Of a stretch of DNA of 64,000 nt, positions 1 through 64,000 are shown in pieces. The notes under the pieces are model-generated. The model was given only the letters and a program-made list of their open reading frames with translations. It searched no databases and had not been told where the DNA came from. The translations under genes were made by a program, and so were the position numbers. Within the stretch, counting starts at the first letter, position 1; each line of letters starts with the position of its first letter. Where the stretch lies: the NCBI GenBank assembly GCA_002269645.1, contig NIVC01000356.1:496001-560000 (forward strand), read 5' to 3'. The stretch comes from Macrostomum lignano (taxonomy: Eukaryota).

Positions 1-1684
1 TGTCGATTGCTGCGCCAGAAGGTCCGCCAAAGCATACAAATTCAGGTTGCCTTTCCTGGCTCGTCGATTGAGGGCCAGGTGCCAGCCCTCGACTGAATTG
101 TTTGTGCGCTCCCTCTGCCTGTAGACAGATAGTTCGTCCAGACTCCAGATACTGCTTGACAGCCATGTCTGCTCCACGTAGCGACACAGCCGCACTAATG
201 CCTCGGAGTTTGCTGAATCCACCAGAGTTCCGAATGCAGTATAGATATGCGGCGCTGGCAGGTAGATGAGAGCCATCAGCTTCTTGCAAAAAAGCTGTGT
301 CTCCTTATCGGTTGTGTAGGTCGCGGAAAGGCCAAGGTCTTGGATTTTTCGAAAAATGCTCTGTGCGAAGTGAAATGAGCATCCCTGCAGCTGAGCGTCG
401 GGGCAGGTTTGATGCAAAGCCTCCCGCATAGCTGCTTCAAAGTCGAGCACAGCTGCCGTGGGTCGAGCTCCTGTCAGCTCGATCAGCCGCTCAAGTACAT
501 GAACGTAGTCGTGTTTTGATCTTCCAGACATAAGGATTAAGCACAGAGGTACCTGCTTTTCCTTTCCGTCTTGATGGATAAGACCGTGAACTAAAAATGT
601 ACAGGATTTGATTATTATTTAGTATTAAACGTTTAGTATAGTTGGATTTAGTATTTAGTAGTTTAGTATCAGTAAGATTTAGTTATATAGATTAGTATTA
701 AAAGATTTAAAGCAAATTAAAAAGTAACTCACCGGAATAAAGCTGCATAAACGGATTTTTAACAACGTAGAATGTTCCATCCATGAACCATTGATTCATA
801 GTAGTCAGAATCTCCAGTTGCTCATCAGTGGCAAACAACAAATGGCGCTTATGGGTTCTGGCCACGGTGATGTCCGCTTTGAGAAAGTTGGAGTGGAGGG
901 CCAGCTCTTGAAGTTCAAATCGAAGATCATGTGGATGAGGAGGCTGGCTTCCTGCGCGATATCGGTTAGCGTTTCTAGCCAGCTGCTCAACTGCTGGAAG
1001 ATTAGCGCCCTGCTCACCTCGCAGTGCCTGTGCTATTAGGGCGCTTTCAGCAATCTCTGCCGCTGATTCAAATCGGCATCGCTTTGCTTCGTGCTTCACT
1101 TCCCATTGAATTTCTCTTTTGAGGCCGCCGGCCATGTTGGGCTCGCATATGTGTTGCCGGCTTACATGAAAAGCGCCATCAATTGTCTCTTTAACGGAGC
1201 CGTTACAGTTCAAAGCACCGTTTCGAACCACGCATTTCCAGTATTTACACCCAGCTTTACCTCCATTTCTTCCCAGAATATAACCACGGGAAGATACAAG
1301 CAAATCGCCGCCACGTTCGCTTACGCCCCGCTTTAGTTGAAACTGCTCTGGCTCCACTTGCAAGGGCATTACTTGAGCAGGAAGAGCTGCCGGTGGCGCG
1401 GCGAAAGCTGCTGGTGGATTGTCAAAAGCTGGCAGATCGGCGAAAGCTGCTGGCGGATCGGCAAAGGCTGCAGGCAGATCGGCGGGAGCTGCTGGTGGCT
1501 CGGCGAAAGCTGCTGGTGGATCGGCAAAAGCTGGCAGATCGGCGAAAGCTGCTGGTGGATCGGCAAAAGCTGGCAGCTCGGCGGGAGCTGCTGGTGGCTC
1601 GGCGAAAGCTGCTGGCGGATCGGCTGAACCCAGATCAGAAAACTGGCTTGTGCCAACCTCACCAGCACCATTGAGCGTCTGGGT
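1..1684 (-). CDS. Mutator (MULE/Phantom-like) DDE transposase with FLYWCH domain; spliced, runs off the window edge
   Basis: Exon 1684-733 encodes a P/A-rich linker, a FLYWCH-like domain (YILGR..KYWKC..C..H) and WFMDGTF..FMQLYS. A phase-1 GT-AG intron (732-591) joins exon 590-1, which I translated without stops: VHGLIH..VLDFE..GCSFH..RTNNSVEGWH. All three catalytic residues and the CxxH motif are present. Confidence 0.9.
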
Positions 1685-1861
1685 CTGTGTGTGTGAAAAA
1701 TTTGTTATCGCTTTGTACTACGAGATTTACATCAAGCTTAAACTTTGCAGCATGGCCGAAATATCAACAATTACATGTACCGTAGCATAGCATGTAAATT
1801 ACAGTAATTAATATATAATAGAATCCTTCATACTACACAGTAGGTGCTGCCAGTCTCTTAC

Positions 1862-2045
1862 CTCATTTTTTTCCAGTGCACTTTGAGCATTGCCAATTAA
1901 AGGAATGTTCCATCAAAGCATGGTATTCCTTTCGTCTCAAACCAGTGCCGCAAAGACGGTGCTGCCATAGCTGACAAGAATCGCACTGTAAAGCATGCTG
2001 CCGACAACTCACTTCTTTCTGGCATTCAATGGACATGTCAGTCAT
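1862..2045 (-). CDS. PHD-finger exon, probable first exon of the MULE transposase
   Basis: SIEC..LQCDSCQLWQHRLC..WQCSKC is a C4HC3 pattern with the first Cys replaced by Ser. A strong donor G|GTAAGA (1861) lies one base after the TGA. Removing one A from the A7 run (1866-1872) gives a phase-0 splice to the acceptor at 1684. Confidence 0.65.
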
Positions 2046-2244
2046 ATTTCAGTAGCGCACACACTATATTGAATGTGTTTTTGTTATAATTATTAAAATG
2101 AATCCTTTTAACACATTGAATATTTAACTGTCATCTTATTAAAACGATGATCAACGATGGCTTTATTAAAACTGTATGCAAAAACTTTAGCTGGGTGGAT
2201 GCGATGTAATGAAGAAGTGGTAGGAGCAGGCCTAATTTCATTGG

Positions 2245-2335
2245 TTGCCGCAGCAGACGAGTAGGCAAAACGTTGCAAACCAATTCGTCTGCTGAGCAGA
2301 CGAACTGGCGGCAGACGAATTGACTGGCACGGCAC
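2245..2335. mobile_element. Possible terminal or subterminal repeats of the MULE element
   Basis: Clustered direct and inverted GCAGACGA motifs upstream of the PHD exon, just before an abrupt change in base composition. The partner TIR would lie outside the window. Confidence 0.35.
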
Positions 2336-4210
2336 CCGCTACCATGTGTGCTTAACAATAACATTAGGGCCTATAAACATGGCAGATGTGCTTATAAGCT
2401 CAAACATTAGGCCTATAGACACAGCTGCCCTGTCTATAAGTACTCTAATTATGAAAGGGCCCTAATTCATAATGCTTACAATTACATTGATGGATGGAAC
2501 CAATTGACCAAATTTCTACATATGTCACAATGTAAGGCCCAAAAATACACCTTCACAAAAGCCTTAAAGGCAGATAATACCTGTTGATAAGTAGTTTTAC
2601 CCATATTCTTCTGCCTTTAAGGCTCCCATGTCCATATATAGAAGTTGACATGGTCACATGGGCCATAGTTTGGAAGGCAATATATATGCTAGGATTTCCT
2701 AGTGTACAACAAGGGTCTTTCTATTTTTTAGCATATATCAAGATATATCACAGTGTATATGACATAGTAGATACATTGTGTTAAATGACAATTTTTTTGT
2801 ATTGGCACATAAACCCAGCATACAAACAAGGTCTTGTCATTTTTTCTGGCATTAAACTTGGCATATACTGATACATAGGGGCCTAATATAAACTATGGTA
2901 CATGGGTAATATTGATTATTCAAAAAGAGCTAAGGAGCTAGCTACCTGACTATCTATAAGCTAAATTGAATAATTTCATTCTAGTTAAACCTTAGGCCCC
3001 TAGCTATTAAAATAGCTTGCTTAGATATATAGTGTATAGCTTAGGCCAGGCAGGCCCAAGTTTAGCAAAAATTTATATTATAGGGTTAGGAGAGTAAGCT
3101 TAATGAATAATCTTAGGCCTAGGTTTAAGCAACAATAGCATGGGCTTTCTATGCTGTATCTATCAGCTATCTTATATTGTTTGACTTAAATTTTAAATTT
3201 TATAATTGTTGCCAAATTGTTTTTTCATTTTTTATTGCATTTTCATAATTCAGATAGGACTTTTCAAAAAATTATACAATTATTTAAACTTTTTCTAGGC
3301 CTAGGCCTATGTCCATCCTATGGCCTAGCCGTCTATGCTATTGTGAATTTAAATGGCTTAGGGTCTAGCCTAAGAAGAGTGCTTTTTTAACCAGCTTTCT
3401 AGGCTTTCAAGGCCAATAAATCAAAATTAAATTATTAAGTAAAATGTATGTATAGACTTGAATTCTAGGTATATAAAATAGTTTTAATTTTAATAGGATT
3501 ATAGTTTTGGTCTATAGAGGTTTTTGATAGTATTGATTTGAAATTTAAGCTTCATTTTTTGTAGGCCTAGTTTAAAGCCAACCACCGGGGCCTAGGGCCT
3601 AGGGAATAGGAGGTTTTAGGATAGGGAGAATCTTTTATTTTATTTATTTTAAGTAAATAATTTATTTAGGATTTATTTTATGTACCTAAACTTAAATAAA
3701 GCCATGAAGGTCTATTGAAGATTAGGTTGATAAATTCTAAGACTGAGGGATAGATGGGTCTTTAAAAAAAGCTTGCATTAAAAATCAAGCAAGTTATGCC
3801 TAATCAAACACTTCTTTGGAAAAAAACTTATAATCCTATCAAAACTAGTTGATATCAATAGCTATAGTTACTTTTAGAATGGAGACAATACAGATTAGTA
3901 GAAATTATTATAGGTAAACAAGTAAAGAATATAGGCCTAGTAGTCACATTATAAGAGAATGACAACAAATCAAAAGCAAGAGATGAGAGGCTGGAGGCAA
4001 ACTGTAAGTCAGCAAACTGAACTGGTATGGCATTGTTATTGCACTATAACAAATTAAGTAAATAAAACTTAGAATAGACAATCTATTTATCTAAATGAAT
4101 ATTCTAATCCTCTGGATGCTGTTTTAGAGTGAAATTCATCAAATTTTGGAAAATATATATATTTGAAAGTTAAGATTCTAAAAAAGTTCAATTTTCAAAC
4201 CATATGTGCG

Positions 4211-5757
4211 TAGGGGGCGACCGGGACAGCCAAAGTCGGGCCCGGGTCGGGCCCGGGAATGAGGACTCGGGCCCGGGTCGGGCCTCGGGAATTCGGGACA
4301 AGATCTTTAGGACAGCTCAATAATTGGAAAAAAATCATAATAAATCTTAATACTTTTAGCATATGCGGATTACTATTAAATATATAATAAATATATAGAT
4401 ATATTAAATCTAATATAATATATTAAATGTATAATAAATATATGATAAACATTAAATATATTATAATATATAAATATATTGAATATATAATAATATATAA
4501 ATATAATAAATATAATATATTAAAATAAATATATATTAAATATATAATATAATAAAAATTATTTTTATTTAATACATTAGTTAAGACTTCAGAATAGATA
4601 AGAGTTACATTAAAAGACTTAATACTCAAATATCAATATACCCAATAGTTCAAATTCAATGTCACTGTGTGGCACAAGTACTGTGTGTGTGCCAGTGACA
4701 GTGACACTAATAGGCAATGAGGTAGGCAAGCAGGCACTGCGGTAGTGCGGCTGGCACTGGCAGTGGCAGTAAGCAAAAAGAAGAAAAGCTGAAGCATTAA
4801 GTGTAAGGCACTTGGCATTGTAAGCAGTAAGGAAGTAAGAACCAAATCAATTGATTGATTCTTTTATTTGAATTTTTAGTTCCTTTACATAGCTTCAATG
4901 TAAAGAGCCATGTACACAGTCAGTATTCAATAAGACAACAAGACAAGACAACAGAACAGAACACAAGTGAAGTGACAACACAACACAACACTCAACTGTC
5001 TCAACAGAACAGGCAAACAGACAATGGAAATACAAGTAATTAGCTGATACCTGCCTACCTGCTCACCTACCTACCTAAACGAATATGATTACGAATATGA
5101 TACTATGAGTCTACGACTACAACTACCTACAAATACAATACAAATATGAACACGATTACAAACTCTGACAGATAGCAAACTTCTTGGAAAAATGGTAGCC
5201 TTGGCCCTTAATAGGTACTTCTTGGAATGTAAATAGGAAATGTTATTTACAAAAGCTTAAAATTGACAAATCAACTTTTTTAAGAATCATATTTTTGCTT
5301 TTAGGCTGCAGCCTGCAGCGTGTAAAGTGGAATCAATATTGCAAAAAAGTATTGCAAAACTATGTTTTAATTTTATCTTCCTGGAAAAAATCCGATCTTC
5401 CTGGAAAGTGGAAACTGGCTGTGGCTGACGCTCACGGTCACAGTCACAGACGCTCACGCTAAGAGCATACTACAAATCAATGATATTGCTACTTCACATC
5501 ATATCATCTATTACTATTACTGCAGTCGTGCAGTGCTTGAGTCTTGAGTGCTGATGCGATGCTTAACTGAGTGTTGTGCTGTGCTGTGAATAAAAATAAT
5601 TTTATTCTTATTCGCACGCGGTTAGTGCCTTTAGGGAAAAAAGACTTGTCCCGATTTCCCGACTTTTTTAGGGTCGGGCCCGGGCCCGGGTCGGGCCACG
5701 ATTTTGGTCGGGATTCCCGACTTTTCGGGCCCGGGCCCGGGACTGGGTCGCCCCCTA
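4211..5757. mobile_element. Non-autonomous hAT-type element, 1547 bp
   Basis: TIR TAGGGGGCGACC / GGTCGCCCCCTA, subterminal CGGGCCCGGG repeats at both ends, and a perfect 8-bp TSD TATGTGCG at 4203-4210 and 5758-5765. No transposase ORF. Confidence 0.9.
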
Positions 5758-5762
5758 TATGT

Positions 5763-5922
5763 GCGCAACCTTGGGAATCACCTGGCCATTTCTATTGGCA
5801 ACACACACACACATGTAAGTCGCTATTGGCTGAGAGCAGTCACATGACTACTATTCTGTCCAATAGCAACTTACCTGTGTGTGTTGCCAATAGAAATGGC
5901 CGAGTGAATCCCAAGGTTGTGC
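5763..5922. mobile_element. Hairpin MITE, about 160 bp
   Basis: Arms of about 70 bp are near-perfect inverted repeats (GCGCAACCTTGGGAATCAC..GGCCATTTCTATTGGCAACACAC and its reverse complement). Confidence 0.7.
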
Positions 5923-6394
5923 CCTGAAGCATGTTTCAAACATACAATTTTCTGAAACTATTTGTATCAAATTATCACTAATAACATAGGAGTTTAACAA
6001 ATGGAGCTTTGTGTTACCTCTGAAGGTATGTTTTCGGTTTTTGCTTCAATTTTTATTTTGGACACCCTCTAAGACTGACAAAAGTTTAAGAAAAATTGAA
6101 AAATAATAAATATTTTATTATTTACCTAAAGTTCAAAAAGTCCAAATTTATGTTTGCTTATTATACAAAGTTTTCTATTTTATTGTTTTTACAAGTTGTT
6201 GAAACCCACAGCTTTGAACCCAGGGAATTCCAATTTTGCATTTATTCTAAAATCTGAGGTCAAACTCAAACAAAAACTTGTTATTCATTAGGATAGAGTT
6301 AAACATAAAATAGAGTACATTCATGTAAAATTAGGATTTGAGGCAAAAATTTGATATTGTTGGCTGGGGTGCTGCACAGAATGTCAGGAAAACT

Positions 6395-6568
6395 CTGGCC
6401 TCTCTCTATGTCCCTTGGATCCTTTGAAACTTCTATCTTCTCTTCTGTTTCCTCTCCTCTCTCGTCTCTCTTCTCTTCTCTCTCTCTTCTCATCTCTTTT
6501 TTCTTCTCTCCTCTCTCCTCTTGTCTCTTCCCTATCCCCTCTATTCTTTTCTCTCTCCTCTCCTCTCT

Positions 6569-6610
<42 letters not shown>

Positions 6611-7155
6611 CCCATCTCTCTGCTCTCTCCTGTCCCATCTCTCTATTCTCTAATCTCTCCCCTCTTTCCTCTCCTCTCTCATCCTTTCCCCTCTTTCCCC
6701 TGTCCTCTTGATTCTCTCCCCTCCCTTCCTCTCTCCTCTCACTAACTTCTCTCTCCCTTTGTCTCACATCTCATCTCTTATTTCTTATCTCTCCTCTTTT
6801 CTCTCTACTCTCCCATCTCTCATCTGTTCACTCTCGTTTCTGCTCTCTCATCTCACCTCTCTTATCTGTCATCTTTACCCTCTTTATACTTGTATGTTCT
6901 CTCACCTCTCTCCTCTATACTCATCTCTTTCCTTTCCTTTGACTCCTCTCTTTCCTTTCACTTTTCTTTTCTTCTCTTCCCTCTTCTATACTCTTTCCTC
7001 TATTCCTCTATTCTTCCCTCATCTCTCTGCACTCTGCTCTCTCCATCTATCATCTCTCCTTTCATCTCTCTCATCCCTACAATCTCATCTCTTTACTCTC
7101 TCCTCTTCCCTTTACTCTCTCTACCTCATCTCTATCTCCTTTCTTCTTTCTCAAT

Positions 7156-7190
<35 letters not shown>

Positions 7191-7365
7191 ATCTCTCTTC
7201 TCACTCCTCTCTCTCCTCCCTCTCTCCCTCTCTTATCTCCTCCCTTCTCTATCCTTTCTAATCTCTCCTCTCCATACGCTTTTATCTCTTCTCTGCTCTC
7301 TCATCGCTACTCTCTTCTCACTCTTCTCTACTCTCCTCTCACTCTTCTCTACTCTCCTCTCTCTG
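6395..7365. repeat. Degenerate (CT)n/(CTCCT) low-complexity tract
   Basis: Almost purely pyrimidine on the + strand; it generates the S/L/P-rich pseudo-ORFs. Confidence 0.9.
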
Positions 7366-7723
7366 AGGGTAGAACGGCGCTTACTAAAAGCGGCTTTAAC
7401 AAAAAATAGCCTAACTTTAAAAGTGCACAGCGCCATTCAGGATTAACTTTGAGACTCGAAGTTTTACACGATTGTGTCAAAATAGTTGAATATTGATTGT
7501 GTCAAATTTGAAGATGGTTGGTAATAATGGAGCAGTGCTATGGAGGATTTAGTGGAAAAATCACGCATTTTGAGCAGTTTTTTGCACTTTTAGGTGTGAA
7601 GACTCAAATTCAGGAAATTTTAGGGTAGCCTATGACACTTTCTGTAATGAATTTAGGGTGGATGCAAAATTTGGTGTAGTTTGGTTGAGCAGTTTGGGAG
7701 TCCATAGCAAAGTAATTTGTACA

Positions 7724-7761
<38 letters not shown>

Positions 7762-7785
7762 GTTTTGATTTTTATATGTATAGAT
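7366..7785 (+). mobile_element. Possible Helentron-associated (HINE/DINE-like) element 3' part
   Basis: Ends in AGCAGTTTGGGAG..(CA)n..TTTATATGTATAGAT, an organisation typical of HINE-like repeats. A similar end (GCCGTTTAGGAGGAGAT..(GATC)n..TTTAGATATAAGAT) lies at about 29730-29805. Confidence 0.4.
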
Positions 7786-8592
7786 TTTCTTCTATTGACT
7801 AATAAATCTAAATTATTTTTTGTATTATAAGAAAGTGCTAGCTTTATTATTATTATATCATAATATGTTCTATTTTAATATTAATAATGATAATGTTTCT
7901 TCTTTTTTTTAAATGCATTTAGTTAATTTAAATTAGCTTTTAGTTTTATGAGACCTAAGCCTATAGTATAATATATCTATACTAGGTATAAAGTTTTTTT
8001 AACAAATATTGTCTTTGGGTATCAAAATTAAGAATATAACTAGATAACCAGAACTAACCCAACAATTCTTTCCATGAGCCTTAACCTCTTAGTAACTCCC
8101 ACATGAGCCAACATCTCAGCAATTTCCCATGTGAGCCTTGACATCTCTGAAATCCCCCATGAGCTTAGGCATCTTAGCAATTCCCCCAATTCCGCCCATG
8201 AGTCTTTTATGGTTCACAGGGCGATTATTCTATGGTTTAACCTAACCTTTAAACCTAAAACCTTAGGTAAGCCTTGACATCTTAGTACGAGTAATTCCAA
8301 TTTCAGACTTGACATCTCAGAATCCAGATTATCTCAGAAATGAGTCTAATATGCTTGACAGGGTGATTCTTTTATAATTTAAGCCCTAGCCCTGCCGAGT
8401 CACAGCATTTCAGCTATTACCCCTGAGCGCAAGAACTTCAGCGTTCCTCTGTCTAGCTGACACATCTCAGCGTCTGTCTAAACATCCTGATGACATTTTG
8501 GTATTGTCTGTTGCCATGTAGATAATTGTGCAAGCATGTGCAAGTTTAACAGCTAGGTCTTTGTAATTTGAATTTATGTACAAAGATCAGAG

Positions 8593-10857
8593 ATGTCGCT
8601 GCAATGGACAGTAATTAGCTGGTTTGTCTATGCGGAAGCGGCCTTGGTGCTAATCATGTGCCTGCCAGTGGTCAGCGTGCAGCGCTGGCGCAGAATTCTA
8701 CGCTCGCGCTTGCTACGCAAATTCGACTCGTCTGCCTACGTATATTTTAATGTCTTTTTCGGCCTTCTAATCCTATTGCTAATCGACGCTTATAGAAAGA
8801 TGCGTCAGCACGCGCTCGAGGAGTTGAGCATAGATGAGCGAGTTAATCCGCACGGATTTGCGCTGAGTAGGATGCGAAAATTTCGATCCCAGATCAATTT
8901 TACATTGTCAGCCGGCGCTTTGCTGCTCTGGCTTGTGCTCAAATGGATGGTGAGCTCGCTTATTGGCCGAGCGTTTCTTGAGCAGGTGAGTCGGCTGCTC
9001 TGCTGCTCAACATTATCCAAACGTACTAAGTGACAATCCCCCCACCACAACTCACGCTGTCACGCGGCACAAAAGTTCAGCAAATGTCTACGGGCTTAAT
9101 GCTAGTTTCAGTATCGTGTGCAGGAACCGCGAGCATGCAAAATTACTGTCACTTGTTGTGCCACCCTGATCACCAGCCGGTAGATAAACTCTTGAAGCAA
9201 GACACTTAGAATACGCCTAAATCTGCATTGCTTCAGTTCGCCCAACTGTAAAATGGGTTACCAGCATTAGCTGGGGTAATTAAGGGTGTGTGTGGCGACC
9301 CCCATCCCAGTCCTTCCACTGAACAGCTGTACGCAGACTTCTGATGCTCCACGCAATAGCTGCGGCTGAGCTGTCGGTTCGTACATGCGCAACAGTCGGC
9401 CAAGTCGGCCGATCCGGCCGACTGATTTGGCGGCCAACCAAGGAAGTTGCAAAAATGCCCACCCATACATGCGCAATCTCCAAAATTCGGTCGGCCGTGC
9501 GACTTAGTTTAACAAAAATGCGACGTAGTTTTTAGCCAAAAATGCGACTTGCATGTAAAAAAATCCTAAAGCAAAATTATTGCAACTTTGGGTAAACGGC
9601 AGGAGTAACTATGACTGTCTTATTAAGCCAAAATGCCTCGTCAGCTACTTAGTACTACTTCTTGGGTGTTTTTTGGGTGGGCATTTTTGCGACTTCCTTG
9701 GTTGGCCGCCAAATCGGTCGGCCGGATTGGCCGACTCGGCCGACTGTTGCGCATGTATGTGCCCACCTAAAAAAATACCTAAGTAGTAGTACTAAGTAGC
9801 TGACGAGGCATTTTGGCTTAATAATACAGTCATAGTTACTCCTGCCGTTTACGCAAATTTGCGTTAATTTTGCTTTAGGGTTTTTTTATATGTAAGTCGC
9901 ATTTTTGGCCAAAAACTATGTCGCATTTTTGTTAAAACTAAGTCACACGGCTGACCGAATTTTGGAGGTTGCGCATGTATGTGTCGGTTGCGCATCTGCC
10001 CATTAGGGCAGGTGTAATCAATCGTTATTATAGCCCCCATGCCGAAGGGGGCCGTAGCCCAGCGGTAGCGCAGCTGCTCTGGTGTGCCAGCGACCCAGGC
10101 TCGATTCCAAGTGCAGTCACATTAATTTGGGGCTGAATTGGAATCTCGGCTTGGCTCTGCTCGTGCAATTAACGGCCTTGAGAGCCAACTCCCCAAGGCG
10201 CAGTGAAGTGTACATGCCTAACGATAAATAAAGTTAGGGCCGCTGTACACTCCTGTGTGAGTGTGTGCCTGCGTACGTATCCGCGCGCTTGTGTGCCTGC
10301 TCAGGGGAGTCGGCGGAATGGGCAGTAATGCCTCTCGCTGGTTGTGTGCCTATGTCGCTTAAAGTGCGCCAGGGTGCACACAACCCCCCTGCCTCTAATA
10401 AAAATAATAAATAGCCCCCATGCCGCAATTTGCGCTGGTGTTTGGCGATGGCAGCATTTGCGCATTTCTGAATCATCGATGGCATGCAAACTGATACATT
10501 GGCTGAGTACATTGTTGGGCCTCGTGTTGCAAATTGCATCATCCATTGCGTCATCCGGGGTTTGAGATATGAGAAAAAGTTGACCACTGGTTAACTGGTT
10601 TTGAGTTAGAAACTTTAACATGTTGCTGATTGTTAATATATGCATGTTTTACATCGTGCATGAATAGCATGAAGCGAATAAACTTACTCCCAATCTCTCC
10701 GATTACCAATGCTCAGGACTTGTCTATTGAACGTGCCAAGGTCAACGATTTGCAACGGAAACTTGACGAAGCTCAGCGGAAACTGAGCAGCACTTCAGCA
10801 GCTGGTGTCGTTAACGGATCCGTCTCCGATGACGGTAGTGATAAGAAGGCCGATTGA
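8593..10857 (+). CDS. BCAP31: BAP29/BAP31-family ER membrane protein, about 177 aa, 2 exons
   Basis: Exon 8593-8985 (MSLQWT..YAE..LP..RW, three TM segments) splices in phase 0 to exon 10717-10857 (coiled coil), which ends in KKAD*, a KKxx ER-retrieval signal. Confidence 0.85.
9190..10029 (+). mobile_element. CORE-like SINE (family 2), 5'-truncated and interrupted by MITEs
   Basis: Contains CTTGAAGCAAGACACTT and CTGTAAAATGGG motifs and a TTA tail. Homologous copies lie at 56100-56390 and 60205-60420 on the minus strand. Confidence 0.65.
9380..9981. mobile_element. MITE of about 298 bp containing a second, inverted copy of itself (9464-9759)
   Basis: TIR CATACATGCGCAA. Outer TSD TGTCGGTT at 9372-9379 and 9982-9989; inner TSD TGCCCACC at 9456-9463 and 9760-9767. 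Confidence 0.9.
10045..10410 (+). mobile_element. tRNA-derived SINE (family 1), full length
   Basis: A-box-like TAGCCCAGCGG, B-box-like GGCTCGATTCC, A-rich tail, and a 15-bp TSD ATAGCCCCCATGCCG at 10030-10044 and 10411-10425. Confidence 0.85.
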
Positions 10858-11016
10858 AGGACTCCAAATGGTGCTGCAATTTCTATGTTATATTTTATCT
10901 TATCTTATCTTATCTTATCTAGTTATCTACTTTATTGTTAATAATAATATTTATATTCCAGATTTTATTTCGATTATAAATTTATCTGTCTCATCAGGAG
11001 CTGAGTGTGTACTCGT

Positions 11017-11807
11017 AGTGTGTACACCAGACCCTTCCGAACCCCCTCGTCCCTCAGTGTCTACACCAGACCCTTCCCCACCCCTCTCGTCCCTCAGTGT
11101 GTACACCAGACCGTTCCCAACCCCTCTCGTCCCTCGGTGTGTACAATAGACCTTTCCAAACCCCTCTCGTCCCTCGGTGTGTACAATAGACCTTTCCAAA
11201 CCCCTCTCGTCCCTCGGTGTGTACACCAAACCCTTCCAAACCCCTCTCGTCCCTCAGTGTGTACACCAGACCCTTCCCAACCCTCTCGTCCCTCAGTGTG
11301 TACACCAGACCCTTCCCAACCCTCTCGTCCCTCAGTGTGTACACCAGACCCTTCCCAACCCTCTCGTCCCTCAGTGTGTACACCAGACCCTTCCCAACCC
11401 TCTCGTCCCTCAGTGTGTACACCAGACCCTTCCCAACCCTCTCGTCCATCAGTGTGTACACCAGACCCTTCCCAACCCTCTCGTCCCTCAGTGTGTACAC
11501 CAGACCCTTCCCAACCCTCTCGTCCCTCAGTGTGTACACCAGACCCTTCCCAACCCTCTCGTCCATCAGTGTGTACACCAGACCCTTCCCAATCCTCTCG
11601 TCCCTCAGTGTGTACACCAGACCCTTCCAAACCCTCTCGTCCCTCAGTGTGTACACCAGGCCCTTCCCAACCCTCTCGTCCCTCAGTGTGTACACCAGAC
11701 CCTTCCAAACCCCTCTCGTCCCTCAGTTTGTACACCAGACCCTTCCAAACCCCTCTCGTCCCTCAGTTTGTACACTAGACCCTTCCCCAACCCCTCTCGT
11801 CCCTCAG
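11017..11807. repeat. 39-40-bp minisatellite
   Basis: Unit GTGTACACCAGACCCTTCCCAACCCTCTCGTCCCTCAGT, about 20 copies. Confidence 0.95.
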
Positions 11808-12224
11808 CACAGATACTAGAATAACTAGATCAGCCACTCAGGCATATATGCTTAGTAAAAAGGCTTTCTACTTTTAGTTCAGTAGCAAAGAAGAATACAT
11901 AAGCTATTTTATAAAAAATAAAGGCAGCTGAAATTACTTTGATAAGTTTAGAAGCCCAAGCTTGCAGGCGTAAACAGCTTGCAGCTTGCTAATTGGTTCA
12001 GCAATAATGTACATTAGCCAGTCCACTGAAAGGCAATAAAAATTGGGTGGCGGGGGGTAGTGTTGAAAGGCTCGATTGGAGGGTTTAAGCTGGGGGTAAG
12101 AGCCAATAAATGAGCCTTGGCTTTAAAAATACATTAAAATGCTTCTGTTTAACTTACTACTGAACTGAAAGTAGCTTACACGCAAATGTGCTGAGTGGCC
12201 CATCTAGTTATTCTAGTATCTGTG
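11808..12224. mobile_element. 417-bp MITE (P- or hAT-type)
   Basis: TIR of about 34 bp (CACAGATACTAGAATAACTAGAT..) and 8-bp TSD TCCCTCAG at 11800-11807 and 12225-12232. A near-identical inverted copy lies at 61429-61842. Confidence 0.9.
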
Positions 12225-12746
12225 TCCCTCAGTGAGTCAGTGTGTACACTCTACCCTCCCGAACCCCTATTGTCTCCAAGAAACCATTCAGCACAATTAC
12301 ATGTTCTTCGTGTATAATGTTCAAGTTTCGTAAAGGATTTTTTATTGTTAATCAGTGATCAGGTGGTGCTACAATATTCGCAAATTTAAATTAAGTCTTA
12401 CTGTATTAATTCAATATCGTATATTGTAATGATCTTTTACCCTCTCGTTCACCTTCGACTTTGAATATTTATTATAGTCATTACATCATTCTAGCTTTCT
12501 AGATTCTTCTAGATTCTAGATTTTTCATTTGCCTGGCTGCAGACTTGCGCTTTCTCGACATATTTATGAATAAAAAAATATGTAGGCTAGAGTTGGATTA
12601 AAGCTGCTAATTATTGCACTTTGGTTTCAGGGTGATTTGCTGGGTGCGCATAAAAACTATGAAACCAGCTTTTGCTGCTTATACAGACTTTGCTTCGCAT
12701 TTCAGTCATCAGTGAATAATTTAGCTGATTGCAATTAAAGAAAGCA

Positions 12747-14735
12747 ATGGCCGAAAGCAGTCAGCTGCAGATGGGCTACAAGATCGGCGGCATAGACAAG
12801 CTGGAAGCCAGATACAAGTGCGCCCACTGTCACCTGCTGCTGAGAGAGCCGATGCAAGGAGACTGCGGTCACCGCTACTGCAGGAACTGCGTGCAGCTCA
12901 AGTTCAACGAGGCCAAGCAGAAGGGCGAGCCGTCTCTCTGCCTGGAATGCGACTCAAGCGACAGCGACAGGGCAGAAATTTCGCCAGACCGAACCTACCC
13001 TGACATGGCCATCAAGAGGGAGATCAACAAGTCGCTGAAGGTGCAGTGCCCGAACTCTCCTTGCGACAAGGTGATGCAGGTAAGGGAGCTGGACGATCAC
13101 CTTCAAGAGTGCGAGTTCAGGCCCGAGCCTTGCGAGCTGTGCGGAAAATTGGTTGCTATGCAGCGTCTGGCTAAGCACAAAGAGAAGAAATGCCGCAGAA
13201 GACTTGTGCCCTGCGAAGTGTGCAAGGAGCGAGTAGCCTTTGAGTCATTGGATGAGCACAAGAGCTCAACTTGCATTGGCAGTACAGTGGAGTGCGAGTT
13301 CTGCTTGGCTCGCGTCAAGGACAACGAAGAGGCCAAGAGCTCCCACTGGTTAAATGAATGTCCGGTCGGGTGGCACACCGAACAGTGTCCTTTCGGGTGT
13401 TCGGACATGTCCGAGGGCTGGGAGAAGCACCGGATACAGCACCAAGCCACCCACATTGACAGGCTGTTGGCCTTGTCAAAGCGGCAGCAGCAGCAGCAGG
13501 CTGATCCACCAGAGCAGAGCCTCGTGCCCGTCTCCAGGGGTGCAGCGGCGGGAACTTCAGTGCCGGCCTCCGAGCTGACTGGGTCCGACTTTGAAGAGCT
13601 GAGCCGGCTGAAGGAGAAGGCGGCTTCCTTGGAGTCCAGGATGAAGTCCATGGCGCTGCCCACAGACTTGGCGAAGATTCTGAAGGACCTCCAAGGCAGC
13701 ATCGTGCAGGGCGACAAGGTGAAGGAGCTGCTTCAGGTGATCAAGGAGCAGTTCGACAACTGCTACGACAAGATCAGGCAGTACGAGCTGCGGATGCAGA
13801 AGGACTTGGAGAAGAAGCTGGACATCGAGCGGAAGCACCAGGAGCTGGTGAAGCTGCTGGCCTACAAAGAGATGAAGATTCTCGACCTCGAGAGGCGCGT
13901 TGAGGTTCTTGAGCACGCTGGCTACGACGGGGTTCTTGTGTGGAAGATCACGGATGTGCGGCGGCGCAAAGAGGAGGCGCGGGAGGGCAAAGTGTGCTCG
14001 ATCTACTCGCCTCCGTTCTACACGGGCAAGGCTGGGTGAGTTTTGACTGACGCTTCCACGGGTTCGAGTTCTCGCCAATCAACTCCTCAATCCGCCAATC
14101 GACTTCTCAATCCGCCAATCCGCCCCTCAATCCGCCAATCCACCCCTCAATCCGCCAATCCGCCCCTCAATCCGCCAATCCGCCCCTCAATCCGCCAATC
14201 CGCCCCTCAATCCGCCAATCCACTTCTCAATCCGCCAATCCGCTCCTCAATCCGCCAATCCACTTCTCAATCCGCCAATCCGCCCCTCAATCCGCCAATT
14301 CGCCCCTCAATCCGCCAATCCGCCCCTCAATCCGCCAATCCGCTCCTCAATCCGCCGTCAATCCACCCCATCCGCCCCAGCTACAAGATGTGCGGACGAC
14401 TCTACCTGAACGGCGACGGCGCTGGCAAGAACACGCACATCAGCCTCTTCTTCGTGATCATGCGCGGTGCCTTCGACGCCCTGCTGCCGTGGCCCTTCGC
14501 CAAGAAGGTCTCCATGATGCTGCTGGACCAGAACTTCGACGAGCACGTGATCGACGCCTTCAAGCCGGACACTTCGTCGTCTTCGTTCAAGCGGCCCAGC
14601 ACGGACATGAACATCGCCTCGGGCTGCCCGCTGTTCATGCCGCTGGCCGACTTCGAGAACGGCAGTCGCGGCTACGTCAAGGACGACGCCATGTTCATCA
14701 AGTTCATCGTGGACAAGAGCGACCTGCCTACTTGA
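12747..14735 (+). CDS. TRAF2/3: TNF receptor-associated factor, TRAF2/3-type, copy A (547 aa)
   Basis: Exon 12747-14035 encodes RING, TRAF zinc fingers, coiled coil and the MATH start (SPPFYTG). A phase-2 intron leads to exon 14381-14735: GYKMCGRLYLNGDG..MNIASGCPLF..FIKFIVD. Confidence 0.95.
14070..14375. repeat. About 20-bp intronic minisatellite in TRAF copy A
   Basis: Unit TCCGCCAATCCGCCCCTCAA; a more degenerate version lies at 31690-31925 in copy B. Confidence 0.9.
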
Positions 14736-15290
14736 AGTACGAGCGTACGAGAATCGAGTTTAAATACAGAAAAACTTTGCTAGTGATTATAACGACTAAT
14801 TGGACTTTAACATTAAGCACCTCACCAGCAACCGCCAATTCCCGCGTCTCATCCGTGTGTCACCGCCTGCTCACCGCGCGTTTTGCGGTCGCAGCACACG
14901 TGTACACCGGAGACCCACAGGCCAGGCCACCTACCTGTCAGCCAGCCAGACCGAACTGCTCAAAGCAGGGTGCTCGCTGACCTTGAAGCCTAATTCTGAT
15001 TGGGCAGCACATCGCCAAGTTATCCAAGGTATCCAAGTTATTCGAGCATTTGTGCGGCTTTATGTGCGACATGTTTTCATTAATTTCAGCTGTACCAGTG
15101 AGCTGGCTCATTTTAGTTGACTGCTTGGTGCGAGCGGTCTAGAGTCTGTCTCTTAACAGCTTTTCTTTATTTATTAATTTGACGCTTTTTCAGGTTAATT
15201 GTGTCGCTCTATATAAATATGAGCACGTCTGCAAGTGCCTAATTTTAGTATTAAATTTATTGTAGCTCCTAAAAGTCATGCTGCTTAAAC

Positions 15291-16845
15291 TCCATATGAT
15301 CAGACAGTCCATATGATCAGACACATCCATATCATATGATTAGACACATACATATGATCAGACACATCCATATCATATGATTAGACACATCCATATGATT
15401 AGACACATCCATATGATTAGACATCCATATGATCAGACACATCCATATGATTAGCCACAGTCCATATGATCAGCCACAGTCCATATGATCAGACACATCC
15501 ATATGATTAGACACAGTCCATATGATCAGACACATCCATATGATCAGCCACAGTCCATATGATTAGCCACATCCATATGATTAGACACAGTCCATATGAT
15601 CGGACACATCCATATGATCAGACACATCCATATGATCAGACAAATTCATATGATCAGCCACATCCATATGATTAGACAGTCCATATGATCAGACACATCC
15701 ATATGATCAGCCACATACATATGATCAGACACATACATTTGATCAGCCACATACATATGATCAGCCACATCCATATGATCAGACACATACATATGATCAG
15801 CCACATCCATATGATTAGACACATCCATATGATTAGACACATCCATATGATTAGACACATCCATATGATCAGACACATCCATATGATCAGACACATACAT
15901 ATGATCAGCCACATCCATATGATCAGACACATACATATGATCAGCCACATCCATATGATTAGACACATCCATATGATTAGACACATCCATATGATTAGAC
16001 ACATCCATATGATTAGACACATCCATATGATCAGACACATCCATATGATCAGCCACATCCATATGATTAGACAGTCCATATGATCAGACACATCCATATG
16101 ATTAGCCACATCCATATGATTAGACACATCCATATGATCAGACACATCCATATGATTAGACACATCCATATGATCAGACACATCCATATGATCAGCCACA
16201 TCCATATGATTAGACATCCATATGATCAGACACATCCATATGATTAGCCACAGTCCATATGATTAGACACATCCATATGATCAGCCACATCCATATGATT
16301 AGACACATCCATATGATTAGACACATCCATATGATTAGACACATCCATATGATCAGACACATCCATATGATCAGACACATACATATGATCAGCCACATCC
16401 ATATGATCAGACACATACATATGATCAGCCACATCCATATGATTAGACACATCCATATGATTAGACACATCCATATGATTAGACACATCCATATGATTAG
16501 ACACATCCATATGATCAGACACATCCATATGATCAGCCACATCCATATGATCAGACACATCCATATGATCAGCCACATCCATATGATCAGCCACATCCAT
16601 ATGATCAGCCACATCCATATGATCAGCCACATCCATATGATCAGCCACATCCATATGATCAGCCACATCCATATGATCAGCCACATCCATATGATCAGCC
16701 ACATCCATATGATCAGCCACATCCATATGATCAGACACATCCATATGATCAGCCACATCCATATGATCAGCCACATCCATATGATCAGCCACATCCATAT
16801 GATCAGACACATCCATATGATCAGCCACATCCATATGATCAGACT
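15291..16845. repeat. 18-bp minisatellite
   Basis: Unit CATCCATATGAT(C/T)AG(A/C)CA, about 85 copies. Confidence 0.95.
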
Positions 16846-17424
16846 CTATTTGGTCACTATATACATGCAAGGCTTATAAAAAACGTTAAATTCCCGGAAA
16901 GCTCCAATTTCAATGCTTTTAATTCCAAATTCCAATAGTTTGAAGCCAGGTATTCATCTAGCTGCTTTATAAAGTGCACTTTTTGTTAATTGAGTCTTCG
17001 CAGTAAGAGAGAAAATGACAAGTTACCAAGTTATATGCTTGTAGTGTTTTCAATTGCCACTCAAAAATACTTTGTGACAATTTTCATCAATAATAATGCT
17101 ACGAGTAGTACGTTACGATATACGTACCTTTATTCAGTTGCTTGTTAGGAAACGTTGCCGTGTCATAATTTTAGTCGTATTACTCACTACTCGTATTGCT
17201 CGTATTAATCCTGTAGACTACACTTCATTATTTAGTTTAAATACACAGTTTTAGTGTGAAAATATTTACATTTCATTGACAAACTTTTTATTGCTTTCTT
17301 TCAGTTTTATTAGCGCGCAATCTAGAGTCAGATATACAACAATATTTTTACATGTATTATTAGGGCACATTCAATGCCCAATATCAATAGCTGATCAATG
17401 ATAAATATGATCAATAGCGGTGAT

Positions 17425-18655
17425 CAGACAGTGAACAGGCACAGTGACCAGGTGCAGTGATCAGATCAGACAGTGAACAGGCACAGTGAACAGATACAGT
17501 GATCAGATCAGACAGTGAACAGGCACAGGGACCAGATACAGTGATCAGACCAGACAGTGAACAGGCACAGTGACCAGATACAGTGATCAGATCAGACAGT
17601 GAACAGGCACAGGGACCAGATACAGTGATCAGACCAGACAGTGAACAGGCACAGTGACCAGATATAGTGATCAGATCAGACAGTGAACAGGCACAATGAC
17701 CAGGTGCAGTGATAGACAGTGAACAGGCACAGTGACCAGGTGCAGTGATAGACAGTGAACAGGCACAGTGACCAGATACAGTGATCAGATCAGACAGTGA
17801 ACAGGCACAGTGACCAGATACAGTGATCAGATCAGACAGTGAACAGGCACAATGACCAGGTGCAGTGATAGACAGTGAACAGGCACAGTGACCAGGTGCA
17901 GTGATAGACAGTGAACAGGCACAGTGACCAGATACAGTGATCAGATCAGACAGTGAACAGGCACAGTGACCAGATACAGTGATCAGATCAGACAGTGAAC
18001 AGGCACAATGACCAGGTGCAGTGATAGACAGTGAACAGGCACAGTGACCAGGTGCAGTGATAGACAGTGAACAGGCACAGTGACCAGATACAGTGATCAG
18101 ATCAGACAGTGAACAGGCACAGGGACCAGATACAGTGATCAGATCAGACAGTGAACAGGCACAGTGACCAGGTGCAGGGATCAGACCAGACAGTGAACAG
18201 GCACAGTGACCAGGTATAGTGATCAGATCAGACAGTGAACAGGCACAGTGACCAGATACAGTGATCAGATCAGACAGTGAACAGGCACAGTGACCAGATA
18301 CAGTGATCAGATCAGACAGTGAACAGGCACAGTGATCAGATACAGTGATCAGATCAGACAGTGATCAGATCAGACTGAACAGGCACAATGACCAGGTGCA
18401 GTGATAGACAGTGAACAGGCAAAGTGACCAGATACAGTGATCAGATCAGACTGAACATGCACAGTGACCAGATACAGTGATCAGATCGGACAGTGAACAG
18501 GCACAGTGACCAGATACAGTGATCAGATCAGACAGTGAACAGGCACAGTGACCAGATACGGTGATTAGATCAAACAGTGAACAGGCACAGTGACCAGATA
18601 CAGTGATTAGATCAAACAGTGAACAGGCACAGTGACCAGATGCAGGGATCAGACG
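17425..18655. repeat. 37-42-bp minisatellite
   Basis: Unit CAGTGAACAGGCACAGTGACCAGATACAGTGATCAGATCAGA. Confidence 0.95.
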
Positions 18656-18719
18656 CGGTGCTCATAGGCACAGTGCTCAGACCCAGTACTCGGACGCCCA
18701 TCCCGCAGACCCCCTGAGC

Positions 18720-21700
18720 ATGTCCGGCAAAGAATCGGACAGCCGCTCCGGCGCCAGCTCGTCAGGCGGCGGCGGCAACCCGCCCAAGAAGCGCCGCATG
18801 GACTCGGATTTCTCAGGCGAAGCTGCCGCGGCGGCGGCGACGGCCCATGGCGATTCTTCGTCGTCGAGCTCTTCGGGCGGCTCCTCGTCGTCATCGACTT
18901 CTTCATCGTCGTCGCCGTCGTCAACCTCGGCGGCTTCGTCGGCCTCCGGCTCGCCAGCCTCCGACGCCTCGGCCGACAAAAATGTCGTGTCCTCGTCTGC
19001 CGCTTCCGGCGCCGCCGCCGCCCCGGCAGCGAATCTCCCGACGGCTGCGTCAGCTTCCTCCGCCATCAGCTGCAGCTCGGACTCGGCCAGCATCCAGCAT
19101 CATCAGCAACAGCAGCAACCGGCTGCAGCCGCTGCACAGTCAGTTGAACACCTGGCCAGCACAAGTCGCAGCGGCGTCAGCGCCGGCCAGTCGGAAATCC
19201 GGCGGCCCAACAAGCGCAACGGCAAAGGCGAGACGCCGCTTCACAAGGCGGCTAAGCGGAACGACTTGCGCTACGCTAAACAGCTGCTGGCAGCTGGGGC
19301 GGACGTGAATGCGCAGGTGCGTCGGGGCTGCTCAGATGGCTTTTTAGGACTTACAATGAGAGTAACGGACGGATGCAGTTGTATACAATTGCTATCTCTA
19401 CGTGAATCTCTGTTGTGATCTCAAGTTCCATAAGGCTTTCTAAAAGGTTCATCAGCACCAAGAATATGCCTAATCTAAACTTCGCAAGCCTATAAACCTA
19501 ATCTTCACAAACCTCCTAAACTTTAAAAACCTATAAACCTAAACTTTGCAAACCTATAAACCTAAACTTTGCAAGCCTATAAACCTAAACTTTGCAAACC
19601 TATAAACCTAAACTTTGCAAACCTATAAACCTAAACTTTGCAAACCTATAAACCTAAACTTTGCAAACCTATAAACCTAAACTTTGCAAACCTATAAACC
19701 TAAACTTTACAAGCCTATAAACCTAAGTGCATTAAGCGATGGCATTCAAGCCGCAGCTAAAAAATGCCACTCCCTCCCTCCCCTCTGCAGGACAATGCCG
19801 GATGGACTGCGCTACACGAGTGCGCCATCCGGGGCCACGCCGAGCTCAGCCGGGCGCTGCTCAAAGCCGGCGCCAGCCCGCATCTGCGCGGATTGGACGG
19901 CGACACGGCGCTACACGACGCGGCCAGGCAGGGCCACGACCGGGTCTGTCGCTGCCTGCTGCGCCACAGTGCCCGCACCGACTGCGCCAACGATGCCGGG
20001 CAGACACCGCTGGGCCTGGCCAGCAGCGACGCTATCCGTGACCTGCTGCTTGCCGGTGAGACATTGCTTATCCGCCCTATTGTAGCACTGATCCGCCCCC
20101 ATTGTAGCATTGATCCGCCCCCATTGTAGCATTGATCCGCCCCCATTGTAGCATTGATCCGCCCCCATTTTTGTCATTGATCCGCCCCCCCATTGTAGCA
20201 TTGATCCGCCCCCCCCATTGTAGCATTGATCCGCCCCCATTGTAGCATTGATCCGCCTCCATTGTAGCATTGATCCGCCCCCATTGTAGCATTTATCCGC
20301 CCCCATTGTAGCCTTGATCCGCCCCTCGTGGCCTATCCGCCCCCATTTATTCGCCATCTACTTATTTCTCATATCCTCCTGTCCTTTTAACCTGCTCCTA
20401 AAATTTTATCTCCCTCTGCTCAAATCCCAAGGAACCCTGGCTGGCGGAGAGTCCAGCGGCACCGGCTCGAGTCCCGACTGCGTGCGTGGCTCCGCCGATT
20501 CGTCCACTAGCGGAGCTCGCGCCGCTGCCGCCGCTGCTGCCGCCTCCGCTGCCGATTCTTCAGATGCCGCCTCCGCCGCCGCCGCTGCCCCCGACTTGCT
20601 GCCGTCGTCCAGCCAGCAGGCGGCGCCGCCGTCTCTGACGCCATCGGCCGCCGCCGAGTCCACCTCCTCGATGGACCATCGTCGGCAGCATCAGCAGGCG
20701 GACACGTCGACGCTAACGGCCAGCGGCGGCCCGTCTGCTTCTTCGGCTCCGCCGTGGATCGCGCAATCCGCCGCGGCCGCTTCATCTCTGCCGTCGCCGC
20801 CGCCGTCGTTTCCGTCGGAGCGGCAGTTGCTAGACGCAGGCGGGAACCGCGAGGCCGCTGATGCTGAACAACTCGACGACGGCGACGCTTCGCCACCGAC
20901 ACCGACGCCCGACGCGGAGCTGCCGGCCTCCAGCGACCGCGGCGGCGTTGGCAGCGGTGTCAACGAAGACGAGGAGGACCGGTCGAGGAGCCCTGCGCCT
21001 CTGCCGCTGGCTGTGCCGCCTTCGCTGCCTCAGGCATCGGCGCCGCCTCAAGCGTTGCTGCCTCCGCCGTCGCTGCCGCCGCAGTCGATGCTGGTCGCCG
21101 GAACCGACACCGACGCTGTGTCGTCGTCGAGTGCCGGTCGATCCACTGGCCCACACAGTAGCGCATTGTCGAGGTCTCTGCCAAGTCAGCAGCAGCTGCC
21201 ACAGTCGCAGACGCCCTCTGTCGACATTCAAGAGGTGGAGTCTTCGTCATCAACATCGTCAGCTGCTGCTACCGGTGCCACTGCTTCGCTGATGCAGCGA
21301 GCTTCAGGCAGCCAAGAGGACTCACGCGTGAGCTCCAGCTCGCCCGCTGTCACTGCCGCGACCGGCTCAGCTGCTGGCGGAGGCAAGAAATTCTTCCAGC
21401 AGCGGGTTGGCCCCGGCTCCGTGTCCGGCGGCCCAGCTTCCCAGTCTGCCTCATCCGGCGACTCTCACCAGCAGCAACAGCTTCAGCTGCCGCAGCGACA
21501 GCCGCAGCACCAGCGAGATCCCTACGCCTTTGACGACGAGGAAGATTCCATGGCGACCTCTGCCAGCTCTGTGGCGCCCTGCGGCAGCGGCTCTGGCGTC
21601 GTTGGCGGCGGCAGCGGCGTCGGCGCCATCCCGCTGAAGATGCGCCTGATGGCCGCCGAGTCTTCGTCCTCGCTGCGTCACCAGCAGCCGCCGCAGCTGG

Positions 21701-24574
21701 TGCCTCCTCCGGCCTCCTCGTCCTCGGCGATGGACGTCAAAAGCCACGACGATGCCGGCGCGCCGTCTTCGTCTGCCGGCTCCGGCGTCTCAGCGCAGCA
21801 GCGACTGCCGCGCTCTGCTGAAGCCGGCGAGGATGACGACGGCAAAGATGACGGAGGCTCCTCTCGGCAGCTGGCAGCCAGCGTCTCCGCTGACTCGCGG
21901 CCCGCTGCCAGCCGTCGAGCTGCTGCTGGCGACGTCACTGACGCTGCTGCCGCCACCGCCAGTCGTCCAGTCGATGATGCCGGCGCTTCCGACACGGCCG
22001 AGGCGTCCAACGATGCCACCGCGGCCGCCTCCACAGCCGATGACGAGTCGGAGGCTGGAGGCCGATCCCGGCGCCGCTCCGGCTCGGCCGCCTCCAAGGA
22101 AGCGTCGGCGACACCGCCTGACTCAGATGAGGACAGCATGCGGGTGCCGCCGCTGCGAATCCGGCTGCCGCCCGACGTGTCAGAGATGCAACAGGTGAGG
22201 GCCGCCCGCGTGTGACCTACGTGTTGCGAAATGTATAGCTTTTACTTACTAAAGACAGCAGACAGACCTTAGACAATAGCCTAAGAGGTGCATCGCATTT
22301 CGCATTGATAACAACTCCATTTAGCCTACTTGAGTTAGTAGCAAGTAAAGGCTAACATAGCAAAACGACTCTTGGCCGACTCTTTTTTACGATTCTGCAA
22401 CTCGCGTGATGCGCTCGTGACTCAACAGTCGTTTGAGTCATTAAAAAGTCACACAAGTCGCCCCAGAGTCGCTATTAAGTTGTTTGCAATGACTCTCTTT
22501 ATCGATTCTTGTCACGGTAAGGTTCTCAACAGGTGAGCTGTTTTGAGATTCAATTGAATCTTTTCTACAACTCCACTTGCTGAAGCGCAGCTCAAAAGAC
22601 TCGATATTTGAGATTTTAAGTCTGCCAGCTCTGGTCTCTGGTTGAGAGCCGCTAGCTCATTGATGTCAAACTGTAATCTGTAAGCCTCGCCAACATCCGC
22701 AGGCGGCTCCGGTCACCAGCAGCAGCGGCGGCACTTTGGCCAAGCAGCAGCAGTTGCAGCATCCGGGAGGTCGGCAGCTGCGATCGACAACGCGCGGCTC
22801 CCATCGCGACGAATCGCAGAGCGGCGGCGTCACCAGCAGCGGAGGCCGGGATAGCAGCGACGGTGAGCAGTCTCAGCCGCTGCCGGCAGCTGCTCAAGCT
22901 CCTCAGCAGCAGCAGCAGTCATCGGGATTCGGCGGCTCAGCCTCCTCTTCAGCTCCATCATCGTCGGCCGTACAGTCAGCAGCCGCCTCCACTGTCACTT
23001 CATCATCTTTGTCGGGTGGCCAGTTGCAGCTTCAGCAGCAGCAGGCGGCCGCGTCATCATCGGCAGCTTCATCCTCCTCATCCCAGCCTCATTCGCATCA
23101 TCATCATCATCAGCCCAACCGCTCGCAGGCGGCCGAGCCCGCCCAGCCGCCGCCGAAGAAGCGAAATTTGCGCGCCAGACCGGACGAAGTGGCGGCCGCG
23201 GTGGCCCAGCTGGCCGCCCAGCCTCCGCCAGAGCCGCCGTCCGCCCGCTCCATCAAGATCGAGGTGCCCGAGAATCCCATCGACAAGCTGGCCGCGGTGA
23301 AACGGCAGCTACGCGAGCGGCTCAACCGGCTGTCCGTGGTGCAGCCGAGCGCGCCGAAAGGATTTGCCGACTACCTGCTGACTAGCAAGAAGTACTACAT
23401 TGCCGGCAACAAGTACGCTGTGCAGCTCCCGAGGCGGCTCGACTGTCCTCCCGATGTGAGGAACCCGGCGCTCAAGTCGCTGTTCCTGGAGCAGGAGGAG
23501 GCCCGCGCCGGCCTGCGCCTCTCGCAGCAGTCGGAGCGCGAGCGGCTGGTGCTGGCTGCTGAGCAGGTGAGTGGGATTTCCTCTGGCGGTGTGGGATTTC
23601 CTCTGGCGGTGTGGGATTTCCTCTGGCGGTGTGGGATTTCCTCTGGCGGTGTGGGATTTCCTCTGGCGGTGTGGGATTTCCTCTGGCGGTGTGGGATTTC
23701 CTCTGGCGGTGTGGGATTTCCTCTGGCGGTGTGGGATTTCCTCTGGCGGTGTGGGATTTCCTGTACAGGTGTGGGATTTCCTGTACAGGTGTGGGATTTC
23801 CTGTACAGGTGTGGGATTTTATCTGGACTTGTCTTTAGTTCTGGGATTTCTAATGACAGTGTGGGATTTCTAATGGTTGTAGGGAAGCTCTTTCCGTGTA
23901 TGGGATTTCTGATTATGTGAATTTTCGGCTTTAAAGTCAAAGGGTTTATAGCTACAAAATCATGCTACAACACGTTAGCATCGATTCCTATATGGTTGCC
24001 ATGGTCTCCCCACCAACTTCCCCCGCAGGAGGTGATCCGCGCCTACAACCGGGCGGCCCTCTACATGGCCGGCCAAAGCCGCCAGTTGTCCTTCTGCGCC
24101 GCCATCGCCGACCGCGACTTCACCCACCTGCGCGCCGACTTCTCGGACGGCGCCGAAACCGGCGCGGCCGCTGCTGGAACCGGCGCCGCCGCCAGCGCTG
24201 CTTCGGCGACCTCGGCAACCGGCGGTGGCCCTGGCCGAGGTGGCAGCGGCGGCGGCAGCGGCGGGGCCGGCAGCCAGCAGCAGTCGGACACGCAGCATCT
24301 CTCGCCCGAAAGGTTCACCAGCCAGGAGTTCGTCACCTGGATTGACGAGATCATCGTGAAGTTCACCAAGGCGCAGAAAGACCTGTCTAATCGGCAGCAC
24401 CACGAGGCTGACGCTCTCAACGCTGTGCAGAAACTCGACTGGGAGCTCAAGCTCAAGGAGGCCCAGCTGGTGGAACGGCGGGCCAGCAACGTCTGCATGC
24501 GGATCGATAGGAATCACGTGCCACTGATTGACGTGCCCTCCAGTTATGACCTGTTTAAGGTGTCCCCGATCTGA
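18720..24574 (+). CDS. ANKRD11/12: Ankyrin-repeat cofactor, ANKRD11/ANKRD12 orthologue, about 1344 aa, 5 exons
   Basis: Exons 18720-19316, 19791-20055, 20432-22194, 22703-23566 and 24029-24574, all phase-compatible. N-terminal ankyrins (GETPLH, GWTALH, GDTALH). The C-terminal block AEQEVIRAYNRAA..RQHHEADALNAVQKLDW..VPLIDV matches the ANKRD11/12 C-terminus. Confidence 0.88.
19490..19725. repeat. 23-bp intronic minisatellite
   Basis: Unit CCTATAAACCTAAACTTTGCAAA. Confidence 0.9.
20070..20345. repeat. About 22-bp intronic minisatellite
   Basis: Unit ATTGTAGCATTGATCCGCCCCC. Confidence 0.9.
23570..23820. repeat. 20-bp intronic minisatellite starting at the splice donor
   Basis: Unit GTGGGATTTCCTCTGGCGGT. 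Confidence 0.9.
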
Positions 24575-25422
24575 GCAGCCTGTGACCTGTTCACGGTGTC
24601 TCCCCCCGATCTGAGCAGCCTGTGACCTGTTCACGGTGTCTCCCTAATCTGAGCAGCCTGTGACCTGTTCACGGTGTCTCCCTCCGATCTGAGCAGCCTG
24701 TTCACGGTGTCTCCCTGATCTGAGCAGCCTGTTCACGGTGTCTCCCTGATCTGAGCAGCCTGTTCACGGTGTCTCCCTGATCTGAGCAGCCTGTTCACGG
24801 TGTCTCCCTGATCTGAGCAGCCTGTTCACGGTGTCTCCCTGATCTGAGCAGCCTGTGACCTGTTCACGGAGTCTCCCTGATCTGAGCAGCCTGTGACCTG
24901 TTCACGGTGTCTCCCCCCGATCTGAGCAGCCTGTGACCTGTTCACGGTGTCTCCCTCCGATCTGAGCAGCCTGTTCACGGTGTCTCCCTGATCTGAGCAG
25001 CCTGTTCACGGTGTCTCCCTGATCTGAGCAGCCTGTTCACGGTGTCTCCCTGATCTGAGCAGCCTGTTCACGGTGTCTCCCTGATCTGAGCAGCCTGTTC
25101 ACGGTGTCTCCCTGATCTGAGCAGCCTGTGACCTGTTCACGGAGTCTCCCTGATCTGAGCAGCCTGTGACCTGTTCACGGTGTCTCCCCCCGATCTGAGC
25201 AGCCTGTGACCTGTTCACGGTGTCTCCCCCCGATCTGAGCAGCCTGTGACCTGTTCACGGTGTCTCCCTCCGATCTGAGCAGCCTGTGACCTGTTCACGG
25301 TGTCTCCCCCGATCTGAGCAGCCTGTGACCTGTTCACGGTGTCTCCCCCGATCTGAGCAGCCTGTGACCTGTTCACGGTGTCTCCCCCCGATCTGAGCAG
25401 CCTGTGACCTGTTCACGGTGTC
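24548..25422. repeat. 31-40-bp minisatellite overlapping the last codons and stop of the ANKRD gene
   Basis: Unit GACCTGTTCACGGTGTCTCCC(C)nGATCTGAGCAGCCTGT; the first unit is the coding sequence for DLFKVSPI*. Confidence 0.95.
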
Positions 25423-26574
25423 ATTAATGATTACCAGGTGTTGTAATTCAATTGGAGCAAAGCAGTTTCTGTCTCTTTTGATTGCGATTGTTTTTAACGT
25501 TGTCTTTTTCAAATATGTAACTTAATGCTTTGTTTTATCGACGCTTTTATTAACTCCCCTGTGCGCTCGCCCGTTATTTAACTTAATTCAGTAATTTGTC
25601 AAATATTTTACCAGCTATAACTGATCAATTGCTCTTTAAGGAACTGTAAATCTGGCCTTTTCAATTGAGTTTTAGTCGCGCTGTGTGCAACATTATACTA
25701 TTCGTGAAATTTTCTGGCAAAATGGAAAACACTCCGTCTGTCTGTCTGTACTGTACTCTCTGTTTGTTTTGTCTGACTATTTTGAGCGTGTGTTTACTTT
25801 TTCTGTTTGATTGTTTTATGCACTTGTCCGTTCTGAATTGCTATTTGAATACTATTAATATATTAATATTTATTACTAGTTGTTGCACACTTGTAATTGT
25901 GAAATTTTGCGCATCGAATAACGTGGTGGTCATGCCTTGTTTCTTTTATTAATTTTGGTTCCATGTTCACTCGGCAATACCATGGAATTCCCGTGGAAAG
26001 TCCTTTTTACTGTACATGTCAGTCTAAGAAAGGAAAGAAACTACAGACAGGCCGTGTCATCGAGATTCTATTAGGCGGCGAAGTGTAATTGTCACGAGAA
26101 AACGAAAAAAGCAATTAAGCATAAGCTCCAAGTTTCTACTACTTGTTGCATCAAGCCAAAAGCCGAATTGTTACGGAAATACGAGCTATTAATTTCAGCT
26201 TAACGTCTCTCTTTAGACTGTCGTTGTCGTTCTTCTAACTAACAAATGCTGATTGCTGAAAAGTGTAAAAAGGCCTTACAAAGATTTTGAATACTTTCTG
26301 TTTGAGAAAGTTGGTTCTGTTTAATATGTCCCTGAGTTGTCTGAAGGATAAGGATTCGTTTCTAAATAACACAGATCAAACAGAATTCCTTTAGGTGTAC
26401 GTTATGAACTTATGAACGAGGCCAACTCCTCCATTGGCGGAGTAAGGGGATAGAACTCCCATCGCCAGAATTTCATTCCCTGAAATCCATCAGCTGAATC
26501 CAATGACACGAATCCCATCGTCCAAATCCTCTCAAATCCTCTATTAACCCCCCAAAAATCATGTTGTTTTATCT

Positions 26575-28210
26575 GTTTGCAAAAATTGACTGCCTGCCAT
26601 TGTCCAGATTGAGACTCTCGTCTGTCCCTCTCTCCTCTTTGCTCTCTTATCTCTAATCTCTCCTATCTCCTCTCTGCTCTCATCTGCTCGTTTATCAATC
26701 ATTTCTCATCTCATCTCTTATCTCTCATCTCTACTCTCTTATCTCTCCTTTCTGCACTCTCATATCTATCCTCTTCTTTCTCCTCACTACTTTCTCCTCT
26801 ACTTTTTCCTCTCTTCTCTTTTATCTCTTCACTCTCCTCTCCTTTATCTCCTCTCTGCTCTCTCATCTTTCTACTTTCTCCCCTCTCCTCTCTCCCTTAT
26901 CCTCTCGCTTCTCTCTCCTCTCTCTCCCCTCATCTTTACTCTTTTATCTCTTCTCTCTCGTCTTTTGGCTCTACTCCCTCCTGTCTCCTCTTTCTCCTCT
27001 CTTACCCCCTCTCCTCTCTCCTCTCAATTCCCTCATCTCTTCTCTCGCCTTTATTCTCTTTTTCTTTTCTCTAATCTGTCCCTTTTGATTCTCTCTTTTC
27101 ATGTTCTCTTTCATCTAATATTTTATCCACTCTTTCCTTTTCTCTTTTCTCTATTCCCTTTCATTTAGCCATTTCATCCTCTCCATGAAACAGATATCAT
27201 CAAAATCATCTCCGTTAAATGCAATCCAGCGTGTATCATCTCCTTCAAGCTACAATCCATCAATTAAAAAAAATTATCTCTATCAAATTTCAGTCACTCA
27301 AGACTATGAAACTGAAGTCTATAAAATATGCTTTTTACTTGTCTGGATATACGTCAAAAAATTTAAAAAATCCTCCATAAAACCTCTGAAATATCATAGC
27401 ATGTTTTCCCTGTTTGCAAAAATTGACTGCCAGGTCCAGACTGAGACTCTCTCCTGTCTCCTCTCTCCTCTTTGCTCCTTTATCTAATCTCTTCTCTCTG
27501 CTCTCATCCCCTCTCTCATCTCTACTCTTACTTTCTTATCAATCACCTCCCATCTCTCATCTCTCCTCTCTGCGCTCTTATCTCTTATTTTCTTATCAGT
27601 TATCTCTATTCTCTCATCTTTCCCCTTTGCTCTCTCATTTCTTTTCTCATCTCTCTCCTGAGTCCTCTCTCTCTTCTCTTCTCGCTTCTCTCTCTCCCGT
27701 CTTCTCTCCTGTCTTCTCTCAATTCTCTCTTATCTCTCCTCTTCTCTTCCATCTCTCATCTCTACTCGCTTATCTATCGCCTCTCCTCTACCCTGCCCTC
27801 TCTCTCTCTTCTCTTTTCTCTATCGTCTCTTCTCTCTGCTCTCATTTCTCATACTCCTATTTTCTGTCTTACCCTCTCCTTTTTCATCTCTCATCTTTCC
27901 CCTCTCCTCTCTACCGTCTCCTGTCTCATCTCTCTTCTCTCTTCTCTCTCCTCTGTACTCTCTTATCCCTCTCTCCTCCCATCTTTCCTCCCTCCTTTGC
28001 TCTCTCATTTTTCCTCTCTCCCCTCCTTTCTTCTCTCTACATTCTCTTCTCTTCGCTCTCCCTCTTCATCATTCCCGCCTCACTCCCCTCTTCTCTCCCC
28101 TCTGTCGTCGACTCGTCTTTAATCTCACAGCTCTCATATCTACTGTCTTTTCTATCATCTTTCTATCCTCTCTTCTCCTTGAAATCTCTTCTCTCTACTC
28201 TCTTATCTGA
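26575..28210. repeat. Two tandem CT-rich tracts sharing a leader sequence
   Basis: TGTTTGCAAAAATTGACTGCC..TCCAGA(T/C)TGAGACTCTC precedes the pyrimidine tracts at about 26575 and about 27410. Confidence 0.75.
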
Positions 28211-28964
28211 CGGACTAAAAGCGCCGATAATCAAACCAATTGAAATTTGTCACCCGCCTCCTCCATTACTGAAATCACTCAAATGATAGCTGGCTTGAAT
28301 TTGTGTACGCAACCTCCCCCCAACTACAATCTTGGCAGAAAGTTTAAAAGTATGGAAATCGTTTTTTTCAATGCTGTGCTTTTTGTTTTCATATTTAAAG
28401 CAAATAACTTATATCCCCAAACTCTTGGGGATCTTTCCAGCAATATAAATTCTCTTAAAACTTAAAACTCAAGGAACAGTTACGTTTGAACTTCCCGATT
28501 TAAAGCATCGAAGTATCGACTGTACATTCACTGCCTGCTAGTAAGAGGATCGCAAGTTTATTCATTGAATTTAGCTGCCCAGCTAATACACAGCCTTTTT
28601 TTTGAAAGACGCCGATAATAAAACCAATTGAATCTCGACACAGTCCTTATCTATCTGTTTACACAGTACATTGCTATGTACACACTCAGCCCAAACCAAC
28701 CCCCCTATTCCGGGGGAATCATTAAATTTTACTGCACCCCCAACACGCAGGGGTTTTATTAGCATTGAACCCAGAACACGCGTCACCCACCCCTCCAAAA
28801 CACAGCGACCCGCGGGAGGAGGTTGGGGTGGTTGTTTTTACAATTATGCCACTACCCCTCCACTGGAGAGGCAATGTGGCCAAAGAAGGTTAAGAAAACA
28901 GTTTTCTGCTTTTTTAACGGACTTAATTTTGAAAATTTCAACATTAAAATAGCCTATTTGTTGC

Positions 28965-29672
28965 CAGTGGCGGCGCAGGGGGGGCGGGGGGGGGGCGGGC
29001 TGCCCCCGGGTGACCACCCCTCACCACCCTCAGGGGGTGACCAACCCCAGGGGGTGACCACCCACTTAAAAAAAAATTGGTACTTTACCATATTTTTTCA
29101 AAAGTGTGGTCACTGGTCACCCCATGGCCAGGATGGAATTCTTGTATTTCTCAAGTCAAACGGAATTATGCGATTTTTTTATGGCACGCAAAATATTTTT
29201 TATTGGTCGCATTTTTTATTTTGGTACTTAGCACGTCGCAAAATAACGAAATAACGAAATAACGAAAGACAATAACGAAAAATGCATTCTAAGAAAATGT
29301 AGTGATTTGAATTTTCGTCCAAATACGTATGTTAGAGAATGTTACGAGTTTCTACTTTTTATAGATTTTTTTTCGAATTTTTACTTTTGTGCCTTATTTA
29401 GTTTTTACTTTTTATTCTTTTTTTCTTCGTGATCTTAGCTAGTAGGATTATCTTTTGCAAAATCAAATATCTCAAGCGCACTTTTGCATATATTAAGAAT
29501 TAGAAATTTTGTCTGAAATTCTGCGACGCATTTTTTTTCGGATTTTTTGACGCAAAATCGCATAACGCGTTGTGATTTTTTTTGATAATTTTTTCTGGGG
29601 GTGACCACCCAGCCGGGGGGGGGTGACCACCCAACCACCGCCCCCCCAGCTGGAGGTCCTGCGCCGCCACTG
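28965..29672. mobile_element. 708-bp hAT-type MITE
   Basis: 15-bp TIR CAGTGGCGGCGCAGG, subterminal GGGGTGACCACC repeats, and 8-bp TSD TTTGTTGC at 28957-28964 and 29673-29680. Confidence 0.92.
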
Positions 29673-30350
29673 TTTGTTGCGTAGGAAAATTCTGGATTGA
29701 TATATATAAGTCTCGCATTTGAGTTGCCAGCCGTTTAGGAGGAGATCCGCGTTAAACCCGGCCGGTCGATCGATCGATCGGTCCGCTCAGCTTTAGATAT
29801 AAGATGGACATTCATTCATTCAAGCATACAAACCTTAGAGATTTAGTATATTTAGATTTAGCTCCATGTTCAGACGGCATTGCCATGGAATTTCCGTGGA
29901 AACTCCTTTCTGGTCATAAAAAGAAACGATCGTGGCCAGAGTCGTCACAGCCACATCCTTTACGAAATGAGAGAGAAAGCATGACTCTCCATTTCAACGA
30001 ATATTTGTACTTCGAAGTAACATGCCAAAAGCTTAACTCTCACTTTTTCATGACGTCAATATTCTGAGATTAACGTCGGTCAATCTTTGAATTTTTGTTA
30101 TTCTTAGTATCACTGATGCTAGCTTTAGCTGCTGTCCAATAAAAATTTCCCTAGGCAAGGTAAACTCTGAATATGTTCTAAAAATAGATTGCGCGCACTC
30201 GCTGTACAGAATTCCTCAGTTCCATGTTTGCCAAATACAAGAATGGAATTGCCGTGGAATTCCCTTGGCTCTGAATAAATAGCTCGTATAACCAAGAAAT
30301 AGCTTAAGTTTCCTGTTATTTTCGTTCACGTTAGATTTTTGAACAAGGCA

Positions 30351-32283
30351 ATGGCCGAAAGCAGTCAGCTGCAGATGGGCTACAAGATCGGCGGCATAGA
30401 CAAGCTGGAATCCAGATACAAGTGCGCCCACTGTCACCTGCTGCTGAGAGAGCCGATGCAAGGAGACTGCGGTCACCGCTACTGCAGGAACTGCGTGCAG
30501 CTCAAGTTCAACGAGGCCAAGCAGAAGGGCGAGCCGTCTCTCTGCCTGGAATGCGACTCAAGCGACAGCGACAGGGCAGAAATTTCGCCAGACCGAACCT
30601 ACCCTGACATGGCCATCAAGAGGGAGATCAACAAGTCGCTGAAGGTGCAGTGCCCGAACTCTCCTTGCGACAAGGTGATGCAGGTGAGGGAGCTGGACGA
30701 TCACCTTCAAGAGTGTAAGTTCAGGCCCGAGCCTTGCGAGCTGTGCGGAGAATTGGTTGCTATGCAGATTCTGGCTGAGCACAAAGAGCAGAAATGCCGC
30801 AGAAGACTTGTGCCCTGCGATGTGTGCAAGGAGCGAGTAGCCTTTGAGTCATTGGATGAGCACAAGAGCTCAACTTGCATTGGCAGTACAGTGGAGTGCG
30901 AGTTCTGCTTGGCTCGCGTCAAGGACAACGAAGAGGCCAAGAGCTCTCACTGGTTGGAGGAATGTCCGGTCGGGTGGCACACCGGACGGTGTCCTTTCGG
31001 GTGTTCGGTCATGTCCGAGGGTTGGGAGAAGCACCGGATACAGCACCAGGCCACCCACATTGACAGGCTGCTGGCCTTGTCAAAGCGGCAGCAGCAGCAG
31101 CAGGCTGATCCACCAGAGCAGAGCCTCGTGCCCGTCTCCAGGGGAGCAGCGGCGGCGGCAGCGGCGGGAACTTCAGTGCCGGCCTCCGAGCTGACTGGGT
31201 CCGACTTTGAAGAGCTGAGCCGGCTGAAGGAGAAGGCGGCTTCCTTGGAGTCCAGGATGAAGTCCATGGCGCTGCCCACAGACTTGGCGAAGATGCTGAA
31301 GGACCTCCAAGGCAGCATCGTGCAGGGCGACAAGGTGAAGGAGCTGCTTCAGGTGATCAAGGAGCAGTTCGACAACTGCTACGACAAGATCAGGCAGTAC
31401 GAGCTGCGGATGCAGAAGGACTTGGAGAAGAAGCTGGACATCGAGCGGAAGCACCAGGAGCTGGTGAAGCTGCTGGCCTACAAAGAGATGAAGATTCTCG
31501 ACCTCGAGAGGCGCGTTGAGGTTCTTGAGCACGCTGGCTACGACGGGGTTCTTGTGTGGAAGATCACGGATGTGCGGCGGCGCAAAGAGGAGGCGCGGGA
31601 GGGCAAAGTGTGCTCGATCTACTCGCCTCCGTTCTACACGGGCAAGGCTGGGTGAGTTTTGACTGACGCTTCCACGGGTTCGAATTCTCTCCAATCCGCC
31701 CCTCAATCCGCCAATCCACTCCTCAATCCGCCAATTCGCCCTTCAATCCGCCAATCCACCCTTCAATCCGCCAATCCGCCACTCAATCTTAGAACCGCCC
31801 CTCAATCCGTCAATCCACCCTTTAATCCGCTTCCAACCGCTCGTGAATCCGCCAATTGCCCCATCCACCCTTCAATCCGCCCCTATCCGCCCCTTAATCC
31901 GCCCCTCAATCCACCCCATCCGCCCCAGCTACAAGATGTGCGGACGACTCTACCTGAATGGCGACGGCGCCGGCAAGAACACGCACATCAGCCTCTTCTT
32001 CGTGATCATGCGCGGTGCCTTCGACGCCCTGCTGCCGTGGCCCTTCGCCAAGAAGGTCTCCATGATGCTGCTGGACCAGAACTTCGACGAGCACGTGATC
32101 GACGCCTTCAAGCCGGACACTTCGTCGTCTTCGTTCAAGCGGCCCAGCACGGACATGAACATCGCATCGGGCTGCCCGCTGTTCATGCCGCTGGCCGACT
32201 TCGAGAACGGCAGTCGCGGCTACGTCAAGGACGACGCAATGTTCATCAAGTTCATCGTGGACAAGAGCGACCTGCCTACTTAA
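30351..32283 (+). CDS. TRAF2/3: TNF receptor-associated factor, TRAF2/3-type, copy B (551 aa)
   Basis: Exons 30351-31651 and 31929-32283; same intron position and phase as copy A and a nearly identical protein. Confidence 0.95.
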
Positions 32284-32574
32284 AGTACGAGCTACAACGT
32301 AGAGTTTTGCTAAAAGAAAAACTTTGCTTATGGTCCTAAGGAATTAATGTACATACTTGAACTAATTTTGTAAGTATGTAAGTACTCCGTATGTAAGTGT
32401 GTTGTGAATAGAGCCAGTGAAATATTGTGTATTTTTTCCGAAATTTCTATCATTTATTGCGATCATGTTATTTGAAAAGTGTTTTGCCGCTTTCTAAAGT
32501 CTTTGATAACCTTGTAGAATTCTAGCGTGTCTAGCATGTGGGATTCTGGTTCTTGGGGGTTTCAATGAAAAAAT

Positions 32575-35500
32575 CATCTAGAACAGCTGAGCTGGGCAAG
32601 GAGTCTATAGAACAGCTAGGCAAGGAGTCTATAGAACAGCTAGGCAAGGAGTCTATAGAACAGCTAAGCAAGGAGTCTATAGAACAGCTAGGCAAGGAGT
32701 CTATAGAACAGCTAGGCAAGGAGTCTATAGAACAGCTGGGCAACAAGTCTATAGAACAGCTAGGCAGGAAGTCTATAGAACAGCTAGGCAAGGAGTCTAT
32801 AGAACAGCTAGGCAACAAGTCTATAGAACAGCTGGGCAACAAGTCTATAGAACAGCTAGGCAAGGAGTCTATAGAACAGCTAGGCAAGGAGTCTATAGAA
32901 CAGCTAGGCAACGAGTCTATAGAACAGCTAGGCAAGGAGTCTATAGAACAGCTAGGCAAGGAGTCTACAGAACAGCTAGGCAAGGAGTCTATAGAACAGC
33001 TGGGAAACAAGTCTATAGAACAGCTAGGCAAGGAGTCTATAGAACAGCTAGGCAAGGAGTCTATAGAACAGCTAGGCAAGGAGTCTATAGAACAGCTAGG
33101 CAACGAGTCTATAGAACAGCTAGGCAAGGAGTCTATAGAACAGCTAGGCAAGGAGTCTACAGAACAGCTAGGCAAGGAGTCTATAGAACAGCTGGGAAAC
33201 AAGTCTATAGAACAGCTAGGCAAGGAGTCTATAGAACAGCTAGGCAAGGAGTCTATAGAACAGCTAGGCAAGGAATCTATAGAACAGCTAGGCAAGGAGT
33301 CTATAGAACAGCTAGGCAAGAAGTCTATAGAACAGCTAGGCAAGGTGTCTATAGAACAGCTAGGCAGGAAGTCTATAGAACAGCTAGGCAAGGAGTCTAT
33401 AGAACAGCTGGGCAGGAAGTCTATAGAACAGCTAGGCAAGTAGTCTATAGAACAGCTAGGCAAGGAGTCTATAGAACAGCTAGGCAACGAGTCTATAGAA
33501 CAGCTGGGAAACAAGTCTATAGAACAGCTAGGGAGGAAGTCTATAGAACAGCTAGGCAAGGAGTCTATAGAACAGCTAGGCAAGGAGTCTATAGAACAGC
33601 TAGGCAGGAAGTCTATAGAACAGCTAGGCAAGGTGTCTATAGAACAGCTAGGCAAGGAGTCTATAGAACAGCTAGGCAACAAGTCTATAGAACAGCTGGG
33701 CAAGTAGTCTATAAAACAGCTAGGCAAGGAGTCTATAGAACAGCTAGGCAAGGAGTCTATAGAACAGCTAGGCAAGGAGTCTATAGAACAGCTAGGCAAG
33801 GAGTCTATAGAACAGCTAGGCAAGGAGTCTATAGAACAGCTAGGCAAGAAGTCTACAGAACAGTTAAGCTGAGCAAGGAGTCTATAGAACAGCTGGGCAA
33901 GGAGTCTATAGAACAGTTGAGCTGAGCAAGGAGTCTATAGAACAGCTAGGCAGGAAGTCTATAGAACAGCTAGGCAACGAGTCTATAGAATAGCTAGGCA
34001 ATGAGTCTACAGAACAGCTAGGCAAGGAGTCTACAGAACAGCTAGGCAGGGAGTCTATAGAACAGCTGGGCAAGTAGTCTATAGAACAGCTAGGCAAGGA
34101 GTCTATAGAACAGCTAGGCAACAAGTCTATAGAACAGCTGGGCAAGGAGTCTATAGAACAGCTAGGCAAGGAGTCTATAGAACAGCTAGGCAAGGAGTCT
34201 ATAGAACAGCTTGGCAACGAGTCTATAGAATAGCTAGGCAATGAGTCTACAGAACAGCGAGGCAAGGAGTCTATAGAACAGCTAGGCAAGGAGTCTATAG
34301 AACAGCTGGGCAAGTAGTCTATAGAACAGCTAGGCAAGGAGTCTATAGAACAGCTAGGCAGGAAGTCTATAGAACAGCTGGGCAAGGAGTCTATAGAACA
34401 GCTAGGCAAGGAGTCTATAGAACAGCTGGGCAACAAGTCTATAGAACAGCTAGGCAGGAAGTCTATAGAACAGCTAGGCAAGGAGTCTATAGAAAAGCTA
34501 GGCAACAAGTCTATAGAACAGCTAGGCAAGGAGTCTATAGAACAGCTAGGCAAGAAGTCTATAGAACAGCTAGGCAGGAAGTCTATAGAACAGCTAGGCA
34601 ACGAGTCTATAGAATAGCTAGGCAATGAGTCTACAGAACAGCTAGGCAAGGAGTCTACAGAACAGCTAGGCAGGGAGTCTATAGAACAGCTGGGCAAGTA
34701 GTCTATAGAACAGCTAGGCAAGGAGTCTATAGAACAGCTAGGCAGGAAGTCTATAGAACAGCTGGGCAAGGAGTCTATAGAACAGCTAGGCAAGGAGTCT
34801 ATAGAACAGCTAGGCAGGGAGTCTATAGAACAGCTAGGCAACGAGTCTATAGAATAGGTAGGCAATGAGTCTACAGAACAGCTAGGCAAGGAGTCTATAG
34901 AACAGCTAGGCAAGGAGTCTATAGAACAGCTGGGCAAGTAGTCTATAGAACAGCTAGGCAAGGAGTCTATAGAACAGCTAGGCAAGGAGTCTATAGAACA
35001 GCTGGGCAAGGAGTCTATAGAACAGCTAGGCAAGGAGTCTATAGAACAGCTAGGCAGGAAGTCTATAGAACAGCTAGGCAAGGAGTCTATAGAACAGCTG
35101 GGCAAGTAGTCTATAGAACAGCTAGGCAAGGAGTCTATAGAACAGCTGGGCAGGAAGTCTATAGAACAGCTAGGCAACGAGTCTATAGAATAGCTAGGCA
35201 ATGAGTCTACAGAACAGCTAGGCAAGGAGTCTATAGAACAGCTAGGCAAGGAGTCTATAGAACAGCTGGGCAAGTAGTCTATAGAACAGCTAGGCAAGGA
35301 GTCTATAGAACAGCTAGGCAACAAGTCTATAGAACAGCTGGGCAAGGAGTCTAAAGAACAGTTGAGCTGAGCAAGGAGTCTATAGAACAGCTAGGCAGGA
35401 AGTCTATAGAACAGCTAGGCAACGAATCTATAGAATAGCTAGGCAATGAGTCTACAGAACAGCTAGGCAAGGAGTCTACAGAACAGCTAGGCAGGGAGTC

Positions 35501-38405
35501 TATAGAACAGCTGGGCAAGTAGTCTATAGAACAGCTAGGCAAGGAGTCTATAGAACAGCTAGGCAGGAAGTCTATAGAACAGCTGGGCAAGGAGTCTATA
35601 GAACAGCTAGGCAAGAAGTCTATAGAACAGCTAGGCAGGGAGTCTATAGAACAGCTAGGCAATGAGTCTACAGAACAGCTAGGCAAGGAGTCTATAGAAC
35701 AGCTAGGCAAGGAGTCTATAGAACAGCTGGGCAAGTAGTCTATAGAACAGCTAGGCAAGGAGACTATAGAACAGCTAGGCAGGAAGTCTATAGAACAGCT
35801 GGGCAAGGAGTCTATAGAACAGCTAGGCAAGGAGTCTATAGAACAGCTAGGCAGGAAGTCTATAGAACAGCTAGGCAAGGAGTCTATAGAACAGCTGGGC
35901 AAGTAGTCTATAGAACAGCTAGGCAAGGAGTCTATAGAACAGCTAGGCAGGAAGTCTATAGAACAGCTGGGCAAGGAGTCTATAGAACAGCTAGGCAAGG
36001 AGTCTATAGAACAGCTAGGCAGGAAGTCTATAGAACAGCTAGGCAAGGAGTCTATAGAACAGCTGGGCAAGTAGTCTATAGAACAGCTAGGCAAGGAGTC
36101 TATAGAACAGCTGGGCAGGAAGTCTATAGAACAGCTAGGCAACGAGTCTATAGAATAGCTAGGCAATGAGTCTACAGAACAGCTAGGCAAGGAGTCTATA
36201 GAACAGCTAGGCAAGGTGTCTATAGAACAGCTGGGCAAGTAGTCTATAGAACAGCTAGGCAAGGAGTCTATAGAACAGCTAGGCAGGAAGTCTATAGAAC
36301 AGCTGGGCAAGGAGTCTATAGAACAGCTAGGCAAGGAGTCTATAGAACAGCTAGGCAGGAAGTCTATAGAACAGCTGGGCAAGGAGTCTATAGAACAGCT
36401 AGGCAAGGAGTCTATAGAACAGCTAGGCAGGAAGTCTATAGAACAGCTGGGCAAGGAGTCTATAGAACAGCTAGGCAGGAAGTCTATAGAACAGCTAGGC
36501 AACGAGTCTATAGAATAGCTAGGCAATGAGTCTACAGAACAGCTAGGCAAGGAGTCTATAGAACAGCTAGGCAAGGAGTCTATAGAACAGCTGGGCAAGT
36601 AGTCTATAGAACAGCTAGGCAGGAAGTCTATAGAACAGCTAGGCAAGGAGTCTATAGAACAGCTGGGCAAGTAGTCTATAGAACAGCTAGGCAAGGAGTC
36701 TATAGAACAGCTAGGCAACAAGTCTATAGAACAGCTGGGCAAGGAGTCTATAGAACAGTTGAGCTGAGCAAGGAGTCTATAGAACAGCTAGGCAGGAAGT
36801 CTATAGAACAGCTAGGCAACGAGTCTATAGAATAGCTAGGCAATGAGTCTACAGAACAGCTAGGCAAGGAGTCTACAGAACAGCTAGGCAGGGAGTCTAT
36901 AGAACAGCTGGGCAAGTAGTCTATAGAACAGCTAGGCAAGGAGTCTATAGAACAGCTAGGCAGGAAGTCTATAGAACAGCTGGGCAAGGAGTCTATAGAA
37001 CAGCTAGGCAAGGAGTCTATAGAACAGCTAGGCAGGGAGTCTATAGAACAGCTAGGCAACGAGTCTATAGAATAGCTAGGCAATGAGTCTACAGAACAGC
37101 TAGGCAAGGAGTCTATAGAACAGCTAGGCAAGGAGTCTATAGAACAGCTGGGCAAGTAGTCTATAGAACAGCTAGGCAAGGAGTCTATAGAACAGCTAGG
37201 CAGGAAGTCTATAGAACAGCTGGGCAAATAGTCTATAGAACAGCTAGGCAAGGAGTCTATAGAACAGCTAGGCAGGAAGTCTATAGAACAGCTAGGCAAG
37301 GAGTCTATAGAACAGCTGGGCAAGTAGTCTATAGAACAGCTAGGCAAGGAGTCTATAGAACAGCTAGGCAGGAAGTCTATAGAACAGCTGGGCAAGGAGT
37401 CTATAGAACAGCTGGGCAACAAGTCTATAGAACAGCTAGGCAGGAAGTCTATAGAACAGCTAGGCAAGGAGTCTATAGAACAGCTGGGCAAGTAGTCTAT
37501 AGAACAGCTAGGCAAGGAGTCTATAGAACAGCTGGGCAGGAAGTCTATAGAACAGCTAGGCAACGAGTCTATAGAATAGCTAGGCAATGAGTCTACAGAA
37601 CAGCTAGGCAAGGAGTCTATAGAACAGCTAGGCAAGGTGTCTATAGAACAGCTGGGCAGGAAGTCTATAGAACAGCTAGGCAAGGAGTCTATAGAACAGC
37701 TAGGCAAGGAGTCTATAGAACAGCTAGGCAGGAAGTCTATAGAACAGCTGGGCAAGGAGTCTATAGAACAGCTAGGCAGGAAGTCTATAGAACAGCTAGG
37801 CAACGAGTCTATAGAATAGCTAGGCAATGAGTCTACAGAACAGCTAGGCAAGGAGTCTATAGAACAGCTAGGCAAGGAGTCTATAGAACAGCTGGGCAAG
37901 TAGTCTATAGAACAGCTAGGCAGGAAGTCTATAGAACAGCTAGGCAAGGAGTCTATAGAACAGCTGGGCAAGTAGTCTATAGAACAGCTGGGCAAGTAGT
38001 CTATAGAACAGCTAGGCAAGGAGTCTATAGAACAGCTAGGCAACAAGTCTATAGAACAGCTGGGCAAGGAGTCTATAGAACAGCTAGGCAAGGAGTCTAT
38101 AGAACAGCTAGGCAGGAAGTCTATAGAACAGCTGGGCAAGGAGTCTATAGAACAGCTAGGCAGGAAGTCTATAGAACAGCTAGGCAACGAGTCTATAGAA
38201 CAGCTAGGCAGGAAGTCTATAGAACAGCTAGGCAACGAGTCTATAGAATAGCTAGGCAATAAATCTATAGAACAGCTAGGCAATAAATCTATAGAACAGC
38301 TAGGCAATAAATCTATAGAACCAGCTGGGCAAGAAATCTATAGAACAGCTAGGCAATAAATCTATAGAACAGCTGGGCAATAAATCTATAGAACAGCTAG
38401 GCAAA
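32575..38405. repeat. 5.8-kb 24-bp minisatellite with higher-order structure
   Basis: Unit GGCAAGGAGTCTATAGAACAGCTA, about 240 copies; a 29-bp marker unit recurs at about 33911, 35356 and 36753. Confidence 0.97.
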
Positions 38406-38847
38406 CTTTTTTACAGTCTCTGGTTAGGGAAAACCTGATGAATCAAGCAAGCACTAGAAGAAAGCAGAACCCATGCAGTGCCAATTCTCTAAAACTTCAT
38501 CCGTGGTTGCCCGAGCTCCAAGAGACTGCAAACTCTGTCGCACGATCGGGCAGCTGCCGCGCGCATGCACCATGCATGACTCAATCAGCTGCACTCAACT
38601 TGCAGCAGCCCGCAATCAACACACTCGCACATGCAGATTCGAACAAAAAGTCACGCTCATCTCCCAGAGTCTCCAGAGAGAACTGATACTCTGCTCACCT
38701 GTACCCGCCTGCCTGCCTGCCGGCTTGTTTGCGCTTCGCAATCGCTGATAACATCCAATCCTAAAAAGGCCACCCAATGCAGATGGGAATCCAGCTCGAG
38801 AAAATAGTTCGATTTCCCTCCGAATCGAATTGGATCTCCAAACCGCA

Positions 38848-39085
38848 ATGCCGACACCGTCGCCCTCGCCCTCGCCGCAGCCGCCGACAACTCGGCAACG
38901 CTCGAAGCCACGGCCAAGTCGTGCGCGACACGCCGACTTCGAGTTCAGCACCGTCTACGTGGACGAAGATCTGGACTTGGAGGACGTCCTGCAGCAGTTG
39001 CGAGTCGAACAGCACCAGCGACACTCGAGGCCGTCGGCTGCCGGGCTTGCGACACCGACGCCGCCGCAGTCGGCAGGTCGGAGAA

Positions 39086-39116
<31 letters not shown>

Positions 39117-42100
39117 ATGGTGCGGTCTTTGCTAGTGACCTAATTACAGTAACAATGTAACTCAGCCTTGACAAATCAATGTCCGTGTTTATGTAAAGCA
39201 TCCGTGAGAGTGTTCGTTAGCTCAGGGTTCAGCTTTAATGAGCTTGACTGCCTGCCTGCCTGCCTCATTGCTGCCTGTCTATATTTTTTATTAGAGGCAG
39301 GGGTTGTGTGCACCCTGGCGCACTTTAAGCGACATTGTCACACAACCGACGAGAGGCATTGCTGCCCATTCCGCCGACTCCCCTGAGCAGGCACACAAGC
39401 GCGCGGATACGTACGCAGTCATACGCACAGGCACACACTCACACAGGAGTGTACAACGGCCCCTGACTTTATTTTATCGTTAGGCATGTACACTTCACTG
39501 CGCCTTTGGGGGTTGGCTCTCAAGGGTGTTAATTGCACCAGCAGAGCCAAGCCGAGCAGCCAATTGATCCCAAAATTAATGCGACTGCACTTGGAATCGA
39601 GCCTGGGCCGCTGGCAAACCAGAGCGCCGCGCCAGACCACTGGGCTACGACAGCCCTCCTTAGCTACACATCGACATGCTGCGAACTCAATACTACCGTC
39701 ACCGTTGTATTGCACGTCTCTCTTTTGCTCAGGAAACCGCAAAATACAGGCTGCAATCCGCAGCAGCAACAACAGCAAAAGCAGCAGCACCAGCAGCAGC
39801 ATCAACAGCAAAAGCAGCAACAGGTGACGCGAATTGTTAGCACGATTACGGAACAGGTGAAGGACATCTCCATCATTCAGACGTTGAGTCACAGTGTGCA
39901 GCAGCAGCACCAAAAGAAGCAACAAGAGCAGCAACTGGAGCAGGAGGCGTCTCGGCAGGAGCAGCGGCGGAACTCCGAAGATGTGCAACCGCCGCTGTCT
40001 CTGAACGAGACTCTGCGGGACGAGGCTCTGCGATTCATGCTCACTTCATCTCTGCGCGGCCTGGCGCGGATCCCGAGGGCGCGGGACAACGTCTGGCGCC
40101 GGGTCTGGATTGTCACCTTCACCCTCATGCTGCTGGTGTCGGCCGCCTTCTTCACTGTGCTGATGCAGCGGTACCTCATGTACGAGAGCTTCATGCAGAC
40201 CATCAGCCTGGTGAGGGACATTCACTTCTGCTGGCTGCCAACTGTGAAGTAAAAACAATCGCAAATGGCGGAGCCCACTGAGAGGTGCTCTTACTGAGAG
40301 CAGCGCTTACTGAGAGGGGCTCTTACTGAGAGGGGCGCTTACTGAGAGGGGCTCTTACTGAGAGGGACTCTTACTGAGAGGGGCGCTTACTTAGAGCGGT
40401 GCTTACTGAGACTGGCGCTTACTGAGAGCGGCGCTTACTGAGAGGTGCGCTTACTGAGAGGGGCGCTTACTGTGGGGGGCTCTTACTGAGAGGGGCGCTT
40501 ACTGAGAGGGGCGCGCGCTTACTAAGAGGTGCGCTTACTGAGAGGTGCGCTTACTGAGAGCGGCGCTTACTGAGAGATGCGCTTACTAAGAGAGGCGCTT
40601 ACTGAGAGGGGCGCGCGCTTACTAAGAGGTGCGCTTACTGAGAGGTGCGCTTACTGAGAGCGGCGCTTACTGAGAGATGCGCTTACGAGAGGCGCTTACT
40701 GAGAGGTGCGGTTACTAAGAGCGGCGCTTACTGAAAAAGGGCGCTTACCGAGACAGGCGCTTACTAAGAGAGACGCACGCTTACTGGGAGGGCGCTCCTG
40801 GGAGAGGGCGCTTACTGAAAGTGGGCGCTTACAATAAAGAGCGCTTACGGGGGCGCTTACTGAGAGGGGCCCAACTCGAACCCTCCGTCTTTGGCCATTC
40901 AGACTGCTCCCAGCCTGGCCTTCCCGGACGTGACCCTGTGCAATCTGCAGCCTATCCCGCTGAGGCAGCTGCGCCAGCTCGAGCTCGGCCAGCTGCACGC
41001 GCACTTCCGCCTGTCGCCGCACGCCTGGTCGCAGCTGCTGGACAGCCGGCACCAGCAGTTCAACCTCACCGATCAGCTCAGCAGTCACGTGGCCTCCATG
41101 CCGGGCTACTTCGCCAACCTGCCAGCGAATCTCAGCAACTACCTGGGCTTCGACAGCGGGCAGCTGCTGGTGAAGGAGCTCTGCCACTTTCGCAACACCA
41201 AGGGCCGGATATTCAGCTGCTCGGAGGCTCAGGTGTCCACCGTGCGGGACAGCCGCTACTTCAAGTGCTACAGGATCACCTTCCACGGCGCTCTGGCTGC
41301 CGAGGTGCAGAGCCTGCACGTGCTGGCCTTCTTGGACTATCGGGAGGCCGGGCGCTGCGAGAACTGCATGCTGGAGAGCCTGCAGACCACCGAGCAGGGG
41401 CTGGCGGTGGATGTGCAGGTGCAGGGCTACCAGCCTATGCTGCAGGACTGCCGGGTGAACAAGCTGCAGCCGGGCACCATCAACCACCTGGTCTACAGGT
41501 GAGCTGGATCCAGTTATCTGCTGACACTATAGTGGTCACACTGCTGACACAGTATTGAGCACACTGCTGACACAGTATTGATCCCACTGCTGACACAGTA
41601 TTGAGCACACTGCTGACACAGTATTGATCCCACTGCTGACACAGTATTGAGCACACTGCTGACACAGTATTGATCCCACTGCTGACACAGTATTGATTCC
41701 ACTGCTGACACAGTATTGATCCCACTGCTGACACAGTATTGATCCCACTGCTGACACAGTATTGAGCACACTGCTGAGTGCTGACACAGTATTGATCCCA
41801 CTGCTGACACAATATTGATCACAACTGCTGAGTGCTGACACAGTATTGATCACACTGCTGATAAGTATTGATCACACTGCTGATAAGTATTGATCCCACT
41901 GCTGACACAATATTGATCCCACTGCTGACTACTTTGATCCCACAAGAATGATCACAGAAGAATGATCACACGAAATAGATCACACAGAATGATCACACAG
42001 AATGATCACACAGGATGATCACATAATAATGATCACACAAAAATGATCACACAGGATGATCACACAGAATGATCACACAAGAATGATCACAGAAGAATGA

Positions 42101-43593
42101 TCACACAGAATGATCTCACAGTAATGATCTCACAATAATGATCTCACAAGAATCTGCTACAAGCAGCTGCACCTCCGGCACCCGCAGGCACAGGAACATC
42201 CAGCTGCTGCAGCCGCCATTCGGTCAGTGCGACCCGAACTACCCGAAGTTCGTTAACCTTCGGGTCGGCGAGTCCTCCTCGAAGCCGTTCCGTCGTGACC
42301 CGGACGCCTGCGACAGCTTCAGACTGCAGGAGAGCCTCGCCCAACACTGCGGCTGCCAGAGCAGTCAGCACCAGCAGCTGGCTGAGCACAGTCACCTGCC
42401 CTACTGCGAGAGTCTGGGCAACTCGCAGTGGCTGGCAGGGCTGCTGGCGCCAAACCACAGCCTGCTGACCTGCATGGACCGCCAGCTGGAGGGCGCGGCT
42501 TCAAGCAGCTGCGGTTCGAAGCCGTGCGAGTTCCCGCAGCCGGAGGTGCAGCTGCTCACGGCCAGGTAATGAAGGTTTCATTCTGCTATGAACTGTGCAT
42601 GTAAGTTCGCGCTCACACCGGGGTTTCTCAGCGTGCAACTCTGTCTATATGGTGTTCGCTAGTCTTAAGATGGCTGTGCCTGTGTATTCATTGTCTGACA
42701 GAATAGATTTATGGTTCATTGACTGGATGTGCTTGGGCAAGGGAAGTGGATAGGCTGGTCGGGGTCACAGAGTGCGAACTATACCGGTAGGTGCCCCGAA
42801 CTGCCTCTCTGCATGTGCATATGCTACACCTCTGTGCCTTTGAGGCTTATACATGTAGGGGACTTTGCCCCATGCATAGAGCCACAAAACCATGAAAAAG
42901 TACATATGTATTGTGATGAATGAGTCTCTTCACTTTTATCGCTACATGCACATGCACTGTACATACTCTATAGATTCAAAACTACTATAAGTAGTTATAC
43001 AGCCTACATACAGTAAGTTAATTGCCGCACACGGATCACCCCGCAGAGCCTTCCCAACCGGTTCCCTGTTCGACCTGTTCGGCCTCCTGCTCCGCTCGCC
43101 CGGCATCGATCAGTCGCTGCTGCACAGCCGGTTCCCCAGGCTGAGCGAGCTGCACAGCCTGCTGAACCTCACAGCCAACGATAGCAGCAACAGCAGCCGG
43201 TCGGACCTGCTGCCTGACCCGGCCAGCCTCGAGTATCTGCAGTTCCGCCTGGAGTGCGAGGACCTGCGCCACTCCCTGGTGGCATTCGAGGTCTCCCTGC
43301 CCACCCGATCAGTTGAGCTGCTTCGCGAGTCTTCGCTTAGCGACGCCTTCAACCTGGCCAGCTCCATCGGCGGCTCCCTGGCGCTGTGGAGCGGCTTCAC
43401 CGTAGTCGGCCTGGTGGAGATTCTCGAGTTCGCTGTGTACTGCTGCAAGGCGGTGCTGGCTAGGAGGCAGTCAGCCTCCGTTGGTGCGATGGAGCCAAAC
43501 GATGCGGACCGCAAACAGCAGCTGCGGCAGGTGGCCGTCGCCCCAAAGACGGCTGCTGCAGATGCGCAGCTGCAGATTGGCCCAGTGTATTAA
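38848..43593 (+). CDS. DEG/ENaC (amiloride-sensitive sodium channel family) subunit with polyQ N-terminus, about 756 aa, 5 exons
   Basis: Exons 38848-39119, 39733-40210, 40903-41498, 42188-42565 and 43047-43593, all phase-compatible. Shows TM1 (RRVWIVTF), FPDVTLCN, PPFGQC, a Cys-rich thumb and TM2 SSIGGSLALWSGFTVVGLVEILE. Confidence 0.88.
39283..39656 (-). mobile_element. Second full-length copy of the tRNA-derived SINE family 1, in ENaC intron 1
   Basis: Its reverse complement aligns over its whole length with 10045-10410. Confidence 0.85.
40280..40870. repeat. About 16-bp intronic minisatellite
   Basis: Unit ACTGAGAGGGGCGCTT with variants. Confidence 0.9.
41520..42150. repeat. Compound intronic minisatellite (23-bp unit, then about 13-bp unit)
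   Basis: CACTGCTGACACAGTATTGA(GCA/TCC), followed by GAATGATCACACA. Confidence 0.9.
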
Positions 43594-43799
43594 ATTTAGC
43601 AGTAAAATGTTTTCATTGCTACTAGCAGTAGGTTAAAAATGTCTGACGAACAAAATTTCTGGCTGATTTAAACATGTATCAAATATATATTAGTGTTCAA
43701 TTGTGCCACTGCAATGATTCACGCTCGAGTTTTACAGTCCGGCTCACCGATTCTCCCTGCAAAATCCCTGCGAAATCACTATGCGAGTCATTCTCTCTG

Positions 43800-44470
43800 C
43801 ATTACCTCTCTGTGTCACTCTGTCTGCGTCACTCCCTCTCTGTGTCACTCCCACTCTGTGTCACTCTGTCTGCGTCACTCCGTCTCTGTGTCACTCTGTC
43901 TGCGTCACTCCCTCTTTGTGTCACTATGTTTGCGTCACTCCCTCTCTGTGTCACTCTGTCTGCGTCACTCCGTCTCTGTGTCACTCTGTCTGCGTCACTA
44001 CCTCTCTGAGTCACTCTGTCTGCGTCACTACCTCTCTGAGTCACTCTGTCTGCGTCACTCCCTCTCTGAGTCACTCTGTCTGCGTCACTCCCTCTCTGAG
44101 TCACTCTGTCTGCGTCACTCCCTCTCTGAGTCACTCTGTCTGCGTCACTCCCTCTCTGTGTCACTCCCACTCTGTGTCACTCTGTCTGCGTCACTCCGTC
44201 TCTGTGTCACTCTGTCTGCGTCACTCCGTCTCTGTGTCACTCTGTCTGCGTCACTCCCTCTTTGTGTCACTATGTTTGCGTCACTCCATCTTTGTGTCAC
44301 TCTGTCTGCGTCACTCCGTCTCTGTGTCACTCTGTCTGCGTCACTACCTCTCTGAGTCACTCTGTCTGCGTCACTACCTCTCTGAGTCACTCTGTCTGCG
44401 TCACTCCCTCTCTGAGTCACTCTGTCTGCGTCACTACCTCTCTGAGTCACTCTGTCTGCATCACCACCCT
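43800..44470. repeat. 30-bp minisatellite between the convergent ENaC and DLH 3' ends
   Basis: Unit GTCACTCTGTCTGCGTCACTCCCTCTCTGT. Confidence 0.95.
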
Positions 44471-44619
44471 CTGTGACTCTGTATAAAAAAGCAACAGCAA
44501 AAAAGCTACGTACAAAATATTTCATAGAGTTCAAGCCTGTTTCAATGAAGAAGATTTTGTATATTGAAACGGTCAAAAAACGCTGTAGTCTTAAAAATCA
44601 TCTCTCGGCCCTCGCAGCC

Positions 44620-46957
44620 TCAGGCGTTGTCAATAAAAAACTTGGCCAGCGTGTCGCGAGCGTCCAGGATTTTCTCCATCTGCTTGGCGTCGTTGCGGTC
44701 GCCGCGGGCGGCACAGAATCCGTGCGAGACGCCGTCGTAGCGTCGGTGAACGCAGCGACTGTAGAACGGCTGGTCGCGCAGCTCCTCCAGCAGCTTCTGC
44801 ATGTCCGGGTCGTCACTGGCCGGCAGCAGGGCGATGGGCATCTGGGCAGGGCGGTTTTTATAAACTAAAGTTGCATGCAGCTGTGCGGAATTTCATTACT
44901 ACATGGTCATTTTTAGTTCGTAAATGCCAGCACATTTCCTTCATCTGCCCGTCTCTCCTCCCTTCCCCCCTCTCTCCTCCCTTCTCCCCCATCTCTCCTC
45001 CCTTCTCCCCTCTCTCCTCCCTTCTCCCCTCTCTCCTCCCTTCTCCCGTCTCTCCTCCCTTCTCCCCCATCTCTCCTCCCTTCTCCCCTCTCTCCTTCCT
45101 TCTCTCCTCTCTCCTCCCTTCTCCCCTCTCTCCTCCCTTCTCCCCCGTCTTTCCTCCCTTCTCCCCTCTCTCCTCCCTTCTCCCCGTCTCTCCTCCCTTC
45201 TCCCCCGTCTCTCCTCCCTTCTCCTCTCTCTCCTCCCTTCTCCCCCGTCTCTCCTCTCTTCTCCCTCGTCTCTCCTCCCTTCTCCCCGTCTCTCCTCTCT
45301 TCTCCCCCGTCTCTCCTCTCTTCTCCCCCGTCTCTCCTCTCTTCTCCCCCATCTCTCCTCTCTTCTCCCCCGTCTCTCCTCCCTTCTCCCTTTCCCTCTC
45401 CCCAGCCGCTCACCCGCACAGCCCTGACAAGGTCAGCAGTTAGAAAGGCCGGATGCGCGGAGGCGGCGCAGGCGAAAGGCGAAGCGGCAGCGGCTGCCAG
45501 CAGCATAGCCGGCTTGGCGCCCCAGCAGAAGCCCAGCAGAGCCAGCTTGGCGCTCGGGTTGATTCGCTGCTTCAACAGCGGCACCGTCTGGTCCAGGATT
45601 GCCTTCACGGCCTTGTCAGCGTTAGCCGTTGTTGACAGCCAGTTGCCGAATTCGGTCTTGTCAGGGGGCGGGAATCTGCGGCCGGATGGGGATCACCCAA
45701 GGTTGAACAGATGATTCCCAAGGTTGAACAGGTGATTCCCAAGGTTGAACAGATGATTCCCAAGGTTGAACAGGTGATTCCCAAGGTTGAACAGGTGATT
45801 CCCAAGGTTGAACAGGTGATTCCCAAGATTGAACAGATGATTCCCAAGGTTGAACAGATGATTCCCAAGGTTGAACAGGTGATTCCCAAGGTTGAACAGG
45901 TGATTCCCAAGGTTGAACAGGTGATTCCCAAGATTGAACAGATGATTCCCAAGGTTGAACAGATGATTCCCAAGGTTGAACAGGTGATTCCCAAGGTTGA
46001 ACAGATGATTCCCAAGGTTGAACAGGTGATTCCCAAGGTTGAACAGGTGATTCCCAAGGTTGAACAGGTGATTCCCAAGGTTGAACAGGTGATTCCCAAG
46101 ATTGAACAGATGATTCCCAAGGTTGAACAGATGATTCCCAAGGTTGAACATGTGATTCCCAAGGTTGAACAGGTGATTCCCAAGGTTGAACAGGTGATTC
46201 CCAAGGTTGAACAGGTGATTCCCAAGGTTGAACATGTGATTCCCAAGGTTGAACAGGTGATTCCCAAGGTTGAACAGGTGATTCCCAAGATTGAACAGAT
46301 GATTCCCAAGGTTGAACATGTGATTCCTAAGGTTGAACAGGTGATTCCCAAGGTTGAACAGGTGATTCCCAAGGTTGAACATGTGATTCCCAAGGTTGAA
46401 CAGGTGATTCCCAAGGTTGAACAGGTGATTCCCAATGAAGAACAGGTGATTCTCAAGGTTGAACAGGTGCTTCTCAGGGTTGAACAGGATTCCGCAAGGT
46501 TGAACAGATGATTCCCAAGGTTGAAAAGGTGATTCCCAAGATTGAACAGGTGATTCCCAAGGCTCCCAAGAGCTCCGCACCTGGCCAAGCTCCAGGCCTC
46601 TCCGCCGTGGAACAGGTCCGGCATGACCACAGTGGCCTCGGCCTTAGCCGCCAGGTCATCGGCAAACTGGCGAGTCTGGCCAATGTCCAGCCCAAAGATG
46701 TCGTGAATGAGCACCAGACCGCGGCCTTTGCCGCTGCCAGTGATGTAGTTTCTCACTCCGCTGTCGGTGACAATGGAGCCGGAGCCGCTGTTCGAGTTGT
46801 TGCTAGGGGAACCGCTGGAGCAGCAGACCTCGGTGGCCATAGCGTTGCTCAGGCAGATTTTTCGTGTAAATAATAAGACACGCTGAGATACTACTGGCAG
46901 TAGTTTACTAGTAGCGACGGCTGGCGCTTTGAAGAGAATTGAAGTTAATATTCGCAT
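44620..46957 (-). CDS. Dienelactone hydrolase family (CMBL/AIM2-like) alpha/beta hydrolase, 286 aa, 3 exons
   Basis: Exons 46957-46581, 45675-45414 and 44841-44620. Motifs LIHDIFG, PDLF, GFCWG (nucleophilic Cys), AHP, D and HGF. An alternative start ATG lies at 46840. Confidence 0.9.
44945..45400. repeat. CT-rich intronic minisatellite
   Basis: Variants of CTCTCCTCCCTTCTCCCC(GT) filling the last DLH intron. Confidence 0.9.
45692..46565. repeat. 21-bp intronic minisatellite
   Basis: Unit GATTCCCAAGGTTGAACAGGT, about 41 copies. Confidence 0.95.
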
Positions 46958-47019
46958 GAATGCATGGCCACTACATGTACATGCATACAGATGCGGATAT
47001 CCCTCACTGAGAATCTGAG

Positions 47020-47400
47020 AATCTAGAGAGGCTGACCCAGCAACTTAGGATCTGAGAGGCTGGCCCAGCAACTGAGGATCTGAGAGGCTGGCCCAGCAAC
47101 TTAGAATCTGAGAGGCTGGCCCAGCAACTGAGGATCTGAGAGGCTGTCCCAGCAACTGAGGATCTGAGAGGCTGGCCCAGCAACTGAGAATCTGAAGGCT
47201 GACCCAGCAACTGAGGATCTGGGAGGCTGGAATAGCAACTGAGGATCTGGGAGGCTGGCCCAGCAACTGAGGATCTGGGAGGCTGGAATAGCAACTGAGG
47301 ATCTGGGAGGCTGGCCCAGCAACTGAGGATCTGGGAGGCTGGAATAGCAACTGAGGATCTGGGAGGCTGGCCCAACAACTGAGAACCTGGAAAGCTGGCG
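47020..47400. repeat. 28-bp minisatellite
   Basis: Unit GAGGCTGGCCCAGCAACTGAGGATCTG(A/G). Confidence 0.9.
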
Positions 47401-47699
47401 GTGACCCAGCTTGAAGAACTTAAGGCCAGTAGATTAACCAGAAAGTCTTCACCAGAGAAAGTAATGCAGACAGCTCAGTAAGAGAAGAATAAGCGGCTGA
47501 ATTATCGGGTACTAAATAAACTCAACACATTTTTCATCATATATTTGTAAGATGCAATTTGAACAATTCGAGATACCAGCAAACAAAAATAGACATGAAA
47601 AATTGCATCGGTGAACATCTGTCTAAATAAATAGACAGATTATAAAGTCTGTTTGAGAACTTTGAGGTCTTGGCTAGGACAATTAACTTAGAATTTTAA

Positions 47700-48005
47700 C
47701 GTAGGACGAGGGGCTGGTCAGGCTGAATGTACATTATCGGGAACGAGGGGTTGGTCAGGCTGAATGTACATTATCGGGGACGAGGGGTTGGTCAGGCTGA
47801 ATGTACATTATCGGGTACGAGGGGTTGGTCAGGCTGAATGTACACTATCGGGGACGAGGGGTTGGTCAGGCTGAATGTACATTATCGGGGACGAGGGGTC
47901 GGTCAGGCTGAATGTACATTATCGGGGGCGAGGGGTTGGTCAGGCTGAATGTACATTATCGGGGACGAGGGGTCGGTGAGGCTGAATGTACATTATCGGG
48001 ACGAG
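47700..48005. repeat. 37-bp minisatellite
   Basis: Unit TGAATGTACATTATCGGGGACGAGGGGTTGGTCAGGC. Confidence 0.9.
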
Positions 48006-48212
48006 GTGTTTTTTAAACAGATTTTTCACCTGAAGTATATTTTCTTAGACTGCAAATATTCAAGAATTGAAAAAGTTGCAATACTTGATCTCACATCATA
48101 CATTAGCGATTATAAAACACGAAAACAAACTAACAGTACAATTAGAATTTACCTAACTATCCATATATATGGCGAGTGAACAGTCATGCATATACAATGC
48201 TTATTAAACTAG

Positions 48213-49883
48213 CTAGCTACCGCCCTGTTGCTGCCCAGCTCGCTGCACAGTGGACTGCGGCGCCAGAGCGTGCTTCAGCCGCTGCCTCATCCAGGCCTTG
48301 GTCTCGTCTCGGGACGGCTTCGGCACCAACGGCAGAAAGGTTGCTATGCCGTTGTCAACCAGATCGGAGTTGGGCACGGTAGACAAATGGCGATAATTGG
48401 CTCTCACGTAGCGGACTAGCAGGTTCAGGCCTTCGGCGTCCACGTTGGGCGAGCCGTGGCAAACCTGGGGGGGGGGGGGTGAGAGCGCAATAGGGAAGCC
48501 TTGGGTGCGAACTCAGCTACTGAATAAGACTCAGCTGCTGAATGAGACTCAGCTGCTGAATGAGACTCAGCTGCTGAATGAGACTCAGCTGCTGAATGAG
48601 ACTCAGCTGCTGAATGAGACTCAGCTGCTGAATGAGACTCAGACACTCAATCAGACTCAACAGCTACTCAATGAGAATCAACAGCTACTCAATGAGAATC
48701 AACAGCTACTCAATGAGAATCAACAGCTACTCAATGAGAATCAACAGCTACTCAATGAGAATCAACAGCTACTCAATGAGAATCAACAGCTACTCAATGA
48801 GAATCAACAGCTACTCAATGAGAATCAACAGCTACTCAATGAGAATCAACAGCTACTCAATGAGAATCAACAGCTACTCAATGAGAATCAACAAACTACT
48901 CAATGAGAATCAACAGCTACTCAATGAGAATCATCAAACTACTCAATGAGAATCAACAGCTACTCAATGAGAATCAACAGCTACTCAATGAGAATCAACA
49001 AACTACTCAATGAGAATCAACAGCTACTCAATGAGAATCAACAGCTACTCAATGAGAATCAACAAACTACTCAATGAGAATCAACAGCTACTCAATGAGA
49101 ATCAACAAACTACTCAATGAGAATCAACAGCTACTCAATGAGAATCAACAGCTACTCAATGAGAATCAACAAACTACTCAATGAGAATCAACAGCTACTC
49201 AATGAGAATCAACAAACTACTCAATGAGAATCAACAGCTACTCAATGAGAATCAACAAACTACTCAATGAGAATCAACAGCTACTCAATGAAACCGAGCT
49301 CGCTAAAAGTCAGAGCACCCACCTGTTTCCACAGCACCTCAGCCAGAGCCATATCAGTATCTGTATAGGCCAGTTTGTACAGAAAGTTGACATGCTGAAA
49401 CTGATTAAACAGCTGCCCGGCAGTTCGAATTTTCGTAGACACGGTGGGGAAGTCGTGCAGTCGTTGGCGAATGTCTGCGTGAAACAGGCGGCCCATGCCG
49501 TAGAGCACATAGGTAGTGGGATAGTCGATATCAACCGAACCCTTGGACACGGTCTGCTCGCAGATTGCCCGCAGTCTTTGCATAACAAGCCAAAGGTGCA
49601 GCGAGGTGACGCCATGCCAGGTGGCAAAAGAGTCGTCCAGGCCCAGTCTAGCAATCCACTCGCCGCTGTGATCGGGATACTCGGCGCAGACGCAGTACAA
49701 ACTTTTGGCCACCTTCAAATATGGATCCCGACGCCAGCCTACAACACAGCGCAGATTGAGCAGCTGCTTCTTGACTAGCTGGGTGAATGGCAGCGCCTGG
49801 TAGACCTTCGTTTTGGGCTTGCTGGCCAGGCCGCGCCGGCAGCCAATCAGATAAGCCGGCGCCGCTGCCGCAGCCAATCTGGG
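48213..49883 (-). CDS. UQCC1: Ubiquinol-cytochrome c reductase complex assembly factor 1 (Cbp3 family), about 270 aa; 5' end unresolved
   Basis: Exons 49883-49323 and 48464-48213 (phase 0). DDSFATW..LHLWLVMQRL and LAEVLWKQ..LNLLVRYVR..L match UQCC1/Cbp3. The N-terminus PRLAAAAAPAYLIGCRRGLAS resembles a mitochondrial presequence. Confidence 0.85.
48515..49290. repeat. Compound intronic minisatellite (18-bp unit, then 21-bp unit)
   Basis: ACTCAGCTGCTGAATGAG, followed by ACTCAATGAGAATCAACAGCT. Confidence 0.95.
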
Positions 49884-49929
49884 CTGGAGGAAAATCCTTG
49901 GCGCCGACAGCGGGTAAAAAAGCAATTTT

Positions 49930-51865
49930 CAATGTACATTGGGGTAAGAGAGTGAGCGGGAGACATTGTACATTCATGTTGAAGTTGGTGTTGTGGTTGT
50001 GGAGGGAATGTACATTGGGGTAAGAGAGTGAGCGGGAGACATTGTACATTCATGTTGAAGTTGGTGTTGTGGTTGTGGAGGGAATGTACATTGGGGTAAG
50101 AGAGTGAGCGGGAGACACTGTACATTCATGAAGTTGATTGTGGGAAGAGAATGTACATTGGGGTAAGAGAGTGAACGGGAGACACGTAAAGTCATGAAGT
50201 TTGTTGTGGGGAGAATGTACATTGGGGTAAGAGAGTGAGCGGAAGACACTGTACATTCATGAAGTTGATTGTGGGGAGAGAATGTACATTGGGGTAAGAG
50301 AGTGAACGGGAGACACGTAAAGTCATGAAGTTTGTTGCAGGGAGAATGTACATTGGGGTAAGAGAGTGAGCGGGAGACACTGTACATTCATGAAGTTGGT
50401 TGTGGGGAGAGAATATACATTGGAGTAGGAGAGTGAGCGGGAGACACTGTACATTCATGAAGTTGATTGTGGGGAGAGAATGTACATTGGGGTAAGAGAG
50501 TGAATGGGAGACACTGCACATCAAGAGGTTGGTATTTTGGAGAATGTACATTGGGATGGGGTGAGTGAGCGGGAGACACTGTGTATCAAGGAGGTTGGTA
50601 TTTTGGAGAATGTACATTGGGATGGGGTGAGTGAGCGGGAGACACTGTGTATCAAGGAGGTTGGTATTTTGGAGAATGTACATTGGGATTGGGGTAAGTG
50701 AGCGGGAGACACTGTATATCAAGGAGGTTGGTATTTTGGAGAATGTACATTGGGATTGGGGTGAGTGAGCGGGAGACATTGTATACCAAGGAGGTTGGTA
50801 TTTTGGAGAATGTACACTGGGATTGGGGTGAGTGAGCGGGAGACACTGTATACCAAGGAGGTTGGTATTTTGGAGAATGTACATTGGGATTGGGGTGAGT
50901 GAGCGGGAGACACTGTATACCAAGGAGGTTGGTATTTTGGAGAATGTACACTGGGATTGGGGTGAGTGAGCGGGAGACACTGTGTATCAAGGAGGTTGGT
51001 ATTTTGGAGAATGTAAAATGGGATTGGGGTAAGTGAGCGGGAGACACTGTATACCAAGGAGGTTGGTATTTTGGAGAATGTACACTGGGATTGGGGTGAG
51101 TGAGCGGGAGACACTGTATACCAAGGAGGTTGGTATTTTGGAGAATGTACATTGGGATGGAGTGAGTGAGCGGGAGACACTGTATACCAAGGAGGTTGGT
51201 ATTTTGGAGAATGTACATTGGGATTGGGGTAAGTGAGCGGGAGACACTGTATATCAAGGAGGTTGGTATTTTGGAGAATGTACATTGGGATTGGGGTGAG
51301 TGAGCGGGAGACACTGTATATCAAGGAGGTTGGTATTTCGGAGAATGTTCATTGGGATTGGGGTGAGTGAGCGGGAGACACTGTATACCAAAGAGGTTGG
51401 TATTTTGGAGAATGTACATTGGGATTGGGGTGAGTGAGCGGGAGACACTGTATACCAAAGAGGTTGGTATTTTGGAGAATGTACACTGGGATTGGGGTGA
51501 GTGAGCGGGAGACACTGTATACCAAGGAGGTTGGTATTTCGGAGAATGTTCATTGGGATTGGGGTGAGTGAGCGGGAGACACTGTATACCAAAGAGGTTG
51601 GTATTTTGGAGAATGTACATTGGGATTGGGGTGAGTGAGCGGGAGACACTGTATACCAAAGAGGTTGGTATTTTGGAGAATGTACACTGGGATTGGGGTG
51701 AGTGAGCGGGAGACACTGTGTATCAAGGAGGTTGGTATTTTGGAGAATGTAAATTGGGATTGGGGTAAGTGAGCGGGAGACACTGTATACCAAGGAGGTT
51801 GGTATTTTGGAGAATGTACACTGGGATTGGGGTGAGTGAGCGGGAGACACTGTATACCAAGGAAG
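49930..51865. repeat. About 60-67-bp minisatellite between AFG1L and the UQCC1 coding exon
   Basis: 67-bp unit GGGAGACACTGTATACCAAGGAGGTTGGTATTTTGGAGAATGTACATTGGGATTGGGGTGAGTGAGC, grading into shorter variants toward 49930. Confidence 0.95.
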
Positions 51866-52182
51866 TTGGTTTTAAGATTTACCTATTAACTACTTATAAG
51901 CAAGAAGCAAGAAAAATCAAATAAAAAAATACGTAATTGCCATCTAAGAACAAAAAGTTCCAGATACACGTAAAATAAGAAACTGAGCGCCTGCAGTGTC
52001 AGGCCAAGGACAATGTGTACTTTATTTAATCCATTATACACAAAGGCAAACAAGTGAAGCATTGAAGCACCCAGTTTTCGCATTCAACTTGATGACAGAA
52101 GAAAAAGTTTTTCACTGAGCTCAGAGGTAGCAAATCTAGAATCTAATTTAAAGAGGCTAACATTGCATCAATCTTGTATGCC

Positions 52183-55100
52183 TCAGATGATAGCATCTCT
52201 AGCTGACACACTCCAGTACTGAGCTGACATCATCTCGGTCAGGCGGGACACAGTGCGCTCGTGAGCGAACACCTCCTCCTCGCCCGTGAAGATGGTCGCC
52301 CCCGCCGATTCAGCGTTGGGCCCGTGCTGAGACACGCCCAGATCGTCGCGAAGGACGCGCATCCGGTGCAGCTCGGCCTCGTCCAGCGAGTCGCCCGGCT
52401 GGAACAGGCTCTCGGGGGGCTCGGCCGCGCTTATTACTAGGCGGCACCTGGGGCAGCGGTGCGGGGTGATTGAGCGATTAAAGAATGCCTGGCCTATAGA
52501 TAATTATCATAGCTATAACCACCTGTAAGCAGTAAGCAAAGCGCCAAACTATAAAAGCGTCAAAATCCACTAAGCAGCAACAACAAACAACAAATTACGC
52601 TGCCCCACATGCAAAGTCACAGAGCAGGGTGGGTCAGATGGCGCGCCGCAGAGCCCGAGAGCGGACGAAGTCCGCCCCGTTGGCAGTGTCGGGCGCCCTA
52701 GCGTCGCGCAGGAGGCAGCCTATACGTATCGACGGGTTTGGGCCTGACCCCGGCTGAGCGGGCCCTGCAGGGTGAGCAGCAGAACGTCCTGAACAGATTG
52801 GGGGCAGTAGCCCTCGGCCCGGATCACGTGCCCCCCCCCCAGTTGAAGTCACCGCCGGCGCAAATTGGTGGACGGGCGCTGCAGCTTGGCCCCACTAAGC
52901 CCTACGCTATAAGAGCGCCAACATGTAATAAGCGCCAAAGTATAAAAGCGCCAAAATCTACAAAACGACACACCACAAAAGCGCTAAAATCTACTAAGCG
53001 CCAAAGTATAAATGCGCCAAAATCTGAAAAGCGCCACACAATAATAGTGCCAAAATCCACAAAGCGACACACCACAAAAGCGCCAAAATCTACAAAACGA
53101 CACACCACAAAAGCGCCAAAATCTACAAAACGACACCACAAAAGCGCCAAAATCTACAAAGTGAAACTAATCCTCACCTATTATCATAGATAGTATCTAT
53201 CAGGGTAATAAACCTCCGCATAGCGCTCCGGTTCTGCAGCGACAGCACTGGAACGCCGTGCAGAAACAGGCAGTGGAAGCGCTGGCACACGGCCACATAG
53301 TCGGCGGCCGCCAGCGGCTGGCAGCACAGCTGATCAAAGCTCGCCCACAGCAGGCCGCCTTTGCACTTGTCAAAGCTGACGTCTCGGCCAAACACGCGCA
53401 GACGGGTCGGCCCGGCCGGGCCCGCCTCGGCCGAGCACAATCGCTTCCAAAGCGTCTCCATGGCAACGCTAGAATCGGCATCGCCAGATAGAAAGTAGGT
53501 ACGCATGGAGCCGCTAGAGCCAGCAGAAGCGTCTTTGTCCCGGGCCAGTCTGCGATAATCCACCCCGGAGCCGAGTTCCACAATGCCGCAGTGCCGCTTC
53601 AGAATGGGTATGAATGGCAGGAAGTTCACCCGCTGAAGCCCGTTCTTGTACAGGTCGTCCGGGGCCCGGTTGGACGAGGCCACCAGCACCAGGCCGGAGG
53701 CGAACAGCACGGTGAACAGGCGTTTTAGAATCATCGCGTCGGCGATGTCCGTCACTTGGAATTCGTCCAGGCAGAGCAGGCGGGTCCGGCTGGCGATGTC
53801 GGCAGCCACTGGCCCGATGGGGTCGTAGGCGCCCTGCGGTGCATCACGGGCTGCGGCTGTATCTGGTCCTACGAGTCGTCACCCAACAGCGGCCCATATT
53901 GTAGGACCCTGGGGAACCAGCGGCCCACATTGTAGGACCCTGGGGAACCAGCGGCCCATATTGTAGGACCCTGGGGAACCAGCGGCCCACATTGTAGGAC
54001 CCTGGGGAACCAGCGGCCCATATTGTAGGACCCTGGGGAACCAGCGGCCCATATTGTAGGACCCTGGGGAACCAGCGGCCCACATTGTAGGACCCTGGGG
54101 AACCAGCGGCCCACATTGTAGGACCCTGGGGAACCAGCGGCCCATATTGTAGGACCCTGGGGAACCAGCGGCCCACATTGTAGGACCCTGGGGAACCAGC
54201 GGCCCATATTGTAGGACCCTGGGGAACCAGCGGCCCATATTGTAGGACCCTGGGGAACCAGCGGCCCATATTGTAGGACCCTGGGGAACCAGCGGCCTAT
54301 TGTAGGACCCTGGAGAACCAGCGGCCTATTGTAGGACCCTGGAGAACCAATCAAAGACCTTAGGGAGCCAGCGGCCCAACCCAATGAAGGATTCTGGAGC
54401 ACAGCGGCCCAACCCAATGAAGGATTCTGGAGCACAGCGGCCCAACCCAATAGAGGACCCTGGAGCACAGCGACCCAACCCAATAGAGGACCCTGGAGCA
54501 CAGCGGCCCAACCCAATAGAGGACCCTGGAGCACAGTGGCCCAACCCAATAGAGGACCCTGGAGCACAGCGGCCCAACCCAATGAAGGACCCTGGAGCAC
54601 AGCGGCCCAACCCAATGAAGGTCAGTTAGGAACCAGCAGTGGAAAGAAGCCAGGTCCTTTTAAACAGAAAATGCCAGCAATTTGTCACCTTAACAGACTT
54701 GTCCGCCTGCTTGAACCGATGAATCATCTGGTGCACTTCGGTCATGAATGCGTGGAAATGCAATCTACGCTTGGCAAGCACGGCAGAGCTTGGCTCGCCA
54801 GCAGAACCTGAACAGCAGTTGAAAAACAAGTCCATTAGCATGCTTTTGCCGCCGCCAACGCCGCCATAAATATAGAGGCCACGTGGACCAGCCAAACTTG
54901 GCTGCGAAGCTGGCTTGGCTGTCCATCGCTGCATCAGCCGCGACATCAAGCCGGCAGATCCGGCAGCTGCTGAAGATGCTGCTGCTGACGGTGCAGTCAG
55001 CAGATGACCGCTGGTCAGTAGTTCCGCGTGCAGACGGTCCAGATGTTCAAGCACCATCAGCTGATGCGAGTCCTGGCGCAGGTGGCCCTTGGCAACAAGA

Positions 55101-55219
55101 CTGGCATAGGCTGCTGTAGGTGCCAATTCATTACTAGCAGTAGTAGACGAACAGAATCTAATGAAAGCAGTGTTGCAGACTCTGCTTCTGCGACAAATGT
55201 GGCCAATCAAAGCTGGCAT
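52183..55219 (-). CDS. AFG1L: AFG1-like mitochondrial AAA+ ATPase (LACE1/ZapE family), 483 aa, 3 exons
   Basis: Exons 55219-54689, 53833-53178 and 52447-52183. Walker [24 protein letters not shown], Walker [30 protein letters not shown] and [16 protein letters not shown] at 52026-52021. Confidence 0.93.
52570..52900 (-). mobile_element. 5'-truncated, degenerate RTE-type non-LTR retrotransposon 3' end in an AFG1L intron
   Basis: Translates as [18 protein letters not shown].., resembling the RRL..GHV.R motif C-terminal to RTE-clade reverse transcriptases. It has a stop and a frameshift, then a TTG-rich tail. Confidence 0.55.
52915..53165. repeat. Degenerate about 32-bp intronic repeat
   Basis: Unit AAAGCGCCAAAATCTACAAAACGACACACCAC. 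Confidence 0.8.
53885..54625. repeat. Compound intronic minisatellite (related 31-bp and 33-bp units)
   Basis: GCGGCCCA(T/C)ATTGTAGGACCCTGGGGAACCA and GCGGCCCAACCCAATAGAGGACCCTGGAGCACA. Confidence 0.95.
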
Positions 55220-56099
55220 AGCAATTCTGCTTGCAAAAATATTTCGGGTAGTTTGAAGCCATAAATTTATAATATTTTATAGGAATTCTAAACGATTAAA
55301 TGTGCCAAAAAAGTAATATCTCAGTGATAAATATTTTTATGGCTCATATTCTATGGCTTCTATGGCTCATATTTTATTACATGTATTCAAGGCAAGCCAA
55401 TGCACAATCACTTAGATGCTATGCTTACTACAGTTCTGCCCTATCCATAACCAAAGTTTTCCCATATCTATATCTATAGCTATATCCCTATCCATAACCA
55501 AAGTTTTCCCATATCTATATCTATAGCTATATCCCTATCCATAACCAAAGTTTTCCCATATCTATATCTATAGTTAATAGTTAATTACATAGTTAATATC
55601 TATGTAATTAACATATCCCTATCCATAACCAAATTAGTTCCCAACCTCCATGACCAAGAATAACCAAGATTTGCTAGACTCTATATGAATGCATATGATT
55701 TGTATTAGTACTAACCTGTGTATAAAAGCTCTTAGAATGACAAATATTTTAGGCCCTAACATGTATTTTATAGCTAAATAAAAAAGAAATATGAATTCTC
55801 ATCTTTTTTATCATTTAAACACAACAAACATTTTACTTGATATTAGAACACAAACACAAAATTTAACTTATTATCATAATAGGGCCTAATATTTTATTTT
55901 AGAATGCACTTTATACTATTATTTTGATTTTTATATGTAGAGATAAAAGCCTTGCTTTGCCATACCTATTGTCTAAAAATAAACTAAAATAGGATAGATA
56001 TAAAAGTCAAATCATATTTATAATAAAAATATTATAGTGACTTATATTATTATTTTGTTTTAATATTGCAAAAAGTAATAATAGTAATAATAATATTAA

Positions 56100-56390
56100 T
56101 AATAATAATAATTGATTACAACTGCCCTAAATGGGTCAGATGTGCAATCAATAGCTTAGCTATAGCTATTGCATAGCACATCTGAAGGCTGCATATGGCT
56201 ATTTAGTCCAAGGACTAGAGGGTTGCCATATATATCCCAGCTACAGCTAATACCCATTTTAAAGCTGTGTGAACTAAAGCAATATAGTTAATTTGTTTTG
56301 CTCAAGGACACAAATTTTTCTAGGTGGGATCAAGAATTGACTTTCAAGTCACAAGTCTAATGCTCTATCCAGTAGGCTACAATCCCTGAC
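56100..56390 (-). mobile_element. CORE-like SINE family 2, heavily C-to-T/G-to-A mutated copy with a remnant tRNA-like head
   Basis: Aligns with 9190-10029 and 60205-60420; contains GTGTCCTTGAGCAAAAC on the minus strand. Confidence 0.7.
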
Positions 56391-56789
56391 AATATTACTA
56401 AACATAAATAAAATTGGCCTTATCATTAATATACAGCATAGGTTTAAACTAGGTTTACTTTTATAAAAAGCATATGTTGTAGTGTTACAATGGAAAAGCA
56501 AAATTTAATTATTAATATAACTAATTACATTTTAATAAAAAACTATATTAAAAAACTAGTTGTAATTAATTTTTTTCAACTTAGTTGCAACAATATGCTA
56601 TAAAAAGAAATCCAAAAATGAAAATGTGGTTTTTTGATGTGTTTTGCACACCAATGTGCATTGTCAGATGTATTGTTTGAAACCAAAGGTGTGAGTAAGG
56701 GAATTTATAAATTATTTGTCAATGAAACATATGTAGCTAGTGAGTAGGATTTTGTATGTACAGAGTAATAGGAGGTTGATAGTCCATAG

Positions 56790-57434
56790 TAGTGTTCCGC
56801 CATAGCTGTAGCTACGGCTACAGGATCCTATGGCAAATATGGTAAAATAGGTGCCTATGGCACCTATAGATATGCCTATGGTAGCTAGCTGCTCTTATGG
56901 CTACAACTACGGAAATATGGTAATTGCTGTTACATTCCATAGATTCCCATAGCTGTAGTTATTAATGTTAAAAATTGAAAAAATATTAGAAACAGGTAGA
57001 GTAAAACAAAGATACTTTTAGTAAACTGTATTATCAACCTAGAAACTTATATAATATACCTAAAAAAAGTACAATAAAACACTAGCAAACTCTAATTTTT
57101 ATTAATGTGAAAAAGTTTAGCATTAGTACTTTCAATAACGACTAAGTATTGTTGCTTTGAAAAAAGATGAAATATAATCTTACAAAGACAATTAAGTGTT
57201 TCTTTTATTTTCTAATTTAATTTGCAGTTGTTTAAGCACTAGGTTATCTTCTTGATTCAAAATATTTTGTTTTTTTAGACTTTTTGTTAAAACTATGGCT
57301 ACGGCTATGGGAACTATGGGAATATGGTAATTTTGGGGTCCCTATGGCTACAGAATACAGAGAATTATAGTAAGCCGTAGTTTTGCTTACGGCTACGGCT
57401 ATGGTACATGGACCCTCCTTTCGGTAGAACACTA
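56790..57434. mobile_element. 645-bp hAT-type MITE
   Basis: TIR TAGTGTTC(CG/TA)CC, 8-bp TSD GTCCATAG at 56782-56789 and 57435-57442, and subterminal CTA(C/T)GG repeats. Confidence 0.8.
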
Positions 57435-57812
57435 GTCCATAGGGCAGGGCGAAGACCAATAGGCAGAAAACAAAATATAATTGAATGAGCACTGGTTACA
57501 ACAACCAGTGATATGCTATAAAATATAGTAAAAATAGGCTTATAATATCTACTACTAATAGTGACTTCAATAATGAAGGTCCCATGATATGCTAATATGC
57601 ATGCAAAAGGCAAATGAAAAAAGCAATTGATATTTATCTAGTGACAGAATAAAAGGCAGTGGTTATTCTTTTAGTTACCAGACAAATAACCATTTTGTTA
57701 TTTATCCAGTTAAATTGCTAATACAAGTGTCTATATAGTGATAAATATTTTGAATTTTTAGGACCTTTTCTAAGTTTTCTTATATCCTAATTAATATTTT
57801 GTTATACTAATA

Positions 57813-58403
57813 CCAGGGTTAGGATTGTGTACCACTGTACGCCAGAATGAAAATTGCTTACGTAGCTCATGCATGCCAATGTATACCAACGAACTTTGTA
57901 TCGCATACAAAAATATGCCAAAATAAAAATTACAAATTACAACTAATATTAAAAGCTTGCAAAATTTTAATATTCAAACAACCTATATGTTAAAACTAAA
58001 AATCTTTTTTACTAAACTGTAGAGAACTAGTTCATTTTAACTATTTTTGTTTTACTTTTACTTTCTTGGAAAAGTTTCACCCAGTTTTTTAAATTTAGTC
58101 TTCCAATTTTTTTGTAAAGGGCCGGCTATTCTTTCTGATCAAAATTTAGCTACTGTAACTATGTACATGGAAACTATGCCAAATGCAAACTTAATCATTT
58201 TTGTATACTAATAATGCAGATTGATTGTTGGGACTCGGAACTTTTGGTCCCACCTGCTGGTCTTGGCAATCTCTATATGCCAAGCTATATACCAAGAGGG
58301 CACGCCAGGTGCCTTTGTATGCCAAGTTGTACATCAATGTGTAATTTAGGTCCCTCTGTACACCAGAAAATTCCGGCGTACATGTATACTATCCGGAGTC
58401 TGG
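57813..58403. mobile_element. 591-bp element with degenerate TIRs
   Basis: 8-bp direct repeat TACTAATA at 57805-57812 and 58404-58411; the ends share CCAG..GGAT.GT.TAC..TGTACGCC in inverted orientation. Confidence 0.55.
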
Positions 58404-60204
58404 TACTAATATAAGCAAAGCACATATATACAAAATTAGGCCTATACTTGTTTAACAAATTTCTTTCATGTTTGCAAAGAATTCAAGTGAAAAACTAATT
58501 GCAGTGTAAGATGTATACTACTAGTATAACAACATAATAATCAAGATTTAAAAAGTAATTTTTAAAGTCTTAAAACAGGGCCTATTGATCTATTTATTGT
58601 AAAAATTGATATAACTAATATTACCAATTTAATTAGACAAATAACAAAGGGCCATTCCATTTAACTATGGTCGTAACATGACAGACTATTTTTACTTATA
58701 AAATGGAATCTAATAATAGAATATACTAAACCAATATTTCGAATGAAAGATTATTTTGTCAAGAATATGTTTATAAAGTTTTATATAGATATCATCATTA
58801 GTATAGATGCTATTAAACCTGGAATGGCACTTATGGTCGTAACAGGATTTTTTACATATAGAAACTAAAAAGGTAAGAGTCTTATAACATTTTTCATTTT
58901 TGATATTTTGCAATAATTTTTTTAAATTTGACTAAGAACATCTTTAGAAGTCATACTCTTTTATTAGAATATATAAACTCAAAAAGGCAACAAAGATACA
59001 AAAGAAAAGGCAGCCTTATGGTCGTAACATTATGGTTGTAACATATTTTTTTCTGTCAATCAGTAACTTTGAAGTATTAATATATTAAAAATATAATAGA
59101 TTATATGGTTGCTAATGTTTTTTTATCTGATGATGCAAGTACTATAATTTTATATATAGTTTGTTTTAACCTTCTAAAGTTTTCTATTTGTTTTTAAAAG
59201 GTACATAAACTTAATGATGTCTTTTGCTTAGGAAATGTCCAATTTTTTTACAAAAAATAATTTTTTGCCAATTGATAATATGCTAGGCCTAATCCAACAT
59301 TTTATCTTTTATTTATTCTTAGATTGTTAGATTGTTAGATTCTTATTCTAAGTCTTGATTCTTAGACATACAAAAAAGATTTGGTAAAAAAATTGGCTGA
59401 TAAGGCAATGACAAGCAAAAATATTGACTTTTTTTCTATTTTCCAAATATGTCCATCTTATATGGAATGGGCCCAAAATGTCTATTTATCCAATATTAAC
59501 TAGACGAACTGTGAAATATGGCAATTTATCTAGTAATTGGATGAATAATCACATTGCTATTCATCAGTTTACCAGACAAATAAAAATTGCCTATGAAAAA
59601 AGTGAGTTTGTTGCAAATGAAAAAAACCAATGAGACAATATGGAAAAAAGCAAACTTAAAATAAAAAAATGCTAATATAAATTCTTTATATTGAAAATTT
59701 TTTTGAATTTAAATATATATCTGGTTTCTATCAAGAGGATGCCAAAATGTTTTGTAAGCTTATTATCTTCCTTATACAAAAGCAAAAAGTTAATTGAAAA
59801 TTAATATTCAAAAACAAGGTTTTATATTTAAACTAGAAAAAATGTCAGTTCTAACATCTAAGGTCATTAGAAAAAGCAAAGCCAATATTATAAACTTTTC
59901 CAATTATCAACCAGCTTTTTATATTAGGTGAACTCGAAATTCCTATAAATTTTTTCTAGGAAAATAAATAAAATGCATGCATTTTAAGCATAAGGCTAGG
60001 CCTAACTTTGCAGATAGTAGGCCTATTATAAAGGTTTTGGCTAGATGCTTATTCTGCATTTTCTGGTTTTATTAGATATATTCTTATGGGCAGATAAGAG
60101 ACAAGAAATGCAGGATTAGAAATAGATTAGTCAAGTAGCAAGAAGGCTTAGCAAGTAGTAGGCCTAGGCCCTGCAAATAGGCCTAGGCCTAGGCCTAGTC
60201 AATA

Positions 60205-60420
60205 ATAATAACTGATTACACTTGCCCTGGGCCTAAATGTGCTAGATGTGCAACCGACAACTCAGCTGCAACTATTGCGCAGCAAGTCTGAAGGCTGCGT
60301 ATGACTGTTTAGTCCAAGGACTGGGGGGTCGCCACACACACACCCTGACACCCTCAATTACCCTAGCTAATGCTGGTACCCATTTTACAACTGAGCTGGA
60401 TAAACTGAAGCAATGCAGAG
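60205..60420 (-). mobile_element. CORE-like SINE family 2, truncated and little-mutated copy
   Basis: Aligns with the reverse complement of 9215-9379 plus 9990-10029. Confidence 0.75.
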
Positions 60421-61428
60421 TATTTAACTTAAAATATTAAAAGAATGAAGACTTTATAACCCAACTGGCCCAACCCAGCCTTTTTACACAGTACCTGGTC
60501 ACTAACCCTTAGATTACTGTGGTCTGTAACTGTAAGGTCTTGGGAGGGGCGGGGGGCAGCATGCAGATCAGAGTATTCGTTTCCTAGAATTTTCAAGATC
60601 GATAAAACAGCACAAACTAACAAAATATTTTTCGCTGCCAAAGAATTAAATTCTATCAGCTGAATACTCAATATATAAATTGAATACTTAAATAAACCAT
60701 TATACATAGTGTTACATAATGCATTCTACTAGAAACTTTAGGCTGAGCTTGAGCTGACATTAATCCGTTTTTTCTACATTTCAATGCATTAATAATCATG
60801 ACATTGACATTAATGTTTGTAATTAACAACGAGTCCAACGACAGTTGTAAAGTTATACAGTTTTCGGAGTCAAAGATATTTTCCACTAATTGTTGACTAT
60901 CATATTCACTTCCCATTTAAAGTTGTCATCAGTAGCTGAATGTTTCTAATGAGTAATGACTAGATGTCGCTAAAAGAAATAACCAGAAAAATTACAATTC
61001 ATTTTAATGACAAGGCACAAGCCGCAGCCTGAAGAGGTCCGATAGACCATTCAAAAATGAGATCACAATGCGCGAAAAAACTCAGTTTTATTTCGATACA
61101 ATAATTGTATTGAGAACTTGCACAGCAGTTAATTGGCCTGCAAAAAAATTAAGATTTGGTAAGAAAGGCTCTCAAAAGTGCGGCTCCATCGACATAAATG
61201 AGACCCTTTTATACGGAAAGTAGATTTCGAAGCAAAATTAGCTACAATGATGATGACTAAGGTGGCGGCCAGCACAATTAGCGAATGGTTTATCCTCCGC
61301 TATAAAACAAAGCCTATAGTACTAGTTTTACAATATTCCTGTTTGACACAATAAAAACTCACTTAAGCGAAAAATAAATATTAATCCATTTGAAGGTACA
61401 TTGGGCAAAGGCAACAAAAAGTGTGAAT

Positions 61429-61842
61429 CACAGATACTTGAATAACTAGATGGGCCACTCAGCACATTTGCGTGTGAACTACTTTCAGTTCAGTAGTAAG
61501 TTAAACAGAAGCATTTTAATGTATTTTTAAAGCCAAGGCTCATTTATTGGCTCTTACCCCCAGCTTAAACCCTCCAATCGAGCCTTTAACACTACCCCCC
61601 CCCCCGCCACCCAATTTTTATTGCCTTTCAGTGGACTGGCTAATGTACATTATTGCTGAACCAATTAGCAAGCTGTTTACGCCTGCAAGCTTGGGCTTCT
61701 AAACTTATCAAAGTCATTTCAGCTGCCTTTATTTTTTATAAAATAGCTTATGTATTCTTCTTTGCTACTGAACTGAAAGTAGAAAGCCTTTTTACTAAGC
61801 ATATATGCCTGAGTGGCTGATCTAGTTATTCTAGTATCTGTG
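61429..61842. mobile_element. 414-bp MITE, inverted copy of 11808-12224
   Basis: Same TIR; 8-bp TSD GTGTGAAT at 61421-61428 and 61843-61850. Confidence 0.9.
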
Positions 61843-62544
61843 GTGTGAATTGAGCAAAATTAACAAGAGATATCCAAGTGCACTCGCGTGATAAATTTTA
61901 TACGAATAGAATAATCTCTTGACTAGCTGTTTTTTCTTAATAATACGACGCCACATCCGGAATGAATGAATCATCGAATTTAAATTCTAAGGTTTTTTGT
62001 AACAAAAAAATACGCTTGTAATTCGTGATAGCAGCACGCGAGTATTCGTAGCAATCTATTTTAGCAGTACACAAATATAAAGTAGAAATCTAAATGAATG
62101 AAAATTTACAGTTAGAAAACAGAATGTACACGCAAATTTAATTAATGTACCAGCTACTCATTGACTTGTATATTAACAAAACACACTTATTTCTACAACA
62201 TAATAACAGCTACTAGTTGAAAGACGGTGATTCGCACGGACGGAACCAAATTAAAGTAGATAAAAAATACAGACAAATACATGCCTTAGTTAGGTACACA
62301 TATTTACCTATGGCGATTGGCAACTGGAGTTATATTCAAAATTAAATTAAGTGCAAACAAACTCAGATGATTTATTTTTAGGTAGAGAAAGATCAGGGCA
62401 CCAAGAAGGTCCACGCTTCTACGGTAGTACCGTAAGACACTGAGGCAGTTAGTTTATCAAAGACTGTTCGGTCCTGCCTCCTGATATATAGTCTGGTTTT
62501 TAGTCTAATGTCAGGTAATTATACAAGATACCGATACCTACACG

Positions 62545-63090
62545 AAGCAGTCTATGGTCAGGTATTCAGAGCAGTCTATGGTCAGGTACTCAGAGCAGTC
62601 TATGGTCAGGTACTCAGAGCAGTCTATGGTCAGGTACTCAGAGCAGTCTATGGGCAGGCACTCAGAGCAGTCTATGGTCAGGTACTCAGAGCAGTCTATG
62701 GTCAGGTACTCAGAGCAGTCTATGGTCAGGCACTCAGAGCAGTCTATGGTCAGGTACTCAGAGCAGTCTATGGTCAGGCACTCAGAGCAGTCTATGGTCA
62801 GGTACTCAGAGCAGTCTATGGTCAGGTACTCAGAGCAGTCTATGGGCAGGCACTCAGAGCAGTCTATGGTCAGGTACTCAGAGCAGTCCATGGTCAGGTA
62901 CTCAGAGCAGTCCATGGTCAGGTACTCAGAGCAGTCTATGGTCAGGTACTCAGAGCAGTCCATGGTCAGGTACTCAGAGCAGTCCATGGTCAGGTACTCA
63001 GAGCAGTCCATGGTCAGGTACTCAGAGCAGTCCATGGTCAGGTACTCAGAGCAGTCTATGGTCAGGTACTCAGAACAGTGTATGGTCAGG
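62545..63090. repeat. 24-bp minisatellite
   Basis: Unit CAGAGCAGTC(T/C)ATGGTCAGG(T/C)ACT. Confidence 0.95.
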
Positions 63091-63707
63091 TCTGATGCGG
63101 AGGCGGCGGCTGTCTCACCCCAGTGGCCGGATGGCCATTAGAGCGGCTAAAGCGATTAAGCCAGGCCCTGTGCCTGGCCAGCTTGTCCTCAGTTGACATG
63201 CCGGGCGTCACGGAGAACGCGGCCAAAGGCGACGCCAGCGAAGACGGCGGCGGAGGCGTACGAGGTGTGTTTAAGGACGACGGCGACGCCGGAGTTGGCG
63301 GAGTTGACACCAGCAGCAGCCGAGAGTCCATCATTGTCGTCGTGGTGACGGTCGGCTTTCTAGCCAGTCGCCAATCAAATGAAGTTGGCAAAAGCAGCGG
63401 CGAAGGCTGCTGCAAAGCAGGCGGGGGCGCCTGCGGCGGCTGCTGCTGCATAGAGACTAAGCCCATGATCCGTTCAACATCGCTGTTGAGCCGATTCAAT
63501 GAGCTCAGAATGTCGGCAGACGAATCGATGGGATTTGGACTGTGTGGCGGCTGCTGCTGCTGATTCAGGCGGTGACTGCGGCTGCCGCGGCGCTGCCGAC
63601 TCGGCTGTCGGTGGCCGCCGCTGCTGCTGTTGTTGCCCTGATCGGCGGCCAGCTGATGATGGGAGTGGTGCGGGACTCGATCGCGCCTGCGGCTGGATTG
63701 TCGATCG
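63086..63707 (-). CDS. Low-complexity exon of an unidentified gene entering from the right edge
   Basis: GC-rich open frame (P/Q/S-rich, STEDKLARHRAWLNRFSR), candidate acceptor at 63708-63709 and possible donor at 63118. No recognisable domain. Confidence 0.6.
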
Positions 63708-63824
63708 CTGAATGTTCGTAGCGTAGGGGGAGGGGGAGGGGAGTGAAGGCTGACGTTAAGAAATATGCAGCAGCAGTGAGCACCCAAAACTAGCGGCCGA
63801 ATTTGTCCTCAGATTCTCAGTCCG

Positions 63825-64000
63825 ATTGACGATTGCACACAAAACTCCAACCGATTGCACACAAAACTCCAACAGATTGCACACAAAACTCCAACAGATT
63901 GCACACAAAACTCCAACAGATTGCACACAAAACTCCAACAGATTGCACACAAAACTCCAACAGATTGCACACAAAACTCCAACCGATTGCACACAAAGCT
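63825..64000. repeat. 22-bp minisatellite, probably intronic
   Basis: Unit C(A/C)GATTGCACACAAAACTCCAA. Confidence 0.9.

Follow-up and report, generated by a model that had tools for sequence, protein, structure and literature searches.

Do three neighbouring minus-strand genes of the flatworm Macrostomum lignano form a single trans-spliced operon for mitochondrial proteins? A sequence-only reading of the locus had proposed such a unit, made up of AFG1L, UQCC1 and a dienelactone hydrolase (DLH) and functionally coherent. The window is the whole stretch of DNA that was analysed (64,000 nt; M. lignano assembly Mlig_3_7, scaffold NIVC01000356.1, positions 496,001 to 560,000), and all positions below are counted within it. 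The locus was compared with two paralogous loci, L002 and L003. The reading favored herein, with a probability of roughly 60%, is a two-gene spliced-leader operon, AFG1L followed by UQCC1, and then a separately transcribed DLH-family gene.

Gene set and paralogous loci

The three genes are as follows, with a slash marking a splice junction here and below.
52183 to 55219, minus strand: AFG1L (AFG1-like ATPase) coding sequence; exons 55219-54689, 53833-53178 and 52447-52183; 483 aa
48213 to 49883, minus strand: UQCC1/Cbp3 homologue; exons 49883-49323 and 48464-48213; without a genomic start codon
44620 to 46840, minus strand: dienelactone-hydrolase-family (AIM2-like) gene; exons 46840-46581, 45675-45414 and 44841-44620; 247 aa from MATEVCC

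The co-oriented genes of the sequence-only reading were confirmed by clean GT-AG exon models and by Pfam matches to AFG1_ATPase (1.2e-87), Ubiq_cyt_C_chap (2.4e-16) and DLH (3.6e-16). The predicted proteins matched NCBI entries exactly: AFG1L is PAA84912.1 (BOX15_Mlig029659g1), UQCC1 is the 5'-partial PAA84911.1 (BOX15_Mlig029659g2), and the hydrolase is PAA84910.1 (BOX15_Mlig020230g3).

AFG1L matched PF03969 at 294.7 bits (cut-off 27) over profile positions 2-338 of 361 and was 43-46% identical to animal AFG1L/N2B proteins. This full-length match and the Walker A P-loop GGVGGGKS place it in the AFG1L family. Similarly, UQCC1 was assigned to the UQCC1/Cbp3 family by its PF03981 domain (60.5 bits, cut-off 21.5) and its conserved core, with 18 invariant columns in the alignment. 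Its best matches outside M. lignano were flatworm UQCC1 proteins, and the named UQCC1 of Hydra and Argonauta were also among the matches. The hydrolase matched PF01738 at 59.8 bits (cut-off 21). In an alignment of 11 sequences, C45, C46, G174, C176, G178 and H253-G254-F255 were invariant; the domain, the N-terminal CC motif, the GFCWG nucleophile motif and the HGF motif together place the protein in the AIM2-like branch.

Published criteria for M. lignano operons are neighbouring genes that share a strand and are not interrupted by a gene on the other one, a repeat-adjusted distance below 1 kb, a spliced leader (SL) on the downstream gene, and one pre-mRNA across the genes (PMC8629364). The NCBI gene list at the locus holds these three genes only, all on a single strand, and the plus-strand open reading frames between them are minisatellite translations only, so that no opposite-strand gene separates them. 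Gene order and orientation were the same in all three paralogous loci. Three co-oriented genes are expected by chance in about 1 of 4 cases and are therefore not significant alone.

Several other sources were searched. No SL RNA gene or leader copy was found in the window at up to 3 mismatches, and all Rfam families stayed below their gathering scores there. The protein clusters of the three genes consisted of NCBI and UniRef members, with no Logan transcript contig among them. The gene IDs and gene names were not found in the supplementary tables of PMC5816591, PMC8629364 and PMC12582326. A full-text literature search with four Mlig IDs gave no match, and no discussion of the AFG1L-UQCC1 pair was found in the literature searched.

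Start of the UQCC1 reading frame

All three UQCC1 copies are annotated as 5'-partial, with neither an ATG nor an upstream exon. In the window, the frame has an in-frame stop at 49931-49929, and its first in-frame ATG lies at 49583. A start at this ATG would lose 7 invariant columns (residues C67 to W99).

M. lignano has a single 35-nt leader which ends in ATG (Wudarski et al. 2017, PMC5730564; Ustyantsev & Berezikov 2021, PMC8629364), and its 3' part reads, for example, TCAATTTATTGCATG. The trans-splice acceptor motif reported for this species is of the CAG type, [TC]TNCAG. The region just before UQCC1 was inspected for such sites.
49884 to 49898, minus strand: UQCC1 acceptor region, with AAG/G at 49897/49896 and TTTTCCTCCAG/CCC at 49884/49883; conserved in L002 and L003

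The 2.3-kb gap contains just two [TC]TNCAG matches, and CTCCAG at 49889-49884 is one of them. When the leader AUG was joined at this CAG site (49883), it was in frame and opened the full 271-aa UQCC1 reading frame. When it was joined at the AAG site (49896), 13 nt upstream, it was out of frame and gave an 83-aa reading frame. The acceptor context and the in-frame leader AUG are conserved across the paralogs. We infer that UQCC1 carries a spliced leader, with CTCCAG/CCC as the candidate acceptor. The annotated 5' end of UQCC1 (49895-49897) fits AAG/G rather than the CAG 13 nt downstream, and the annotated 5' end in L002 does not follow any AG.

With a leader-derived Met, the predicted N-terminus MPRLAAAAAPAYLIGCRRGLASKPK... 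has 6 basic and 0 acidic residues among the first 30 by a crude count; AFG1L has 4 and 0 by the same count. Both N-termini fit a presequence-like pattern, basic and without acidic residues. For UQCC1 this holds only if the AUG comes from the spliced leader, as the genomic sequence offers no in-frame ATG at this place.

It is quite unlikely that the choice between AAG/G and CAG/C acts as an on/off switch for UQCC1, with total dependence on the leader AUG and a link through the operon to AFG1L. If this were true, a trans-splice site would govern the output of a complex III assembly factor that is operon-linked to the quality-control ATPase AFG1L.

The AFG1L-UQCC1 spacer and the operon case

The features of AFG1L's 5' flank and of the spacer are listed below.
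55234 to 55281, minus strand: AFG1L 5' flank, with TATAAAAT at 55281-55274, TATAAAT at 55271-55265 and the annotated 5' end at 55234-55236
52021 to 52026, minus strand: AFG1L poly(A) signal AATAAA, with an overlapping ATTAAA at 52030
51944 to 51956, minus strand: acceptor proposed in the sequence-only reading, TTTTTGTTCTTAG; an ATG follows at 51943
49931 to 51870, minus strand: intercistronic 67-bp minisatellite, about 29 copies (TRF)

The AATAAA is present where it had been placed (52026-52021). It and the overlapping ATTAAA are the sole canonical signals from the AFG1L stop to UQCC1, and both are conserved in L002 and L003. The spacer was measured from 20 nt past the poly(A) signal to the UQCC1 acceptor, both raw and with tandem repeats removed. 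It is 2117 nt raw and 177 nt repeat-adjusted in the window, and the adjusted value is 203 nt in L002 and 174 nt in L003. The minisatellite array itself measures 1940 nt in the window, 239 nt in L002 and 525 nt in L003. The raw 2.1-kb spacer is therefore long only because of the 1.9-kb minisatellite, and a motif scan of this array (49931-51870) revealed neither a poly(A) signal nor a [TC]TNCAG match. The published mode of M. lignano operon spacing is about 100 bp; the adjusted spacers are near this mode and below 1 kb. The earlier statement that only a few hundred bases separate each pair apart from minisatellites was borne out, with 177 nt here and 575 nt between UQCC1 and DLH, and both distances stay under 1 kb in all three loci.

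The strong acceptor proposed near 51944 exists as a sequence, and it was rejected as the trans-splice site of UQCC1. It is TAG and not CAG-type, without a [TC]TNCAG match. The ATG at 51943 opens a reading frame of 8 codons only and reads ATT in L002. The annotation puts the 5' end of UQCC1 some 2 kb downstream, at 49895-49897. A cis-spliced first exon ATGGCAATTAC/GT at the same acceptor, which could join AAG/G in frame, was also rejected, because its donor is non-consensus, its ATG is ATT in L002 and the exon is absent from all annotated copies.

The public annotation bears indirectly on the question of a single pre-mRNA. Its transcriptional units are assembled transcripts clustered at 95% identity, one cluster receiving a common prefix, and the TBONE pipeline split the units into genes by SL and poly(A) read evidence (PMC5730564). 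AFG1L (g1) and UQCC1 (g2) have the common prefix Mlig029659 on the same scaffold, and in L002 the pair is again under one prefix, as Mlig001086 g1 and g2. Since the two genes are unrelated in sequence, one prefix implies one assembled transcript across both. In L003 the pair is split over two units, Mlig001086g4 and Mlig004120g1, which counts against an operon. Genome-guided assemblers can fuse neighbouring genes via read-through or multi-mapping repeat reads.

The TATA motifs upstream of AFG1L may be an operon promoter. The alignment shows TTTATG/G (55262-55260) of the window as TTTCAG/G in L002. There, the AFG1L coding sequence begins 1 nt past a consensus acceptor, and its annotated 5' end falls at this trans-splice acceptor, directly after the TATA motifs.

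The sequence-only reading had looked to synteny in other flatworms as a check. The linkage to AFG1L was not seen at UQCC1 in the two neodermatan loci reached via UQCC1 homologues, Schistosoma mekongi and Cichlidogyrus. Among the best 120 matches of the AFG1L homologue search, no flatworm other than M. lignano was found.

These results also bear on the possible, though clearly less probable, account in which there is no operon and all three genes are independent neighbours, with UQCC1 trans-spliced from its own promoter and an outron in the spacer. About 60% of trans-spliced M. lignano genes lie outside operons, so that monocistronic trans-splicing is the majority case and an own promoter for UQCC1 is possible. 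The raw spacer length, the split in L003 and the missing linkage in the two parasitic species agree with this account, whereas the single prefix in two of the three loci argues against it. Furthermore, the 175-200 nt or so of non-repeat spacer in each copy would hardly accommodate a promoter, except if the minisatellite served as the promoter.

The DLH-family gene

The region between UQCC1 and the hydrolase contains the following features.
46946 to 48212, minus strand: UQCC1 3' region and spacer to DLH, with minisatellites at 48010-47704 (37-mer) and 47383-47015 (28-mer)
46841 to 46957, minus strand: presequence-like frame upstream of DLH, with an in-frame TAA in paralog L003; homologues are without such an extension

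The N-termini of all three proteins had been described as resembling mitochondrial presequences; for the hydrolase this was not borne out. The starts of ten DLH homologues fall 4-9 residues ahead of the invariant CC and align with the ATG at 46840. The annotated DLH mRNA begins at 46945-46947, downstream of the ATG of the upstream frame, and its first AUG is the homologue-supported start. A start at the upstream ATG 46957 with a presequence was rejected for the TAA in L003 and the homologues without the extension. The frame 46841-46957 is probably 5' UTR or flank and not coding. From the ATG at 46840, the first 30 residues contain 1 basic and 2 acidic residues (crude count). The homologues start at MATEVCC, and therefore DLH probably has no presequence; it is predicted to be non-mitochondrial, resembling the cytosolic AIM2-type hydrolases. 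The proposed functional coherence of the three genes is thus not supported.

From the UQCC1 stop to the annotated DLH 5' end, the distance is 1267 nt raw and 575 nt repeat-adjusted in the window, and the adjusted distance is 596 nt in L002 and 586 nt in L003. A motif scan of 46946-48212 found no canonical AATAAA. The annotated DLH 5' end is the same in the window and in L002, with no AG preceding it, and, judged from the annotation only, no spliced leader was found on this gene. In the 1 kb before the DLH ATG, no [TC]TNCAG match occurs outside minisatellites. Some 50 nt ahead of this ATG the sequence reads TCTCAG/, a pyrimidine-rich site at which the leader AUG would be joined in frame.

The single operon of the earlier claim, with all three genes from one pre-mRNA and DLH trans-spliced too, is thus divided: AFG1L and UQCC1 fit the published operon criteria of strand and spacing and share a prefix, and DLH is annotated as a separate unit in every locus (Mlig020230 g1, g2 and g3). 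We consider the three-gene version very doubtful. It would account for the order and orientation kept in all three loci, for the adjusted 575-596 nt spacer below 1 kb and for the in-frame TCTCAG/ site. Moreover, the published authors noted a tendency of transcriptional units to be broken where spacers are rich in repeats, so that a UQCC1-DLH link could have been missed. However, the DLH prefix differs in three of three loci, its annotated 5' end does not coincide with an acceptor, the reported motif is missing outside minisatellites from the 1 kb upstream of its ATG, and the argument from function fails without a DLH presequence.

That UQCC1 is not trans-spliced at all, and uses an unannotated upstream cis exon or a non-AUG start such as TTG or CTG, both of which occur in frame from the stop (49929) to 49883, is highly improbable, given three 5'-partial copies without an upstream exon, a sole ATG-bearing candidate exon (51943) that ends after 8 codons and is not conserved, and the conserved acceptor context with its in-frame leader AUG.

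Proposed expression of the locus

In the two-gene operon, RNA polymerase II would start upstream of AFG1L, continue past the poly(A) site of this gene, some 20 nt downstream of the AATAAA at 52026, and go on across the 67-bp minisatellite. The upstream AFG1L mRNA would be cleaved and polyadenylated, and the 35-nt leader would be added to the downstream RNA at the acceptor just before UQCC1. The terminal AUG of the leader, joined at CTCCAG/CCC (49884/49883), would then serve as the initiator Met of UQCC1 and yield the presequence-like N-terminus. The hydrolase would be transcribed independently from its own 5' end near 46945, translated from the ATG at 46840, and remain outside mitochondria as predicted.

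About 15% of M. lignano genes have been reported in operons, so AFG1L-UQCC1 would be a routine instance. The pair has the appearance of an ordinary spliced-leader operon, one that the public annotation already reflects, and its importance beyond annotation quality is small. The pairing is neither conserved nor surprising, because operons are common in M. lignano and neither of the two parasitic flatworms compared showed it. It is plausible that two nuclear respiratory-chain biogenesis genes in one transcription unit are a co-regulation device. For annotation, an ATG-less reading frame in a flatworm genome may be a hint of spliced-leader trans-splicing available from sequence only. Kilobase-scale minisatellites can lie within operon spacers while the underlying spacing of about 180 nt is unchanged, and localisation calls can be led astray by an upstream frame that resembles a presequence.

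Comparison with known systems

Two-gene operons are the commonest in M. lignano, at 75% of operons (PMC5730564; PMC8629364). AFG1L-UQCC1 resembles them in its co-oriented neighbours, in the acceptor-type site at the start of the downstream gene and in a repeat-inflated spacer of about 100-200 nt once repeats are removed. There is no difference in kind, since the long raw spacer (2.1 kb) is minisatellite.

The 3'-terminal AUG of a flatworm leader was described as initiator Met in Schistosoma mansoni (Cheng et al. 2006, as cited in PMC9851317 and PMC12582326), and reading frames that depend on the leader AUG are documented in flatworms (PMC9851317). UQCC1 is similar in that its frame has no AUG of its own and is complete only with the leader joined at 49883. 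It differs in that its case is drawn from sequence, and in that the annotated 5' end suggests a second, out-of-frame acceptor 13 nt upstream.

The trematode operon Op8, conserved across trematodes, combines cytochrome b-c1 complex subunit 7 with enolase (PMC12582326). Like AFG1L-UQCC1, it is a flatworm operon with a complex-III-related nuclear gene; the genes are others, and the Op8 partner is functionally unrelated.

The SL2-type operons of C. elegans and the operons of M. lignano are alike in their polycistronic pre-mRNA, their spacers of about 100 nt, and the coupling of upstream 3'-end formation to downstream trans-splicing. In contrast to C. elegans, M. lignano uses one leader, with no specialised SL2 and no Ur-element equivalent defined, and its spacers tolerate kilobase-scale repeat insertions. 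C. elegans operons often hold nuclear genes for mitochondrial proteins.

Gene models and conservation

The minus strand was read and exons were joined at GT-AG sites, which gave three clean ORFs. The models match the deposited NCBI proteins exactly, save for the 5'-partial starts of the NCBI entries.

55219-54689, 53833-53178 and 52447-52183, minus strand: AFG1L, 483 aa, Pfam AFG1_ATPase 1.2e-87, PAA84912.1, Mlig029659g1
49883-49323 and 48464-48213, minus strand: UQCC1, Pfam Ubiq_cyt_C_chap 2.4e-16, PAA84911.1, Mlig029659g2
46957 or 46840 to 46581, 45675-45414 and 44841-44620, minus strand: dienelactone-hydrolase (DLH) family gene, Pfam DLH 3.6e-16, PAA84910.1, Mlig020230g3

The three co-oriented genes of the sequence-only reading are thus confirmed by models with Pfam support. 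GenBank already carries annotation of this three-gene region. The covering database locus, L001 (scaffold NIVC01000356.1, positions 534213-555895, assembly GCA_002269645.1), has a 297-nt aligned stretch, upstream of and into AFG1L, that is identical to the window minus strand. A UniRef M. lignano protein is 99% identical to the spliced UQCC1 model, and its cluster holds three NCBI proteins from the same assembly.

The gene order AFG1L-UQCC1-DLH is identical in all three M. lignano loci (the window and the paralogous L002 and L003). Since these loci are recent duplicates, the shared order adds little. Synteny in other flatworms, which had been proposed as a check, was not seen in the regions covered: annotation and tblastn found no AFG1L or DLH within 10 kb on each side of UQCC1 in Schistosoma mekongi, and neither gene on a 9.5-kb Cichlidogyrus contig with UQCC1.

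AFG1L and UQCC1 as a probable single transcriptional unit

The M. lignano genome paper grouped its transcript assemblies (transcriptional units) at 95% identity and gave each cluster one name prefix; the TBONE pipeline then split the units into genes on the evidence of spliced leader (SL) and poly(A) reads (PMC5730564). On NIVC01000356.1 AFG1L and UQCC1 are tagged Mlig029659g1 and Mlig029659g2. The L002 pair likewise falls under one prefix (Mlig001086 g1 and g2); the L003 pair falls under two (Mlig001086g4 and Mlig004120g1). AFG1L and UQCC1 have no sequence in common, so a common prefix indicates that one assembled transcript spanned both and was later cut. We infer polycistronic transcription of the pair.

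The spacer was measured from 20 nt past the AATAAA to the UQCC1 acceptor. Its raw length is 2117 nt in the window, 442 nt in L002 and 699 nt in L003; minus tandem repeats, it is 177, 203 and 174 nt, respectively. In a motif scan, canonical poly(A) signals downstream of AFG1L occurred at 52030 and 52026 alone, and the spacer holds none. The proposed few hundred bases between genes, minisatellites excluded, hold for both gaps, with 177 nt here and 575-596 nt from the UQCC1 stop to DLH across the three loci.

UQCC1 start and acceptor

UQCC1 is deposited as 5'-partial in all three genomic copies. Its frame has a stop at 49931-49929 and then no ATG before 49583. A start at 49583 would remove seven invariant positions, C67 to W99, in an alignment with homologues from flatworms, cephalopods, cnidarians and fungi. 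M. lignano uses one 35-nt SL, CGGTCTCTTACTGCGAAGACTCAATTTATTGCATG, and its enriched trans-acceptor motif is [T/C]TNCAG (PMC8629364). The 2.3-kb AFG1L-UQCC1 gap has just two [TC]TNCAG matches, one of them TTTTCCTCCAG/CCC at 49884/49883. With the SL joined at 49883, its terminal AUG would be in frame and would give a predicted 271-aa UQCC1 starting MPRLAAAAAPAYLIGCRRGLASKPK, with 6 basic and 0 acidic residues among the first 30. A flatworm SL AUG is documented to serve as the start codon in Schistosoma (Cheng et al. 2006, as cited in PMC9851317 and PMC12582326).

The deposited UQCC1 CDS starts 12 nt upstream of this CAG, consistent with an AAG/G acceptor at 49897/49896, where the SL AUG would open an 83-aa ORF out of frame. 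The window sequence 49884-49898 thus holds candidate acceptors 13 nt apart with opposite SL-AUG outcomes. The deposited start in L002 is preceded by no AG. The acceptor may be the CAG at 49883, the AAG at 49896, or both. Between paralogs the deposited 5' ends are 6 nt apart, and in L002 (12183-12185) the stop TAG is TAT, which makes the protein one residue longer before the next stop.

A strong acceptor for the downstream gene had been proposed at about 51944. The sequence TTTTTGTTCTTAG does occur at 51956-51944, some 70 nt past the AATAAA, yet it was judged incidental: it is a TAG-type site, the ATG behind it opens an ORF of only 8 codons and is ATT in L002, and the annotated UQCC1 mRNA starts 2 kb downstream.

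AFG1L 5' end

The L002 AFG1L CDS starts 1 nt past AAATTTCAG, a perfect acceptor motif, which suggests that this AFG1L copy is itself trans-spliced. The same spot reads TTTCAG/G in L002 (6050-6053) versus TTTATG/G in the window (55262-55260); the window copy has lost the acceptor and has a genomic ATG exactly at the would-be SL AUG position. The L002 SL-AUG form and the window ATG open the same 34-codon upstream ORF, overlapping the AFG1L start. The deposited window 5' end (55234-55236) lies 24 nt further downstream, and putative TATA-like motifs lie upstream at 55281-55265.

DLH as a probably separate unit

DLH carries the prefix Mlig020230 in each locus (g3 in the window, g1 in L002, g2 in L003), indicating a separate transcriptional unit in all three copies. 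No AG precedes its deposited 5' end at 46945-46947, a position that L002 shares with the window. Both points argue against DLH as a third cistron. With a repeat-adjusted length of 575-596 nt from the UQCC1 stop, the spacer before DLH would nevertheless be compatible with an operon should SL reads occur there.

A presequence-bearing start at ATG 46957 was rejected. The 39-codon frame from it (46957-46841) resembles a mitochondrial presequence and lies upstream of the annotated mRNA, whose first AUG is at 46840. In one of the three copies, L003 (about 13630-13733), the frame has an in-frame TAA (AAA to TAA). Ten DLH homologues (239-247 aa; Salpingoeca, fungi of the Mucoromycota and Zoopagomycota, and Logan/ENA/JGI contigs) all start 4-9 residues ahead of an invariant CC motif, aligning with MATEVCC. 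On these grounds, DLH is most likely a non-mitochondrial AIM2-type hydrolase, and the suggested functional coherence of three mitochondrial proteins is not supported.

Repeats and the rest of the window

All introns and both spacers of the three genes are filled with minisatellites (units 18-67 bp). Across 44948-54621, and also in L002 and L003, a different minisatellite dominates each intron or spacer (units of 18, 21, 28, 31, 33, 37 and 67 bp). From one paralogous locus to another the copy number varies several-fold, and non-repeat spacer lengths are constant within about 30 nt. The remaining Pfam-matching ORFs are all on the plus strand:

8593-9033, plus strand: Bap31-family ORF
12729-14735 and 30339-32283, plus strand: TRAF-type gene (RING, TRAF zinc finger, MATH), two near-identical tandem copies about 17.6 kb apart
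18720-19418, plus strand: ankyrin-repeat ORF
40891-41502, plus strand: amiloride-sensitive sodium channel (ASC) fragment, convergent with DLH, outside the NCBI-called L001 genes

Each TRAF-type copy has a short proline-rich repeat between its coiled-coil region and MATH domain. At 32531-38307 a 24-nt unit forms a 5.8-kb array in which one frame stays open for runs of more than 400 codons (LPSCSIDS repeats), with no annotated gene in the portion covered by L001. Upstream of AFG1L, 55300-62000 is AT-rich (27-37% GC) with no called gene in the L001-covered portion, and it contains a 47-bp unit repeated perfectly about 2.9 times (55439-55573). No SL copy or Rfam family was found within the window.

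Comparison with known M. lignano operons

The proposed operon is supported for AFG1L and UQCC1, by their common prefix, adjusted spacing and ATG-less UQCC1, but not for DLH. The region is most likely an ordinary two-gene SL operon, with UQCC1 using the SL AUG, beside a cytosolic hydrolase transcribed independently. Trans-splicing affects about 30% of M. lignano genes, and predicted operons take in about 15%, with two genes in 75% of the operons (PMC8629364). To count as an operon there, neighbours had to share an orientation, the downstream gene had to be trans-spliced and the repeat-adjusted spacer had to fall below 1 kb; the spacer mode is near 100 bp, and the authors state that repeats inflate spacers and that transcriptional-unit assemblies tend to break there (PMC8629364). 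The repeat-adjusted AFG1L-UQCC1 spacer fits the published mode. The pair is a routine case of a well-described feature of the M. lignano genome, and the public annotation already implies it.
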